Shown: positions 1 through 41,769 of the stretch, piece after piece | Layout of the letters: the number at the start of each line of letters is the position of its first letter | Position numbering within the stretch: position 1 is the first letter of the stretch | DNA from: Acidobacteriota bacterium | GTDB taxonomy: Bacteria > Acidobacteriota > Polarisedimenticolia > J045 | DNA: 41,769 nt | NCBI GenBank assembly: GCA_027021395.1 | Contig: JALUUK010000408.1 | Coordinates: 1-41,769, forward strand | Direction: 5' to 3' | The notes under the pieces: model-generated | Told to the model about the DNA's origin: nothing | Database searches by the model: none | What the model saw: only the letters and a program-made list of their open reading frames with translations | Made by a program: the position numbers and the translations under genes

Positions 1-306
1 TCAGACGGATCGGACAGATCATCCCTCGGCACCGGCCGGGGCGTCGGTGGTGCTGCCTCGGCTGCCGGTGGAGGTGTGGGAGCCCGGCCGAGACGATCGG
101 TCGCTGTATCGGCTGCTGCGGGCGTACTGGACCGAGCACGGGCCGGGGATCGAGGCGGCCGGCATCGACGCGGACACGTTCACGGCCGCCGTCCTGGCCG
201 CTCGGGCCCAGCCACGCACGGACCCGCAGCGTTACGCCGAGCGCTGCCTGGAGCTCGGCCTGACGGAGAACTGGCTCGCCCAGGGCCGCGCCTGGCGCCG
301 CCGGCA
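1..306 (+). repeat. Imperfect direct repeat, copy 1 (copy 2 at 40891..41196)
   Basis: By eye about 10 mismatches in 306 nt; first 126 nt identical. Confidence 0.95.
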
Positions 307-352
307 ACGTCTGACGGCTCAACGGCTCGCAACGCACGGAGTGCCACGATGA
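1..352 (+). CDS. Putative replication initiator, C-terminal part (5' truncated); paralog of 40349..41242
   Basis: Near-identical to the C-terminus of 40349..41242 (VLPRLPVEVWEPGRDDRSLYRLL...). Confidence 0.7.
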   Translation, partial: QTDRTDHPSAPAGASVVLPRLPVEVWEPGRDDRSLYRLLRAYWTEHGPGIEAAGIDADTFTAAVLAARAQPRTDPQRYAERCLELGLTENWLAQGRAWRRRQRLTAQRLATHGVPR

Positions 353-516
353 GGCAGAACAGCCGCACCATATGGCCTGGGATTGCGCTTACTCTGGCGA
401 TAGTCATAGCCGTCGAGTTCGCGGCTCTGACCAAGGTGGATCGGACCGGAGCTGCGAGGGCTTCTGCCGACCGCGAACTTGATCGCGATGCTTCCGCGCC
501 TCGCCAATGCTCTTGA
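349..516 (+). CDS. Small putative membrane protein
   Basis: ATGA overlap with upstream stop; hydrophobic IWPGIALTLAIVIAVEFAAL. Confidence 0.4.
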   Translation: MRQNSRTIWPGIALTLAIVIAVEFAALTKVDRTGAARASADRELDRDASAPRQCS

Positions 517-640
517 CGGCGCCATTCGGCTTCTGGATCGAACTATCGGCCCGGGCTGGCGCAAGGACTGGGCGTTCCGCGAAGTGCTGGATGAAGCGAT
601 CAAGCTCTGGAGCGAGACAAAAAAAGAGGGGTTGGCATGA
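488..640 (+). CDS. Small hypothetical protein (50 aa, not in the ORF track)
   Basis: Manual translation MLPRLANALDGAIRLLDRTIGPGWRKDWAFREVLDEAIKLWSETKKEGLA; stop overlaps the next ATG. Confidence 0.45.
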   Translation: MLPRLANALDGAIRLLDRTIGPGWRKDWAFREVLDEAIKLWSETKKEGLA

Positions 641-954
641 CCATATCCCAGGCGAAAGACGAAGTGGCAGCGGACCCGCTGGAGCGGGCGATGTTCCTCT
701 GCGAGGTACTGTGCGTTTTGTTGAGCCGACATCCGCGCAGGCGGATGCTGTTCATCGCCTGCCAGACGGAAGAGCACACCTGGGTCGTCATCTGCCGGCG
801 GCGGGACTGGCCGCGAGCGATCTGGCAGCTCGCCCGTTGGGCCTTCGACCGCTCGCTCCCGCTCCGGCCCCGCCACGCCCTCGGCCTGGCCGTGCGATTG
901 ACGCTGCAGGTCTTTCGCGGTCGGCGAAGCTCACTGACCGGCATGGAGCAATGA
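637..954 (+). CDS. Hypothetical phage protein; paralog of 41239..41577
   Basis: GAGGGG RBS, ATGA coupling at both ends; conserved in the second copy with mostly synonymous changes. Confidence 0.75.
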   Translation: MTISQAKDEVAADPLERAMFLCEVLCVLLSRHPRRRMLFIACQTEEHTWVVICRRRDWPRAIWQLARWAFDRSLPLRPRHALGLAVRLTLQVFRGRRSSLTGMEQ

Positions 955-1121
955 ACCTATCGACACGAAACGCGGTAGAGTCGGCGATTGACATGGCCAA
1001 ACACGACAGGCGGTCCACGTGGATGGACCTACTGCGTGCATTCAAGACGGTCGTGCGGCGGTACGGAGCGTCCAGCCAGCGACGCGGAAGAGGACATTGC
1101 ATTCGCAAGCGGCGGAGGTAG
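951..1121 (+). CDS. Small basic hypothetical protein
   Basis: ATGA coupling, GGAG RBS; MNLSTRNAVESAIDMAKHD... Confidence 0.5.
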   Translation: MNLSTRNAVESAIDMAKHDRRSTWMDLLRAFKTVVRRYGASSQRRGRGHCIRKRRR

Positions 1122-1124
1122 GAT

Positions 1125-1352
1125 ATGTGTATGACACCGAGCAAACCCATCATCTTGCGGGTCTCGACGCGGCTGCGCGAGAGGCTGGAGCGCGAGTGCG
1201 ACCGGAGGAAGTGCGAGCTGTCGGAGCTGGTGCGCTCGCTGCTGGCCGACGCCCTCGGCGATCCGTCGCTGGCCGAGATGCGACCGCCCCGGCGTCCGCG
1301 CAAGGACGAGTTGGAGTCGCCGCCCGGCGGCCGAGCCGATCACGACGACTGA
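1125..1352 (+). CDS. Ribbon-helix-helix (CopG/Arc-like) DNA-binding protein
   Basis: IILRVS strand plus two helices (RLRERLERECDRR; LSELVRSLLADAL); GGAGG RBS. Confidence 0.7.
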   Translation: MCMTPSKPIILRVSTRLRERLERECDRRKCELSELVRSLLADALGDPSLAEMRPPRRPRKDELESPPGGRADHDD

Positions 1353-1395
1353 CTGCCGATCGCCGGTTTTTTTTCGAAAAAATGTCATACAGATA

Positions 1396-1426
1396 TTGAC
1401 ACCGGCCGATAAGTGTAATACACTTA
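1396..1426 (+). promoter_or_regulatory. Sigma70-type promoter with overlapping palindromic operator
   Basis: TTGACA (1396-1401), 17-nt spacer, TACACT (1419-1424); perfect inverted repeat TAAGTGTA-A-TACACTTA at 1410-1426. Confidence 0.75.
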
Positions 1427-1528
1427 GGCCAGAGTGAGAGGCCGGCGCTGGGCCGGCCGAAAAGAAGTGGAGCCGGCGAGGCCGCCACCTCCCGGCTCCT
1501 GGGCCCCACCTGATAGGGAGGTGAGACC

Positions 1529-2041
1529 ATGAGTTACACTGGCACGACTCTGACGTGTGGTCAAGGGTACGGGGGACGAAAGCCCTGGATCGCTCGGATC
1601 AGCGGCACCGACAGCAAGTACGGATTCGATCGTGAGTTCCTGAGCGTCCGCATGTCCTACAGCCGCTCCGGTAAGACCGGTCGCGGCGAAGCGTACATCA
1701 CCGAGCCCGGCCTCTATCAGTGCCGGGATACCGGCCAGCGGGGCAACGAGGACCGCTTCTATGTCATCCTCCCCGACGCAGATGGCCAGCTTATCGAGCA
1801 TACGATCGACGAGGACGACGCACTGAAACTGGCGGCTCTGCTCGACGAGCATTCGATCGAACAGGCCGCTCGGATTGTCGACGGCGAGCTCCGTATCGGC
1901 CTGGCCGCTGACGATGCTCCGACGCTGGCCGGTTGCATTCAGCAGCTCGAAGCTGCCGTCGGCGAGGCTGGTGGCGCCGATAGTTCTGATCTGGCTCGTA
2001 CCGTCTCTGAGGTGCTCACGCAGCTCAGGCGCCTGGCGTGA
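1529..2041 (+). CDS. Hypothetical phage protein
   Basis: Strong GGAGGTGA RBS; KPWIARISGTDSKYGFDREFL resembles a recurrent phage motif. Confidence 0.75.
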   Translation: MSYTGTTLTCGQGYGGRKPWIARISGTDSKYGFDREFLSVRMSYSRSGKTGRGEAYITEPGLYQCRDTGQRGNEDRFYVILPDADGQLIEHTIDEDDALKLAALLDEHSIEQAARIVDGELRIGLAADDAPTLAGCIQQLEAAVGEAGGADSSDLARTVSEVLTQLRRLA

Positions 2042-2129
2042 TCACCTCCCTATCTCCGCGCGGGCGGGTCGGCGTGTTGTGCCGGCCCGCCGACGCGCGG
2101 CCCCCTTGGCTCTTGAGAGGAGCGATCCT

Positions 2130-3065
2130 ATGCGACGATTGATCTACTGTGCGAAGTGGAATTCCCTGCGCGGCGACCGGATTCCCGACGCGTCTGCCCC
2201 GTGGATACGAGTCGGCTTACCCGGTGGCGCATGGGCGATCTGCGTCTGTGACGATCCCGAGGCCCCCGTACCGGCCGGCTGGCAGGAAGCCAGCCGAGAC
2301 GATCGGCTGCCCGTCTCCGCTGCGGAGATCGAACAGCAGGTCGAGCAGCTCAAGCGGCTCGGGTACGACGACGCGGCCGACCTGGTCGACGAGGACTACG
2401 TCCGATCCGTCCGGCACGACCCGGCGACCGAGTGGTATGCCTGGGTCGCACCGCTCGATCTGCTGTCGGACATCGAGGAGGCCGGTCGTATCTACGCTCA
2501 CGCGATGCTGTCCGTCGGGTCGCACCTGACGGAGGTCTGTGTGCGACCCCATGAGGACAGACGGCATTGGCTGGCCTGGGTAGGTATCGGCAGCCGCATG
2601 GAGGCGGTGATCGATGCCCGGCGTGCTTCCGCGTCCTTCGAGACGGCAGAAGAGGCCGAAAGCGCCGCCTTGGCGATCCTGCGGCCGCGGCGCAAGGCCT
2701 TCGAACGCGACCTGCGGACGCGGCTGGCCGGCTGGGCGGACGAAGCAATCCAGCGGATTCTGACCGGCCGCGTGCCGGTCGTCGCCGGCGTGTGGCCGTA
2801 TGCCCCGGAGCCGCGCGTGCGCGTGGCCGATCGGCGCGACACCGATCTCTGGTCCGTCACGCCCCGTCCGCCGGCGGACGATCTGCCGGATGTGCCGGCG
2901 ACGGTCGAGCGCGTCGCCTGGCGTGGCCGGCTGTGGACGCGGCCGCAACTGCGCCGGTTCCGGCGCTACTGTCGGATGAAAGGACAGGGCGACACCGAGC
3001 GAGCGCGAGCATTTCGCGAGTCGGCTCAGCAGATTGATCGGTTGTTGGGCGAGGCCGAGTCATGA
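2130..3065 (+). CDS. Hypothetical phage protein
   Basis: GAGGAG RBS before ATG 2130; long ORF coupled to the next gene. Confidence 0.7.
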   Translation: MRRLIYCAKWNSLRGDRIPDASAPWIRVGLPGGAWAICVCDDPEAPVPAGWQEASRDDRLPVSAAEIEQQVEQLKRLGYDDAADLVDEDYVRSVRHDPATEWYAWVAPLDLLSDIEEAGRIYAHAMLSVGSHLTEVCVRPHEDRRHWLAWVGIGSRMEAVIDARRASASFETAEEAESAALAILRPRRKAFERDLRTRLAGWADEAIQRILTGRVPVVAGVWPYAPEPRVRVADRRDTDLWSVTPRPPADDLPDVPATVERVAWRGRLWTRPQLRRFRRYCRMKGQGDTERARAFRESAQQIDRLLGEAES

Positions 3066-3379
3066 ACGAGATTCGCACTCATTCCGTCTGCCTGCGCATC
3101 GTCCGCCGCTACTTCGCCTGGCTCATGCCGGGCGCGGCGGACGATCTGTCGCAGACGGTGTGGGTCGCGGTGCTGGAGCATCCGGGCGAGCCGCTGCCGG
3201 TGGTGCGCCGGGCGGCGGTGCGTGGGTGCGAGCGGCTCGCCCGCGATCTCGGCTGGCGGCGGACACGGGACTCCCGCCGCCGGCGAGTCTGGATGAGAGA
3301 GTCCCAATGGCTTCGCCGCGGGCCGCGCCGCCAGGGTGCGCCCGTCGGCAATCAGAATAGGAGGAAGCGATGCAGTTGA
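3062..3379 (+). CDS. Hypothetical basic protein with C-terminal GAPxGNxN motif
   Basis: ATGA coupling; RQGAPVGNQNRRK. Confidence 0.55.
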   Translation: MNEIRTHSVCLRIVRRYFAWLMPGAADDLSQTVWVAVLEHPGEPLPVVRRAAVRGCERLARDLGWRRTRDSRRRRVWMRESQWLRRGPRRQGAPVGNQNRRKRCS

Positions 3380-4176
3380 GTATTCAGGTCTGCCCGGCGC
3401 CGGACGAAGTGCCCGCAGGCGCTGTGATCATCCAACGTCACGACCCCGACGGTGAGCCGATGCCGTGCCAGTTCTGCGACGGGACTGGTCGGCTGGACAA
3501 GTATCGCGGAGAGCCGTGTCGCAAGTGCGCCGGCAGCGGCCATGGCAAGTTCATTTGGGCAGCACGGTATCTCATCCGAACGGCGGGACAGATCGACGTC
3601 GCCGTCGAGTGGCTGGACTCGCTTGACCAATCTCGGCACCGCGTCGATCGCACGATCGGGCTGGCCGAGACTGGTGGCGGATACACCAATACGGGGCACG
3701 CGACGATCGTCTGCGGCCTGCGCGGCGAGCCACTGCCGTCGGTCGGCGGTCGCGCTGTGTGCGGTGGCGAGCACGCCAGGTTTTGGGTGCACGCCGCGAT
3801 GCTCATCGAATACGGCCACCATCGCGGGCAGGGATGCGGCGACGTATCGCTCGTCGCCATCGACCGCCGCGCGCCGCAGATGGTCGGCATCCAGCATGTT
3901 CGGCTCTGGGAGTTCGACGATGATCTTTCGGAGGTCGTCGTCCGCTCGCCGGAGTACCTGCGGCACAACTACGAGCGCGAGACGATTGACCTGGAATTCC
4001 CGCGCGAGGCGGTACAGGCCGCCATGCGCAAATCACGGGACTACCATTGCCGATCGGCCTACTACGCGGCCGGCACTTACGCACATGGGCCGAGCGGCGC
4101 GCTGCGCGGTGCCGGCGCCGCATGCGGCGGGCTCCCCTCGCCGCACAAGGGACCGGGCATCGGATACACGTCGTAG
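3370..4176 (+). CDS. Hypothetical protein with CxxCxGxG zinc-finger pair
   Basis: CQFCDGTG...CRKCAGSG; AGGAGG RBS. Confidence 0.7.
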   Translation: MQLSIQVCPAPDEVPAGAVIIQRHDPDGEPMPCQFCDGTGRLDKYRGEPCRKCAGSGHGKFIWAARYLIRTAGQIDVAVEWLDSLDQSRHRVDRTIGLAETGGGYTNTGHATIVCGLRGEPLPSVGGRAVCGGEHARFWVHAAMLIEYGHHRGQGCGDVSLVAIDRRAPQMVGIQHVRLWEFDDDLSEVVVRSPEYLRHNYERETIDLEFPREAVQAAMRKSRDYHCRSAYYAAGTYAHGPSGALRGAGAACGGLPSPHKGPGIGYTS

Positions 4177-4187
4177 GACCGAGCTTG

Positions 4188-4988
4188 ATGACCGTCTACG
4201 GATATTGCCGCGTATCCGTAGATCGGACGGAGTCGATCTCGATCAAGACACAGATGCAGCTCATCAGGGAGTACGTTGAGCGGCGGCTGCCGGACGCAGG
4301 CGAACTGCGCTATGTCGTGGATCGCGGCGTGTCGGGCAGCGTGCCGCTCTTTTCGCGTCCGGCCGGACGCCAGCTCCGATCGCTGCAGCGCGGCGACCAC
4401 CTGGTCGTCGCGAAACTGGACCGGGCGTTTCGGTCGGTCCTGGACGGCGCAGCGGTCCTGAGCGAGCTGACGGACGCCGGCGTCGGCGTCCATTGCCTCG
4501 ACGTGCAGGTCGACACGACCACACCCGTCGGCCGCGCGATGCTCCACATGCTGATGACGTTCGCCGAGCTCGAGCGCGAGCGGATCGGTGAGCGGCTGCG
4601 CGCGGCGAACAGACAGCGTCGCCGGCAGGGTCTGCCGTGTGTGCCGACGGAACGCGCGCCGCTCGGCTGGCGAGTGGTCGAGACACGCGACGGACGCCGA
4701 TTTCGCCCGCGACCGGGCGAGCGGAAGAAGTGTCTGACGTTGCTCCGGCTGCGCCGGCGGGGGATGACCTACCGGGAGCTGTGGGAGTATTGCCGGCGGC
4801 GCCGCTGGCGGAACCGGCAGGGGCGGCTCTGGACTCGGGCCCGCATCCGCCGGGCGATAGTCGCGGCCCGCGAGGGATTCCCCCTCGTGAGCGAGGATAG
4901 CCGTCGCTGGGGCGCCGAAAGCGACCGCCCGCGTCACCGGCGACGCCGGCGCGAAAAAATCATTGGCGCTCGACACAGGCAGAGGTAA
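4188..4988 (+). CDS. Serine recombinase (resolvase/invertase family)
   Basis: YGYCRVS catalytic Ser; DRGVSG; GDHLVVAKLDRAFRS; FAELERERIGER. Confidence 0.92.
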   Translation: MTVYGYCRVSVDRTESISIKTQMQLIREYVERRLPDAGELRYVVDRGVSGSVPLFSRPAGRQLRSLQRGDHLVVAKLDRAFRSVLDGAAVLSELTDAGVGVHCLDVQVDTTTPVGRAMLHMLMTFAELERERIGERLRAANRQRRRQGLPCVPTERAPLGWRVVETRDGRRFRPRPGERKKCLTLLRLRRRGMTYRELWEYCRRRRWRNRQGRLWTRARIRRAIVAAREGFPLVSEDSRRWGAESDRPRHRRRRREKIIGARHRQR

Positions 4989-5068
4989 TATGGAAACAAC
5001 CTTCCTCTCAGTACCTGAGCACACTGAGAGACAAGTTCCCACCTCACCGTTCGCGGTGAGGACACTGC

Positions 5069-5111
5069 TGGCGGTGTGGGGTGGCCTGCAGCCCCACGCC
5101 GCTGTTTTTTT
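5069..5111 (+). terminator. Intrinsic terminator
   Basis: GCGGTGTGGGG...CCCCACGCCGC stem followed by a T-tract. Confidence 0.7.
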
Positions 5112-5252
5112 GCCCCCTCCGGATCAGCTTGATGTCCCGGTTCTGAATCCGAAGGCACCCGGCGGCTTGCGCAGCCGAAGGAAGAAAGATTGCGGTCGCT
5201 GAGTCGCCGGTCATTTGCAACGCCGCGTGGGCTAGGGTATGCTCGGGTCGTC

Positions 5253-5651
5253 ATGGCCAAGCTACCGATTCTCATCAGCCTGTTCGGACTCGGGATTTGT
5301 CTCGCCGTCGGCGGAGAGGCGCCACCCCCGCAGCCGCAACTGGTCCTACCGGGTCGCGTCGTCCGGGTCGTTGACGGCGACACGCTCGACGTAGAAGTGA
5401 CCCTTCGCGTGCGCGTGCGACTCCTGGATTGCTGGGCGCCGGAGGTGCGGACCGAGCAGGGCAAGAAGGCGGCTCAGCGAATGCGCGAGCTGGTGAAGGA
5501 TGGCAAGTGCCGGCTCGTGGTGCCGCTCCCGGCCGACGGCGAGCTCAGACGCTGCTTCACCTTCGGCCGAGTGCTTGGCCGAGTCTATTGCGGCGGTCAA
5601 GATGTCGGCCGGCAGTTGGTGCGGGAGGGACTCGCCAGCTCCCACAAGTGA
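5253..5651 (+). CDS. Secreted thermonuclease (SNase family)
   Basis: Signal-like N-terminus; VVRVVDGDTLDV, VRLLDCWAPE, FGRVLG, LVREGLA. Confidence 0.88.
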   Translation: MAKLPILISLFGLGICLAVGGEAPPPQPQLVLPGRVVRVVDGDTLDVEVTLRVRVRLLDCWAPEVRTEQGKKAAQRMRELVKDGKCRLVVPLPADGELRRCFTFGRVLGRVYCGGQDVGRQLVREGLASSHK

Positions 5652-5758
5652 ATCCGAGTAGCGGCCGTCACTGGAATTAACCCTTGACCCGCCGCCTGGC
5701 CGCGCGGAGCAGAACGTCCCGGGCCCACGCCGCTGTTTGTGGGCGCAGGCGGTCGCGG

Positions 5759-7303
5759 CTACCAGTCGTAGACCGCTCGGAGGAAACCCGAGTGGAGCAG
5801 CCAATTGTTGAGGTGAGTCACGGCGATTTTCGACGTCGGCTCCGGTCCGTAGTCTTCCGCTGCCAGCCAGTAGCTCAGAATTTGGTTGCCGCCGAGCAGC
5901 CAGGCTTCGGTGCGGTAATCCTCCGGATAGCCGTTGGCGAGCAATGGATGGCCCGGCTGGAGGACTTCGCCGACTGGATAGGGGTACGGATCCGGAAAAG
6001 GTGTGCCCGGCTTCGCATACTCCCGCGACCAGAAATCCAGCGACAATCCCAATCCGCTCAGCAGTTCGGTCCACCAGCGATTCGTCATCGGCGGCGGGAC
6101 TTGCGGCAAATTGGCGTGGCCGCCGGCGGTCAATAACGAGAGTGACAAGTGATTGACCGGCGGCATCAGCAGGAGGCGCTTATTGCCGAGGCTTAGCCAG
6201 CGTTTCAACTCAGCCAACTGATCGGCAAAAGCCGCCGGTGACAATTCACCGATCAAGATCACCAGCTTAGCTTGATCCGGCAGTCTCGTGGCGGAGCGGG
6301 GCGATCCGTCGGACGCGTAGCCGACGCACGTCGCCGCGTCGAATCCGAAGGTGCCCCAGACATAGCCCCGTGGATCGGCCACTGTCGATGCACCGCGAAA
6401 CCCAAACCGGTAGAACCATTGTTCGGAAGCGCTGAAGCCAGCCCGGGTGTCCTCGAAGCAGCCAGCAGGATTCCACAGCACGACCCGGATCGCACCGCAA
6501 TCGGACGTATCGTACGCGGCGCCGTAGGGATCGTCGATCGTCGGATCATCCGCATTGAGGTCGGGGCGATACAGGGCGAATGGGGCGAACGATGCGCCGG
6601 CATTCGTTAAGCCGTCGTGGCCGGCGGGGCGGTGCCGAAGGTAGGGGTACCAGGATCCGTTTCCGGCACAATCGAGGCACCCGAATTGCAAGACGATTGA
6701 TCTCACCTCGACGAGGTAGTACCCGCCCCAGCTCGCGTTCAAGACCGGCAGGAGAAGCGAGAGCGGCTGGCCGAAATGCATGTTGGCCGGCTCTGGGAAG
6801 ACGCCGAAAGGATCGATGTAGGCCCATGTGTACCAAGGGCGAGGCTGTGCTCCGAAGACCGCACCGCCAGCCGTGCACCACCCCCCGACGATGCATCGCA
6901 AATTTGCTCGGTCGACTCGTCCGATTGCCACGGGGATCACTTGCCGGCCGGTCGGGGTCAGCGCGTCGACGAGAAGTCGCCAGACAGCGCCGTTCTGCCG
7001 GATCCAAGTGATTTCGTAAGGGCTGAGCCGGCCACTGAGGAATCCGGACTGACGCATGGGTGACAGATCGGCTGCCTTCCAGTACGGGTAATCGCTGAAA
7101 TAGTCCCAATAGATTGTCGCTCCATTACGGTCGAACCCGTCGCTCGACCAGTCAGTCAGCGTCGGCTGGGGCAGGATCGGGAACGCGATTTCCGTTGAGA
7201 GCGGGCAGGGAATCGGATCGTCCCCGGTCGTGATGAGCGTATCGCCCTCGGGATGAACGTAGCCGGTCTCTCGGCCAGTGCTGAGCCATCGCAACTCGGT
7301 CAT
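5759..7303 (-). CDS. Large hypothetical protein, last gene of the late operon (possible tail tip/receptor-binding)
   Basis: 514-aa aromatic-rich ORF coupled to 7300..9195; function inferred from position only. Confidence 0.6.
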   Translation of the reverse strand: MTELRWLSTGRETGYVHPEGDTLITTGDDPIPCPLSTEIAFPILPQPTLTDWSSDGFDRNGATIYWDYFSDYPYWKAADLSPMRQSGFLSGRLSPYEITWIRQNGAVWRLLVDALTPTGRQVIPVAIGRVDRANLRCIVGGWCTAGGAVFGAQPRPWYTWAYIDPFGVFPEPANMHFGQPLSLLLPVLNASWGGYYLVEVRSIVLQFGCLDCAGNGSWYPYLRHRPAGHDGLTNAGASFAPFALYRPDLNADDPTIDDPYGAAYDTSDCGAIRVVLWNPAGCFEDTRAGFSASEQWFYRFGFRGASTVADPRGYVWGTFGFDAATCVGYASDGSPRSATRLPDQAKLVILIGELSPAAFADQLAELKRWLSLGNKRLLLMPPVNHLSLSLLTAGGHANLPQVPPPMTNRWWTELLSGLGLSLDFWSREYAKPGTPFPDPYPYPVGEVLQPGHPLLANGYPEDYRTEAWLLGGNQILSYWLAAEDYGPEPTSKIAVTHLNNWLLHSGFLRAVYDW

Positions 7304-9195
7304 GAGTCGATCACTTCCACAGGAGCCAACTCCAGTCGGGTGACCTGGTCGCGGGGGTCATATCGCAGTCCTGTGATCTGAAGGTATTTGGCGGGTTCGA
7401 TACCGGGGACGTTCCGATTCAAATCGATGTTTCGGCCGTCGATGCGGTCGATGAGGTCACCGATCGCGTAGGAAAGCGACATTCCCGCCACGGCCGCTTC
7501 CACCTGCTGCACGGCCGATTCGTGTCGCTGTTTGAGCGTCAGCAGGTACTGTTCGAGCGCCGCCGAGTCGTACCGTTCGTCCGCGTCGGCGCTTTGGGCC
7601 AGGGCGCTGGCAAAATCACCGCTGGTGACGCGAGCGCGATCGAAGAAGCGGTCCGACAGATCAAGGAACAGAGTCAGATCACGGCGGTTCGGTGAGGCAT
7701 CCGCGAGCACCAGCGCGCCGAGCCGGCTGTCACCTTGGACCGTGCCCGTGATCCGGACGCGTGCCTGATCGCCAGCCGCGATCAGTTCCGGAGGAGGGGT
7801 GTTGCCGTCGAAATAGATACCGATGCGGTCTTTCAGCAAACGGATCGTCCAGTTGTTGCCCGCCGGCTGCCAGTCGGGGTTGCCGTACTCGTCCTCAGCC
7901 ACGGCGTAATCCACGAAGGGCTTGCGCCGCCGGCCGTGATCGTCCAGAGTCAGGCAGTCCAGCAGCGGGCGACGGCGGGCGATCCAAACGTCGAAGACCG
8001 ACGAGAGGTCGGTCGGACCGTCGATGGGAGCGGTGTAAGTCCGCAGGCCGGTGTAGCTGCCGTCTTCGTTCGCCACCCAGAGGCGCCACGCGTCTTGATG
8101 CTGCTCGTAGAGCGAGTCCTTCGCCGATTGATCCAGATCGGCGGCGCTGAGAGCGTCGTCGGCCTCGGGCCATCCGCGGAAAAGTTCTATCGTGACCTCA
8201 CGTTCCTGCCACTGGCCCTGGCCGACAATCTTGTTGGCCAGGCTGAGGATGTCGACGCGCAGGTCGGTCTGCGGGGCGTTCGATTCGCCCAGCTCGAAGG
8301 ATTCGCCCGGTCTCTGTAGATGGAGCTGTTTGGTTCGAGTCGCCTTGCCCAGGCGGAACAAGACGATCTTCTTATCGTGATGGTCCAGATACCAATGGTA
8401 GCCGTGCGGCACCAGCAGCCGATCGAGCAGCTCGGGCAGATACAGTCCCCGGGGCAGGCGGACATTCTTCAGCGGCGGTGGCGGGTCATTCGGGTCGTCG
8501 AAGAGGCCAGCCGCGTCCACGTCCGGATTCTCGACGAAAGTCTCATCGGGGTTGCAGACCGCGCAGAGCGTCTGGATCGCTTCCTTCAGCGTCCATTCCT
8601 CGCTGGTGCAGCCTTGCAGGGTCTGCGCGGCCGCCGTCCGGACGGAGTTGGGGTCGATGAAGGCATAGTGATCCTCGCCGGGCACTTTCTGGTCGCACTT
8701 GTTGGAGTAGATCGTCCCTTCGATCTCTGGGTTGAAGATAAGGTCTGCCGGCCAATCTTCGATCATGCCCTGGTTCCAGACGGGAATCGTCTGGAGCGGC
8801 TCGCCGAAATGATAGGGCGCGGCCGTGGCGGTGACGACCATGTCGGCGTCGGCGTTGCGCGCCGCGAGTTCGACGTCTTCGTTGGTCAGTTCGCCCCAGA
8901 ACAGCCGTTGTCCCAAATCCCCACTTTCGTCGGCGATCCAGACTTCCACCTGGCGGTTCCAGCGATCGCCGATCTGCCAGTCGACGAACTGCTGGCCGAG
9001 TACCTCGTACGCCACGCGGAAACGGGCGCGGTCCAGACTCTCCCCCCCGGCCGTCTTTTCGAGGTCGATCGGGATCATCCAGTCGACCTCATCGGTGGCG
9101 CTGGGCGCATTTCCCTGGTCGTCCCCCAAGAGGACGACCAGCCGAGCCATCGGCTCGGCGCCGGAGGAATTGCGATTGTTCGGCGTGGCAGTCAT
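7300..9195 (-). CDS. Putative tail hub/baseplate-like protein
   Basis: 631-aa acidic ORF in the tail operon; C-terminal YAIGDLI...ITGLRYD...TRLEL pattern typical of hub proteins. Confidence 0.6.
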   Translation of the reverse strand: MTATPNNRNSSGAEPMARLVVLLGDDQGNAPSATDEVDWMIPIDLEKTAGGESLDRARFRVAYEVLGQQFVDWQIGDRWNRQVEVWIADESGDLGQRLFWGELTNEDVELAARNADADMVVTATAAPYHFGEPLQTIPVWNQGMIEDWPADLIFNPEIEGTIYSNKCDQKVPGEDHYAFIDPNSVRTAAAQTLQGCTSEEWTLKEAIQTLCAVCNPDETFVENPDVDAAGLFDDPNDPPPPLKNVRLPRGLYLPELLDRLLVPHGYHWYLDHHDKKIVLFRLGKATRTKQLHLQRPGESFELGESNAPQTDLRVDILSLANKIVGQGQWQEREVTIELFRGWPEADDALSAADLDQSAKDSLYEQHQDAWRLWVANEDGSYTGLRTYTAPIDGPTDLSSVFDVWIARRRPLLDCLTLDDHGRRRKPFVDYAVAEDEYGNPDWQPAGNNWTIRLLKDRIGIYFDGNTPPPELIAAGDQARVRITGTVQGDSRLGALVLADASPNRRDLTLFLDLSDRFFDRARVTSGDFASALAQSADADERYDSAALEQYLLTLKQRHESAVQQVEAAVAGMSLSYAIGDLIDRIDGRNIDLNRNVPGIEPAKYLQITGLRYDPRDQVTRLELAPVEVIDS

Positions 9196-9287
9196 GGCGG
9201 TCTCGCTGGCGAGCCGGATGTGTCAACCTCCGGGTGGATCGGGTCCGCCGAGCCTTCGCACCCGCCGGCCGGTGCCGTCGGTTCGCC

Positions 9288-9337
9288 GGGTGGGCGATGC
9301 CCACCCTACGGCGGCTGGTGGGCGGTGCCCACCCTAC
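9288..9337 (-). repeat. Two tandem GTAG-type REP-like palindromes (GTAGGGTGGGCACCGCCCACC)
   Basis: Copies at 9288-9309 and 9317-9337; the second contains the stop codon of 9334..9771. Confidence 0.85.
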
Positions 9338-9771
9338 TGCGGCGGCTGCAAGCGGAGTTCCATCCAGGTGTCATGCCAGTCGGGCTGAGTCGATTGAGGC
9401 GGCTGCTGGGACTCGGGCGCTGCGGTCTGGTCGCTGGGCCGCAGCGCGCTGAGCAGGAGCGGCACTCCGGCACCCAGACCCGCTCCGCCGGCGAGCAACG
9501 CCGCGCCGAGCGCAGCCGTCGCGAGCCGGCTGATCGGCCGCGGAGTGGAAGGGGGCGTCTGGAGGTGGAACTCGTTGCCCACCCAGACGCCCGCCACCGC
9601 CGATTCCTCCGGGTCGGTTTCCGGGCTCGGCCGGCCGAGTGTGCCATCTTGGAGCTTACGGACCAGGCGGCGGACCAGAGCTCGCTCCCGGTTGGTCGCC
9701 TCCAGTTGGCTCGCCTCGTGAGCCAGCCGAGTCAGCATCCATTGGTGCTTCAGCTTCTCGCGCCAGTCCAT
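9334..9771 (-). CDS. Hypothetical membrane protein
   Basis: GAGGAG RBS; hydrophobic LATAALGAALLAGGAGLGAGVPLLL. Confidence 0.65.
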   Translation of the reverse strand: MDWREKLKHQWMLTRLAHEASQLEATNRERALVRRLVRKLQDGTLGRPSPETDPEESAVAGVWVGNEFHLQTPPSTPRPISRLATAALGAALLAGGAGLGAGVPLLLSALRPSDQTAAPESQQPPQSTQPDWHDTWMELRLQPPQ

Positions 9772-9907
9772 CGAGCTCGCTCCTCGCCTGCTCGGCCCGC
9801 CGCTTGATCCACTCACGGATTCGCCGCTCGATCAGCGCCCGGTCCAGCGAGACGGCGTCTCGGAGGCCGTCATTCAGAGCTTCCACGACGTTCACACGCG
9901 GCATCAC
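9656..9907 (-). CDS. Small helical hypothetical protein
   Basis: Start adjacent to the upstream stop; overlaps the next gene by about 115 nt. Confidence 0.45.
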   Translation of the reverse strand: MMPRVNVVEALNDGLRDAVSLDRALIERRIREWIKRRAEQARSELDGLAREAEAPMDADSAGSRGEPTGGDQPGASSGPPPGP

Positions 9908-10122
9908 TTAGTGCTTCCAGCGGGGGCCGGCCCGCCTGGCGTTTCTTTGGCTGCCACTTCGCGGGCGCCGAGGGATTCGGCCAGGCTGACCATGTCCTTG
10001 CCTTCGAGGTAGTTGTAGTCCAGGACTTTGGCCACCGTGACGAAGTTCTGCTGAGCGATGTTGCCGATCTGAAGCAGTTGATTCGCGGCGTGTTCCGCAA
10101 AACGTTCGCTGACATCGGCCAT
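9904..10122 (-). CDS. Small hypothetical protein
   Basis: AAAGGAG RBS; MADVSERFAEHAANQLLQIG... Confidence 0.7.
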   Translation of the reverse strand: MADVSERFAEHAANQLLQIGNIAQQNFVTVAKVLDYNYLEGKDMVSLAESLGAREVAAKETPGGPAPAGSTK

Positions 10123-10199
10123 GTCAGGTTCTCCTTTCTGTTGTTGACTGTCGGGCATGGGTAACGGAATGGTTTCCGGCATCGAAGTAGCCCTCCTGT

Positions 10200-11357
10200 C
10201 TATCGGCGCTGCGACCGGCTGATTGACGCCGGCCGCCTACCGTTCGCCGTAGGCTCCCGAGCACGTTCGGGCGGCCATTGACTGCGAGGAATCAAGTAGA
10301 AGTTCTGCGTCTCTCCCAGACGGACCTGGCTTTCCTGGAGGAGCTGTCCGTTCGGTCCATACAGCCGGAACCGAATCGGAGCAAGACGCGGTGCAATCTG
10401 CTTGGACAGTTCACCCGGGTCCGTCCGGCGTTTCAATTCGCTCATCAACCGCTGTTCGACGGAAGCCAGCGCTTGTTGCAGGGTCGCCGGATCGAAGTCC
10501 TTTCCGTCTTTCCCCGGCGGTCCCGGCGGCCCGGGAGGCCCGCGTTCACCGCGCGGACCAGGAACAGCAGCGATCTGTTTGAGCTTCTGGATCTGGTTTT
10601 GCAGCGTCTCAATTTCAGTCTGCAGGCGTTTGAGATCCTCGGCGACCTCTTTCGGCACCAAAGGCTCGCGTTCGGGGATTGGTGAAAGTTGTTGCTGTTG
10701 GTGCTGTCCACCACCCCCGTCACAGCCGCAATCACCGCGCCGGCGGCGGGCGAGCAGGCTCAGCAGACCGCTCGTTTTGGTGGCGGCGCCCCAGTTACCT
10801 TGTCCGGTGTAGAGCGCGACGCGGTTTTGCGTACGCGCGATGACGCCGACCAGCTTGCCATCGTAAAAGACACCGCCGCCGGATTCGCCGGCGATCGGTG
10901 CGGTGCGGCCCGTCAATTCCAGCCAGCGACCGTCCCGGGACTTCACTCGCGCACGATACCGCAGGATGCGATCGACGCCAGCGGCCGAGGGAACGCCGTA
11001 GACGAGGACTTCGGCACCGACCGGCGGCGGTTGCTCCGCCAGCGGGACAAAGGGCAAGACCGCCTTTGTGTCGAGACAGATCAGCGCTGCGTCGATCTCG
11101 TCATCTCGCGCACAGACCACCCGGCCGGCGAAACGCCGGCCGTCGTGCAAGATGACGACCACTCGTTGACCAGTCTCATAGCAATGCCCGGCCGTCAGCA
11201 CCTGGCGAGGCCCGACGAGTGTCCCGGAACAGCCCGATTCAATACGCACGCTGGCGCGGTCGTATTGCACCAGGCGCTCCGTCGCCAACTGGCCGGCGAC
11301 GGCCAACCCCGCCGCACACACAGCAAAGACGATGGTCGATCGCAGTAGGGTTTTCAT
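10200..11357 (-). CDS. Secreted trypsin-like serine protease with coiled coil and short collagen repeat
   Basis: Signal peptide; VLTAGHC, DAALI and GESGG catalytic triad motifs; GPRGERGPPGPPGPPGKDGKD. Confidence 0.88.
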   Translation of the reverse strand: MKTLLRSTIVFAVCAAGLAVAGQLATERLVQYDRASVRIESGCSGTLVGPRQVLTAGHCYETGQRVVVILHDGRRFAGRVVCARDDEIDAALICLDTKAVLPFVPLAEQPPPVGAEVLVYGVPSAAGVDRILRYRARVKSRDGRWLELTGRTAPIAGESGGGVFYDGKLVGVIARTQNRVALYTGQGNWGAATKTSGLLSLLARRRRGDCGCDGGGGQHQQQQLSPIPEREPLVPKEVAEDLKRLQTEIETLQNQIQKLKQIAAVPGPRGERGPPGPPGPPGKDGKDFDPATLQQALASVEQRLMSELKRRTDPGELSKQIAPRLAPIRFRLYGPNGQLLQESQVRLGETQNFYLIPRSQWPPERAREPTANGRRPASISRSQRR

Positions 11358-11359
11358 GG

Positions 11360-12097
11360 TCACACCGTTTGAACTTGGACGCTCGACGGAGCCGGTGGGC
11401 CCGTGGCGTCTGCCTGGACGGCCAAGCCGGTCAAGACGTCGGCCGTCACGGATTCATCGGAGTTCGCTGCGACGATCTTGTAGGTGTAAGGGGCGGCATC
11501 CGAAAGAGCCGGTGTGTCAATTTGGATGATCCGAGGAACCTGCTGGGCGTCGTCCCAGCTCACGACAGCATCGGTCGGAGAGGTCGGGCCGGCGGTAGCG
11601 ACCGCACGGAATCGGGTCGCCGCGATGCCGTCGCTGGCTGGCTGCCAACGGAACCGGATTCGGACCACGCCGCCCGATCGAGGTTCGATCGACAGCAACG
11701 TGGCGCTGCCCCGGATTTCCGTCTGCTCGTTCAAATTGGCATCGTAAGTCACCAGCAAGGTCCGGTAGTTATCCGTTTCGCACTCGACGTGATCAGCGAA
11801 TCGTCGTACGTCAAAGGCTACGGTCTGACCCGACCAGGCGGAAGAGGAATTCAGCACGGCCTGGTTTCCCGGATCGGCGACGCTGGTCACGCGAGCGGTC
11901 TTGGTGATGCTGCCGGCGCCAATCGCATGCACGCCCGCCCGCCCCTTGATGCGGCCCCGGCGCGTGCCGCGCGCATAGAGGCCGAGCACGCGCAGCCGCC
12001 GGTATTGCACCGTCGTTCCGAGAGTCGCATACACCGAGGTGCCGCTGCCGGCGAACGGATGGTGGTTGTAAGCGTCTTGGGAAGTGAGGATGCGCAT
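11360..12097 (-). CDS. Putative virion protein with fibronectin type III-like C-terminus
   Basis: Beta-rich; YTYKIVAAN and PPAP FnIII-like motifs. Confidence 0.55.
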   Translation of the reverse strand: MRILTSQDAYNHHPFAGSGTSVYATLGTTVQYRRLRVLGLYARGTRRGRIKGRAGVHAIGAGSITKTARVTSVADPGNQAVLNSSSAWSGQTVAFDVRRFADHVECETDNYRTLLVTYDANLNEQTEIRGSATLLSIEPRSGGVVRIRFRWQPASDGIAATRFRAVATAGPTSPTDAVVSWDDAQQVPRIIQIDTPALSDAAPYTYKIVAANSDESVTADVLTGLAVQADATGPPAPSSVQVQTV

Positions 12098-12113
12098 TGC
12101 GTCGGCTCTCCCA

Positions 12114-12239
12114 TCTCCTGGCCCGATCACGATCGCGACCGGAGGTCTCCCGTGGGTTTTCTGGTCTGGAGACCTTCGGTCCGTCGGGTGGGACGGTCCG
12201 GAGACCGCCCCACAACAGGGTGGGCGGTGCCCACCCTAC
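12114..12239. repeat. Composite palindromic element: inverted GGAGACC...CACAAC units plus GTAG REP
   Basis: Near-identical to 18631-18822, 19349-19505 and 21904-21979. Confidence 0.9.
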
Positions 12240-12907
12240 CCGATGGTCACGAAACGCCACTCGGAGGTGAACGTGACGCCGTTGAGAGTCACGGAGGCCT
12301 TGGCCTGGTACTGCCGGTCGTCGGTGAAGTTCGGCGTCGATTGCTCCGCCTCGAATACGTCGTCGTGAAGGTCCGCCGCCGTGAAGGTCTTCGTGAAAAG
12401 GTTCACCCCCGACTGATGCTCGCGGACGACGACCTGCGCCGTGCAGTTGCTGTCGACGGCGTCGACGTCGACCTTCCGGCCATCGTGTTCCAGCCAGACG
12501 GCAATTTGCGCGGCCGACCCCGACGTGCTCTTGACGTTCATTTCACATTTCACTTCGACGGGCAGAAGACCTCGGCGTCCCAGTCGCACGGTCAACGGCA
12601 CCGGTTCCTTCACAGCGTTGTCGTTGGGGCTGGGTGTCCCGTTGTCGAAGATTTTGACGATACAGTCCCGGGCCACGGCCGTATTGTTGATCGCCGACAG
12701 GTCCAGGTCCCACAGATATTGGCTGCGACCTTGGCCGGCCGCGCCGGTCTGCTCGGCATCCGCGAACTTGTGCGGCGTGGTGGCCTGCGAGAACGATTTG
12801 AACGTATTATCCGCGAAGTCGAAGACGTCGCCGTTGGCGGCGTCATACACGCGTAGATAGAGGTTCGCGCTGGACGCGTATTCGACGCTCAGACGCTGCG
12901 TTGCCAT
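12236..12907 (-). CDS. Putative virion structural protein
   Basis: GGAG RBS, beta-rich 223-aa ORF in the late operon; stop codon lies within the REP. Confidence 0.7.
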   Translation of the reverse strand: MATQRLSVEYASSANLYLRVYDAANGDVFDFADNTFKSFSQATTPHKFADAEQTGAAGQGRSQYLWDLDLSAINNTAVARDCIVKIFDNGTPSPNDNAVKEPVPLTVRLGRRGLLPVEVKCEMNVKSTSGSAAQIAVWLEHDGRKVDVDAVDSNCTAQVVVREHQSGVNLFTKTFTAADLHDDVFEAEQSTPNFTDDRQYQAKASVTLNGVTFTSEWRFVTIG

Positions 12908-12949
12908 TTTTTCTGCTCCGTTTGGTGGATTTGCCGGTGGGCGGTCACC

Positions 12950-14647
12950 CTACGCAGCTTTGGCTGACTCGACCAAATACCCTTCCGCGCCCGGGCGCCG
13001 GTCCGAGCGGAACAACGCGACGGCCGCACTCAACTGCTCGTAGCTGATGCGCAGCCGCCCCCAGGGCCAGGCGTGCCAGGCCGAAACGCACAGGTCCCAG
13101 AGCTCCTGCAGCGTCTTGCCGCGACTGACCACCTGCGGGCCTGGTCCCCCCTCGCCGCGTCGGCGATAGCTCTTTTCGACCTCAGCCAAATCGCGAGTGA
13201 TCCAAAGAAGGCAGGGCTGGTAAGGCTTCAAGACCGGAATCCAGCGGTCGATCGTGTGGACGAACCGAGGGTCTTTGATTGCCCAGGGCGCTTTCAAGTG
13301 ACTCAGGAGCTCCAAGACCTCCGCTTCGGGAAACGGATCACGCGGTGCGTGGATCAGCCGGTCATTGACCTGACGGATCGCCGGCAATTCGGCGTAGTGG
13401 TCGGCAGGACCAAGGTCCCAGCCGAGGCGGCCCAGCATGGCCGCCAGGACAGAGGTCCCGGAATGTCCGATGCCGAGGACGACGATGTTCGGCGGCGAAC
13501 CGACAGGGCAATCCTGGGTGTTCGCCTGGCGGTCGATGCCCATTCTACCCGCTGGCTTACGCCGGCGGTTCGCTTGGCGGGCGGTACGGGTCCCGGCCGG
13601 CCACCATTTCTCGTCGTGCAACTGGTGGTGGGGCGGACCGTCCAGGTTCCACTTCGAAAAGAAGTACGAGGCATATTCTTGCCGGCGGGCGCGGAAGGCG
13701 ATGTACTCCGGTCGCTTGACGGGACGGTGGTCGACCACCACGTCCGGGCAATACACCACGCGCAGCCCGTGCCGATTCAGTTGCAAAAAGTGGTCCAGGT
13801 GTTCCCAGCTCACTTTGAAGGTTTCGTCCCAGGCTGCTTTGAGCAGCGCGTCACGACGGGCGGCGAAGAAATTCAGCCCCAGATCGGTCGGTACGTATCG
13901 GGCACCCCCGGGAGTTTCGCGCGGCGGCTCCTCAATCGGCGCCACGCGCAGGCGCCAGCGGCCGTCGCGGCCCGGTGCCCAGCGGAAGCGACCGGCGAAG
14001 TTCAGCACACGGCCGGGTCCTTGACGCATCAAGCCCGTGACGATTGAGACCTCGGGAAGTGCCTCCAGCACCTCCAGGAAACGCTCCAGCCGCGTTTCGC
14101 TGGTGAACACGAAATCGTCATCACAGTTCACGAGGATAGGGGCGGTCGCGTGTCGGACCAGATAGTTTCGCCCGGCCGCCAGCCCGACATCGAACGGGAG
14201 CTGGAACCAGGTGACGTTCGGCTGCCGGCGAACCCACTGGCCTTCCTCCGGGAGCTCTTCGCCAGGGCGGAGGGAATCGTCGGCGACCAGCACGCGTGCG
14301 GCTGGGTAGTGACGCTGGATCGATTCGACGCATCGCTTCAAACAATCGAATCGTCGAAAGCTCTTGATCAGAATCTGGAACACGTCGTAATCGATCTCGC
14401 TTTCGCCCGCGAGCGGCATCGGATCATCAAGCGTCAGCCACTCGAAGGAGTCCGCCCGTCCGGAGCGTCGCGCTAGTTCTCGGGCCAGTCGACACATCTC
14501 GGATCGCCGCGTTGAGCCGCTGCGCGCCAGCGGCTTGGCCCGCGCTCGCCCGTAGATGCCCACTCCGGGCGCCGCAACAATAGCGTCGCAAACCGCCGCG
14601 AGTTCCTCGATGCGAGAATCCGTTCTGTCGGCAAGCAAGATGCGCAT
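12950..14647 (-). CDS. GT-A glycosyltransferase (B4GALNT/GT12-like or GT2) fused to a sulfotransferase domain
   Basis: IKSFRRFDCL, VLVADDS, GLAAGRN, CDDDFVFT, NFFAAR; C-terminal IVVLGIGHSGTS (PAPS-binding loop) and WAIKDPR. Confidence 0.85.
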   Translation of the reverse strand: MRILLADRTDSRIEELAAVCDAIVAAPGVGIYGRARAKPLARSGSTRRSEMCRLARELARRSGRADSFEWLTLDDPMPLAGESEIDYDVFQILIKSFRRFDCLKRCVESIQRHYPAARVLVADDSLRPGEELPEEGQWVRRQPNVTWFQLPFDVGLAAGRNYLVRHATAPILVNCDDDFVFTSETRLERFLEVLEALPEVSIVTGLMRQGPGRVLNFAGRFRWAPGRDGRWRLRVAPIEEPPRETPGGARYVPTDLGLNFFAARRDALLKAAWDETFKVSWEHLDHFLQLNRHGLRVVYCPDVVVDHRPVKRPEYIAFRARRQEYASYFFSKWNLDGPPHHQLHDEKWWPAGTRTARQANRRRKPAGRMGIDRQANTQDCPVGSPPNIVVLGIGHSGTSVLAAMLGRLGWDLGPADHYAELPAIRQVNDRLIHAPRDPFPEAEVLELLSHLKAPWAIKDPRFVHTIDRWIPVLKPYQPCLLWITRDLAEVEKSYRRRGEGGPGPQVVSRGKTLQELWDLCVSAWHAWPWGRLRISYEQLSAAVALFRSDRRPGAEGYLVESAKAA

Positions 14648-14649
14648 CG

Positions 14650-14979
14650 CTACTCCGCCCAACTCTGTTCCAATTGTTTCATCCGCTCTTTCAAGTCCGA
14701 GAGGTGCAGATCGATCCGCTCAAGAATGGCCCGCTGATGCTCAGCGATCTCGACCAATTTGCGGATCGTGTCTTCCAGACTGCGCCGGGAATACCACAGT
14801 TTCACGCCGTTCTGGTCATTGACGTTGTGCCACTCCCACAGGTCCCGGGTCTGTTGCGCGATCGTTTCGAGCTTGGATCGGCGCGCGGCATCCCGGCGAT
14901 CACGCAGCTCGTCGAGCACGATCTTGATGACGATCACGGCGAAGGTACCGCCCACACCAATTTGAGAGATCAGGTCCAT
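14650..14979 (-). CDS. Holin-like membrane protein (one TM helix plus coiled coil)
   Basis: QIGVGGTFAVIVIKIVL followed by charged helices; located after the tail fibre genes. Confidence 0.5.
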   Translation of the reverse strand: MDLISQIGVGGTFAVIVIKIVLDELRDRRDAARRSKLETIAQQTRDLWEWHNVNDQNGVKLWYSRRSLEDTIRKLVEIAEHQRAILERIDLHLSDLKERMKQLEQSWAE

Positions 14980-14980
14980 C

Positions 14981-15706
14981 TTAAATTCCCAGAAACATCA
15001 AAAACGGCGCCCCTTTCGCTGGGACTTCGCCGAACGGATAGGACAGCGCGTTTGCGCTGTTGTAGAGTTCACTTACCTCAGATTGGCTTAACGCTCGCCT
15101 CCAAAACCCCATCTCATCGATCCGGCCCGGGAAATAGTCGACGGAGTACCCGCCGGAGATTCGGCACCCGACGCAATATTTTCCCGAGGACGTGAAACCG
15201 CTAGTTGTTCCACTCCAGGAGTTCGCGGTCCGAGTCGCGTTCGAGTAGAACTCGATTTCGACGCCGTTCTTGATCACGAATACCAGATGCCGCCACGCGC
15301 CCGAGGTCCACGCATTGGCCGATCGCACGATGAGCGGCTGAGTCATGCTCGCCGAGTCCTTCAGCAGGCCCTCGTAGTAGTAGTAGCCCGACGGGTCTTT
15401 CACCATGCGGACGGCAAACTCGATGTTCGTGTCTCCCTTATAGACCAGATAGACATCATCAGCCGGCGTCGTCGTATAAGCCCACAGACTGATCGTCAGG
15501 TCCGACGTTCCAAGGCGAAAGTCGGGATGGTCATCGACATAGAGCCACGTACTTGTCCCCACGCGCACAGCGTATCCGAGTATCCCTGGGTCAGGCTGTG
15601 GGGATCCCACCGCATTGAGCGTGTGGGGGCCGTGGGAGTCGGCACGATTGCCGGTCGTGTTTTCGTCGAACTTCCAGTACGAGACCAGGCTGTCTAGCAA
15701 GCTCAT
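14981..15706 (-). CDS. LamG/concanavalin-like jelly-roll protein
   Basis: LVSYWKFDE, TISLW, WRHLVFV, FPGRIDEMGFWRRALSQSEVSELYN. Confidence 0.88.
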   Translation of the reverse strand: MSLLDSLVSYWKFDENTTGNRADSHGPHTLNAVGSPQPDPGILGYAVRVGTSTWLYVDDHPDFRLGTSDLTISLWAYTTTPADDVYLVYKGDTNIEFAVRMVKDPSGYYYYEGLLKDSASMTQPLIVRSANAWTSGAWRHLVFVIKNGVEIEFYSNATRTANSWSGTTSGFTSSGKYCVGCRISGGYSVDYFPGRIDEMGFWRRALSQSEVSELYNSANALSYPFGEVPAKGAPFLMFLGI

Positions 15707-17277
15707 AGGTTTTGTCCCAGCACGAATCCGTCGTAACTGTCTGCCCCGGTGCAGAGGAACCCGAACACATCTGTCTTGTTGGCCCCGGTACTCAGGTTGG
15801 GCACACTTCCACCCGGCCAGCGAATGCCGCTCCACCAGGTCACGGTTCGACCGCCGGTCGAGTCTTGCGTCACCCGGATCAAGAAACGCTGGCCGACAGA
15901 GACGTTGGTGACCGCGAGCGTCCGGTCGCCGCCCAGGGTGACCTGGTGGACGTCGGCGACGTCCATATCGAACGTGATTGTTGCCGCGTCCGCATCGGTT
16001 TGAATCGCGCCGGCTGTCGCCTTCGTATGGATCTTGTCCGTCCCGTCGTCGATCGTGACGGCGCTGCTCTGCAGCACCTTGCCGGTCGTGCCGTCGAACT
16101 TGGCGATGCCGTTGTCGGTGGAACTTGCCGGCCCGGAAACGTCACCGCTTCCTCCGCCGCCGCTCCAGCCGGCTTCTGCCTGTGTCTGGTTGATCCACGC
16201 GCCCGACGCGGCGTCCCAATGGAGACCTTCGTTGTCAGTCACTGCCGTAATCGTGACGTCCGGCACGTCGTCGAGCTGCGTGATCGACAATAACCGCCAG
16301 ACCGCGGCGCCGGCGGTCGCGTCGACGCACATGTAGACTTTGTCCGCAGCGGTGTCGATCCAGAGAGACCCGACAGAATAGCCGGCGTTGCTGTCGTCGC
16401 TGGCCGTCGGGGCGGTTGTGCGCGCGAACTCGCTCCGGACCTGTTGGGCTGCGCCGGCTTCGATCCGGATCAGCCCCGACCAGGCGGAAGCGTCCGAGCC
16501 CAGGCCGCCCCGAGCCAGGGGAAGGACGCCGCTGGTGAGGTCACTGGTATCGTGTGTGTGCGCCGCGGCGGCGAGCTGGGCTTCGGCGGCGGTTTGATTC
16601 GTCCAGACTCCCGAGGCGGCGTCCCAAGCGAGCACCTCGTTTTCCGTGACGTTGCTGATCTGGACGTCGGTGAGATTACCCAGAGTGCCGCTGCCGCCCC
16701 CGCCGCTGAGCTGGAAGAAAGACAGCGCATCCGTCCCGACAACATCCGAGCCGGCGTTGTTCGTGCAGACGAAGAGCTGGTCGGCATACGTCGCCCCCTC
16801 CTTGACGAGCACCAGGTGCCCGGCCACGGCGTCACCGGCCGCCATGTCGTCCGTGCGGATCCACGTGTTGGCACTGTCCGTGCCGATCTCGTACAGCCCA
16901 TTCTCCACGCCGTTGGTCTGGGCGCGGACCAGCACGCGATCACCGGCCTGGAGTGATACGCCGTCGATCGTCTGGACGCCAGCCAGCGTGACGTTGGCCG
17001 TGGTGGCCGCGCGAGCACCGGAGAGCCGGATCGCTTCCCCTCGGACGTATTCGGCACCGTGGAGGCCGTCGAGCAGGTCCGCGTTGAGGTTGGCGACCCG
17101 TGTGTTGCTGTCGACGACCAACGGCGCGACGCCTGGCGGCGCGTCGGCGTAGAAAGTTTCGGCGCGAATCTGGAACGGGCCAGCGTCCCAATCCGCAGTG
17201 AGCTGCACGGTTCCGTCGCGCAGCAGAGCGTTATCGGCTCCCCCTAACGACGGAACGACCAGGATTTCCTCCGCCAT
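15703..17277 (-). CDS. Tail fibre protein
   Basis: TIDGVSLQAGDRVLVRAQTNGVENGLY module; two WDAASGxWxNQT repeats; C-terminal ITQD-GGRTVTW...WPGG domain. Confidence 0.82.
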   Translation of the reverse strand: MAEEILVVPSLGGADNALLRDGTVQLTADWDAGPFQIRAETFYADAPPGVAPLVVDSNTRVANLNADLLDGLHGAEYVRGEAIRLSGARAATTANVTLAGVQTIDGVSLQAGDRVLVRAQTNGVENGLYEIGTDSANTWIRTDDMAAGDAVAGHLVLVKEGATYADQLFVCTNNAGSDVVGTDALSFFQLSGGGGSGTLGNLTDVQISNVTENEVLAWDAASGVWTNQTAAEAQLAAAAHTHDTSDLTSGVLPLARGGLGSDASAWSGLIRIEAGAAQQVRSEFARTTAPTASDDSNAGYSVGSLWIDTAADKVYMCVDATAGAAVWRLLSITQLDDVPDVTITAVTDNEGLHWDAASGAWINQTQAEAGWSGGGGSGDVSGPASSTDNGIAKFDGTTGKVLQSSAVTIDDGTDKIHTKATAGAIQTDADAATITFDMDVADVHQVTLGGDRTLAVTNVSVGQRFLIRVTQDSTGGRTVTWWSGIRWPGGSVPNLSTGANKTDVFGFLCTGADSYDGFVLGQNL

Positions 17278-17288
17278 CCGTTACCCTC

Positions 17289-17921
17289 CTATGCGGGATT
17301 GGTCCAAGTGAGCGTCGTCTGATTGCCCGCCACCGAGGCTGTCAGCCGCTTGCCTGCGCCGTCAATCCGCACGTCCTTCGGCTGGGTCAGCAGATCGACG
17401 GTCGCGGTGGCCGGCGAGCCCAGATTGCCGCTTGGCAGCTTGTCGTCCTGAGCGACCACGTCGACGTTGTATTGCCCGGAGGGGCCCATCGGCGGCGAAC
17501 GGAGGACGTAGGTGTCGTCGCCGAACACCAGCCGGCGATCCAGCACGTTGTTCGGGTCGACCGGCTGCCCGGGCGCGCCGCCGGCACGGAGCATCACGAG
17601 CTTGCCATCCGCCGGCCATCCGCTGACCGTGGCCCGGACTTCGATCCGGTTATACGGTCGCGGTGGCAATTGATTGCCGAAGTCGATCGCCCGGCTGGCC
17701 GGGTCGACGGCGAGGATCATGACGACTTGTGGCCAAGGACTCGGCTTCAGCGCCCCGACCAGTACGCGCCAACCCGGGGATTCGGCGACTGCGGTGAGCA
17801 CGCGCCCGATGTAGAGCTGGTGATACCAGCCGCTGTAGGTCGAAGTGAAATGGACGGCGATCTGTTGACCGCCGATCCAAGCCACGCGCGTGATCGTCAA
17901 TCCGCCGAGGTAGCCCGTCAC
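17289..17921 (-). CDS. Putative tail protein
   Basis: GTG start with GAGGAGG RBS; beta-rich; position in the tail operon. Confidence 0.6.
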   Translation of the reverse strand: MTGYLGGLTITRVAWIGGQQIAVHFTSTYSGWYHQLYIGRVLTAVAESPGWRVLVGALKPSPWPQVVMILAVDPASRAIDFGNQLPPRPYNRIEVRATVSGWPADGKLVMLRAGGAPGQPVDPNNVLDRRLVFGDDTYVLRSPPMGPSGQYNVDVVAQDDKLPSGNLGSPATATVDLLTQPKDVRIDGAGKRLTASVAGNQTTLTWTNPA

Positions 17922-17923
17922 CC

Positions 17924-18313
17924 TCAGTCCTCCTCGTCCCACCAGTCTGCGAAGCCGTCCGCATGCATCCGGACGTTCAAATCGATGAGGTCGCCTCGCT
18001 GATTGACGCCATAGAGGGTCGCCAACCAGCGGCCGTATTTGCCCTGCCGATCCTTTTCCGTGGTCACGTAGATCACCGGGCGGCCGCAAGCGTCGCGGGT
18101 CACAGCGTATTGCTCGATCAACTCTTCAAGATGCTCAGCAGCGGCCGTGCCGCGCGACTTTTGCTCGCCGCGTTTCTCCGGCGCGTCGATCCATTGCAGC
18201 CGCAGACGCAACCGCCGGAAGGAGTGAAACCCCTGATCCACGAGCACGTCCACCGTGTCGCCGTCAACGACTCGGAGCACCGAGGCGCGATAGTTGTAGA
18301 GCCGGACGGTCAC
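17924..18313 (-). CDS. Thermonuclease (SNase family), no signal peptide
   Basis: YRASVLRVVDGDTVDV, LRLQWIDAPE, GKYGRWLA. Confidence 0.88.
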   Translation of the reverse strand: MTVRLYNYRASVLRVVDGDTVDVLVDQGFHSFRRLRLRLQWIDAPEKRGEQKSRGTAAAEHLEELIEQYAVTRDACGRPVIYVTTEKDRQGKYGRWLATLYGVNQRGDLIDLNVRMHADGFADWWDEED

Positions 18314-18612
18314 TGCTGATCCTCCGAAACAAAATGCACGTGGACGCTGACCCGAGCGTCTTCGCGTCCATCGTTTGTGACGGTCCAGCCTCGCTGCGGG
18401 ACCGAACTCAGCCTCTGTGCGTTCAGCTCCAATGGTCGCGTGGCCGTCACTTGCCAATGCTTTTCACCGGCCTCCAGCGTCACTTCGGCGGTCGTCAGCA
18501 CAAGCAAATACTGCAGAGCGGACACCTCCTCGCCGAAATCCAGCGTTGAGCTTTCGCCTTTCGGCAGCTTGATGTCCACAACTTTGCTGCGAATCGGGAT
18601 GTATTCGGTCAT
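18310..18612 (-). CDS. Hypothetical protein
   Basis: AAGGA RBS; GTGA coupling to the nuclease gene. Confidence 0.6.
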   Translation of the reverse strand: MTEYIPIRSKVVDIKLPKGESSTLDFGEEVSALQYLLVLTTAEVTLEAGEKHWQVTATRPLELNAQRLSSVPQRGWTVTNDGREDARVSVHVHFVSEDQQ

Positions 18613-18630
18613 GGTTCTGTTCCTTCCCAG

Positions 18631-18822
18631 GTTGTGGTCGGGTCTCCCGACCCGATCACCATTGCGACCGGAGGTCTCCCTCCCGTTGTGATCAGGTCTC
18701 CTGACCCGATCACTACTGCGACCGCAGGTCTCCAGTGGGTTTTCTGGATGGGAGACCTTCGGTCCGTCGGGTGGGACGGTCTGGAGACCGCCCCACAACA
18801 GGGTGGGCAGTGCCCACCCTAC
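18631..18822. repeat. Composite palindromic element (three GGAGACC...CACAAC units plus GTAG REP)
   Basis: Two tandem units, one inverted unit, then GGGTGGGCAGTGCCCACCCTAC. Confidence 0.9.
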
Positions 18823-18832
18823 TGGAGGCGGA

Positions 18833-19231
18833 TCAGCCGGCTCGCTGCCGCCAGAGCAGGCGCAGCCGGCACCACCACCCGTGGACTCCACTGCCGTCGC
18901 GCTGTGGCTCCTGGAGTACCTCGAAGCCCAGAAACGTGGTCCGTGGATAATTGGCCGCGACACCCGCGACGGTCTGGGTCAACGTGCCGGTCAATTGGCC
19001 GGCTTGATTCGTCAGTGTGTTCAGGGCGGTACGCAGAGCATCCAAGTCGGCGTATCCGGAGAGCAGCAGCTCGGCCGTCAGGTCCCGCCCATGGATCGCG
19101 CCGACCAAATGATGTTCGCCTCGCACGGCGGGGTAAGTATGCACGACCAGGTCGACCTCCGCCGGCCGCGCCGGCCGGACCGGGCTGTCCAGTCCGTTTT
19201 CGTAGGTGTATCCGTCGTGCGATAGGGTCAT
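18833..19231 (-). CDS. Putative distal tail protein
   Basis: First gene after the tape measure; 132 aa. Confidence 0.55.
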   Translation of the reverse strand: MTLSHDGYTYENGLDSPVRPARPAEVDLVVHTYPAVRGEHHLVGAIHGRDLTAELLLSGYADLDALRTALNTLTNQAGQLTGTLTQTVAGVAANYPRTTFLGFEVLQEPQRDGSGVHGWWCRLRLLWRQRAG

Positions 19232-19256
19232 GGCCTGCTGTGCTTCCTTTGGGCAC

Positions 19257-19505
19257 CCGCCGGCGTGAGCCGGCGGCTGCGGCTTCTCATTGGTGGGCGG
19301 TGCCCACCCTACCCGCTACCCGCCGGCTCACGCCGGCGGTTCGCCCCGGTTGTGGTCGGGTCTCCCGACCCGATCACCATTGCGACCGCAGGTCTCCAGT
19401 GGGTTGTCTGGTTGGGAGACCTTCGGTCCATCGGGTGGGACGGTCTGGAGACCGCCCCACAACTTCGGTCCCTGGGGTGGGCCGGTCCGGAGACCGGCCC
19501 ACAAC
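19257..19505. repeat. Intergenic mosaic of three palindrome families
   Basis: CCGCCGGCGTGAGCCGGCGG copies at 19257-19276 and 19316-19344 (inverted); GTAG REP at 19292-19312; GGAGACC units at 19349-19505. Confidence 0.9.
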
Positions 19506-19521
19506 CGTGGCTGATGCCACG

Positions 19522-21054
19522 TTACTTGGCGGCGCCGCTCAGCATCGCCGCCGCCGGCCTTTTGGCACGTGTCGGTCCGCGTGTGTTGTTTTCCGTCTTG
19601 CGTGTGTTCTCGGCGATCTCCTGGAGCGCCTTCTGCTGAGCTTGAGCCTGTCGGCGCATCTCGGCCAACTCCTCATCACTGGGTATGTAGGCCTGCGAAG
19701 TGCGGGCTCGCATGCGGACGGCCTGCGAATACGCATTGTCGCCGAATCCGAACCACAGGGCCTGTTCCGGCGTTGCGCCAAACCCGCGCGCGAGTTTGTA
19801 GCCAGCCATCTTGATGTAATACTGGGCCGGGGCCATTCCGATCTCTTTGGCGACGTTTTTCATTTCCTGCTCGTAAACGTCCGCCAAGTCGTCTTGGGCT
19901 GCGGAGGCGAGCCGGCCGCGCCCGGCGGCTCGACGGGCGGCGGCCGTCCGGCCGCTAAAGGCCTCGCGCACATCTTTGTCGAATTCGCCCGCTTTTTGTT
20001 TGGCGATCATCTCTTCGAATATATCGCTCCCCTTAATCATCTTGCGTGAGGCAGCAACGGTCCGATCGCCGAACAGCGTGGCCAAAATCGCCGCGCGGTC
20101 TTTTTCTGGGGCCTGCTCGTAACCTGCTCGGAGGCGTTTCAGGACTTCGCCGATCGATTCACCAACCAGGTCGACGTCTTCCGGTCGCAGACCGAGCTGT
20201 TGCAGAGCCTTGACTTTGGCCTTTTCCTTGCCGGCGGTCTGCAGCCTAAGAATGAAATTCCGCAAGCCGGTCGTGGATTCCTCGGCGGGGAAGGATTGCC
20301 GCGCGAGGGCCAGCATCGCGAGCTGCTCCTCGATGGACAGAGCCCCCTCAAACGTGGCGGCCTGCTTGGCGAATTGCTGCAGGTCGGCGACTTGGATGTT
20401 GGTCGACTTGAACAAGGCCTGTACGCCGCGGCCGACGCGACGCAGATTCTGCGCGTTGAGCTCCAACCCTTGCGACGACATGTAAGAGGCGATGGCCTGC
20501 GCCATTTCGCGGGGCTCGACGTCTTTGCCCGTCAGCGTCGAAGCCCCCATCAGTTTCAAGAACTCGCGCAAGGATTCACCAGTGGCCTCCTCGACGGAGA
20601 AACCGCTCGACACCAACTGCCTGGCAGCGGCCTCTGCGCTCACGACGGGCGTTTCGCTGATGGGGAGCTGCAGAGCGATCTGCTCGATGCGTTTCTGCGC
20701 CTTTTCGGCCTCCAGTCCCCGCAGTCCGGCCTGGACGCGGAATTTGCGGAAGGCCTCATCCATCGTCTTACCTGCTTCGACAGCTTCGTGCTGCCATTCC
20801 TGGCTGGCCTGCATGACCAGATGCAGCGCTCCGACCACACCGCCTGCTCCGATCAGCCCTTCGACGAGTGAGCGGGCCGAGCTGAGTGCGCCGGCGAACA
20901 GGCCACGCGTGGCTTGCTGAGTGCGCAAACCAGCTTGCGCCGTGCGCTGCAGGGCCAGATTCGTGCGCAATATCTGCTGCTGCGTGCGCTGGAAGTCCCG
21001 CAGCACGTCGCTCATGTCGGAGGTGATGGTAAAAACGGCCTCGCCGGCAGGCAT
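19522..21054 (-). CDS. Tail tape measure protein
   Basis: Ala/Gln-rich helical; TGLRNFILRL...KALQQLGL...LFG pattern of TP901-type tape measures; follows the chaperone. Confidence 0.85.
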   Translation of the reverse strand: MPAGEAVFTITSDMSDVLRDFQRTQQQILRTNLALQRTAQAGLRTQQATRGLFAGALSSARSLVEGLIGAGGVVGALHLVMQASQEWQHEAVEAGKTMDEAFRKFRVQAGLRGLEAEKAQKRIEQIALQLPISETPVVSAEAAARQLVSSGFSVEEATGESLREFLKLMGASTLTGKDVEPREMAQAIASYMSSQGLELNAQNLRRVGRGVQALFKSTNIQVADLQQFAKQAATFEGALSIEEQLAMLALARQSFPAEESTTGLRNFILRLQTAGKEKAKVKALQQLGLRPEDVDLVGESIGEVLKRLRAGYEQAPEKDRAAILATLFGDRTVAASRKMIKGSDIFEEMIAKQKAGEFDKDVREAFSGRTAAARRAAGRGRLASAAQDDLADVYEQEMKNVAKEIGMAPAQYYIKMAGYKLARGFGATPEQALWFGFGDNAYSQAVRMRARTSQAYIPSDEELAEMRRQAQAQQKALQEIAENTRKTENNTRGPTRAKRPAAAMLSGAAK

Positions 21055-21133
21055 TCCTTTCGTCCTAAGAAATGAAGGTCAAACCAGGTCGGTGCGTGAT
21101 CGCCGAGAAGCCCCCGTGACCACGCCAGGAAAA

Positions 21134-21856
21134 TCAAGTACCGGGGGTGCTGGCTTCCCCCTTTTTTTCGAGCTCGTCCTCCACTTGTTGAATCTCGGGC
21201 TGCTGAATCGTCGCCAGAGCCACGAGCGGCGCCGTCTCACTGTTGAGCAGCCTGAGATGGCTGACGACTTCAGGCGTAAGCCGGTAGTTGAATCGCAGTG
21301 CTTGGACCAAGTAATCCCACCAATCTGCCCACGGCAGGTCGATTCGGCCTTCGCCCAGCACCAAGCGATACAACTCCTGGCTCTTCCGCCAGAAGGACCG
21401 GTAATCCTCTTGCAATTCTTCGCGGACCTGACCGGTTTCCGGGTCGATCCGGAAGTCCCGGGGCAGCATGGCGGCCGCCGCGACGACCCAGCGGTTGCCA
21501 TCCCCGAGCCGGACCCAATAGCCGGAATGCGCGACCTGCAGGCCCGGGAGGGCGGCGGGACGCTGCAAGTCGCGCGGTCCGGGCGGCGACTGGCGCCAAA
21601 CCCCGACCCAATATCGGCCTCGCTCACCCGTCCCCGGCTGGGGCGCAGCGGGAATCCATTCTTGTTCGTCGGGAACGAACCCAAACCTCGGCTGCTCACC
21701 TTTGGGCTGCCAAAACACCATCGCGCCGGGTCCCCCGGTCGGTCCCTCGGAACACTCCACCCACTGCGCACCCTCCACGTGGTCGGCGAGGCCGGCTTCG
21801 ACCAGTAGCTGCGGGTTTTGCCCCCGTTTGTCGGGCAGGAAGATTTGATAGTGCAT
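21134..21856 (-). CDS. Tail assembly chaperone (gpG-like) with -1 frameshift site
   Basis: Between tail tube and tape measure; in-frame A_AAA_AAG near the 3' end; AAGGAG RBS. Confidence 0.7.
   Translation of the reverse strand: MHYQIFLPDKRGQNPQLLVEAGLADHVEGAQWVECSEGPTGGPGAMVFWQPKGEQPRFGFVPDEQEWIPAAPQPGTGERGRYWVGVWRQSPPGPRDLQRPAALPGLQVAHSGYWVRLGDGNRWVVAAAAMLPRDFRIDPETGQVREELQEDYRSFWRKSQELYRLVLGEGRIDLPWADWWDYLVQALRFNYRLTPEVVSHLRLLNSETAPLVALATIQQPEIQQVEDELEKKGEASTPGT
21161..21167 (-). promoter_or_regulatory. Slippery heptamer A AAA AAG (programmed -1 frameshift)
   Basis: Reads GAA AAA AAG GGG; the -1 frame stays open to TGA at 21012-21014. Confidence 0.7.
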
Positions 21857-21871
21857 CGAGTCTCCTTTTTG

Positions 21872-21979
21872 CTGCCGGCTTACGCCGGCGGGGTCTCTGG
21901 TTGGGAGACCTTCGGGCCGTCGGGTGGGACGGTCCGGAGACCGCCCCACAACAGGCAGGGTGGGCGGTGCCCACCCTAC
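21872..21979. repeat. Composite palindromic element
   Basis: CTGCCGGCTTACGCCGGCGG, one GGAGACC unit (21904-21952) and a GTAG REP containing the tail-tube stop codon. Confidence 0.9.
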
Positions 21980-22860
21980 GTGATGGCGACGCCGCTAGCG
22001 GCTGTTAACGTCTTGCCTTCGATCTGCAGCGACAAGGTCGCGGTGTCCCCTTCGTCGCCAGCCGCCGCGTCGATCAGTGTCAGTCCGGCGCCGAAGCTGA
22101 ACTTGCAGTGGCTCAAATTACCGTCCGCCTCGTACGTTCCCCCGTCCGCGCGCTTCCGGAAATACACCTCCAACGAAGTCAGGGCGGCTGCGATCTCGTG
22201 CAGGGAATCGAGCAACGTCAAATCGCGCGTCGTGATCGTGATCCGTGGTCGGAAAGGCGTTTCCAGGCTGGCAAAATCGGGATAAGGTCCGCCGCCACTG
22301 CGGGTCAAATTCAAACGCAGTCCGGTGTCAATATTCACGTCGGCCACTTCCCCGATCGTCGTGCCGTTGATTTTGACGGGACCGAGACCGAAGGCGCCGG
22401 CGAAGGACGACGCTGCCAGGGATTGATTCACATTCGCAGCCACCGGTGAGGTCAGCCCATCGCTGGAGAACAGGGCCAAATCGATGGACGCCTCCGCGTT
22501 GTCTGTCCCGCGAGCGCGGAAGCTACTGGCGATCGCCAGCCCATTGGTCGCTGTCAGGGTCAAGTGCGCTGTGCCGCTGGCCCAGGTCCCGCCGGGCTGG
22601 CGCTTGATCCAGGGGATCGTGATCGAACCGGCCGAGATGTAGAGTCCCGACGAGACGGGGATCCCGCTGATGACGCCAGCGATGTCCTCGGTATCGATCG
22701 TCACGCGTGGTTCGGCCCGCACCAGAGCTACCAGACTGTCGGCCGTGTCGCCGGGTGCGGCCGCCCGCAGTTCCTGGGCCGATGGGTTGTACCGAGTCCG
22801 CGTGATCTGGCGGATAGTGACCGATCCAATCGTCGGGTCGTAGATGCTAAATTGAGTCAT
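21976..22860 (-). CDS. Putative major tail (tube) protein
   Basis: Size, Thr/Ser/Gly-rich beta composition, position, AAGGAG RBS. Confidence 0.65.
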   Translation of the reverse strand: MTQFSIYDPTIGSVTIRQITRTRYNPSAQELRAAAPGDTADSLVALVRAEPRVTIDTEDIAGVISGIPVSSGLYISAGSITIPWIKRQPGGTWASGTAHLTLTATNGLAIASSFRARGTDNAEASIDLALFSSDGLTSPVAANVNQSLAASSFAGAFGLGPVKINGTTIGEVADVNIDTGLRLNLTRSGGGPYPDFASLETPFRPRITITTRDLTLLDSLHEIAAALTSLEVYFRKRADGGTYEADGNLSHCKFSFGAGLTLIDAAAGDEGDTATLSLQIEGKTLTAASGVAIT

Positions 22861-22871
22861 GGCTGGCTCCT

Positions 22872-23342
22872 TTACAGTCGCGCCACGGTCTGGCTCCGCC
22901 GGCGTTTCTGATTCGCCGGGTTATTGATCTCTCGAACGACGTAATCCCGCCGGAATTCGGCCAAGGCGAGGACTTCATCGCGTGTGATTGCGGTCAATTC
23001 TCGTTTGCGATCCGCGTTCAAGGGGAAATAGGCTCGCAACCGCAGTCGGCCCCGCTTGGGCGTCGCTGTCACGGTCCGATGGGCCGCGTCGAGAATATGG
23101 GTGCGCAGCCGGCCGGTGCGATAGAGCGGACGCCATTGCGGATAGCGTTTTTTGACCTGGCGAACGTACTTGCTGCTGCGGCGGAGGTACCCGTAGCGAG
23201 TGGCCGCGCCGCGGGCAAAATGCCGCGGCAGGTGGCGCTGCGCGTGCTGGTCGAGAGTCGCTCGCATCGAGTCGCGGGCGATGCGGTTCAGCGTCCGCTG
23301 CGACACCAGGCTGGTTTCGACTTTGATCGCGATCTGTGGCAT
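22872..23342 (-). CDS. Putative neck/tail-completion protein
   Basis: Basic; PLYRTGRLR resembles the LxxTGxLR motif of virion morphogenesis proteins. Confidence 0.6.
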   Translation of the reverse strand: MPQIAIKVETSLVSQRTLNRIARDSMRATLDQHAQRHLPRHFARGAATRYGYLRRSSKYVRQVKKRYPQWRPLYRTGRLRTHILDAAHRTVTATPKRGRLRLRAYFPLNADRKRELTAITRDEVLALAEFRRDYVVREINNPANQKRRRSQTVARL

Positions 23343-23355
23343 GGCGTGCGGCTCG

Positions 23356-23844
23356 TTACGGCGTCAGTACGAGGCCCGTGGTGTAGATTTCCATTTCTCC
23401 GGCCACATATTCGATGTTCGTGTCGCTGATCAGAACGTCTTCATTGGCGGTGAACTCGATGTCGGTGATCTCCAGGACTCCCGGCGTCCGGGCCATGACC
23501 AGACTGAGGATGTCGGCGATAATTTGCCCGGCCTGGTTCTGGAATCCGAGGATTTTTTCGTGGTCGCTGGCTGCCTGGTTGTCGGGCAGGAATTCCAGCA
23601 AGGCGGCCAGGCCCCCATTGGATTGGAAACTGTTGCCGTCGCGCGTCCAGCGGTAACTGCGTCCGAAGCCGAGCAGGATGCGAGGGAAGTCGCTGCCGCT
23701 GCTGGCGAGCAGCACGCGGGCCTTGGCGCTGGCCTCGTTCGGATTCTGTGCGTCGACAATCTGTTGCCAGGTGCTCGATTTGGCGAACGTGTCGCGCAAG
23801 TGATCGAAGATCGTGCTCAAGGGGCCGGTGGGTGTCACAGGCAT
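23356..23844 (-). CDS. Putative tail terminator/neck protein
   Basis: Position, acidic composition, AGGAG RBS. Confidence 0.5.
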   Translation of the reverse strand: MPVTPTGPLSTIFDHLRDTFAKSSTWQQIVDAQNPNEASAKARVLLASSGSDFPRILLGFGRSYRWTRDGNSFQSNGGLAALLEFLPDNQAASDHEKILGFQNQAGQIIADILSLVMARTPGVLEITDIEFTANEDVLISDTNIEYVAGEMEIYTTGLVLTP

Positions 23845-23853
23845 TGCGATCTC

Positions 23854-24201
23854 CTAGGGTCGGCGCGGCCGTCGCATGATCTCGCCTCGCATGATGAGCT
23901 TGACGCGTCTCCAGCGGCCATCCAGTTCGCCGATCGCCTCGACTTGCCAGACCTCGCCGGCGATCACCCACGTGTCCCGGAGTCCCACGGTTTGGGTCGC
24001 CGGAATCCACAAGTTGCCTCGGCGGACGTTGTCTCGGCCGTGGGTCGTATCCAGTCGGGGCTCGCCCTCGGCCCAGAGACAGCCAGCGACGGATTCGGCC
24101 TGCTGTGCGTTGCCATTCGGCCGGCGGGTGACCGTTCCGCCGAGGTACTCGGCGATCAGGTCCGAAGCGCCGGAGAAGAATTGGTCGTGCCGACTGCTCA
24201 T
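23854..24201 (-). CDS. Putative head-tail joining (FII-like) protein
   Basis: Follows the capsid gene; DTWVIAGEVWQV beta motif. Confidence 0.6.
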   Translation of the reverse strand: MSSRHDQFFSGASDLIAEYLGGTVTRRPNGNAQQAESVAGCLWAEGEPRLDTTHGRDNVRRGNLWIPATQTVGLRDTWVIAGEVWQVEAIGELDGRWRRVKLIMRGEIMRRPRRP

Positions 24202-24280
24202 GGCCTGCTGATGCGGCCTGCCGGCAGCATCCCGCCGCCGGCAGGCCATCCGAACGGGAAAAACGGAGGCAGATCGATGG

Positions 24281-25249
24281 TCACGTGATGTTCGACAGCA
24301 GATACCCGGCTTCGACGTAGAGCAGCTTCTCGTCTACGTCGTGGCGCACGCGGATCACGTCGCTCCGGATCGACTCCTCCCGGTACGACTCGATCACGCC
24401 ATTGGGCGAGCTACCGTCGCCAGCCCAATGGAAGGTGCGGCCCAAGCAGGGCTCCCGGAAGTCGTTCGTCCGGGCCACGCGGCAGACCAGGGCGTAACTA
24501 TCGGACCAGATCGAGGCCAGTGACGCACTCTGCCCTTCGTTGGCCGTGTTCTTGACGGCGTTCGCGACGATGATTTCGTCCAGGTCGAACGCCTGAGCCA
24601 GAGCCGCCTCCGTGATGGCACCAGCCCGTACGTCGACGAAACCTTGGTACTTCACGCGGTCGATGATCTGCGCGCAGTTGCGCAGGTGCCGAAACACCTT
24701 GCGGCTGATGACCAGGGCGTTGGGCCAGAGGCCCGAGTTGGACCAGACGGCGTTGACGGCGGTCTCGACGTCGTCCAGCGGCGTCGCGCTGGCGTGGGTG
24801 GACCACTTGGTGCCGACCGCGCTGGTCTTTCCGCTGAAGGTGCTGGTGCTGAACAGCAGGCTGGCGACCCGTTGCTCGGCGTTGCGCATCACCACGTCGA
24901 AGGCCCGGCGGGCCGCGATCAGCTCAGCGTCGAAATAGTTCGCATACATCGCGGCCTCGCGGTCGTCGACCGGTTCTTCGGCTCCGTACTCCTGACAGGC
25001 GAAGCTGTCGGTGGTGAACTTCCACTGACCGCGGCTATAGCCGGCCCCGGGGGCGCGCCGCACCTCGCGGTTCTGCAGCAACTGCTCAATCGGGATTTTG
25101 CCGAACACTCCGCTCTGGCTGGCGACTTCGACGACGGGGAAGACCCGGCTCGCGATGTAGCCGGCCCGCTGCATCTCCAGATCGAATTCTTCGAACGACT
25201 CGCTCAGATCAGGTCGGAGCGTTGCGAGAGACGAGGAAGGACTTGGCAT
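24281..25249 (-). CDS. Major capsid protein
   Basis: 322 aa after the decoration gene; YIASRVFPVVEV, RAPG, PNALVIS; AAGGAG RBS. Confidence 0.88.
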   Translation of the reverse strand: MPSPSSSLATLRPDLSESFEEFDLEMQRAGYIASRVFPVVEVASQSGVFGKIPIEQLLQNREVRRAPGAGYSRGQWKFTTDSFACQEYGAEEPVDDREAAMYANYFDAELIAARRAFDVVMRNAEQRVASLLFSTSTFSGKTSAVGTKWSTHASATPLDDVETAVNAVWSNSGLWPNALVISRKVFRHLRNCAQIIDRVKYQGFVDVRAGAITEAALAQAFDLDEIIVANAVKNTANEGQSASLASIWSDSYALVCRVARTNDFREPCLGRTFHWAGDGSSPNGVIESYREESIRSDVIRVRHDVDEKLLYVEAGYLLSNIT

Positions 25250-25306
25250 CAGTGATTCTCCTTTTTGAAACCTCAGCGATTACGCGTCGGATCGACCAAC
25301 CAGGGA

Positions 25307-25666
25307 TCAGGCGTAGATCGGCTGAATCTCGATGATGTCGCCGTCGGCGCTGGCGGCCTCCAGCGCGACGCCTCGGAAGTGCGAGCCGGCGGCTTTGGTC
25401 GCGCTGACCTTGCCGTTAGCGGCCGTGTAGACGTAGGCGCCCTGGCTGATCGCACCAGCGGCGATAACTTTTTGCGTGGGCGAGTTGAGCAGCCGGACGG
25501 GGATCACGTCGCCGTCGGCGAAAGCCTGCCGCTCGGCGACGCCGATGTCTGCATCGTAGATTCCCGCGACGGCCAGCTTTCCGCTGGTGATCTTCACACG
25601 GGCGTACTGGCTGATGGCCCCGCCCGCTTCGAACGTGACACAGAAGCTATCGTGAGTTTGGGACAT
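25307..25666 (-). CDS. Capsid decoration/cement protein (DUF2190-like)
   Basis: AGAISQGAYVY..ANGKV...GVALEAASADGDIIEI. Confidence 0.8.
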   Translation of the reverse strand: MSQTHDSFCVTFEAGGAISQYARVKITSGKLAVAGIYDADIGVAERQAFADGDVIPVRLLNSPTQKVIAAGAISQGAYVYTAANGKVSATKAAGSHFRGVALEAASADGDIIEIQPIYA

Positions 25667-25759
25667 GTCGCACTCCTTCAATTGGTGCAGGCTTTGGCGA
25701 TCTCGATGGTTCTCGGCGGCGTCGACCTCGGCCGGCGTCAGCCGGCCGGCCGCCGAGGC

Positions 25760-26221
25760 TCAGTTGGCGTTGGCTTCGGCGATCAAGGCCTCCCGAAGCT
25801 CGGGGTTCTCTCGGGCCACGAGCTGGACGGCTTTGAATCGGGGCAGCCCTTCGGCGACCTTCGCGCGGACCAGCTCGCGCCATTGGTCTCGGACCGATCC
25901 GGAGCCGGCGGCGATAGAATTGGGCGTGCCATCGGCCAGAGCTTCTGTCCCGGGCGAGGCGGTGGCTTTCAAAGTCTCCAGCTCGGCTCGGAGTTTCTCG
26001 GCTGCGGCGCGCGCTTCGTCGCGCTCCGCGCGAGCGGTCTGCAGATCCGTCTGGAGTTCTTCCAGCCGCAGAGCTTGCCAAGCCAGGAACTCTTCGCGAG
26101 CCTTTTCGACGCTCAGCCCTCGCTCGATCCACTCCAGCAAAAGTTGGCTGTCGGCGCCCGGGCACGCCCCTTTCAGCTCGTTCAGCGTCGCGGCCCGGGG
26201 TTCGTTTCGTTCGTCACTCAC
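25760..26221 (-). CDS. Nested in-frame scaffold protein (lambda Nu3-like)
   Basis: Internal GAGGAGG RBS followed by GTG (VSDERNEP...); coiled coil. Confidence 0.6.
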   Translation of the reverse strand: MSDERNEPRAATLNELKGACPGADSQLLLEWIERGLSVEKAREEFLAWQALRLEELQTDLQTARAERDEARAAAEKLRAELETLKATASPGTEALADGTPNSIAAGSGSVRDQWRELVRAKVAEGLPRFKAVQLVARENPELREALIAEANAN

Positions 26222-27058
26222 CGTCGAACCTCCTCGATCAGATTGCGAGTCCACAAACCGTTGGAACGACGTCAGCACGGACTCGTAGGTGCCGACCTCG
26301 TCGATCAGTCCCAGCCGGCGGGCTTCGGCCGCCAGCCAGACGCGGCCGTCCGCCAAACGGTTCAATTGCTGCTCGGACACATTGCGTCCCCGGCGCACGG
26401 CCGCCAAGAAAAACTCGTTGTGTTCTTCGACCAAGCGCTGCCACTCCGCGAGCTGCTCGTCCGTGATCTCGGTGCCCGGCACCCCCGCGCCCTTGAAGCG
26501 GCCCGTCGTCAACAGGTGCACCTTGATGCCGGCGTCTTCAAACAGACCCGTCCAGTCCCAGACGACGGCATAAGTGCCGATCGAGCCGATCAGAGCCGGT
26601 TCGTTGGCCGCAATCCGATCGGCCTGGCTGGCGATCCAGTAGGCGGCGGAGGCCCCGAGGTCCTCGATGTAGGCCCAGACAGGCTTCCACTGTGCGGCGG
26701 CGGCGACGTCATCCGCGAGTTCCTTGGTCCCGTCGAACGCGCCACCGGGCGAGCTGATCCGCAGCAGAATGCCAGCGACCTGGTCGTCGGCGAGCGCTCG
26801 CCGCAGCCGGTCTCGCACGTCCACGGTCGACGTCCCGCGCCAGGGTTTCGCTTTTGCCAGCGGTCCTCGCAGTTCGAGGATCGCGATGGAGCCGGCACGC
26901 TCGAATGCGCCCGCACCGTCATCCTGCTGGGCCCGGTCGGACCAGAGGCGATCCCCTCTCAGACACGCCTCGATGGCCAACCGGGCCTGCTGCGGTGCGA
27001 CGGCCCAGACGGTTTCCGCCGCCCCGGCCGGTGCTTCAGTCCATCTCGTCTGCGGCAT
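25760..27058 (-). CDS. S49 (SppA/lambda gpC-like) head maturation protease with C-terminal scaffold
   Basis: ISSPGG, GASAAYWIASQAD, IGSIG, VRRGR, ADGRVWLAAEARRLGLIDEV. Confidence 0.92.
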   Translation of the reverse strand: MPQTRWTEAPAGAAETVWAVAPQQARLAIEACLRGDRLWSDRAQQDDGAGAFERAGSIAILELRGPLAKAKPWRGTSTVDVRDRLRRALADDQVAGILLRISSPGGAFDGTKELADDVAAAAQWKPVWAYIEDLGASAAYWIASQADRIAANEPALIGSIGTYAVVWDWTGLFEDAGIKVHLLTTGRFKGAGVPGTEITDEQLAEWQRLVEEHNEFFLAAVRRGRNVSEQQLNRLADGRVWLAAEARRLGLIDEVGTYESVLTSFQRFVDSQSDRGGSTVSDERNEPRAATLNELKGACPGADSQLLLEWIERGLSVEKAREEFLAWQALRLEELQTDLQTARAERDEARAAAEKLRAELETLKATASPGTEALADGTPNSIAAGSGSVRDQWRELVRAKVAEGLPRFKAVQLVARENPELREALIAEANAN

Positions 27059-28619
27059 CGTTTACTCCGTTTGGGTTGGCTTCGTCGCCGGAAAGCGCCA
27101 ATCGGATTCCCTGCGCCGTGGGCGTCGGGATAAGGTCACGCCAATGGACATCGACGCCAAGCTCGTCGGACAACTGGCGTGCGGCTTCAGCCGCCAGCCG
27201 AATGGCAAACGCTCGGTCTTCGACGATCTCGCGCGCCAGAACGACCCAATCGGTGCCCCGCTTCGCGGCGAAGCGCCGGGGACTGGTCATACCGTTGGCC
27301 AGCTCCAGCAAGTTCGCCGTGGCGTCGTGCACCGGCTGGATGTACGGCCAACCGACGGGATTCCATCGGTGACGCATCAGGTCGGCGACGCTTTTCGTAC
27401 GCGCGAATGCCTGCAGCTCGGGATCATTCAGCAGCCATTGGCGGACTTTCCAGCGATAGACCTCGGCGTGGAACTGGCTGGCAAACCAAGACTGGATCTT
27501 GCCATACGTGGCGCGGGCTTGATCGATGACGTTGCGATAGCTGCTGAAGTTGGCCTCGCGCGCATCCAAGAGCAGCACGATCAGCGGCAGGTCCAGATTG
27601 ACGGCCAGGTAAGTCAGTAACAGGCGAACGTGCTCGAAGTACGGTTCGCTCGGGATGCTCGGTGAGAACCCGCTGAGCTTCTCGCCCGGCTCGCCTTGCA
27701 GGATCATTCCTGGATGCAGGCTGGTCTGAGTGAAGCCTGTGCCGTCCGCCCAGGTCGAGCTGGTCTGCTCGCCCAGTTCCGAGCCGTCGCTGCTGGCCAT
27801 CGAGCCCAATTCCCGTTCGCGGAAGAACGCCACACAGGCCGACACCTGGGCCTTGACGAGCATGGCGAAATCCAAGTCGTCGCGCATGCCCAGGACGGTC
27901 GTAACCGGTGCCAGGGCCGTGATGCCGCGTGTCTGGCTGAATCGCTCGGGATTGTAGACGTGAAAGACCAGGCGATTGCCATCGGCGTCGACAGCCGGGA
28001 CGCGGCGGACGTCGGCGACGCGCACCTGCTCGTTCGGGTCGACCGGTTCCCGCGTGAAGGTGTACGCGACGGGCCGGGCTCGGTTATCAAGAATCACGCC
28101 GCAGACGCCGCGATCGCGACGGGCGCGGTCGGGCGTGCGGCAGCGGTGGGCTTCGAGCGTCTGCAAGGTTCCGTCCCGTAACGGCAAGGCGAAAAAGTCG
28201 CCGTCGATGACGACCCGGGCCAGGCCCAGATCGGCCATCTGCTCGAAGGTCAGTTTGCCGGCCGCGTGGCAAACGCTCGGCTGCGAAGACCACTCCTGCC
28301 ATCGCGAGCGCAGATGCTCGTCGACTTCCGGGTCCCCGGTGTCGGGATCGAGCTGCATCCCGCCCACGTTCACGTTGCACACGAGCCGGCGGACTGCCTG
28401 ACGGATCAGAGGTTCGTTCCGCTCGAAGTGCCGCGCCAGCTCGACCATGGTCAGGAACCAACGCTGGTTCCGAATGTGGTAATCCGCGCTCGCGCCGTTC
28501 ACAGGAAGAGAGACCTGCCGCAAGAAGCGGTTGGACCGGTAGCGAGCGGCGTCATATTCCGCCCGGACTTCGGCCATTTGGCGGCAGATGGACGGTGGTC
28601 GTGGTCGTCGGTCAGGCAT
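27036..28619 (-). CDS. Portal protein, lambda family
   Basis: ARHFERN, PVAY, SQTRGIT, NFSSYR, WPYIQPVHD; TGATG coupling. Confidence 0.92.
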   Translation of the reverse strand: MPDRRPRPPSICRQMAEVRAEYDAARYRSNRFLRQVSLPVNGASADYHIRNQRWFLTMVELARHFERNEPLIRQAVRRLVCNVNVGGMQLDPDTGDPEVDEHLRSRWQEWSSQPSVCHAAGKLTFEQMADLGLARVVIDGDFFALPLRDGTLQTLEAHRCRTPDRARRDRGVCGVILDNRARPVAYTFTREPVDPNEQVRVADVRRVPAVDADGNRLVFHVYNPERFSQTRGITALAPVTTVLGMRDDLDFAMLVKAQVSACVAFFRERELGSMASSDGSELGEQTSSTWADGTGFTQTSLHPGMILQGEPGEKLSGFSPSIPSEPYFEHVRLLLTYLAVNLDLPLIVLLLDAREANFSSYRNVIDQARATYGKIQSWFASQFHAEVYRWKVRQWLLNDPELQAFARTKSVADLMRHRWNPVGWPYIQPVHDATANLLELANGMTSPRRFAAKRGTDWVVLAREIVEDRAFAIRLAAEAARQLSDELGVDVHWRDLIPTPTAQGIRLALSGDEANPNGVNDAADEMD

Positions 28620-28918
28620 CAGTCGCGAAACGTCTGAAAGGAGGCATGGATGACACGGCGCGAGCGCGACGCGGCGGTCGTATCGTGATTGCGGAGCCAT
28701 TCTTTGGCGGCCAAAAGCTCCTTGCGGATCAGGTCGGGGCTGAGAGCGACCTGATTTCCCCCCTTGCCGGTCAAACGAGGCATCATGCGCAGCAATAGCC
28801 GGCAGGCGGTGATGAAGACCTTCGCCTTCGCCGGCGAGTTGTCCTCCTCGTAGGAGGCATTGTCGGCGTAGGCCGCTTCGATGTCCGCCAAACTGCTCTG
28901 AGAATTCAGCGTGGCCAT
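28619..28918 (-). CDS. gpW-like head completion protein
   Basis: Small ORF between TerL and portal, as in lambda. Confidence 0.5.
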   Translation of the reverse strand: MATLNSQSSLADIEAAYADNASYEEDNSPAKAKVFITACRLLLRMMPRLTGKGGNQVALSPDLIRKELLAAKEWLRNHDTTAASRSRRVIHASFQTFRD

Positions 28919-29020
28919 ACCGTTAAGTTCGGGTCAGCCCCGACTGCGCGCGAAGGGCAGTTCAGGCGAACCGAACGCGGTTTTGTCGGATCGCTCGGGC
29001 GCGACCGGACGGCTCGGGCG

Positions 29021-29308
29021 CTAGATCCGGCGGCTGACTTGCTCGAAAATCCACCGCACGACATCGTTCGCATGCACAACGGGCCGACCGTCCGCAAAGG
29101 CGGCGCCGGAAGCGAGCAGACCTGCGTAGACCCGCCGAAAGGCGTCCAAGGAGGGGCCGTTGTCGATCTTCAGGTCGATTCGACCGAGCGACTGCGCCAC
29201 GTACGTCCGCTGCTCCGGCTCCGCGACCGGCAAGGCCAGCTCCACCTCGCTGTTGCGGACGGCTCCGCCGGTCGACGTCTTCTTGGATTGCGTCTTTTTC
29301 GCCATCAC
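29021..29308 (-). CDS. Hypothetical protein
   Basis: AGGAG RBS directly after the terL stop. Confidence 0.65.
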   Translation of the reverse strand: MMAKKTQSKKTSTGGAVRNSEVELALPVAEPEQRTYVAQSLGRIDLKIDNGPSLDAFRRVYAGLLASGAAFADGRPVVHANDVVRWIFEQVSRRI

Positions 29309-29313
29309 TGCTC

Positions 29314-31287
29314 CTATCGATCCGTAGCCAAAAAAGGCCGACCATCTGGGGTCGTGAGCGTGCGAGGAACCACCCGCTGGCGGCGTCTGCGTGGGACCGG
29401 CTTACGCGACATCTCGCGGTTCCAATCCCGGCCGTTGTTCTTGTAGTGCCAGGCCATCACGACTGCATAGCGCAAGGCGTCGCGAAACTCGTTGTCCCCC
29501 CGCTTCCGCCAGTGACCGTTTTCGTCCAAATAGTCGTTGCAGAGCTGCTGCGCGAAGTCGATGCCCGTGACCGGCTGGCCGTGAAAGACTTCGGCCGGCA
29601 CGCTGAACCAATCCCGATCCGTGCGCTTCACCAGGCCGGTGATGCGGTCCTCGATCCATTGCTGCGTGCGCGTCGTGTTGGGCTCGATCAGGTCGTACTG
29701 GCCGATCTTGATCCGGGCTGCCACGAGCTTCGGCGGCACCCCGACCCGCTGCATCGCCGGCCGGTACATCTCAATAAAGTTCCCGGCAAAGAAAGGCCGG
29801 CTTGGGTCCGTCGAGGAGCCTTTCACGGGCCAACAATTGGGCAACTCACGGCAGAACGAATAAACCGCTTCGGTGAAGGCGCCCGAGTCGATTCCGATCC
29901 GGACCGGCCGCAGCGCAGGACCGCCATCCGCATGGGGGTACTCCCAGCGGGCGCAGGTGCGCCGCATCTCGTCCTTGCTCCACGCGATTCCGTAGTCGAC
30001 CAGTTGGGACCGAGCGTACTGTCCCCAGGCGATGACCACCCAGTAGAAGATCAGCTCCTCGCCGATCCGGCCCACGTCCGCCCCGACTGTCAGGAACCGC
30101 GACCACTCCGGACAGACTCCCAGCGGTTCATCCACGGCCAGGCGTTCCGCCAACTCGTGAGGCTCGACCGACCGCGGCGCTGGGTCCCACGGCTCGGCGA
30201 GCGTACCGGTGACGAACTCGCGCAACGAGTCGGCGTTGGCCTTGGCCGCGAGAAACTCCGCGACCAATGCGCCCCAGCCGGGGATGACCAAACTGTATAG
30301 CGACGAAATCCCGTCAAAGACGACGATGTCCGGACCGATTTTCGGCCGCCCCAGCACGCGCCCCGTCTTGGCCAACCGCTGGCCTTCCGCGATCCACTTG
30401 CCGGCACGGATCATGCCCGGACGATCCGCATCTGTGATCTTGCAGCCGCTCTGACAGCGATAATAGGCCGTGGCAACGGCTTCTGTAGCGCCGGCCTTGT
30501 CGTCCCACTTCACGCCCGGGCCTTTACCGCGATCGCCCCAAACCAGGCGCTGGTATTTCCCGCAGTGCGGACATCGCACGAAGAAATACCGCCGCTGCGC
30601 GGCTGCCGAGTCGGCGAAGCTGCTGATCGCGCAATCGCCGACTGCTTCCGGCTTGCCCTCCAGGATGTACTTGCTGTCATACGGAAACAGCCTTCCTCGC
30701 TGCAGGAATCGCCGGATCGCGTTCGGCGACCAAAGCCCGGCTTCGTTGACGACCCCGTAGCAGGCCGGATACCCCGCCAGACTGGCGCGGCTGCCAGCGT
30801 ACGCCTTGCGAATCAACCCTGTCTCCAGGCGGACGCCTAGTTTCAGGTTCTGGCGGTGCGGCGGCAAAAGGATCGGCTGGCCGGCTCGCAGCCGATGCGC
30901 CATCGGGATCACCAAGTTCTGCACCAGATCATCGACCGAGGCTTCGTCCGCCGACGCGACCGCACAAGGCCGCCCCGTCGTGACCGCCCAATACAGTAGA
31001 CAGGCGACGGCGGTCAGAGTCTTCGCCGACCGAGTCGCCCAGCGTAGCACGATTACGCGCACCATGGGATCGTCCACGGCCTCCAACACCCCGCGCACAT
31101 GAGGGAACATCGCAGCATCGAACGGCCCCGGCGTCTCGCACACGTCCGGGATAACGACATGCGCGGGAACCCACTCGGCGCACAGCACCCTTGGCGGCGG
31201 TCGCCATACCCGCCAACTGGCACGCAGCAGCTCGTTTGTCGCGACCCTCCTCTGCTGCTCACGAGACACTATCCTTCGTCTGGCCAC
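29314..31287 (-). CDS. Terminase large subunit (lambda GpA family)
   Basis: PGPF..FPH, RSAKT Walker A-like, FVRCPHCG, TLAEPW, TVGADV, IDSG, PVKG, NEFRDALRYA. Confidence 0.92.
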   Translation of the reverse strand: MARRRIVSREQQRRVATNELLRASWRVWRPPPRVLCAEWVPAHVVIPDVCETPGPFDAAMFPHVRGVLEAVDDPMVRVIVLRWATRSAKTLTAVACLLYWAVTTGRPCAVASADEASVDDLVQNLVIPMAHRLRAGQPILLPPHRQNLKLGVRLETGLIRKAYAGSRASLAGYPACYGVVNEAGLWSPNAIRRFLQRGRLFPYDSKYILEGKPEAVGDCAISSFADSAAAQRRYFFVRCPHCGKYQRLVWGDRGKGPGVKWDDKAGATEAVATAYYRCQSGCKITDADRPGMIRAGKWIAEGQRLAKTGRVLGRPKIGPDIVVFDGISSLYSLVIPGWGALVAEFLAAKANADSLREFVTGTLAEPWDPAPRSVEPHELAERLAVDEPLGVCPEWSRFLTVGADVGRIGEELIFYWVVIAWGQYARSQLVDYGIAWSKDEMRRTCARWEYPHADGGPALRPVRIGIDSGAFTEAVYSFCRELPNCWPVKGSSTDPSRPFFAGNFIEMYRPAMQRVGVPPKLVAARIKIGQYDLIEPNTTRTQQWIEDRITGLVKRTDRDWFSVPAEVFHGQPVTGIDFAQQLCNDYLDENGHWRKRGDNEFRDALRYAVVMAWHYKNNGRDWNREMSRKPVPRRRRQRVVPRTLTTPDGRPFLATDR

Positions 31288-31780
31288 CGTCGGTCAGCGC
31301 ACTTTCCACCAGGCTGGCAAACTCGTCGAGAATCCTCGCCACTCGCTCCTCGGCCGCCGCAAGGAACTCTTGTCGCTGCTTGCGGGGCACCAGTGCGGCG
31401 AGTTCACGCGGCACCCGCCGCATCAGACCATCGCGAGCAACGGCAATTGCCCCTGTGATCGCGTCGAGCACGACGTCGCGATCCACCAACCGTCCACGCG
31501 CTACTTGTTCTTCTCGCTCCTTTCGACGCGCGTCCGCCAGCTTGATCCGCGCTTCACTGATCGCTTTCAGCCTTGCCGCTCGCTCTAGGTTCGGATCCCC
31601 CCTTCCACTTTTGAAGAGCCGCTTAAACTCCAGCAGATCCGGGATCGGATACCCGCGTGAGCAATCGGGAAAGGCCGGATGGCGGCTCCAATTGGTGATA
31701 GTTCTGACGCTGACACCGAGGCGTGCAGCCGCTTCAGCCTTGGTTCGGGCGACGTCGACCTTCTGCCCGCGCTTGGCCAT
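31259..31780 (-). CDS. Terminase small subunit (Nu1-like)
   Basis: N-terminal HTH (AAARLGVSVRTITNW), coiled coil, GRLVDRD; overlaps terL. Confidence 0.85.
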   Translation of the reverse strand: MAKRGQKVDVARTKAEAAARLGVSVRTITNWSRHPAFPDCSRGYPIPDLLEFKRLFKSGRGDPNLERAARLKAISEARIKLADARRKEREEQVARGRLVDRDVVLDAITGAIAVARDGLMRRVPRELAALVPRKQRQEFLAAAEERVARILDEFASLVESALTDGGQTKDSVS

Positions 31781-31842
31781 GGGAAGGTAGGCACCTCCGT
31801 GAGCTCGTATCCGACACAAAAACCGCAACCAACCGACTGCGC

Positions 31843-32292
31843 CTAGCCCCCCCTCCCAGCCGAAGGACCCGCCCCCGTCGCAGTGAAGCGCACCGCTCCT
31901 CTGCGCTCTCGCGGCTCGGGCACCCGAACCTGCATCAGCCGCGCAGCCAGGGCAAGACAGTCCGCCGGAGGATTCGGGTCACGTTTCGTTTTCGAGACGT
32001 CGGCGATTAGTGCCTCAACCACATTCTCGCGTTTCGTCTTCGGAAGTGCCTCGATCAGTGCGCCGACCAGTCGATCGGTAGCAACGGAACGATTCACCGT
32101 GATCTGCTCGTCGACACCGACTTGAAGAACCCCTTCTGCGCGGTCGACGAACTGTTTTCCTTGGCATTCCGCGCGTAGCTCAAGCTTGAGCGGCACAGAA
32201 ATTCCGCGAGGCAGCCTGTCCGCGTCGAACAATTTCTTGTAGCGATTTTGGGCGGCTGCGATGGCGATTGCCGCGACCTGTTCTTGTCTCAT
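31843..32292 (-). CDS. Hypothetical protein
   Basis: AAGGA RBS; ATGA coupling. Confidence 0.65.
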   Translation of the reverse strand: MRQEQVAAIAIAAAQNRYKKLFDADRLPRGISVPLKLELRAECQGKQFVDRAEGVLQVGVDEQITVNRSVATDRLVGALIEALPKTKRENVVEALIADVSKTKRDPNPPADCLALAARLMQVRVPEPRERRGAVRFTATGAGPSAGRGG

Positions 32293-32924
32293 GTGCTTCC
32301 TTTCAATCGATTTGCTTCGGCGAATACCACGCGATGAAAGTCGGGCGCGCTGTCCATTTCCCAGTGCTCTAGGTCGAGCTCAAAGACGCCATTGATTCGT
32401 GTGTTGGCCCCCGACACGACCCTCTGCCCCCCGGGAAAGAAAAACGGGGGCGTCGGCCGGAACCGCGGATGCCGCTGGCGGAATACGGTCAGACGCAGGA
32501 CGGAATCAGGCACGACGAGCCGGCTCCACGGTAAAAGGGCGCGCAGCCATCCAAGCCGACCGTGCCGGGCAACAGGATCGCACAACGTGAGCTGGTCAAC
32601 ACAGATCCCCTGCCTGGCCAAACGCGAGCATACTTGTACCGCCGTTGCGCCGCCCCAGGAGAAGCCGACGATCATCACGCGGAGACGTCGCAGAAGAAGA
32701 TCTTCGCATTCGGCGTCCAGCTCTGAAATCATGCGAGCGATCTCATCAGCGCCGATGTACCAGGGGTAGTAGTCGATCAAGAAATCGGGTCCCGCAATCG
32801 ATCGATAGAGACGGTCGCGGAGCTGCAGTATGCCGTTCTGGGGGCTGCCGACCCGCTGCAGAAAGCCGGCAAAAAGAATCACGACATACCGATACGCGCT
32901 GACGGATACTGCGGTTGCCACCAT
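32289..32924 (-). CDS. Alpha/beta-hydrolase fold protein
   Basis: IVGFSWGG nucleophile elbow; VDQLTLCDPV; C-terminal His (LEHWEMD). Confidence 0.75.
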   Translation of the reverse strand: MVATAVSVSAYRYVVILFAGFLQRVGSPQNGILQLRDRLYRSIAGPDFLIDYYPWYIGADEIARMISELDAECEDLLLRRLRVMIVGFSWGGATAVQVCSRLARQGICVDQLTLCDPVARHGRLGWLRALLPWSRLVVPDSVLRLTVFRQRHPRFRPTPPFFFPGGQRVVSGANTRINGVFELDLEHWEMDSAPDFHRVVFAEANRLKGST

Positions 32925-33094
32925 GCGCCCGATCAGTAAGATACCTAGGAGACCCGCCCCCCTCTTGTTTTTGACGCGGCGGTGGCGACCGATGCGAAAA
33001 ACGAGCCTGCGTCAGACGCCACCGGACCCGCCTCGTGCGATTGGACACCGCGAGTGTCGGGTCTGAACCAAGGGCGAGTCAAGAAGGGAATTGG

Positions 33095-33319
33095 ATGCCA
33101 GTACCGACTAGGCTCAAAGCGACGGTGATCTTCCGCGATCTGCGGGAACGAGCGCTTTTCGAGCAGCACGCGAGCGCGACGGGGCAGAGCTTGAACGATG
33201 TGCTGCGAGAGGGATGGCAGTACGAGGGCAACTTTATCCGCTTCCTACGCCGCCGCTACGGTCGCCGTGTCGCGGGCCTCTTCGCCGACGATCGTCGCCG
33301 CCGCGACTGCGAGCGCTGA
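33095..33319 (+). CDS. Small hypothetical protein (possibly RHH-like)
   Basis: AAGGG RBS; strand followed by helix, then GQSLNDVLRE. Confidence 0.4.
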   Translation: MPVPTRLKATVIFRDLRERALFEQHASATGQSLNDVLREGWQYEGNFIRFLRRRYGRRVAGLFADDRRRRDCER

Positions 33320-33354
33320 GCGTTATCTTTGAGGACAGCAGCGACTGCTGTACC

Positions 33355-34011
33355 TCACGGCTGGTTGGTCTGGTCAGCAGGCGCTGCTGAACTCGGTTCT
33401 CCCTTCGGCATTACCATTTGCGTCGGCCGAAAGCTTTCGTCCATGGGTGCATCCAGTTCGCCGTCAACCGTAGTTTTTGGCTCGGCAGCCGATTCGCTGG
33501 GCCACGGCGTGCTGGCAGGCGAAGAGAATTGCTGCGGGACAATTGCCGCGTCATTGTTGTGAACCGGCACCCATCTTTCTTCTAATCCTCCTGCCGTCAG
33601 GAATCCTACAAGCGCACCGAGCGCAAGAAGACCAGACTTTTGCACGAAGTCCCAAAGCTCCTTGGCTTCCTTGCCTCCCCGGCTGAGTGCTCGGTGCCAT
33701 TCCCATATGACCACGACAACTACAAGCAGCGCCACAGCGCCCAGCGACGCAAGAACAACACATCTGGCTTTGGACTCGAGAGTCAACTCTCTTCTGTAAG
33801 TCTCGGTCACGGTTTGCGACGACGTCAATTGCACCGGCTCCCAACTCTCTTGACCGGTCCGGGGGTCGATCCTTTTGATGAGGCGATAGCGCGCATCTGG
33901 AAGCCTCGTTGTCACTGTGATCTCTTCCGGCATCATCAACGCTACCGCGTAAACAACAATCCCGATTGCACTCACAATCCCTAACAGCCCGAACCCCACC
34001 ACTCGCCACAT
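33355..34011 (-). CDS. Multi-pass membrane protein (moron-like)
   Basis: Three hydrophobic segments; lower GC than flanks by eye. Confidence 0.65.
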   Translation of the reverse strand: MWRVVGFGLLGIVSAIGIVVYAVALMMPEEITVTTRLPDARYRLIKRIDPRTGQESWEPVQLTSSQTVTETYRRELTLESKARCVVLASLGAVALLVVVVVIWEWHRALSRGGKEAKELWDFVQKSGLLALGALVGFLTAGGLEERWVPVHNNDAAIVPQQFSSPASTPWPSESAAEPKTTVDGELDAPMDESFRPTQMVMPKGEPSSAAPADQTNQP

Positions 34012-34046
34012 AGCTTGTTCCCTTCGCTTGTCCGCACACTACGAAG

Positions 34047-34331
34047 TTAGCTCCCCCGTCGAGGACTACCTTTCATCAGCCGCGCCCCCGTCGAACGGCG
34101 CGAATCCGCCGGTTCTGGTTCAACTGTCGCGGGCTGTGTCTCAATCAACTGGTCCAGCCGATCGCGGATCGCCGCTAGGTATCCAATGACCTCGCCGGCG
34201 GCCAGAAATACGATCCCGCCGAGCGCTAGCGTCGGGATCTCAAGCGATAAGGCCAAAAAGAAAAAAAGCACGGCGAAGACGAACGCCGGCCATGCCTCCC
34301 CCAGATTGAACTTCCGCCGTCTCGCGGCCAT
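34047..34331 (-). CDS. Small membrane protein
   Basis: Two TM-like segments; AAGGGG RBS. Confidence 0.6.
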   Translation of the reverse strand: MAARRRKFNLGEAWPAFVFAVLFFFLALSLEIPTLALGGIVFLAAGEVIGYLAAIRDRLDQLIETQPATVEPEPADSRRSTGARLMKGSPRRGS

Positions 34332-34411
34332 CGAAATCCCCCTTCTGCTCCGTCGTCCCGAGCCATAGATTTCCCGACCAAACTGCCTGCCCACAACCGT
34401 ACCGAGGTACC

Positions 34412-34481
34412 GCCCGCTTGTCTAGCGCACCTTAGAACGCAGCAAGGACACGTTCCGGGGGTTCAAATCCCCCAGGGGGTA
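34412..34481 (+). pseudogene. tRNA(Glu)-like remnant; 3' part (34457-34481) is a candidate att core
   Basis: Perfect T-arm GGGGG-TTCAAAT-CCCCC plus AGGGGGTA acceptor 3' strand; 5' GCCCGCT-TGTCTAGCG; no canonical anticodon arm. Confidence 0.65.
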
Positions 34482-34519
34482 CTTTTCGGTTGAGGGTTAT
34501 CAGTTGAGGGTTGAGGCAC

Positions 34520-34699
34520 ATGGGACGGGTCGAACGGGATCGGGAGTTGGCTCGGCGGCGGCATCGCCGGATGAAGCTGAGGAAACTGCGGCAGCGGTAC
34601 GCGCAGGCGACCCGGCCGTCCGAGAAAGCGGCCATCGTCGAAAAAGTCCGCAAAATCAGCCCGCTGCTCGACGTCGAAAAAGAATGGGCGACTAGGTGA
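34520..34699 (+). CDS. Small basic protein, DUF6800-like
   Basis: MGRVERDRELARRRHRRMKLRKLR...KVRKISP resembles the Planctomycete family as recalled. Confidence 0.7.
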   Translation: MGRVERDRELARRRHRRMKLRKLRQRYAQATRPSEKAAIVEKVRKISPLLDVEKEWATR

Positions 34700-34740
34700 C
34701 TCACGCCCAAGCCCCATCAGCGCTTTCGGGGGTCAGCAGC

Positions 34741-35574
34741 ATGGGGCGCTCGTTGCTGTCCAAACGCGAATTGGTCATCACTGCTAGCCTATTCGTGTCG
34801 ATCTGCATCGTCGCTGCGTTGCTCGGTCGGCCGGCGAGAGAGCACGCGAACTCGAAGGAAACACGCGTCGCGGCACCTCCCCCAAAGGCGACATCTCCGG
34901 CGTGGTCAATGCACTCGCCGATCCCCGTCAGTGCTGCACAGTACGGCGAGAAATGGCCCTTCACCGTGCAGTCCGGTTTCATAGCCTACGAAGCGCCCTG
35001 GCGCATTGTCTTTGTAGCCGAGGACGGAACGAAGTACGGATTGAACGGCGTCGCCAAGATGGCTGGGTACCGCGACGTCGAGACAATTTGGAGAGTGGAC
35101 CCCGAATACGGCCCGCCGGTGCATGTTCCGTATCAGTGGATGATCGAGCTCGCCATCGACCGCTGGAAATTGCGGGCTTCCGACGATCTACCCCCCGGGC
35201 AAGAGACCGCTGAGAGGGAGAGCCGCGAGCCCCGCTTGACCGACAGACACATCCCACTGCCGGTCAGTGCGAGCGAATGGGGTGAGCGGTGGCCCTTCAC
35301 TGTAGACGACGGCTACCTTCAGTACATTAGTCCTGGGCAGATCGTATTCATCAACGAGGCGCTCCCGGAGACGTTCGCGTTAAACGAGGCAGCTCGATCT
35401 GCCGGATACGACGATGTCAGAAAAATCCTGCGCATCAGGACCACCAATGGAGTCGCGACACGCATGTCCGTGCAGCCGCTAGTCCGCTATGCAATCGATA
35501 ACTGGGGTCTTGAGACCGGAAGGTGCAAAGTATGCCCCAAGGGCGCGCACCCAGAGGCGGATCAACGCAGCTAA
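34741..35574 (+). CDS. Membrane-anchored protein with two DUF2511/YebY-like domains
   Basis: TM anchor; internal repeat PVSA..YGEKWPFTV..G / PVSASEWGERWPFTVDDG, each followed by Y/F-x-LN. Confidence 0.65.
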   Translation: MGRSLLSKRELVITASLFVSICIVAALLGRPAREHANSKETRVAAPPPKATSPAWSMHSPIPVSAAQYGEKWPFTVQSGFIAYEAPWRIVFVAEDGTKYGLNGVAKMAGYRDVETIWRVDPEYGPPVHVPYQWMIELAIDRWKLRASDDLPPGQETAERESREPRLTDRHIPLPVSASEWGERWPFTVDDGYLQYISPGQIVFINEALPETFALNEAARSAGYDDVRKILRIRTTNGVATRMSVQPLVRYAIDNWGLETGRCKVCPKGAHPEADQRS

Positions 35575-35654
35575 CCGCACGACGGGACTTCTGATGAATG
35601 TGTGATCCGGCGGGCTCCACGCGGAAATGTACTATTACGAGAACGCGGCCATCC

Positions 35655-35663
35655 TGCTATAAT
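35655..35663 (+). promoter_or_regulatory. Extended -10 promoter (TGcTATAAT)
   Basis: Perfect TGnTATAAT ending 7 nt before the repressor ATG. Confidence 0.65.
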
Positions 35664-35669
35664 GGAGAC

Positions 35670-35933
35670 ATGATCGTGCGACGGGATGAAACATTTCGCA
35701 AAAGCCTTGAACGACTGATCGCATCAGGCCGAATCACCAAGTCCGAACTTTGCCGGCGAGCGGGGATGTCGCGTTCTCATCTTGACTACATCCTCAAGGG
35801 TGAAGTCGATCCGAAGATCAGGGTTTGCGACCGCATTGCTGATGCGGTTGGGATTCCTTTGCCTTGGCTGCTGGACCCTGATTTCGCAGAGACACTTTCC
35901 GCCGACGCGGAAACAGTGTCCAAGAGCGCTTGA
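35670..35933 (+). CDS. XRE/Cro-C1 HTH regulator (repressor candidate)
   Basis: TKSELCRRAGMSRSHLDYILKGEVDPKIRVCDRIADAVG. Confidence 0.88.
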   Translation: MIVRRDETFRKSLERLIASGRITKSELCRRAGMSRSHLDYILKGEVDPKIRVCDRIADAVGIPLPWLLDPDFAETLSADAETVSKSA

Positions 35934-35960
35934 CAGCCTGTTCTAGGTTTAGTACAACTG

Positions 35961-35995
35961 GCCGGTGCTGGCTTTGGCTGGCACCGGCTTTTTTT
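35961..35995 (+). terminator. Intrinsic terminator
   Basis: GCCGGTGCTGGC-TTTG-GCTGGCACCGGC followed by a T-tract. Confidence 0.8.
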
Positions 35996-36037
35996 GTGGC
36001 CTGCTTTTCTCGCGAAACGACGATCGGGGACGGAGCC

Positions 36038-36376
36038 ATGCCGGACGTGCAGCGTGAGCTGTTCGATCGGAGCTGGCGGCAGGAGCTGCTGGAGCGGGAT
36101 CGGCCGGCGGCCCATAACCGGACCGAGACGTCGATCGCGGCGGCGGAGCGGATTCGCCCGACGGCCGGGACGAAACGAGCGATCGTCCTGGAGACGATCG
36201 AGCGAGCTGGGACGGAAGGGGCAACGATCGACGAGATTGTGCAGGTTACGGGCCTTTTGACGGCCACTGTCTGCGGGCGGATCAACGAGCTGAAGCGGGA
36301 CGGCTGGATTCAGGACAGCGGCCGGCGCCGGCCGACGCGGTCCGGCAGCCCGGCGATCGTGTGGATCCGGCGGTAA
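36038..36376 (+). CDS. Winged-helix DNA-binding protein
   Basis: TSIAAA..., GATIDEI..TVCGRINELKRDGWIQDSG..RPTRSG.PAIVW. Confidence 0.8.
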   Translation: MPDVQRELFDRSWRQELLERDRPAAHNRTETSIAAAERIRPTAGTKRAIVLETIERAGTEGATIDEIVQVTGLLTATVCGRINELKRDGWIQDSGRRRPTRSGSPAIVWIRR

Positions 36377-36622
36377 GAGGAAAAACTGGGCGCCGCGACG
36401 AGGCGGCGCCAGCGATTAAGGGATGCGGCAGGATGGCCAATCGGGACGGAGCGGGACAGATCGGGGTGGTCGGCCCCAGGGAGGTGAGGAGCGATGCGGG
36501 CCGGCGGCCCGGGCCTCTGAGCCGGAGGGTCGACGATGTATGCTGCATCCTTTCCGCCATTACACATCTCAGTCATTCTCCAATGGGGACAGCCGGAACA
36601 GTCGAGCACGGAGGGGCCGGTG

Positions 36623-37714
36623 ATGGCAGACCAGGGCGGGCCCGCCCCACGGTTGCGAGTGTTTCCCCCTACGGGGGCTTCTTCCCCCTACGGGATGGGC
36701 AATCCCGTAGGGGAAAACGATTCCGCCGGCTACTGGCCGCTGCGCCGCTGCTGGGAGGAATCGCTCTCAAAGAAAATCGAGCTCTCGCCGGCGACGCTGA
36801 AGCACTACCGCCGGCTCATCAACCAGTGGGAAGCTTACTGGCGCAAGCGCGGCTGCGAGCGTCCGCTCGGCCCGGACGTGCGCGAGATCCAGCCGAAGGA
36901 CTTCAACGATTTCGCTCGGGCCCAGGGGTGGACAGCGAAGTCCACCTGGTCCACGCGGCGCGATTATTTCGGGAAGATTCTGAAGTCGGTTGCCCGGGCG
37001 AGCAAATCGTGTCCGATCGGGCTGACGGAAGGCTGGCTCTTCGAGCAGCCGCCATTCCTCGCCCCGCTGCCGCCGGGGCTGGCGCCAAAGCCCGAGACGC
37101 CCGAAGCCCTCACCGTGGACCAATTCGCCCGGCTGCTGGAATGCTGCGACGGCGCTCGCTGGCCCTGGAGACGAGCGATCGTGCCGGCTCCGGTGCTGTG
37201 GCGTGCTTATCTGAGCTTCCTCTGGGTCTACGGGTCGCGCAAGGACGCGGCATTGCGGCTCACTTGGCGGGAGGTCGATCTGGAGCGCGAGCGGCTGGAT
37301 TACGTGCCGGACAAGAAGGCGGATCGGGTGTCGGTCGCCCTTCACACACTCTTGCTGCCGCTGCTGCATTTTCTCCGCGATCGATCGCCGGACCGCGTCT
37401 TCCCGTTTCCCAACACGGCGCGGACGGCCGCCCAGGAGAATTTCAATCCACAGCTCAAGGCGATTTTTCGGGCGGCCGGCCTGGTAGAGCATACCAGCCA
37501 CTTCTTTCGCGTCTGCTGCGTCACCAACTGGCAGACGCTGGTCGGGCGGCGGACTCGCTTCGTGACCGGACATCGGCCGCAGGGCGTGCAGGAAAAGCAC
37601 TACGACAGTCGAAGCGCTCGCCAGGTGATCGCCGAGCGAATGGCCGAGTATCCGATGCCGCCCGCCGAGACGCTCTGGGCTGGCTTACCGTTGGAATACC
37701 TTCCTGGAGCCTGA
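36623..37714 (+). CDS. Tyrosine integrase/recombinase (start may be 36536)
   Basis: YGSR (R), KK, SHFFR (HxxR), TGH and KHY catalytic residues; SAM-like N-domain. Confidence 0.88.
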   Translation: MADQGGPAPRLRVFPPTGASSPYGMGNPVGENDSAGYWPLRRCWEESLSKKIELSPATLKHYRRLINQWEAYWRKRGCERPLGPDVREIQPKDFNDFARAQGWTAKSTWSTRRDYFGKILKSVARASKSCPIGLTEGWLFEQPPFLAPLPPGLAPKPETPEALTVDQFARLLECCDGARWPWRRAIVPAPVLWRAYLSFLWVYGSRKDAALRLTWREVDLERERLDYVPDKKADRVSVALHTLLLPLLHFLRDRSPDRVFPFPNTARTAAQENFNPQLKAIFRAAGLVEHTSHFFRVCCVTNWQTLVGRRTRFVTGHRPQGVQEKHYDSRSARQVIAERMAEYPMPPAETLWAGLPLEYLPGA

Positions 37715-38235
37715 TGCGTCCACTCCCTCTGAGCCCGTCGGGGGTATCCAACGACTTCGTCTCTGTCCGGTCGACGAGTCCCCCTCCCCGGCGGGCGTTT
37801 CTTCTGGTCCCCGCTGTGTCGCATCACGCGAGACCTCCTGTAGAGCCGCCGGCGGACGATCCGATCTTCCGTGCCTATCTGATCGTCGCGCTCATTGTGG
37901 CAGCGATCACGTTCGTCGTGCTCACTCTGCAGGGCGACGGCGTGCCGGGCAAGTGGAGACCGCTGCCCGGCCGGATCGAGGCCTCGGTGATGTTCGGCCT
38001 CGCTTGGCCGCTGACAGTCCTAAGAGTGGGTGTGGTACGGGATCACGACGTTTTGGCGGCGTCACGCGACTCGGAAGAGGTGACGGAACGATGTGTGAGG
38101 AATCGCGGCGTGCTGCAGAATCGGCCAGGCCGGCTGGTTCTGGCATCACCACCTATCGGTCCTGGATTGAGGGACCCCGGTTTGCCGGCCGGTGGGATTG
38201 GGCCCTGCGCGACATGGCCCGCACGCTCGGGCTGA
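37714..38235 (+). CDS. Putative membrane protein
   Basis: TGATG coupling; YLIVALIVAAITFVVL; 3' end overlaps the next gene, so the boundary is uncertain. Confidence 0.4.
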   Translation: MRPLPLSPSGVSNDFVSVRSTSPPPRRAFLLVPAVSHHARPPVEPPADDPIFRAYLIVALIVAAITFVVLTLQGDGVPGKWRPLPGRIEASVMFGLAWPLTVLRVGVVRDHDVLAASRDSEEVTERCVRNRGVLQNRPGRLVLASPPIGPGLRDPGLPAGGIGPCATWPARSG

Positions 38236-38366
38236 GCATCACAGTGCAGCGCGAGACGAGCCTGTTGAGGCAGCGAGTCGACTTCACGATCTCTGGACGC
38301 CGGGAGAACGTGCTCACATTTCTCCAGTGCCTGCAGCGTTTCGTCGACGAGTGGAACGAGGAATGA
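38091..38366 (+). CDS. Hypothetical protein
   Basis: GAGGTGA RBS; stop adjacent to the next start. Confidence 0.55.
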   Translation: MCEESRRAAESARPAGSGITTYRSWIEGPRFAGRWDWALRDMARTLGLSITVQRETSLLRQRVDFTISGRRENVLTFLQCLQRFVDEWNEE

Positions 38367-38367
38367 G

Positions 38368-38910
38368 ATGCGGGATTTCACCGACTACGAGCTTTGGGTG
38401 GTCCGCCAAGCTGAGGGAATCGTCCGTATGCTGCAGGAGGCGGCTCAAATCGCACAGGCCACCATACCGCCCCTTGGCAAGACCTGCAGCCGTCGCGAAC
38501 TGGAGCTGTACCGGGAGATCATCGACGCCCGCCGCGCCGCCATAGAAGCAAGAGACCGCCTTGGCCAAGCGATCGACCTATATCGTACGCCGGCGATGGC
38601 CGGACCTTTTCCGAGAAAGGAGGAGCACGCAATGGGAGAGACCGTTCGTTATTCGATAGGTGTGGATAGCCCAATCACTCCACAGGAACCTCTGCCGGCG
38701 CTGCCGGAGATTCCTCGCGGCGCCTTGGTGGTGGTCGAGGGGTGGGCGCCGATCTGGCGGTACGCGATGGCGCTTCACCGGCTCCACGGGTCGCCGGCCG
38801 GTGCCATCGCGGTCTATGACCCGCGTCTCGGAGCCGTCGTTGTCCAGAGCCACACGCCCGCATACGCGGAAGGGGACGTGCTGGACTTCCCGGAGGATAG
38901 GGCGCAATGA
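38368..38910 (+). CDS. Helical N-terminal region in frame with a Csx3 domain (fusion or read-through ORF)
   Basis: GAGG RBS; no stop before the internal Csx3 start. Confidence 0.5.
   Translation: MRDFTDYELWVVRQAEGIVRMLQEAAQIAQATIPPLGKTCSRRELELYREIIDARRAAIEARDRLGQAIDLYRTPAMAGPFPRKEEHAMGETVRYSIGVDSPITPQEPLPALPEIPRGALVVVEGWAPIWRYAMALHRLHGSPAGAIAVYDPRLGAVVVQSHTPAYAEGDVLDFPEDRAQ
38632..38910 (+). CDS. csx3: Csx3/Crn3 CRISPR-associated cyclic oligoadenylate ring nuclease
   Basis: VVVEGWAPIWRYAMALHRLHGSPAGAIAVYDPRLGAVVVQSH..EGDV matches the Csx3 signature; own AGGAGGAG RBS. Confidence 0.88.
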   Translation: MGETVRYSIGVDSPITPQEPLPALPEIPRGALVVVEGWAPIWRYAMALHRLHGSPAGAIAVYDPRLGAVVVQSHTPAYAEGDVLDFPEDRAQ

Positions 38911-39128
38911 CCAATGCAAGGAGCCGGTACGTCGCGGTATGTCCCAAGTGCCGATGGAAGGGATACAGGGTTGAACCGGAATGTGAGTGCTACGACCGCG
39001 TGTGCCACGTGTGGGCACCGGGCCTTGGATGTCCGCGGCAAGCGAAACGACCATGCCCGCACTGCGGTGCGGAAGTGATTGCGTACCCGGTGCGGTTCAG
39101 ACGGAGGATAGGGGGCAATGACAGGTGA
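38907..39128 (+). CDS. Small Cys-rich zinc-ribbon protein
   Basis: CPKC...CPHCG; ATGA coupling. Confidence 0.6.
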   Translation: MTNARSRYVAVCPKCRWKGYRVEPECECYDRVCHVWAPGLGCPRQAKRPCPHCGAEVIAYPVRFRRRIGGNDR

Positions 39129-39423
39129 TACAGACGCTACACTGCCGTCCCAGCATCTCTGGGACGGCATCGACGCCTTTCCCGGGGATGTAGACGAGAG
39201 CGACATCCTCGCGCAGCCGCTTCTGCGCGATCTCGACGATTTAGACACTGTCCCTCGCTGGGTCGCGCGCTTCGTCCTGCGCGACCTGCGGGAGCTGCGA
39301 GCGATCTGTGAGGCGGCGGGGATCGAGCTGGACGTATCACCGTGCCGCGAGTGCAATCGCGAAACGGTCTGTCTGCCCGAGGGACTGCTGCCGATCTGCG
39401 TGGACTGCCGGAGGGCGGAATGA
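39118..39423 (+). CDS. Hypothetical protein with CxxC pair
   Basis: CREC...CVDC; coupled to neighbouring genes. Confidence 0.65.
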   Translation: MTGDTDATLPSQHLWDGIDAFPGDVDESDILAQPLLRDLDDLDTVPRWVARFVLRDLRELRAICEAAGIELDVSPCRECNRETVCLPEGLLPICVDCRRAE

Positions 39424-39776
39424 CCGTCGTGCCATTGAATTTGCAGCGATGGATCGAAGGCCGGCTGGAGAACAGCGGCTGGGACCACATATTGACGGTC
39501 GTGCCCGAAAGCGGAGGCGGGGTTCGTCGGCGCATCCGTGTTTGGCTGTCGCACGATGGCCTCCGGCTGGCCATTGTCTGGCCGCACGCGACGCGGGTCA
39601 TCGACCTAACGGTCGCCCCGGAGCATAACCCGGAGCAGGGCGAGTACCACAATGGGGCGATGGGTCTATCAGTGCTGATCACCCGACATGGGAGACAGGA
39701 GGCAGACGATGGCGAACAAGCAGAAAACGCCGGGAAAGAAAGAGACGGCGAGCAAAATCTTGACGGAGCTGGGTGA
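39420..39776 (+). CDS. Hypothetical protein
   Basis: ATGA coupling; MTVVPLNLQRWIEGRLE... Confidence 0.55.
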   Translation: MTVVPLNLQRWIEGRLENSGWDHILTVVPESGGGVRRRIRVWLSHDGLRLAIVWPHATRVIDLTVAPEHNPEQGEYHNGAMGLSVLITRHGRQEADDGEQAENAGKERDGEQNLDGAG

Positions 39777-39927
39777 AGCTGAGTTGGACGTCACTCGGCT
39801 GGAGGACCGCATGGATGAGCTCCGCGAAGAGCTGAAGGACGCAAAGAAGGAGTACCAGGCCGCAGTCGCTCGTCTGCGGCTGCTCGTCCGGGACGTGGCG
39901 ACAGGCCAGATGCGACTGTTCGACTGA
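39709..39927 (+). CDS. Small coiled-coil protein ending in QMRLFD
   Basis: AGGAGG RBS; C-terminal QxxLF resembles a sliding-clamp-binding motif. Confidence 0.7.
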   Translation: MANKQKTPGKKETASKILTELGEAELDVTRLEDRMDELREELKDAKKEYQAAVARLRLLVRDVATGQMRLFD

Positions 39928-40045
39928 CAACAGGACGGACACGGACGGGTGAGGCTGGCTGAGGGATCGGCTGGCGGAACGGATTCGCCGGGCCGGGGTA
40001 CGGACGCCCCGGCCCGCATGGAGGCTCGGATCAGGAGGACGGGAA

Positions 40046-40264
40046 ATGCTAGTGCTCGGACGCCAGCAAGGCGATTCGATCGTGATTGATACGCCGCTGG
40101 GCGAGATCACTATCACCGTTGTGCGGCTGGGCCAGCGCTACGCTCGGATCGGCATCGAGGCCCCGGCCGGCTGGCCGATCGTCCGATCCGAGATTCGCGG
40201 CCGCGAGGAACCGGCAGACGACGAACTGCCGATGCGCGTGGCGTTGAGGAATCTGCGGACGTGA
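40046..40264 (+). CDS. csrA: Carbon storage regulator CsrA/RsmA
   Basis: MLVLGRQQGDSIVI...ITITVV...RIGIEAP...IVRSEI; AGGAGG RBS. Confidence 0.9.
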   Translation: MLVLGRQQGDSIVIDTPLGEITITVVRLGQRYARIGIEAPAGWPIVRSEIRGREEPADDELPMRVALRNLRT

Positions 40265-40340
40265 CCCGGGTCGGCCCGGGTCGTATCAGGTCGGTCCCGG
40301 TCGAGTCAGGTCGGGCCGGGTCGGATCGGGTCGGAATCGA
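40265..40340 (+). repeat. Phased 10-bp repeat array (7 x CNGGTCG)
   Basis: GGTCG at 40269, 40279, 40289, 40299, 40309, 40319 and 40329. Confidence 0.9.
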
Positions 40341-40348
40341 CAAGGAGG

Positions 40349-41242
40349 GTGTGCGCGGTGCAACTGGAATTTGACTTCGATCCCAAACTCGAATCAGCAG
40401 CGAAAAACGATGAGCGACTGGAGGCCGTCGGAGTCTCAGCAATGCGGCGAGCCGTGATCTGGCTGTTCCAACTCCACCCGGAAGCCAAGCGCGATGGCAC
40501 GTTGATCCGGCTCGATCTGAGCTTCATAAAGGCATCCCAGTGGCTGCGCAACCAGGCTCGGTGGCGAAACTTGCGCTGTGCCGACACGAACGTGCGACGC
40601 GCCTGCGTGTTCTGGCAGCAATTGCACTGCGTCGCGATCCTGAAGCGACCACGAGTCCTGCTGCTGGATGTGGCGCGACTGAGCGAGTGGCTCTATCGCG
40701 AACAAGAAGCGGTGGAACGAGCCGTCTCGTCGGCTCTCAATTTCGCCGGCGACGGAGCCCCCCCGAAAACAAATCCGACCCGGTCCGACCCGATCCGACC
40801 CGCGTCGACCCTCAGTGAGAGAGTGAGTGAAGAAAAAACTCATTCACTCACTCACTCTGTGGGCGGGGTGGATCGGTCCGATCGGACGGATCAGACGGAT
40901 CGGACAGATCATCCCTCGGCACCGGCCGGGGCGTCGGTGGTGCTGCCTCGGCTGCCGGTGGAGGTGTGGGAGCCCGGCCGAGACGATCGGTCGCTGTATC
41001 GGCTGCTGCGGGCGTATTGGACCGAGCACGGGCCGGCCCTCGAGGCGGCCGGCATCGACGCCGACACGTTCACCGGCGCCGTCCTGGCCGCTCGGGCCCA
41101 GCCACGCACCGACCCGCAGCGTTACGCCGAGCGGTGCCTGGAGCTCGGCCTGACGGAGAACTGGCTCGCCCAGGGGCGCGCCTGGCGCCGCCGGCAGAAG
41201 ATTCTGTTCTCTCGGCCTATCACACATGGAGCGGTGCAATGA
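40349..41242 (+). CDS. Putative replication initiator containing origin-like repeats
   Basis: AAGGAGG RBS; two domains joined by a repeat-encoded linker; early-region position (function is inference). Confidence 0.55.
   Translation: MCAVQLEFDFDPKLESAAKNDERLEAVGVSAMRRAVIWLFQLHPEAKRDGTLIRLDLSFIKASQWLRNQARWRNLRCADTNVRRACVFWQQLHCVAILKRPRVLLLDVARLSEWLYREQEAVERAVSSALNFAGDGAPPKTNPTRSDPIRPASTLSERVSEEKTHSLTHSVGGVDRSDRTDQTDRTDHPSAPAGASVVLPRLPVEVWEPGRDDRSLYRLLRAYWTEHGPALEAAGIDADTFTGAVLAARAQPRTDPQRYAERCLELGLTENWLAQGRAWRRRQKILFSRPITHGAVQ
40771..40910 (+). other. Putative replication origin
   Basis: 4 x CGACC at 10-nt phase; AT-rich inverted repeat GAGTGAGTGAA...TTCACTCACTC; 5 x GATC at 9-nt phase. Confidence 0.5.
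40891..41196 (+). repeat. Imperfect direct repeat, copy 2 of 1..306
   Basis: Offset of 40,890 bp; a second homology block at about 41313-41547 matches about 675-909. Confidence 0.95.
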
Positions 41243-41577
41243 CACTGAAGCAAGGCGAACCGCCGGCGTCAGCCGGCGGGTGTAAAGCGGCTGAACAGTC
41301 AGACGTGCCAAACCCGCTGGAGCGGGCCCTATTCCTCTGCGGGATACTGTGCGCCCTGCTGCGGAGACATCCGCAAGGGCGGGTCCTATTCATCGCCCGC
41401 CAAGCGGAACAGCACACCTGGGTCGTCATTTGCCGGCGGCGGGACTGGCCGCGAGCGATCTGGCAGCTCGCTCGTTGGGCCTTCGACCGCTCGCTCCCGC
41501 TCCGCCCCCGCCACGCCCTCGGTCTGGCCGTGCGGCTCACCGTGCAGCTTTTTAGTGCGAGGCATAGCCATGATTGA
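41239..41577 (+). CDS. Hypothetical phage protein; paralog of 637..954
   Basis: ATGA coupling; shared PLERA...HTWVVICRRRDWPRAIWQLARWAFDR. Confidence 0.75.
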   Translation: MTLKQGEPPASAGGCKAAEQSDVPNPLERALFLCGILCALLRRHPQGRVLFIARQAEQHTWVVICRRRDWPRAIWQLARWAFDRSLPLRPRHALGLAVRLTVQLFSARHSHD

Positions 41578-41769
41578 AGTCCCAACAGCAACACAGCTTT
41601 TTGCACTCGCTCGCGGCGTTAACGTCCGATTCGGCGACCACCGCTGCTATTACTGCGGCGGAGCGTGTGCCGAGGAATGTGTGCCGGCCAGCGAGCATGT
41701 GAAGGCGAGCTTCACAAGTCGGGACACGGTTTGCGGCGGGGATCGGGTCTGCGACGGGTGTATTTCGGC
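41570..41769 (+). CDS. 3'-truncated ORF resembling type IV CRISPR Csf1 (Cas8-like) N-terminal Zn-finger region
   Basis: Manual translation MIEVPTATQLFALARGVNVRFGDHRCYYCGGAC...VKASFTSRDTVCGGDRVCDGCIS; CxxCG...FT...VCxxC pattern. Confidence 0.5.
   Translation, partial: MIEVPTATQLFALARGVNVRFGDHRCYYCGGACAEECVPASEHVKASFTSRDTVCGGDRVCDGCIS

Follow-up and report, generated by a model that had tools for sequence, protein, structure and literature searches.

A B4GALNT1-like glycosyltransferase fused to a sulfotransferase-like domain in the tail-fibre operon of a probably temperate planctomycete phage

The Gtr seroconversion systems (GtrA, GtrB, and GtrV) comprise genes by which temperate phages change the surface glycans of their hosts; these genes are often located at module edges, and their products are membrane proteins acting across the membrane. 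Glycosylation of the virion itself by phage-encoded enzymes has, to our knowledge, been shown so far only in mycobacteriophages. In the available excerpts of two papers that cite Freeman et al. 2023 (PMC12363180 and PMC11256854), mycobacteriophage glycosyltransferases (Che8 gp110, Corndog gp38, and Myrna) modify capsid and tail proteins of the phage that encodes them. Sulfation goes unmentioned in these excerpts, and the glycosyltransferase genes of the F1-cluster phage Maravista are placed near the 3' end of the genome, not in a tail-fibre operon (PMC11256854). Among the glycosyltransferase families themselves, CAZy family GT12 has only four characterized members, all mammalian. The family includes human B4GALNT1 (GM2/GD2 synthase; PDB 9h6j, 9h6k, and 9h6l), a Golgi type II membrane protein that acts as a disulfide-linked dimer on gangliosides. 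Here, we describe a B4GALNT1-like domain fused to a sulfotransferase-like domain and encoded within a stretch of 41,769 nucleotides (the window), which represents a phage of ca. 41 kb. As in the mycobacteriophages, the glycosyltransferase is phage encoded.

The window carries a gene for the major capsid protein (24284 to 25249) as well as one serine and one tyrosine integrase, and the phage is probably temperate; we regard planctomycete bacteria as its hosts. The fusion gene occupies a single open frame (12950 to 14662, minus strand), in which the ATG at 14647 gives a protein of 565 residues (Table 1). All the motifs quoted in the original prediction were recovered in its translation, namely, KSFRRFDCL (residues 95 to 103), VADDS (121 to 125), GRN (159 to 161), DDDFVFTSETRLERFLEVLE (176 to 195), NFFAAR (259 to 264), GHSGTS (394 to 399), and KDPR (458 to 461). 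The first 85 residues, absent or unaligned in relatives, had pLDDT values of <50 at positions 1 to 51 and 63 to 82, and most relatives have a shorter interdomain linker. The repeat copy found in this linker belongs to repeat families D5 and D6 (inverted pair I1) and aligns to the intergenic copy at 19270 to 19355. Since a hydropathy scan of the whole protein found no membrane segment (the maximum of 1.65 falls where the C-terminal domain has its first strand), the fusion protein is probably a soluble enzyme. In this, as well as in its two-domain structure and its location inside what appears to be a late operon, it differs from the Gtr-type systems, and general family scans detected no Gtr family among the scanned neighbors.

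The start codon lies 2 nt past the TAG of the preceding gene, and, to judge from the sequence, the fusion gene is translationally coupled within the tail-fibre operon, a position that suggests late expression. The original prediction had located the gene between the tail-fibre and LamG genes on one side and other structural genes on the other. The upstream part of this description holds, with PHROG and PF13385 matches for the fibre and LamG proteins, but the downstream genes match no family, and their designation as structural comes only from their shared direction and from the order kept in a related phage contig (L050). In that contig, the genes for the fibre, LamG, and fusion proteins and then the three downstream genes follow each other as they do here. 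At least seven co-directional genes come after the fusion gene in the window. A promoter and terminator scan was uninformative (no promoter-like sites between 9000 and 19000 and 10 terminator-like sites versus 7.7 ± 3.0 expected), and a scan of the window found no tRNA genes.

Table 1. Positions of the fusion gene, its domains and motifs, and other genes of the phage in the window
Feature	Position	Strand	Evidence or remark
Whole fusion gene	12950..14647	-	565 codons plus TAG stop
N-terminal residues 1-85	14393..14647	-	Variable, low-confidence model
GT-A glycosyltransferase domain, B4GALNT1-like, residues 86-350	13598..14392	-	PF00535, B4GALNT1 match, Foldseek, family profile
DDD, residues 176-178, DxD metal- and UDP-binding motif	14114..14122	-	Aligns to D356-D358 of B4GALNT1
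Disordered interdomain linker, residues 351-385	13493..13597	-	pLDDT < 50 for 352-383
Palindromic intergenic repeat of the phage, degenerate copy	13523..13578	+	In frame within linker, residues ca. 357-375
Minimal sulfotransferase-like domain, residues 386-565	12953..13492	-	Model pLDDT 91.8, TPST fold matches, hhalign to Sulfotransfer_3
GIGHSGTS, residues 392-399, 5'-phosphosulfate-binding-type loop	13451..13474	-	His395 at Lys/Arg position; weak Sulfotransfer_3 matches
E420, candidate catalytic base	13388..13390	-	Invariant in 160/160 domains
KDPRF, residues 458-462; K458, candidate transition-state lysine	13262..13276	-	Aligns to K-x-P block of Sulfotransfer_3
RDLAEVEKS, residues 485-493, 3'-phosphate-binding-type R-x7-S motif	13169..13195	-	Aligns to R..p.dv..S block of Sulfotransfer_3
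Tail-fibre-like protein, upstream	15706..17277	-	PHROG tail-fibre and head-decoration families, best E 1.3e-22; 71% identical in L050
LamG/concanavalin-like protein	14984..15835	-	PF13385, E 1.4e-17; 39% identical in L050
109-residue protein, N-terminal hydrophobic segment	14653..14979	-	Stop codon abuts fusion gene start
Downstream gene	12239..12907	-	No family match; 34% identical in L050, order kept
Second downstream gene	11363..12130	-	No family match; 32% identical in L050, order kept
Large acidic protein, further downstream	7303..9195	-	No family match; 34% identical over ca. 610 residues in L050, order kept
Serine integrase	4047..4985		E 6e-42
Tyrosine integrase	36536..37711		E 1.7e-16

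The fusion was found again in 13 viral contigs and in 18 two-domain genome loci, the latter all from Planctomycetota. Because it sits there in ordinary chromosomal settings, the host phylum has its own version of the gene. Grouping with host enzymes, which the original prediction had named as evidence against itself, was therefore found only in part: chromosomal relatives do exist in Planctomycetota, but they are themselves B4GALNT1-like fusions. In the phylogenetic tree, the window protein fell in a well-supported nine-row group of viral or phage-like loci, apart from a cellular clade linked to kinases. In six of the 10 annotated two-domain viral loci, a tape-measure gene on the same strand lies two to four genes upstream. 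When 23 window proteins were compared by tblastn with 26 loci (22 viral contigs and four of the window's own assembly), only the fusion gene was shared; with no neighbor common to distant phage loci, no conserved partner or acceptor is visible. Two further copies occur in the same bin, on contigs (5.7 and 5.3 kb) too short for gene context. Among 50,697 deposited phage genomes, tblastn retrieved 184 records, all of Salinibacter phages and matching the glycosyltransferase half only (ca. 36% identity), in genes invariably annotated as hypothetical. None of these 50,697 genomes gave a match covering at least 80% of the fusion protein, and no relatives appeared among the mycobacteriophages.

The N-terminal half is a GT-A glycosyltransferase most like B4GALNT1. 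It matched Pfam family PF00535 (E value of 4.9e-13), and in a phmmer search against all PDB sequences, human B4GALNT1 (9h6j) was the only glycosyltransferase retrieved (E value of 2.7e-26, query residues 90 to 330). With an 11-sequence family profile, the similarity to B4GALNT1 stood clearly above that to other glycosyltransferase families (3.1e-41 versus 2.5e-6 for the next one). Foldseek comparison of the model, with pLDDT values mostly of >90 in this domain, also retrieved 9h6j (E value of 1.8e-22, 33% identity) as well as GalNAc-T2 (2e-11), and chordate B4GALNT1 formed the top structural cluster in the ESM Atlas (TM of 0.83). An NCBIfam scan gave only glycosyltransferase matches far below threshold, and the viral structure library BFVD held nothing closer than an E value of 6e-14 at 15% identity. 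The parallel with animal beta-1,4-GalNAc transferases, as opposed to generic GT2 enzymes, had been proposed originally from the motif series and is borne out by the PDB, profile, Foldseek, and ESM Atlas results.

The two proteins have the inverting GT-A fold in common, with 33% identity over ca. 250 residues and an identical DDDFVFT..TRLER block. The fold and its DxD motif are evident from the model, the Foldseek match, and the alignment of D176/D178, and the DDD triplet is invariant in 11 of 11 relatives. Equivalents of K284, R288, D356/D358, N437, and H483 of B4GALNT1 are kept in the phage protein as K95, R99, D176/D178, N259, and H307. The available excerpt of the published description lists K284, N437, R457, Y501, and R505 as five UDP-GalNAc-binding residues conserved only in GT12. 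K95 and N259 match two of them, and Y501 aligns to Y325, but the other two are unmatched in the sequence alignment (R457 falls on S280 and R505 on F329), which makes the sugar donor uncertain. An invariant Y315-x3-R319 motif could represent the true counterparts of Y501 and R505. Other differences from the human enzyme are the lack of a membrane anchor in the phage protein, which is predicted to be cytoplasmic, and its sulfotransferase-like fusion partner.

The C-terminal part retrieved 389 cluster representatives (E ≤ 0.001) from 1.84 billion proteins. The best VIA-align matches of its model were the tyrosylprotein sulfotransferases (TPSTs) TPST2, TPST1, and a tick TPST (Z values of 12.2, 12.2, and 12.0; 151 residues aligned, root mean square deviation [rmsd] of 3.0 to 3.3), ca. 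1.5 Z units above the next rows, and TPST1 also came first in Foldseek (E value of 1.3e-4). The central parallel sheet with the strand-loop-helix and strand-turn-helix elements of sulfotransferases is present in the model, and hhalign against eight Sulfotransfer_3 domains gave a probability of 96.8% (E value of 2.9e-10). The fold matches and the profile alignment thus agree with the original assignment of a sulfotransferase fold, here with a Sulfotransfer_3-like core. Weak Sulfotransfer_3 matches were obtained for 20 of 45 stand-alone relatives. The phage domain itself did not reach the PF13469 gathering threshold of 27 bits (13.7 bits, E value of 0.078, profile positions 1 to 22 only), and no solved sulfotransferase was matched among the PDB sequences, whether the domain was used alone or as a 45-sequence profile.

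TPST1/2 and Sulfotransfer_3 proteins (PF13469, including NodH) have in common with the phage domain an alpha/beta core, an x-S-G-T-[ST] phosphate loop, a K-D-P block, and an R-x7-S motif. However, while the loop backbone x-S-G-T-S is present, the catalytic Lys/Arg is replaced by His395 (at this position, H in 129, R in 15, and N in 5 of the 160 domains compared). For this reason, the domain is best described as sulfotransferase-like, in a separate family outside PF13469. K458 and W469 are invariant in the same 160 domains, and P460 is found in 159. Position 485 is R or K in all 160, and eight residues on, S493 is kept in 155; the available part of a review gives the 3'-phosphate motif consensus as RXXXDXXXS (PMC11625862). 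Glu99 and Lys158 are described as the catalytic residues of TPST2 in the excerpts at hand, and the phage domain family appears to have an invariant Glu and Lys there. The distance of E420 from the loop is about that of Glu99, judged along the sequence, and by analogy E420 may act as the catalytic base. With ca. 165 residues, the phage domain is much shorter than TPST and Sulfotransfer_3 proteins (250 to 300). The TPST2 match stops at chain residue 247, and the last ca. 35 residues of the 282-residue solved chain, which we take to help bind PAPS in TPST2, are left unmatched. Unlike those enzymes, the members of this family are nearly always fused to or adjoining glycosyltransferases. Of 102 longer relatives, 60 carry such fusions, and the partners include GT25, GT32, and CHGN types. 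An APS-kinase match in the same bin speaks for a supply of PAPS.

Our best explanation, which we hold tentatively and with slightly less than even confidence, is a cytoplasmic two-site enzyme that adds a sugar and a sulfate, most likely to virion proteins; we moderately favor these over the host envelope as the target. The two active sites would be joined by a disordered tether of ca. 35 residues. The GT-A domain would be the prokaryotic or viral counterpart of the animal GT12 beta-1,4-GalNAc transferases, binding a divalent metal and a UDP-sugar (most likely UDP-HexNAc, possibly UDP-GalNAc) via D176/D178 and transferring the sugar with inversion. The C-terminal domain would be a pared-down sulfotransferase of the Glu-base class (TPST, NST, or 3-OST like), in which the GIGHSGTS loop together with R485 and S493 may bind host-made PAPS, E420 may serve as base, and K458 may stabilize the transition state. 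The sulfate would go onto the newly added sugar or a neighboring one. By analogy with the relatives from which both chemistries are taken, the product is probably a sulfated sugar. Co-transcribed and translationally coupled with the tail-fibre genes, the enzyme would most likely decorate fibre or tail proteins before assembly.

The C-terminal domain could be read in other ways. P-loop kinases share its fold and come close behind the TPSTs (Z values of 10.6 to 10.7), and adenylate-kinase-like folds reach Z values of 9.5 to 10.7 and a Foldseek E value of 2e-4. Given also the loop His in place of the catalytic residue, a length ca. 100 residues below that of the solved sulfotransferases, and the missing of every Pfam threshold, the domain might be a kinase or phosphotransferase of the P-loop type, or else a catalytically silent module for nucleotide binding or targeting. 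However, the Walker-A lysine is absent (GHSGTS versus GK[ST] in kinases), and a control hhalign against eight adenylate kinases gave only 0.5%; on these two grounds, the kinase reading was rejected. In addition, no kinase family was found among the 15 families listed for the weak Pfam matches of the 45 relatives, and a planctomycete protein (locus L037) that passes the Sulfotransfer_3 cutoff has a His in its loop too, as equated by eye on the translation. That E420, K458, and W469 are strictly invariant speaks for catalysis, and we consider a domain other than an active sulfotransferase quite improbable. An even smaller likelihood attaches to a protein tyrosine sulfotransferase (TPST or RaxST like) that acts on a virion or host protein while the glycosyltransferase half works independently. 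It would fit the TPSTs ranking first in both structural searches and the resemblance of E420 and K458 to Glu99 and Lys158 of TPST2. However, sequence identity to the TPSTs is only 18 to 20%, and the persistent fusion or adjacency to glycosyltransferases indicates a sugar acceptor. Moreover, since the available part of the review uses fold and catalytic base to place TPSTs alongside the NST and 3-OST enzymes, which sulfate sugars (PMC11625862), likeness to TPSTs fits sugar-sulfating enzymes too and does not specify a tyrosine acceptor.

The target of the enzyme is a separate matter. Instead of virion proteins, the same activity might, on the inner side of the membrane, modify an envelope protein, a glycolipid, or a glycan precursor of the host, with lysogenic conversion or superinfection exclusion as the outcome: the altered cell surface would block adsorption of related phages or keep released virions off debris. 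The probably temperate nature of the phage, with its two integrases, suits this possibility, as does the presence of the family in planctomycete chromosomes. Seven of the 18 genome loci are clearly of cellular type, having housekeeping neighbors and, immediately downstream, a Ser/Thr kinase, from which it follows that a host acceptor exists; this also counts against a virion target. The same holds for three phages (L009, L002, and L059) in which the gene is at the end of the late operon, adjoining lysogeny or lysis genes (in L009 and L059, near the boundary of the lysogeny module). Such a location is the classic place for conversion genes. In the window, by contrast, the gene is embedded in the apparently late operon, translationally coupled and followed by other co-directional genes, so that expression from the prophage is not expected. 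The protein has neither a membrane segment nor Gtr-type partners, and it groups with viral or phage-like loci instead of the kinase-linked clade. Altogether, we regard conversion as a somewhat unlikely explanation.

Our literature searches retrieved no report of a phage sulfotransferase or of sulfation by a phage enzyme, and within the literature searched, the sulfated sugar of such an enzyme has probably not been studied in any phage so far. The broader proposition, that one GT12-type/sulfotransferase fusion lets planctomycete phages cover tail fibres or other proteins of the virion with an animal-like epitope of sulfated beta-HexNAc, is in our view doubtful. There is also a gap in annotation, as the C-terminal family comprises at least 389 clusters and had no Pfam coverage above threshold among the relatives scanned. 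Since Thalassoglobus neptunius KOR42 and Roseiconus nitratireducens JC645, both of them planctomycetes in culture, carry the fusion, its function is directly testable. If decoration of the virion with a sulfated glycan proves true, it would provide the first case of a sulfated glycan on a phage virion, and GT12 would gain its first functional member from outside the animals. In that event, the cellular clade linked to kinases would represent a cytoplasmic system of sulfo-glycosylation in Planctomycetota that has so far gone undescribed, and the enzyme would have passed from this system to the phages or in the opposite direction. Being soluble and easily expressed, a prokaryotic or viral relative of GT12 would open the evolution and mechanism of the family to simple experiments.

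The fusion gene lies in a single open frame on the minus strand (12950 to 14662), and translation from the ATG at 14647 yields a protein of 565 residues in which every motif behind the original prediction, a B4GALNT-like glycosyltransferase fused to a sulfotransferase, was found in place. The ATG is 2 nt beyond the TAG that closes the upstream gene; on the other side, the next gene begins 42 nt past the stop codon. Since its GC3 (0.76) falls within the range of its neighbors (0.67 to 0.85), there is no compositional sign of recent arrival. Hydropathy analysis of the protein found no membrane segment. The AlphaFold model (mean pLDDT, 77.8) scores mostly >90 in the domains and <50 at residues 1 to 51, 63 to 82, 352 to 383, and 548 to 565. 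A palindromic repeat family (core GGTGGGC..GCCCACC, then CCGGC..GCCGG) occupies several late-gene gaps, and a degenerate, in-frame copy seems to have lengthened the disordered linker joining the two enzyme domains; a 54-nt piece of the repeat is present on another contig of the bin, the assembly containing the window.

In Pfam, the N-terminal half matched only the generic GT2 family (PF00535; E value, 4.9e-13). When the fusion protein was compared with every PDB sequence, human B4GALNT1 was the only glycosyltransferase matched (2.7e-26; residues 90 to 330), and an 11-member family profile matched it at 3.1e-41 (144.5 bits), with heparosan synthase B as the runner-up glycosyltransferase (2.5e-6). 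Foldseek with the AlphaFold model favored B4GALNT1 entries (ca. 2e-22; 33% identity) over GalNAc-T2 by eleven orders of magnitude, and for the ESM Atlas's own model, the top structural cluster was chordate B4GALNT1 (TM, 0.83), with a planctomycete GT2 cluster at 0.81. As B4GALNT1 came first in the PDB, profile, and structure comparisons, the parallel to GT12 drawn in the original prediction proved right. Only four GT12 enzymes, all mammalian, are characterized according to PMC12430364. We mapped the B4GALNT1 residues named in PMC12217166 through the HMMER alignment (chain number plus 34). K284, R288, D356/D358, N437, and H483 are kept as K95, R99, D176/D178, N259, and H307, and Y501 aligns with Y325, while R457 and R505 are not conserved and fall on S280 and F329. 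The family also has an invariant Y315-x3-R319, with spacing equal to that of Y501-x3-R505; if 10 residues have been deleted, it may be the true counterpart of that pair. The donor sugar of this half we can only infer.

No Pfam family matched the C-terminal domain by itself; with a slightly extended fragment, the only match was Sulfotransfer_3, on the loop (E value, 0.14). No sequence relatives of the domain were found in the PDB. Judged by its relatives, which number 389 cluster representatives at an E value of ≤0.001 (288 at ≤1e-10), the domain is real and widespread. Stand-alone proteins (≤210 residues) make up 44 of the 146 relatives listed, a set that excludes the query and three others; by our own count, 60 of the 102 longer ones carry a PF00535 domain, with GT32, GT25, or CHGN-type domains in others. 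One relative, P0066, has the domain at the C terminus of a Mu-type portal protein (PF06074; 7e-41), which could be a virion-attached form or a gene-calling artifact.

A model of the domain built with the 44 stand-alone relatives (pLDDT, 91.8) had TPST1 as its best Foldseek match (1.3e-4), with adenylate kinase near (2e-4). An exhaustive VIA-align search was led by TPST2, TPST1, and a tick TPST (Z scores of 12.2, 12.2, and 12.0; 151 residues aligned; rmsd, 3.0 to 3.3), followed by a Bacillus subtilis kinase-like protein and an olefin-synthase sulfotransferase domain (both 10.7) and adenylate kinase (10.6). Given that fold alone has no power to separate sulfotransferases from P-loop kinases, we applied three further sequence tests. 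Relaxed Pfam scans of 45 sequences found Sulfotransfer_3 in 20, Sulfotransfer_1 in 4, and Stf0 in 3, with no kinase family among the 15 families listed. With hhalign, the C-terminal family matched eight Sulfotransfer_3 domains, drawn from the genomes of relatives, at 96.8% probability (2.9e-10) over 85 columns spanning the K-D-P and R-x7-S blocks and the final Y-E strand; in the control with eight adenylate kinases, the probability was 0.5%. Across 160 instances of the domain, E420, K458, and W469 are invariant (each 160/160), P460 (159/160) and S493 (155/160) are nearly so, and position 485 is R or K in all 160. TPSTs have a K-D-P-F block ahead of an R-D-x6-S motif.

The review PMC11625862 defines sulfotransferases by a Lys or Arg in the loop, a Ser on the helix within the consensus RXXXDXXXS, and a base that is His or Glu, and it places TPST in one group with NST and 3-OST, which sulfate sugars. 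The catalytic residues of TPST2 named in PMC10951654 are Arg78, Glu99, and Lys158, to which H395, E420, and K458 would correspond by their comparable spacing. The clear departure from that definition is the loop residue, mostly His (129/160; Arg in 15 and Asn in 5) instead of Lys or Arg. A planctomycete protein above the Sulfotransfer_3 cutoff (L037) likewise has His in the loop, as seen by eye in its translation.

From ca. 31.8 kb down to ca. 5.8 kb, the minus strand is a single co-directional gene run. It starts with the small and large terminases, portal, maturation protease, and major head protein and continues through a tape-measure-like protein and an SNase-like nuclease to the tail-fibre-like protein, the LamG protein, a small hydrophobic protein, and the fusion gene, after which come two genes without assigned function, a trypsin-plus-collagen protein, and two large acidic proteins. 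At the contig ends, two blocks separated by an indel are imperfectly repeated, which fits a complete genome of ca. 40.9 kb that is circular or has terminal redundancy and was put together from a mixed population or two variants. We take the window to be a temperate phage that was binned together with a planctomycete assembly (4.38 Mb; 818 contigs; 93.8% complete; 6.9% contaminated). The two SNase-like paralogues, in opposite orientations, have in common a stretch of 31 nt with 90% complementarity. Csx3 acts as a ring nuclease on cyclic oligoadenylates, and the phage-borne Csx3 protein could act against type III CRISPR signaling.

Coordinates of features in the window, with identities to homologues in the related phage contig L050
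Feature	Position	Strand	Detail
End repeat, first block	1-300; 40891-41190		97% identity
End repeat, second block	674-930; 41312-41568		84%
Serine integrase	4047-4985		E 6e-42
SNase-like endonuclease	5190-5648	+	phrog_452, E 2.1e-16
Downstream gene	7303-9195	-	L050, 34%
Palindromic repeats, intergenic	9284-9339; 12114-12241; 18626-18824; 19304-19486; 21850-21981		
Trypsin-plus-collagen protein, late operon	10203-11363	-	PF13365, E 2.6e-15; short collagen repeat; signal-peptide-like N terminus
Downstream gene	11363-12130	-	L050, 32%
Downstream gene	12239-12907	-	L050, 34%
Fusion gene	12950-14647	-	L050, 56%
Palindromic repeat, in linker	13523-13578		
LamG protein	14984-15835	-	L050, 39%
Tail-fibre-like protein	15706-17277	-	L050, 71%
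SNase-like endonuclease	17927-18457	-	phrog_452, E 1e-27
Tyrosine integrase	36536-37711		E 1.7e-16
Csx3-domain protein	38368-38907	+	180 residues; PF09620, residues 99-172, E 9.1e-22

The phage contig L050, which encodes the closest relative of the fusion protein, keeps the order of fibre, LamG, fusion gene, and the three downstream genes in the table. A same-strand tape-measure gene precedes the fusion gene at a distance of two to four genes in 6 of 10 scanned two-domain viral loci (L004, L005, L006, L008, L009, and L011), five of which are mutually related and not independent. Elsewhere, an endolysin follows the fusion gene (L002), a portal gene lies downstream (L016), or the neighbor scan gave no annotated neighbor (L013); in L001, the fusion gene faces away from the head genes, ahead of replication genes, and in L009, it is second to last before the integrase module. 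IMG/VR has 22 loci encoding a relative, 13 of them two-domain, 6 glycosyltransferase only, 2 sulfotransferase-like only, and 1 with the domains as separate genes in reversed order.

A search limited to a single genome for each species gave 116 stretches that encode a relative. Among the best 80 of the 116, 18 are two-domain to residue 546 or beyond, all Planctomycetota by record title and including two cultured strains; one Chloroflexota locus matches residues 92 to 482 (25% identity), and glycosyltransferase-only relatives (24 to 38%) occur in many phyla. A Ser/Thr kinase gene is directly downstream in three of eight annotated genome loci, all three cellular, and tblastn extended the pairing to seven loci in total, L054, L060, L061, L062, L065, L073, and L110, with the kinase start overlapping or adjoining the fusion gene in L054 and L062. 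On this gene order, the pair is a conserved two-gene unit in planctomycete chromosomes. Sulfatase genes are close by in L054 and L060. Other settings are a glycan cluster (L055), flagellar export genes on the opposite strand (L075), a position between a D5-type primase and a terminase (L057), a preceding tail-tube gene with an HTH regulator adjoining the end (L059), and primase-polymerase and Mu-transposase genes (L063). In a maximum likelihood tree of 25 full-length proteins (leaving out nine truncated or near-duplicate rows, L003, L007, L010, L020, L026, L052, L066, L067, and L075), six kinase-linked copies form one clade (support, 97/95). A separate group of 9 rows (100/99) contains the window's protein and L050 together with another copy from the bin, four viral contigs, and two MAG contigs. 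The tree, midpoint rooted for drawing only, gave no indication of the direction of transfer. The bin holds two further copies (ca. 47% identity) on short contigs.

Both halves are probably active, as a glycosyltransferase and a sulfotransferase. The bin contains an APS-kinase match, which suggests that the host can supply PAPS and, together with the lack of a membrane segment, leads us to propose sequential cytoplasmic action, in which the GT-A half would add a beta-linked HexNAc that the tethered sulfotransferase-like half would then sulfate. Provided that both are active, the acceptor is somewhat more probably a virion protein, favored because the gene is embedded and coupled among fibre genes in an arrangement kept in the related phage; mycobacteriophage precedent (PMC12363180 and PMC11256854) points the same way. 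On the same proviso, the cellular clade of the family, the pair of integrases, and the location at module edges in other phages speak for a target on the host surface, which we hold as a tentative alternative. A literature search on phage sulfotransferases, with coverage lacking most subscription journals and ca. 1.7 million articles in PubMed Central, found nothing relevant.

The B4GALNT1-like domain has other partners as well. In P0015, from a slime-mould transcriptome, it is paired with GT6. In P0168, P0169, and P0170 (ca. 415 residues; environmental contigs of 10 to 44 kb), it is 35 to 42% identical to the window's and is joined to a GT29 sialyltransferase domain (PF00777; 3e-16 to 2e-14), so that two "animal-type" ganglioside enzymes stand within a single chain.

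Follow-up and report, generated by a model that had tools for sequence, protein, structure and literature searches.

The csx3 gene described here raises the question of whether a phage has taken over a host ring nuclease, an enzyme that degrades cyclic tetra-adenylate (cA4), as a means of escaping type III CRISPR immunity. The gene lies in a stretch of 41,769 nucleotides, called the window throughout, which is one entire 41.8-kb contig (C408) of an 818-contig bin with 6.9% contamination. The original prediction, made from the DNA sequence, proposed that a host Crn3 had been co-opted as an anti-CRISPR factor. We ask in turn whether the protein is a Csx3, whether its gene belongs to a phage, where it came from, what an unusual substitution in its ligand-binding face may mean, and what system it might act against.

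The csx3 gene and its product

The following features define the gene.

38618..38623, + strand, Shine-Dalgarno-like AGGAGG, read off the sequence, 8 nt 5' of the csx3 ATG
38632..38910, + strand, csx3/crn3 coding sequence (P0001), 92 aa; ATG at 38632, TGA at 38908-38910
38743..38745, + strand, TGG codon of W38, in the alignment column of Archaeoglobus fulgidus Csx3 R46, which contacts cA4
38776..38853, + strand, codons of the catalytic residues: H49 (38776-78), H52 (38785-87), D63 (38818-20), R65 (38824-26) and H74 (38851-53)

The 92-amino-acid reading frame with its own strong ribosome-binding site is located as predicted, and the two motifs that had been named within it are found in the translation, with AVYDPRLGAVVVQSH corresponding to residues 60-74 and G-W-A-P-I-W to residues 37-42. 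Homologues of the window protein start with the same M-G-E, and we therefore place the start codon at 38632. A longer in-frame ORF from 38368 (180 aa) was considered as the csx3 product and rejected, as the homologues have no counterpart of it. The csx3 stop codon overlaps the next ATG (ATGA, 38907-38910), and the same overlap is present in L092, a related metagenome contig described below. This gene packing supports the operon part of the "early operon" to which csx3 had been assigned, and not its timing. A scan for promoters and terminators returned one promoter-like site in comparison with 1.5 expected, and none near csx3.

The encoded protein is a true Csx3/Crn3, as judged by profile models and by sequence and fold match to the A. 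fulgidus protein AfCsx3 (AF_1864; PDB 3WZI, 6VJG, 6YUD), with which it has its family, its predicted fold and ~35% identity over the whole domain in common. Its sole Pfam match is PF09620 (Cas_csx3), at 79.5 bits (cut-off 21, E=1.7e-22) over model positions 4-77 of 78, and the NCBIfam equivalog TIGR02579, "ring nuclease Crn3/Csx3", scores 65 bits, in excess of its cut-off of 55.4. Such a match is far beyond chance. A phmmer search of PDB sequences retrieved only AfCsx3 entries (6vjg, 3wzi, 3wzg, 3wzh and 6yud; E=4.1e-13), the best entry beyond these having E=0.11. An AlphaFold2 model built with 22 sequences (pLDDT 74, pTM 0.65) gave the same picture when compared with the PDB by Foldseek: the top 13 matches (E<=0.001) are all AfCsx3 chains, those listed at ranks 1-10 have TM scores of 0.66-0.69 and a probability of 1.00, and the best match to any other protein has E=0.16. 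Profile search and structure prediction thus both uphold the assignment to Csx3 with which the original prediction began.

Five AfCsx3 residues that are reported to be essential or important for cA4 cleavage (PMC7371418), namely H57, H60, D69, R71 and H80, align with H49, H52, D63, R65 and H74 of the window protein and are all identical; the corresponding columns hold the same residue in 119-120 of 120 homologues. In AfCsx3, cA4 cleavage is lost in the H60A and D69A mutants and strongly reduced in R71A and H80A; the ligand lies at the junction of two dimers, one contributing its "D69 face" and the other its "H60 face", Mn2+ is needed, and cA4 is hydrogen-bonded by side chains of S44, R46 and R71 (PMC7371418). 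Among the residues by which the D69 face touches cA4, I15, G37 and I41 of the window protein are retained (I22, G45 and I49 in AfCsx3), whereas S44 is replaced by E36 and R46 by W38. A glutamate at position 36 is usual in this subfamily (116 of 120 homologues).

A phage contig without cas genes

Genes of phage and mobile-element type make up the window, with a structural and packaging module on the - strand and genes for integration and regulation on the + strand.

4047-4988, + strand, serine recombinase (PF00239, 106 bits; phrog_95), at the other end of the + block
5190-5651, + strand, SNase-like nuclease (phrog_452), also at the other end of the + block
15703..31287, - strand, phage structural/packaging module (PHROGs matches, E 1e-5 to 2e-85)
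15703-17277, - strand, tail-fibre-like protein (PHROGs)
19522-21054, - strand, tape measure (PHROGs)
24281-25249, - strand, major capsid (PHROGs)
25307-25681, - strand, scaffold/decoration protein (PHROGs)
25760-27058, - strand, head protease (PHROGs)
27036-28700, - strand, portal (PHROGs)
29314-31287, - strand, GpA-type (lambda-type) large terminase (P0122; PF05876/PF20454, also listed for every terminase homologue)
35598-35933, + strand, HTH (Cro/CI-type) regulator, upstream of the integrase; same order in L092
35930-36376, + strand, MarR-like winged-helix protein, 69% amino acid identity to L092:748-1194
36536..37714, + strand, tyrosine integrase, 0.9 kb upstream of csx3 (phrog_1, E=1.7e-16; sub-threshold Phage_integrase Pfam match)
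38907..39128, + strand, Cys-rich (zinc-ribbon-like) ORF of 73 aa, with weak sub-threshold zinc-ribbon Pfam matches only
39342..39776, + strand, conserved ORF beside csx3, 66% amino acid identity in L092 (tblastn), without a Pfam family
40046..40264, + strand, CsrA-like regulator (PF02599, 53.5 bits; phrog_9500), co-directional with csx3
40891..41534, no strand assigned, terminal segment with homology to the first part of the contig (pairwise alignment and self-BLAST)

The + strand also encodes a DUF6800 protein, and there are several small ORFs near csx3. No housekeeping gene was recognised in the window, and scans for tRNAs and Rfam families gave no match. As had been observed from the sequence, type III cas genes and a CRISPR array are absent from the window: no cas gene is present among the ORFs scanned with Pfam and PHROGs, a k-mer finder detected no array, and the Rfam search, which included CRISPR repeat families, was negative across the 41.8-kb contig. 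By its gene content, then, csx3 is a stand-alone gene borne by a temperate phage, with no cas genes on the contig.

The two ends of the contig resemble each other. Positions 40891-41196 are 96.7% identical to positions 1-306, the first 100 nucleotides being identical, and positions 41312-41534 are 88% identical to 674-896. This arrangement suggests a circular or terminally redundant genome of ~40.9 kb, wrapped once into a strain variant; circularity is not proven, because the contig has no exact terminal repeat. Logan ends at 41353 and 41534, which run on exactly as 716 and 897, were considered as the circular junction and set aside, since the start and end copies have identical stretches in common and the ends may reflect cross-mapping of the other copy.

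A contig from a fragmented bin with 6.9% contamination could be chimeric, or could extend into host flank, in which case csx3 would derive from a cellular type III locus and not from a phage, and Logan unitigs do have breaks close to csx3, at 36450/36481 and 38773/38868. Yet csx3 is flanked on each side by phage or mobile genes, the contig ends are homologous, no cas gene accompanies it, and Logan depth is even across 30000-41769, at ~12-25. Moreover, L092 repeats the integrase-csx3 arrangement as an independent contig. An assembly error of this kind is very improbable.

Viral and prophage relatives

The closest parallel to the locus is L092, a metagenome contig of 3,986 bp on which an HTH regulator, a MarR-like protein, an integrase, csx3, a Cys-rich ORF and a homologue of the conserved ORF at 39342-39776 occur in the same order. 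Amino acid identity to the window is 87% for Csx3, which has R at the position of W38, 69% for the MarR-like protein and 66% for the conserved ORF. The integrases are different, with only 28% identity over 254 amino acids, and the two Cys-rich ORFs that overlap the csx3 stop have no detectable homology to each other. Comparison of the csx3 genes over 86 codons gives dS 0.41, dN 0.072 and dN/dS 0.18. On these comparisons, csx3 is retained in the phage lineage under purifying selection while its neighbours have diverged more. In IMG/VR, the MarR-like protein of the window is without relatives and the window terminase has a best relative at 40% identity, so a close phage genome for comparison of the csx3 locus is absent there.

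In a further locus, L018, csx3 resides in the middle of a phage replication and lysogeny module that includes two CI-like repressors, DnaB, a sliding clamp, thymidylate synthase, RusA, a RecE-like exonuclease, DnaC, SSB, a methyltransferase and an integrase; this locus is also without type III genes. A tree built from 87 Csx3 sequences places the window protein, P0002 and L092 in one cluster (SH-aLRT 86) with L018 as sister (87), where no branch holding the window protein reaches 95 and the 95 alignment columns are too few for most forks.

We found Csx3 on 12 distinct viral contigs in IMG/VR, all past the Pfam threshold and all with R at the position of AfCsx3 R46. No Cas family was detected by NCBIfam in 76 flanking ORFs on ten of these contigs, nor by Pfam among 26 ORFs on the other two. 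On the former ten, the neighbours of csx3 include primase, ribonucleotide reductase, RadC, ThyX, terminase and methyltransferase genes. The IMG/VR copies are scattered in the tree, two of them grouping with Bacillota sequences (96), and this scatter suggests several captures, that is, repeated acquisition of csx3 by viruses. Among cultured phages, a tblastn search of 50,697 records with the window protein returned no match at E<=0.01, where a single query can miss distant Csx3 proteins.

Cellular relatives and origin of the gene

A scan of one genome per species detected 122 Csx3 relatives, of which the best 80 were retained. These 80 are 63-79% identical to the window protein and belong mostly to metagenome-assembled genomes (MAGs) of Planctomycetota and Methanotrichaceae. 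Within 10 kb of csx3 there is a Cas10-like ORF at 48 of the 80 loci, a Csx7-type RAMP at 55, a CARF/Can2-like protein at 34 and at least one of these three at 64, counts that derive from profiles iterated on the bin's own type III proteins, which may drift. Several of the 16 negative loci are contigs of ~2 kb. Relatives of the window's phage proteins occur at none of the 80.

Two of these loci, L023 and L036, are from Planctomycetota MAGs, and in both of them csx3 comes immediately after a type III-D operon. Their Csx3 proteins (72% and 73% identical to the window protein, respectively) have the same length and the same E-G-R-A-P-I-W subfamily signature. Both csx3 genes follow Cas10, Csx10, Csx7 and Csx19, with a Can2-like protein and a TIGR03986-type RAMP in L023 only, whereas the window csx3 follows a phage integrase. 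Since the relatives of the window protein are mostly type III-linked cellular genes, the natural reading is that the window csx3 was captured from a cellular host. The capture step of the proposed co-option is in this way supported, with 48 of 80 cellular relatives near a Cas10-like gene and the window copy standing alone. The habit of type III association that characterizes the family is not followed on the window contig; it is a habit and not a requirement of the enzyme.

Tryptophan in place of a cA4-contacting arginine

The original prediction had pointed out that the usual G-R of the G-R-x-P-I-W motif reads G-W here, and comparison with homologues bears this out. All 120 database homologues compared (the best 120 of 486, 66-88% identical) have R in the column of W38, as do all 80 genome loci, all 14 viral locus rows (12 distinct contigs) and 49 of the 51 metagenome loci, the remaining two having one K and one H; these sets overlap in part and come to ~265 relatives altogether. 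W occurs only in the window. The codon at this position in L092 is CGG, from which TGG differs by one C-to-T transition. A Logan contig from run X1 that spans 36481-38773 has 0 differences from the window, TGG included. That run probably consists of the same reads as the window and its agreement is non-independent, so an artefact of one assembler is excluded by it, and an effect of sequencing or of the population is not. Logan also contains a second, minor strain variant, visible at 38760-38981 (depth 7.5-9.4) in a comparison that lists differences more than 31 nt from a contig end. Taking the alignments and reads together, the change from G-R to G-W appears real, and it is unique among the ~265 relatives in these overlapping sets.

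Replacement of this arginine by tryptophan would be expected to lower cA4 affinity or activity without abolishing the fold, and because R occupies this position in every close relative examined, the window allele may be impaired. Carried further, this argument makes csx3 a passenger or decaying gene, in which the change to W in this strain disabled cA4 binding and the gene is now neutral or being lost. Restriction of W to the window against all the relatives counted above is consistent with decay, as are the hydrogen bond from the aligned R46 side chain of AfCsx3 to cA4 (PMC7371418) and the fact that a single C-to-T transition relative to L092 suffices. However, W38 is a lone odd substitution in a gene whose catalytic residues, frame, ribosome-binding site and stop/start overlap are intact, and dN/dS to L092 is 0.18. 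Loss of function is also a guess, in that mutant data for R46 were not found in the available text of the AfCsx3 study (PMC7371418). We regard decay as unlikely, while giving it some weight.

It had also been suggested that the substitution might direct the protein toward the role of a cA4 sponge, a non-cleaving binder that sequesters the messenger. Tryptophan could in principle stack on adenine, and cyclic-nucleotide sponges are reported from phages, such as an anti-CBASS sponge. The suggestion is at odds with the residues themselves: none of the five catalytic residues (H, H, D, R and H) is lost, and the altered residue is a ligand contact and not a catalytic one, which is the reverse of the pattern expected of a sponge. 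With a cA4 contact altered and the catalytic residues untouched, reduced binding of cA4 is a likelier outcome than conversion to a sponge that does not cleave, and we find the latter scarcely credible.

A bolder proposal is that the window, L092 and L018 represent a distinct phage-resident Crn3 lineage amounting to a new family of type III anti-CRISPRs, in which W38 would be an adaptive retuning of the binding pocket and not damage; we consider this a long shot. Conceivable forms of retuning include an altered preference among cyclic oligoadenylates, tighter stacking on adenine and escape from a host counter-measure.

A possible target and the host of the phage

The same bin contains a type III-D locus on contig C68, where genes occur in the order CARF/Card1 protein, Cas10, Csx10-like, Csx7-like, Csx19 and TIGR03986 RAMP (273 bits), followed by a degenerate four-repeat array and a type I-G set (cas3-cas8-cas7-cas5). 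The CARF-like protein has 421 amino acids and a Card1-type endonuclease domain (PF09002, 33.9 bits; weak TIGR02710), and is Can2-like. Cas10 has 569 amino acids, is without an HD domain, carries G-G-D-D and scores above the cut-off of PF22335; as the Cmr2 and Csm1 NCBIfam models gave sub-threshold matches only in the bin, it was recognised by PF22335 and the GGDD motif. Can2 and Card1 are reported in the literature to respond to cA4. With its apparently cyclase-competent Cas10 and its effector of Can2/Card1 type, C68 is a possible target, since systems of this kind would be disarmed by a cA4 ring nuclease. Neither csx3 nor a remnant of it is found beside this operon.

The window contig is tied to C68 by co-binning alone. 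None of 12 spacers and candidate stretches from three small arrays in the bin (C692, C799 and C68) matches the window, with only chance matches of 12-16 nucleotides; this set includes one partial stretch at a contig end and one stretch after a last repeat. The RpoB of the bin is 85% identical to proteins named Acidobacteriota, and none of the bin's 40 relatives yielded a Csx3. The window terminase has 31 matches besides its own (32 at E<=1e-20), of which the only one named by organism is from a prophage of Gimesia fumaroli (Planctomycetota), at 37% identity. Tetranucleotide correlation with the bin mean is 0.89 for the window contig and 0.93 for C68, in comparison with a median of 0.986, and both are outliers. 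Because the tie is co-binning only, with no spacer match, conflicting RpoB and terminase signals and outlying tetranucleotide composition, the host of the phage may be an acidobacterium or a mis-binned planctomycete.

The absence of csx3 from the type III-D locus of the bin, in combination with its presence in the orthologous loci L023 and L036, permits another reading, in which the ring nuclease is made mainly in lysogeny and the lysogen thereby avoids dormancy or death. The enzyme would damp cA4 triggered by prophage transcripts, or would supply a host type III-D system that has no ring nuclease. The position of csx3 just downstream of the integrase, on the same strand and in the regulatory or lysogeny region, is also consistent with such protection of the lysogen. 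Nevertheless, the tie to the host is by binning only, and mechanistically the enzyme would be the same, with only timing and beneficiary being different. We consider a role dedicated to the lysogen quite doubtful.

Proposed mechanism

The reading that we prefer, with a probability of roughly 0.6, is that the Crn3 of this phage lineage is a cA4-degrading type III anti-CRISPR. In this mechanism, Csx3 dimers would stack head to tail around cA4, as in AfCsx3, and each active site would be shared by two adjacent dimers: one would contribute its H49/H52 face (with H74), the other its D63/R65 face, and cA4 would be linearised there in an Mn2+-dependent reaction. The phage enzyme would remove cA4 produced by a host type III system, and CARF effectors such as Can2/Card1 nucleases would stay off in infection or lysogeny. 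By keeping these effectors off, csx3 would act as an anti-CRISPR that degrades a second messenger. Cleavage of cA4, suppression of immunity, timing of expression and identity of the host are what we infer from the enzyme family and the gene's setting.

Comparison with known ring nucleases

AfCsx3 is encoded in a type III locus, whereas the window copy is on a phage contig without cas genes and has W in place of R46 and E in place of S44. In its proposed role the window protein resembles AcrIII-1 (DUF1874), which is likewise a virus-encoded, stand-alone, small cA4-degrading enzyme. Their architectures differ: AcrIII-1 has an unrelated fold, acts without metal and takes up each cA4 in a single dimer; Crn3 needs Mn2+ and holds cA4 between two dimers (PMC7371418, PMC12409355). 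AcrIII-1 had been set apart from the window protein as a different fold, and our searches agree, since the window Csx3 matches PF09620 alone and its structural matches are to Csx3 only, not to DUF1874.

Other CRISPR ring-nuclease families that are rarely viral show the same pattern with a different family in each case. Csx16 and Csx20 are reported on phages (PMC12409355), Csx15 occurs rarely in IMG/VR prophage regions (bioRxiv 10.64898/2026.10.26.761840), and a viral SAVED ring nuclease has been described (PMC12751052). A 2025 survey of 28,114 phage genomes with HMMs for Crn1-3 and Csx15/16/20 reports 36 AcrIII-1, four Csx20 and two Csx16 (PMC12409355), and the main text of that survey names no Crn3 among phage ring nucleases. 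We found no statement of a phage-encoded Crn3 in the accessible text of the literature on Csx3/Crn3 and viral ring nucleases, the main text of the survey included. Like the known viral ring nucleases, the window Csx3 is encoded on a mobile element away from cas genes, and the same is true of L092 and L018. The window Crn3 is, in our assessment, a credible anti-type III candidate. The set of phage-borne Crn3 proteins to which it belongs is small and apparently undescribed in the literature searched. The advance is incremental: the principle of viral ring nucleases is already known, and the activity of this one is a prediction.

Viral ring nucleases are a proven route to defeat type III CRISPR signalling. 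The natural change from R to W at a cA4 contact provides a ready structure-function test of that residue. If the phage Crn3 is an anti-CRISPR, it would extend the anti-CRISPR repertoire to the Crn3 fold, which forms tetramers and depends on Mn2+, and it would show that viruses have repeatedly captured a host off-switch, as represented by 12 or more viral contigs from uncultivated viruses and by one other contig that is prophage-like.

Bin composition and the CRISPR-Cas locus

The RpoB protein encoded on contig C550 of bin G000 is of acidobacterial type, with 85% identity to proteins from named Acidobacteriota, and the only named relative of the phage terminase is from a planctomycete. Six contigs of the bin, the phage-like contig itself (C408), C68, C51, C112, C26 and C806, are outliers in tetranucleotide composition, and therefore some of them may be mis-binned.

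Contig C68 carries a type III-D operon whose closest relative is that of a planctomycete locus, L023. The C68 region (locus L011) is arranged as follows.

616-17363: CRISPR-Cas region, in the order type III-D operon, array, type I-G set
Type III-D operon: Can2/Card1-like CARF nuclease, HD-less GGDD Cas10, Csx10, Csx7-like protein, Csx19 and TIGR03986 RAMP
~10061-10314: degenerate array of four repeats, between the type III-D operon and the type I-G set
After the degenerate array: type I-G cas3/cas8/cas7/cas5 set

Unlike the orthologous planctomycete loci L023 and L036, in which csx3 is present, the C68 locus (616-17363) contains no csx3.

Organization and variation of the phage contig

The tail-gene region contains a repeat of ~100-130 nt in four same-strand copies that share 88-96% identity, as well as two genes listed with them here.

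12114-12239, 18668-18822, 19333-19463 and 21890-21986 (same strand): tail-region repeat copies
10200-11363 (-): trypsin-like peptidase with collagen-like repeat
12950-14662 (-): family-2 glycosyltransferase

Positions 13380-13492 match C799:1825-1937, on another contig of the bin, at 80% identity, and C799 also carries a CRISPR array.

One contig of the Logan assembly joins position 36510 to 37741, although its shorter side is only 22 nt and the junction is accordingly weak. The 1,230 nt omitted correspond almost exactly to the integrase gene. A different integrase (28% amino acid identity) occupies the same place in L092, a syntenic metagenome contig. The integrase gene thus appears to be a cassette that can be exchanged.

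The start (1-896) and end (40891-41534) of the window are diverged copies of each other, with 96.7% and 88% identity on the two sides of an indel. Bin contig C35, 4,470 bp long, represents a third version of 39935-41757. These variants suggest that the related phages sampled here form a mosaic population.

Variant and fused Csx3 relatives

Csx3 relatives with altered residues or in fused form were also detected.

L005 (= L156), 7890-8198: viral Csx3, IMG/VR contig, passes Pfam (68.6 bits)
L155, 5335-6216: fused Csx3, IMG/VR viral contig, domain after a ~200-aa unassigned N-terminal region
L125, 161-1066: fused Csx3, metagenome, domain after a P-loop NTPase-like region

The L005 protein retains the equivalent of R46, which contacts cA4 in AfCsx3, but carries A-P-A instead of D-P-R on the catalytic D69/R71 face. 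Such a residue pattern would be expected of a non-cleaving binder.

Follow-up and report, generated by a model that had tools for sequence, protein, structure and literature searches.

To judge from profile, family and fold comparisons, the open reading frame that runs off the right-hand edge of the DNA analysed here (the window, 41,769 nucleotides at its full length) almost certainly encodes the N-terminal zinc ribbon of Csf1, which is the large (Cas8-like) subunit in type IV CRISPR systems. The gene belongs to the cargo of a lambda-like temperate phage and sits at a mosaic junction in the early region of that genome, and the layout of other csf1-led loci suggests that it probably heads a type IV-B-like effector operon.

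The edge reading frame is coupled to backbone genes of a tailed phage

The edge reading frame (P0001) opens with an ATG on the forward strand, with an in-frame GTG at 41555 as an alternative start, and stays free of stop codons over the 66 residues up to the end of the window (Table 1). Its start overlaps the end of the upstream 112-aa ORF by 8 nt (ATGATTGA; TGA at 41575-41577), and this ORF in turn overlaps the preceding 297-aa ORF by 4 nt. csf1 is translationally coupled to two phage backbone genes, in a row that reads 297 aa - 112 aa - csf1. The initial annotation had already described a frame that leaves the window and is coupled to its upstream gene, and the ATG, the 8-nt overlap and a GAGG element ahead of the start codon all agree with this description. 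The three motifs that it listed were likewise recovered, namely C-Y-Y-C-G as CYYCG at residues 26-30, K-x-S-F-T as KASFT at residues 45-49 and V-C-x-x-C as VCDGC at residues 60-64, with the zinc ribbon made up of one CxxC at 26-29 and a second at 61-64. Across the three codon positions the 66 codons have GC contents of 0.62, 0.55 and 0.64, a flatter profile than that of the phage core genes (GC3 0.78-0.85), and because of this flatness composition alone is no proof of coding for a stretch of 66 codons; the proof is supplied by homology.

The two ends of the window are related to each other, with positions 1-300 matching 40891-41190 at 97% identity and positions 674-930 matching 41312-41568 at 84%, and the two copies lie 40.6-40.9 kb apart. 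A simple circular overlap of the window ends was ruled out by these identities of 84-97%, and the copies may be tandem prophages or two variants that were joined in assembly. For virion structure and packaging the left copy encodes a terminase small subunit, a gpA-type large terminase, a lambda-family portal, an S49 protease, a major head protein, a tape measure and a tail fibre, and on account of this module we regard the repeated backbone as that of a tailed phage. Its terminase is at most 29% identical to any in the phage collection and has no close relative there. The right copy reads from a MarR-like gene through the integrase to Csx3, a CsrA homologue and the 297-aa and 112-aa genes, and this integrase-side early region is common to the copy that holds the full tailed-phage module, which places csf1 on a mobile element, as is characteristic of type IV-B. 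No tRNA, Rfam family, att site or array-like repeats were detected in the window, and no sigma-70-like promoter was found between 35500 and 41769.

Neither the 112-aa nor the 297-aa ORF matched any family in Pfam, PHROG or PADLOC. The 112-aa gene has a counterpart in the left copy, which lacks csf1, and we therefore assign it to the phage backbone, outside the Cas cargo. The proposal that csf1 occupies a slot in the phage genome where the left copy carries different genes was borne out both by the position of the breakpoint, directly at csf1, and by the content of the left-hand slot, which holds other cargo. We used tblastn with 14 queries, namely the csf1, cas11, csf2, csf3, cysH-like, radical-SAM and sigma proteins of a Peptococcaceae locus (L001) and of Skermania phage SPI1, both described below, together with the Csf1 relatives P0002 and P0028. 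Across the 41.8 kb these searches found the edge reading frame alone, with everything else at E>0.1: no relative of csf2, csf3, cas11, cysH or the radical-SAM genes was detected in the window, which stops at csf1 codon 66, and the Cas, cysH and radical-SAM queries gave nothing significant in the left copy, which is free of Cas genes by this search.

Table 1. Positions of the features of the window that are referred to in the text.
Feature	Position	Strand	Remarks
5' end of csf1 (type IV Cas8-like large subunit)	41570..41769	+	66 codons; zinc-ribbon N-terminal domain; truncated by window edge
GAGG, Shine-Dalgarno-like	41559..41562	+	7 nt before ATG 41570; read from sequence
Breakpoint of likeness between the two phage copies	41540..41569	.	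84% identity (41312-41568) stops at csf1 start
112-aa gene, backbone	41239..41577	+	75% aa identity to left-copy 105-aa ORF 637-954
297-aa gene, backbone	40349..41242	+	40891-41190 97% identical to window 1-300
Csx3/Crn3-family protein, 180 aa	38368..38910	+	Csx3 domain at residues 99-172; PF09620, PADLOC Csx3
Tyrosine integrase, head of right copy	36536..37714	+	phrog_1 E 1.7e-16; PF00589 E 1.8e-4, under cut-off
Structural and packaging module, left copy	5759..31828	-	Pfam/PHROG matches
Left-copy slot, other cargo	955..5651	+	75-aa ORF; family-less ORFs of 170, 396, 105 and 268 aa; two identified genes (next two rows)
Serine recombinase in left-copy slot	4047-4988	+	
SNase-like nuclease in left-copy slot	5190-5651	+	

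Profile and family evidence for Csf1

Among the PADLOC models, the 66-residue fragment matched typeIV_Cas8 (PDLC01574) with an E-value of 7.5e-8, its residues 6-65 aligning to positions 3-56 of the 213 in the model, and Csf1_0_IV (PDLC01721) with an E-value of 3e-6. An hhalign comparison with our 113-member family alignment (A3) returned a probability of 99.4% and an E-value of 5.5e-22 over 63 columns. At all ten N-terminal columns with at least 80% agreement among the 113 members the fragment carries the majority residue (L10, G22, C26, C29, G30, C33, F48, C61, G63 and C64), and the columns of C26, C29, C61 and C64 hold a cysteine in 111-112 of the 113.

The general family libraries behaved differently with the fragment: NCBIfam did not report TIGR03114 at E<=10 or any other match, and Pfam returned FYVE alone, at E 0.016. 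These two results could be taken to favour an unrelated zinc-finger protein, such as an HNH protein, a FYVE-like protein or a zinc-ribbon regulator, in which the CxxC...CxxC pattern arose by chance. However, the FYVE match scores 15.7 bits and lies under its cut-off of 27.8, the agreement with Csf1 extends beyond the cysteines to L10, G22, G30, F48 and G63, the Csf1 profiles match at the E-values of 7.5e-8 and 5.5e-22 given above, and both profile and fold identify the relatives that share 64-67% identity with the fragment as full-length Csf1. At 66 residues the fragment is too short for Pfam or NCBIfam to inform, and we consider a chance zinc finger exceedingly improbable. The initial annotation had named a match to HNH or to another zinc-finger family as the result that would speak against its Csf1 proposal; the sub-cut-off FYVE hit is the sole non-Cas match of the fragment, and the proposal itself is upheld by the PADLOC and hhalign scores, the ten conserved columns and the structural comparisons that follow.

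A word search for longer proteins gave one match among 13 candidates, P0002, a protein of 247 aa that is 64% identical across 97% of the fragment, while the closest representative to the fragment, P0028 (263 aa), shares 66.7% identity over 63 residues. Profile searches of 1.84 billion representatives, with P0002, the L001 homologue and the fragment as queries, yielded 544 proteins at E<=1e-3, of which 119 reached E<=1e-30. For the A3 alignment we took the best 150 of these 544 hits, kept the 124 with a length of 210-320 aa, aligned 112 of them (the 12 omitted being those with the highest ids, i.e. the weakest hits) and added the L001 protein, giving 113 rows. The core of the family reads PPxPPF...SDSGQKHL in the consensus of this alignment. 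All 113 match both PDLC01574 and PDLC01721 at E<=1e-5, and P0002 reaches 1.1e-55 with PDLC01574. With the NCBI model for Csf1, TIGR03114, P0002 and the L001 protein gave E-values of 2e-11 and 6.5e-11, respectively; the full-length relatives score just 42-44 bits, far short of the curated cut-off of 140, and for this reason the NCBI rule does not count them as equivalogs of the reference Csf1 from type IV-A. Searching with P0002 by tblastn, we retrieved 10 plasmid records, 9 of which were hit under genes annotated as csf1, and no match in the phage collection. P0028 has 53 relatives at E<=1e-10, eight of which are named, four of them 'CRISPR type IV-associated protein Csf1' and four hypothetical. 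The Csf1 family is known to PADLOC, in JGI names and under a precomputed Pfam accession, PF27781.1, which our local Pfam run on P0002 did not report. A pattern scan of genome contigs, in which 2 of the 241 matches examined were confirmed, led to L001. One candidate relative from Pirellulales (L002) was dropped as a chance match, as it lies inside a sulfatase-like ORF on the opposite strand.

Structural comparisons pointed to the same family. In a phmmer search of PDB sequences P0002 alone gave a weak match to Csf1 (8rc3_G, E 0.046), and with the A3 profile the top three PDB sequences were solved type IV-A Csf1 proteins (8rc3_G, 3.3e-7; 9n3y_A, 1.3e-5; 7xfz_A, 1.5e-5), the alignment of A3 to 8rc3_G covering CxxC...F...CxxC motif for motif. 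An AlphaFold model of P0028 (pLDDT 96.9, pTM 0.89) found credible Foldseek matches in Csf1/Cas8 only, at E-values of 1.2e-5 (7xg1_A), 1.9e-4 (8rc3_G) and 0.027 (8rc2_G), with all remaining matches at 0.35 or worse. Against the type IV-A Csf1 chains the model had a Foldseek probability of 1.00 and TM-scores of 0.41-0.50, at 14-17% identity in the structural alignment.

Gene neighbourhoods of csf1 and the proposed operon

The sole relative of the window csf1's clade with visible gene context lies on a Peptococcaceae MAG contig (L001), and its Csf1 is 42% identical to the fragment. PADLOC identified a row of csf1 (PDLC01574, 1.8e-66), cas11 (1.7e-25), csf2 (2.3e-89) and csf3 (2e-35) at this locus; two B12-binding radical-SAM genes, each with CX3CX2C, follow csf3, and all genes of the row overlap or abut. 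We found no CRISPR array within the 20 kb of L001, no cysH-like gene by tblastn with one cysH-like query and no helicase beside the csf1-cas11-csf2-csf3 row. The neighbours include a minor-tail-protein homologue, an M23/PG-binding lysin-like gene and a sigma factor, and the locus is phage-like. A FastTree phylogeny of 117 Csf1 proteins, with the Azospira sequence as root, placed the 113 A3 members in a group apart from three cysH-linked Csf1 proteins (SPI1, Rhodovastum and Thermococcus), with a support of 0.87 at the node that adds Rhodovastum to the A3 group. P0028 and the L001 protein fall into a common subclade of 45 leaves; since this subclade is weakly supported (0.67) and the identity to the fragment is 42%, we take the L001 neighbourhood as a family-level guide and not as an orthologous one.

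Similar rows occur on other elements. In Skermania phage SPI1, Orf40-44, all annotated as hypothetical, correspond to csf1, cas11, csf2, csf3 and a gene with a PAPS-reductase domain (PF01507, E 1e-8). A Rhodovastum plasmid carries a Csf1 homologue (hhalign probability 97.2%), a Cas7 homologue and an annotated PAPS reductase, and a Thermococcus plasmid has a similar locus, by annotation only. In L001, SPI1 and the Rhodovastum plasmid, csf2 (Cas7), which according to PMC8175902 is the gene now defining type IV, is found two genes downstream of csf1. Because the same layout recurs in L001 and in the other array-less loci examined, we infer that csf1 in the window would head an array-less type IV-B-like operon consisting of csf1, cas11, csf2/cas7, csf3/cas5 and an accessory enzyme.

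Published type IV-B systems (csf1, cas11, csf2, csf3 and a cysH-like gene, as in Mycobacterium sp. JS623) also place a Csf1-family large subunit first in the row, according to PMC7937560, PMC8175902 and PMC7038947. The likeness extends to carriage on a mobile element and to the presence of cas11, csf2 and csf3 in L001, which belongs to the same clade; within the window, which covers the upstream side of csf1, no array, helicase or Cas6 was seen. There are also differences: in the tree, the 113 representatives of the window Csf1 clade are separate from the cysH-linked Csf1 proteins of SPI1, Rhodovastum and Thermococcus, L001 has two B12 radical-SAM genes in the place of cysH, and the window system is known from the 66 codons of csf1.

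We considered whether csf1 might instead belong to another type IV subtype (IV-A, IV-D or IV-E-like), in which case a helicase, Cas6 and an array would accompany it and the system would silence competing plasmids or phages by an RNA-guided mechanism that depends on the helicase. The best-fitting PADLOC models are labelled 'CAS-IV-A', and the nearest structures are solved type IV-A Csf1 chains; the fold and the zinc-finger N-terminal domain of type IV-A Csf1/Cas8 (7XG1 from P. aeruginosa and 8RC3 from P. oleovorans) match those of the relatives, and according to PMC11519345 the PAM interface of type IV-A is built from this domain, the one covered by the fragment, and from a loop of Cas5. However, the Cas11 models that fit L001 also carry the label 'CAS-IV-A', whereas PMC7038947 lists Cas11 for type IV-B and not for type IV-A. 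Since the Cas11 models bear it too, we read 'CAS-IV-A' as a legacy label, and a PADLOC profile name cannot settle the subtype. The gene order also speaks against this alternative: csf1 of the Azospira type IV-A locus is preceded by csf4 and csf5, whereas no dinG, csf5 or array was found upstream of csf1 in the window, where the preceding genes are family-less phage backbone that is also present in the csf1-less copy. In addition, the window as a whole is without an array, P0002 is just 26-27% identical to type IV-A Csf1, the TIGR03114 scores stay far under the cut-off, and the same-clade locus L001 has cas11 but neither an array nor a helicase beside its row. Another subtype thus appears quite unlikely.

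It is also conceivable, albeit unlikely, that csf1 is solitary or decaying, being either a recombination remnant at the mosaic junction or a stand-alone Csf1-derived zinc-ribbon protein without a working complex. Its visible part consists of the first 66 codons alone, the backbone genes exceed its GC3 of 0.64, which would fit a recent acquisition, and one representative, P0093, in which the N-terminal half of Csf1 is fused to unrelated sequence, indicates that broken or fused forms exist. Yet the ten strongly conserved N-terminal residues are all intact, a Shine-Dalgarno element precedes the gene, translational coupling links it to its upstream neighbour, and effector genes follow csf1 in L001, SPI1 and Rhodovastum, where the context is visible and csf1 confirmed. 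We therefore favour csf1 as phage cargo heading a type IV-B-like effector operon, which we hold to be the probable arrangement.

A Csx3-family protein is encoded in the same early region

The initial annotation had described csf1 as lying next to a ring nuclease. The early region does encode a Csx3/Crn3-family protein (PF09620, E 9.1e-22, score 77.2 bits with a cut-off of 21; PADLOC Csx3, E 1.6e-24), but the adjacency did not hold, as its gene ends about 2.66 kb and six ORFs upstream of csf1, and the intervening genes leave gaps of 264, 118 and 84 nt. Csx3 shares the early region with csf1, is non-adjacent to it and need not be co-transcribed.

Comparison with the A. fulgidus Csx3 structure 3wzi_A (E 1.8e-12) showed that the equivalents of H57, H60, D69, R71 and H80, whose roles are described in PMC7371418, are conserved in the window protein (numbering from our own mapping onto 3wzi_A, allowing for a 6-residue tag), and the window Csx3 is probably active as an enzyme. 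While it keeps the catalytic-residue equivalents of A. fulgidus Crn3/Csx3 (AF_1864; PMC7371418), it differs from this protein in having 87-98 extra N-terminal residues, in lacking a type III locus beside it and in lying outside the csf1 row. We saw no association with type III CRISPR, Csx3 itself being the sole Cas-related family among the 51 ORFs scanned with Pfam and PHROG. With respect to AcrIII-1, a phage-borne cA4 nuclease would act similarly, but the fold of the window Csx3 is another one. A tblastn search of 50,697 phage records with the window Csx3 found nothing, and a passage of a survey of 28,114 phage genomes published in 2025 (PMC12409355) reports AcrIII-1, Csx20 and Csx16, but not Crn3.

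Proposed role of the csf1 cargo and its significance

Transferred from published type IV-A and type IV-B work, the complex would consist of Csf3 and several Csf2 subunits that coat a small RNA, with Cas11 as a minor filament and Csf1 at the Csf3 end, its zinc-finger domain facing the nucleic acid. Such a complex would have neither a nuclease nor an array of its own and would therefore either sequester the crRNAs of the host or use them for the nuclease-free binding of competitors. According to PMC7937560 and PMC8175902, the type IV-B complex of Mycobacterium was bound to RNA of heterogeneous origin and not to the co-expressed crRNA. The hypotheses in print for type IV-B are that the complex sponges up crRNAs, that it borrows those of the host, or that it modifies nucleic acids with the help of the accessory enzyme, and PMC8175902 treats the role of array-less type IV-B as still open. 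We consider it most likely that the cargo would serve counter-defence or competition between elements, to the benefit of the phage; taken singly, counter-defence is a possibility that we put forward tentatively, and competition with other elements is somewhat less likely.

Type IV loci reside on plasmids and sometimes on prophages, according to PMC7038947, and type IV effector genes in tailed-virus genomes, as found here, are described for Fuxivirus of Bathyarchaeia (PMC10848311) and a Methanoperedens virus (10.1101/2023.08.02.551345) and are present in Skermania phage SPI1. Those viruses carry a cysH-like gene, and the host differs as well, being a high-GC bacterium in the present case. For virus-borne type IV-B, counter-defence, competition between mobile elements and the subversion of CRISPR have already been proposed (PMC10848311; 10.1101/2023.08.02.551345). 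That csf1 and Csx3 might together form a phage-borne CRISPR-subversion toolkit, as the initial annotation suggested, is best treated as a hypothesis.

A bolder interpretation is that the Csf1 clade, with its 113 representatives (544 at E<=1e-3), constitutes an undescribed type IV-B variant in which CasCysH is replaced by other chemistry. This draws on one locus, L001, where csf1-cas11-csf2-csf3 is coupled to the two B12-binding radical-SAM enzymes, and we regard it as improbable. Passages of PMC9723712 draw no link between type IV, csf2 and radical SAM. If the variant were real and the prophage shared the arrangement, a single early region would hold two separate anti-CRISPR arms, one a Cas filament that coats RNA, joined by two radical-SAM enzymes that modify RNA or nucleotides, and the other Csx3 as a cA4 degrader, of a family not named among the phage hits in the passage of the PMC12409355 survey.

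With type IV-B on prophages and viruses already in print, the phage-borne csf1 described here is a further example, and with 66 codons visible the finding is modest by itself. The two related temperate-phage copies nevertheless offer a natural comparison, as they have a common backbone, carry the csf1 cargo in one copy only and are separated in content by a clean mosaic junction. If the host or its phages can be cultured, lysogens of both variants would provide a near-isogenic pair for studying type IV-B function in a phage.

Repeats, recombinases and cargo in the phage backbone

Non-identical copies of the phage early region lie at 1-930 and 40891-41568, with 97% and 84% identity, and the spacing between the two is 40.6-40.9 kb. 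These copies derive either from tandem related prophages or from two variants of one ~41-kb phage genome that were joined during assembly. The backbone carries both types of recombinase, serine and tyrosine, and the early region encodes a CsrA-family RNA-binding regulator three genes upstream of csf1. The distal tail-region genes include two that are uncommon cargo for such a region: one encodes a trypsin-like peptidase, the other a family-2 glycosyltransferase.

Features of the phage backbone
Feature	Position	Location or evidence
Serine recombinase	4047-4988	left copy, end of cargo slot
Trypsin-like peptidase	10200-11363	amid distal tail-region genes
Structured repeat copy 1	12090-12245	intergenic, tail genes
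Family-2 glycosyltransferase	12950-14662	amid distal tail-region genes
Structured repeat copy 2	18626-18828	intergenic, tail genes
Structured repeat copy 3	19337-19492	intergenic, tail genes
Structured repeat copy 4	21826-21981	intergenic, tail genes
Tyrosine integrase	36536-37714	head of right copy
CsrA-family RNA-binding regulator	40046-40264	phage early region; PF02599, 2.4e-14

A structured repeat of ~130-150 nt, for which no Rfam family was matched, occurs four times in intergenic positions among the tail genes. Its first half forms two hairpins (z -4.7, computed for 18626-18733) and its terminal part a hairpin of the form GGGTGGGC...GCCCACCC. The GGGTGGGC/GCCCACCC stem is shared by two 28-nt palindromic units arranged in tandem at 9284-9339 (z -3.5), which are flanked on both sides by minus-strand genes and probably represent a terminator or a REP-like element.

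A phage-borne Csx3/Crn3

The phage carries a Csx3/Crn3 gene at 38368-38910, the product of which retains all five key residues and has an N-terminal extension of 87-98 residues without a family match. Since an internal ATG at 38631 is preceded by AAGGAGGAG, an additional short Csx3 resembling the archaeal enzyme may also be produced. No relative of this Csx3 was detected among 50,697 phage records.

csf1 and type IV loci in relatives

In the csf1 fragment (41570-41767), GC3 is 0.64, compared with 0.73-0.85 in the backbone genes, and GC content across codon positions is flatter than in these genes. This is compatible with a recent acquisition of csf1, although the sample of 66 codons is small. 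The metagenomic protein P0093 (435 aa) is 60.6% identical to the fragment. Its Csf1 profile match is confined to the first ~150 residues and the remaining 280 residues are without a family, so P0093 is a fusion or a frameshifted gene call. A second candidate from the contig scan, at 10001-10108 of the Pirellulales locus L002, is embedded in a sulfatase-like ORF encoded on the complementary strand and was rejected as a chance match.

While cysH usually follows in type IV-B loci, the csf1-cas11-csf2-csf3 row of the Peptococcaceae MAG locus L001 is followed, with overlapping reading frames, by two B12-binding radical-SAM genes (12829-15461), whose products carry CX3CX2C at residues 158 and 168. 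This combination is apparently not described in the passages of the literature retrieved by word search. A full type IV-B row is present in a cultured actinophage, Skermania phage SPI1 (KR011061.1; L003 3840-7473, Orf40-44). PADLOC assigns csf1, cas11, csf2 and csf3, and Orf44 has a PAPS-reductase domain; all five genes are recorded as 'hypothetical protein' in KR011061.1.
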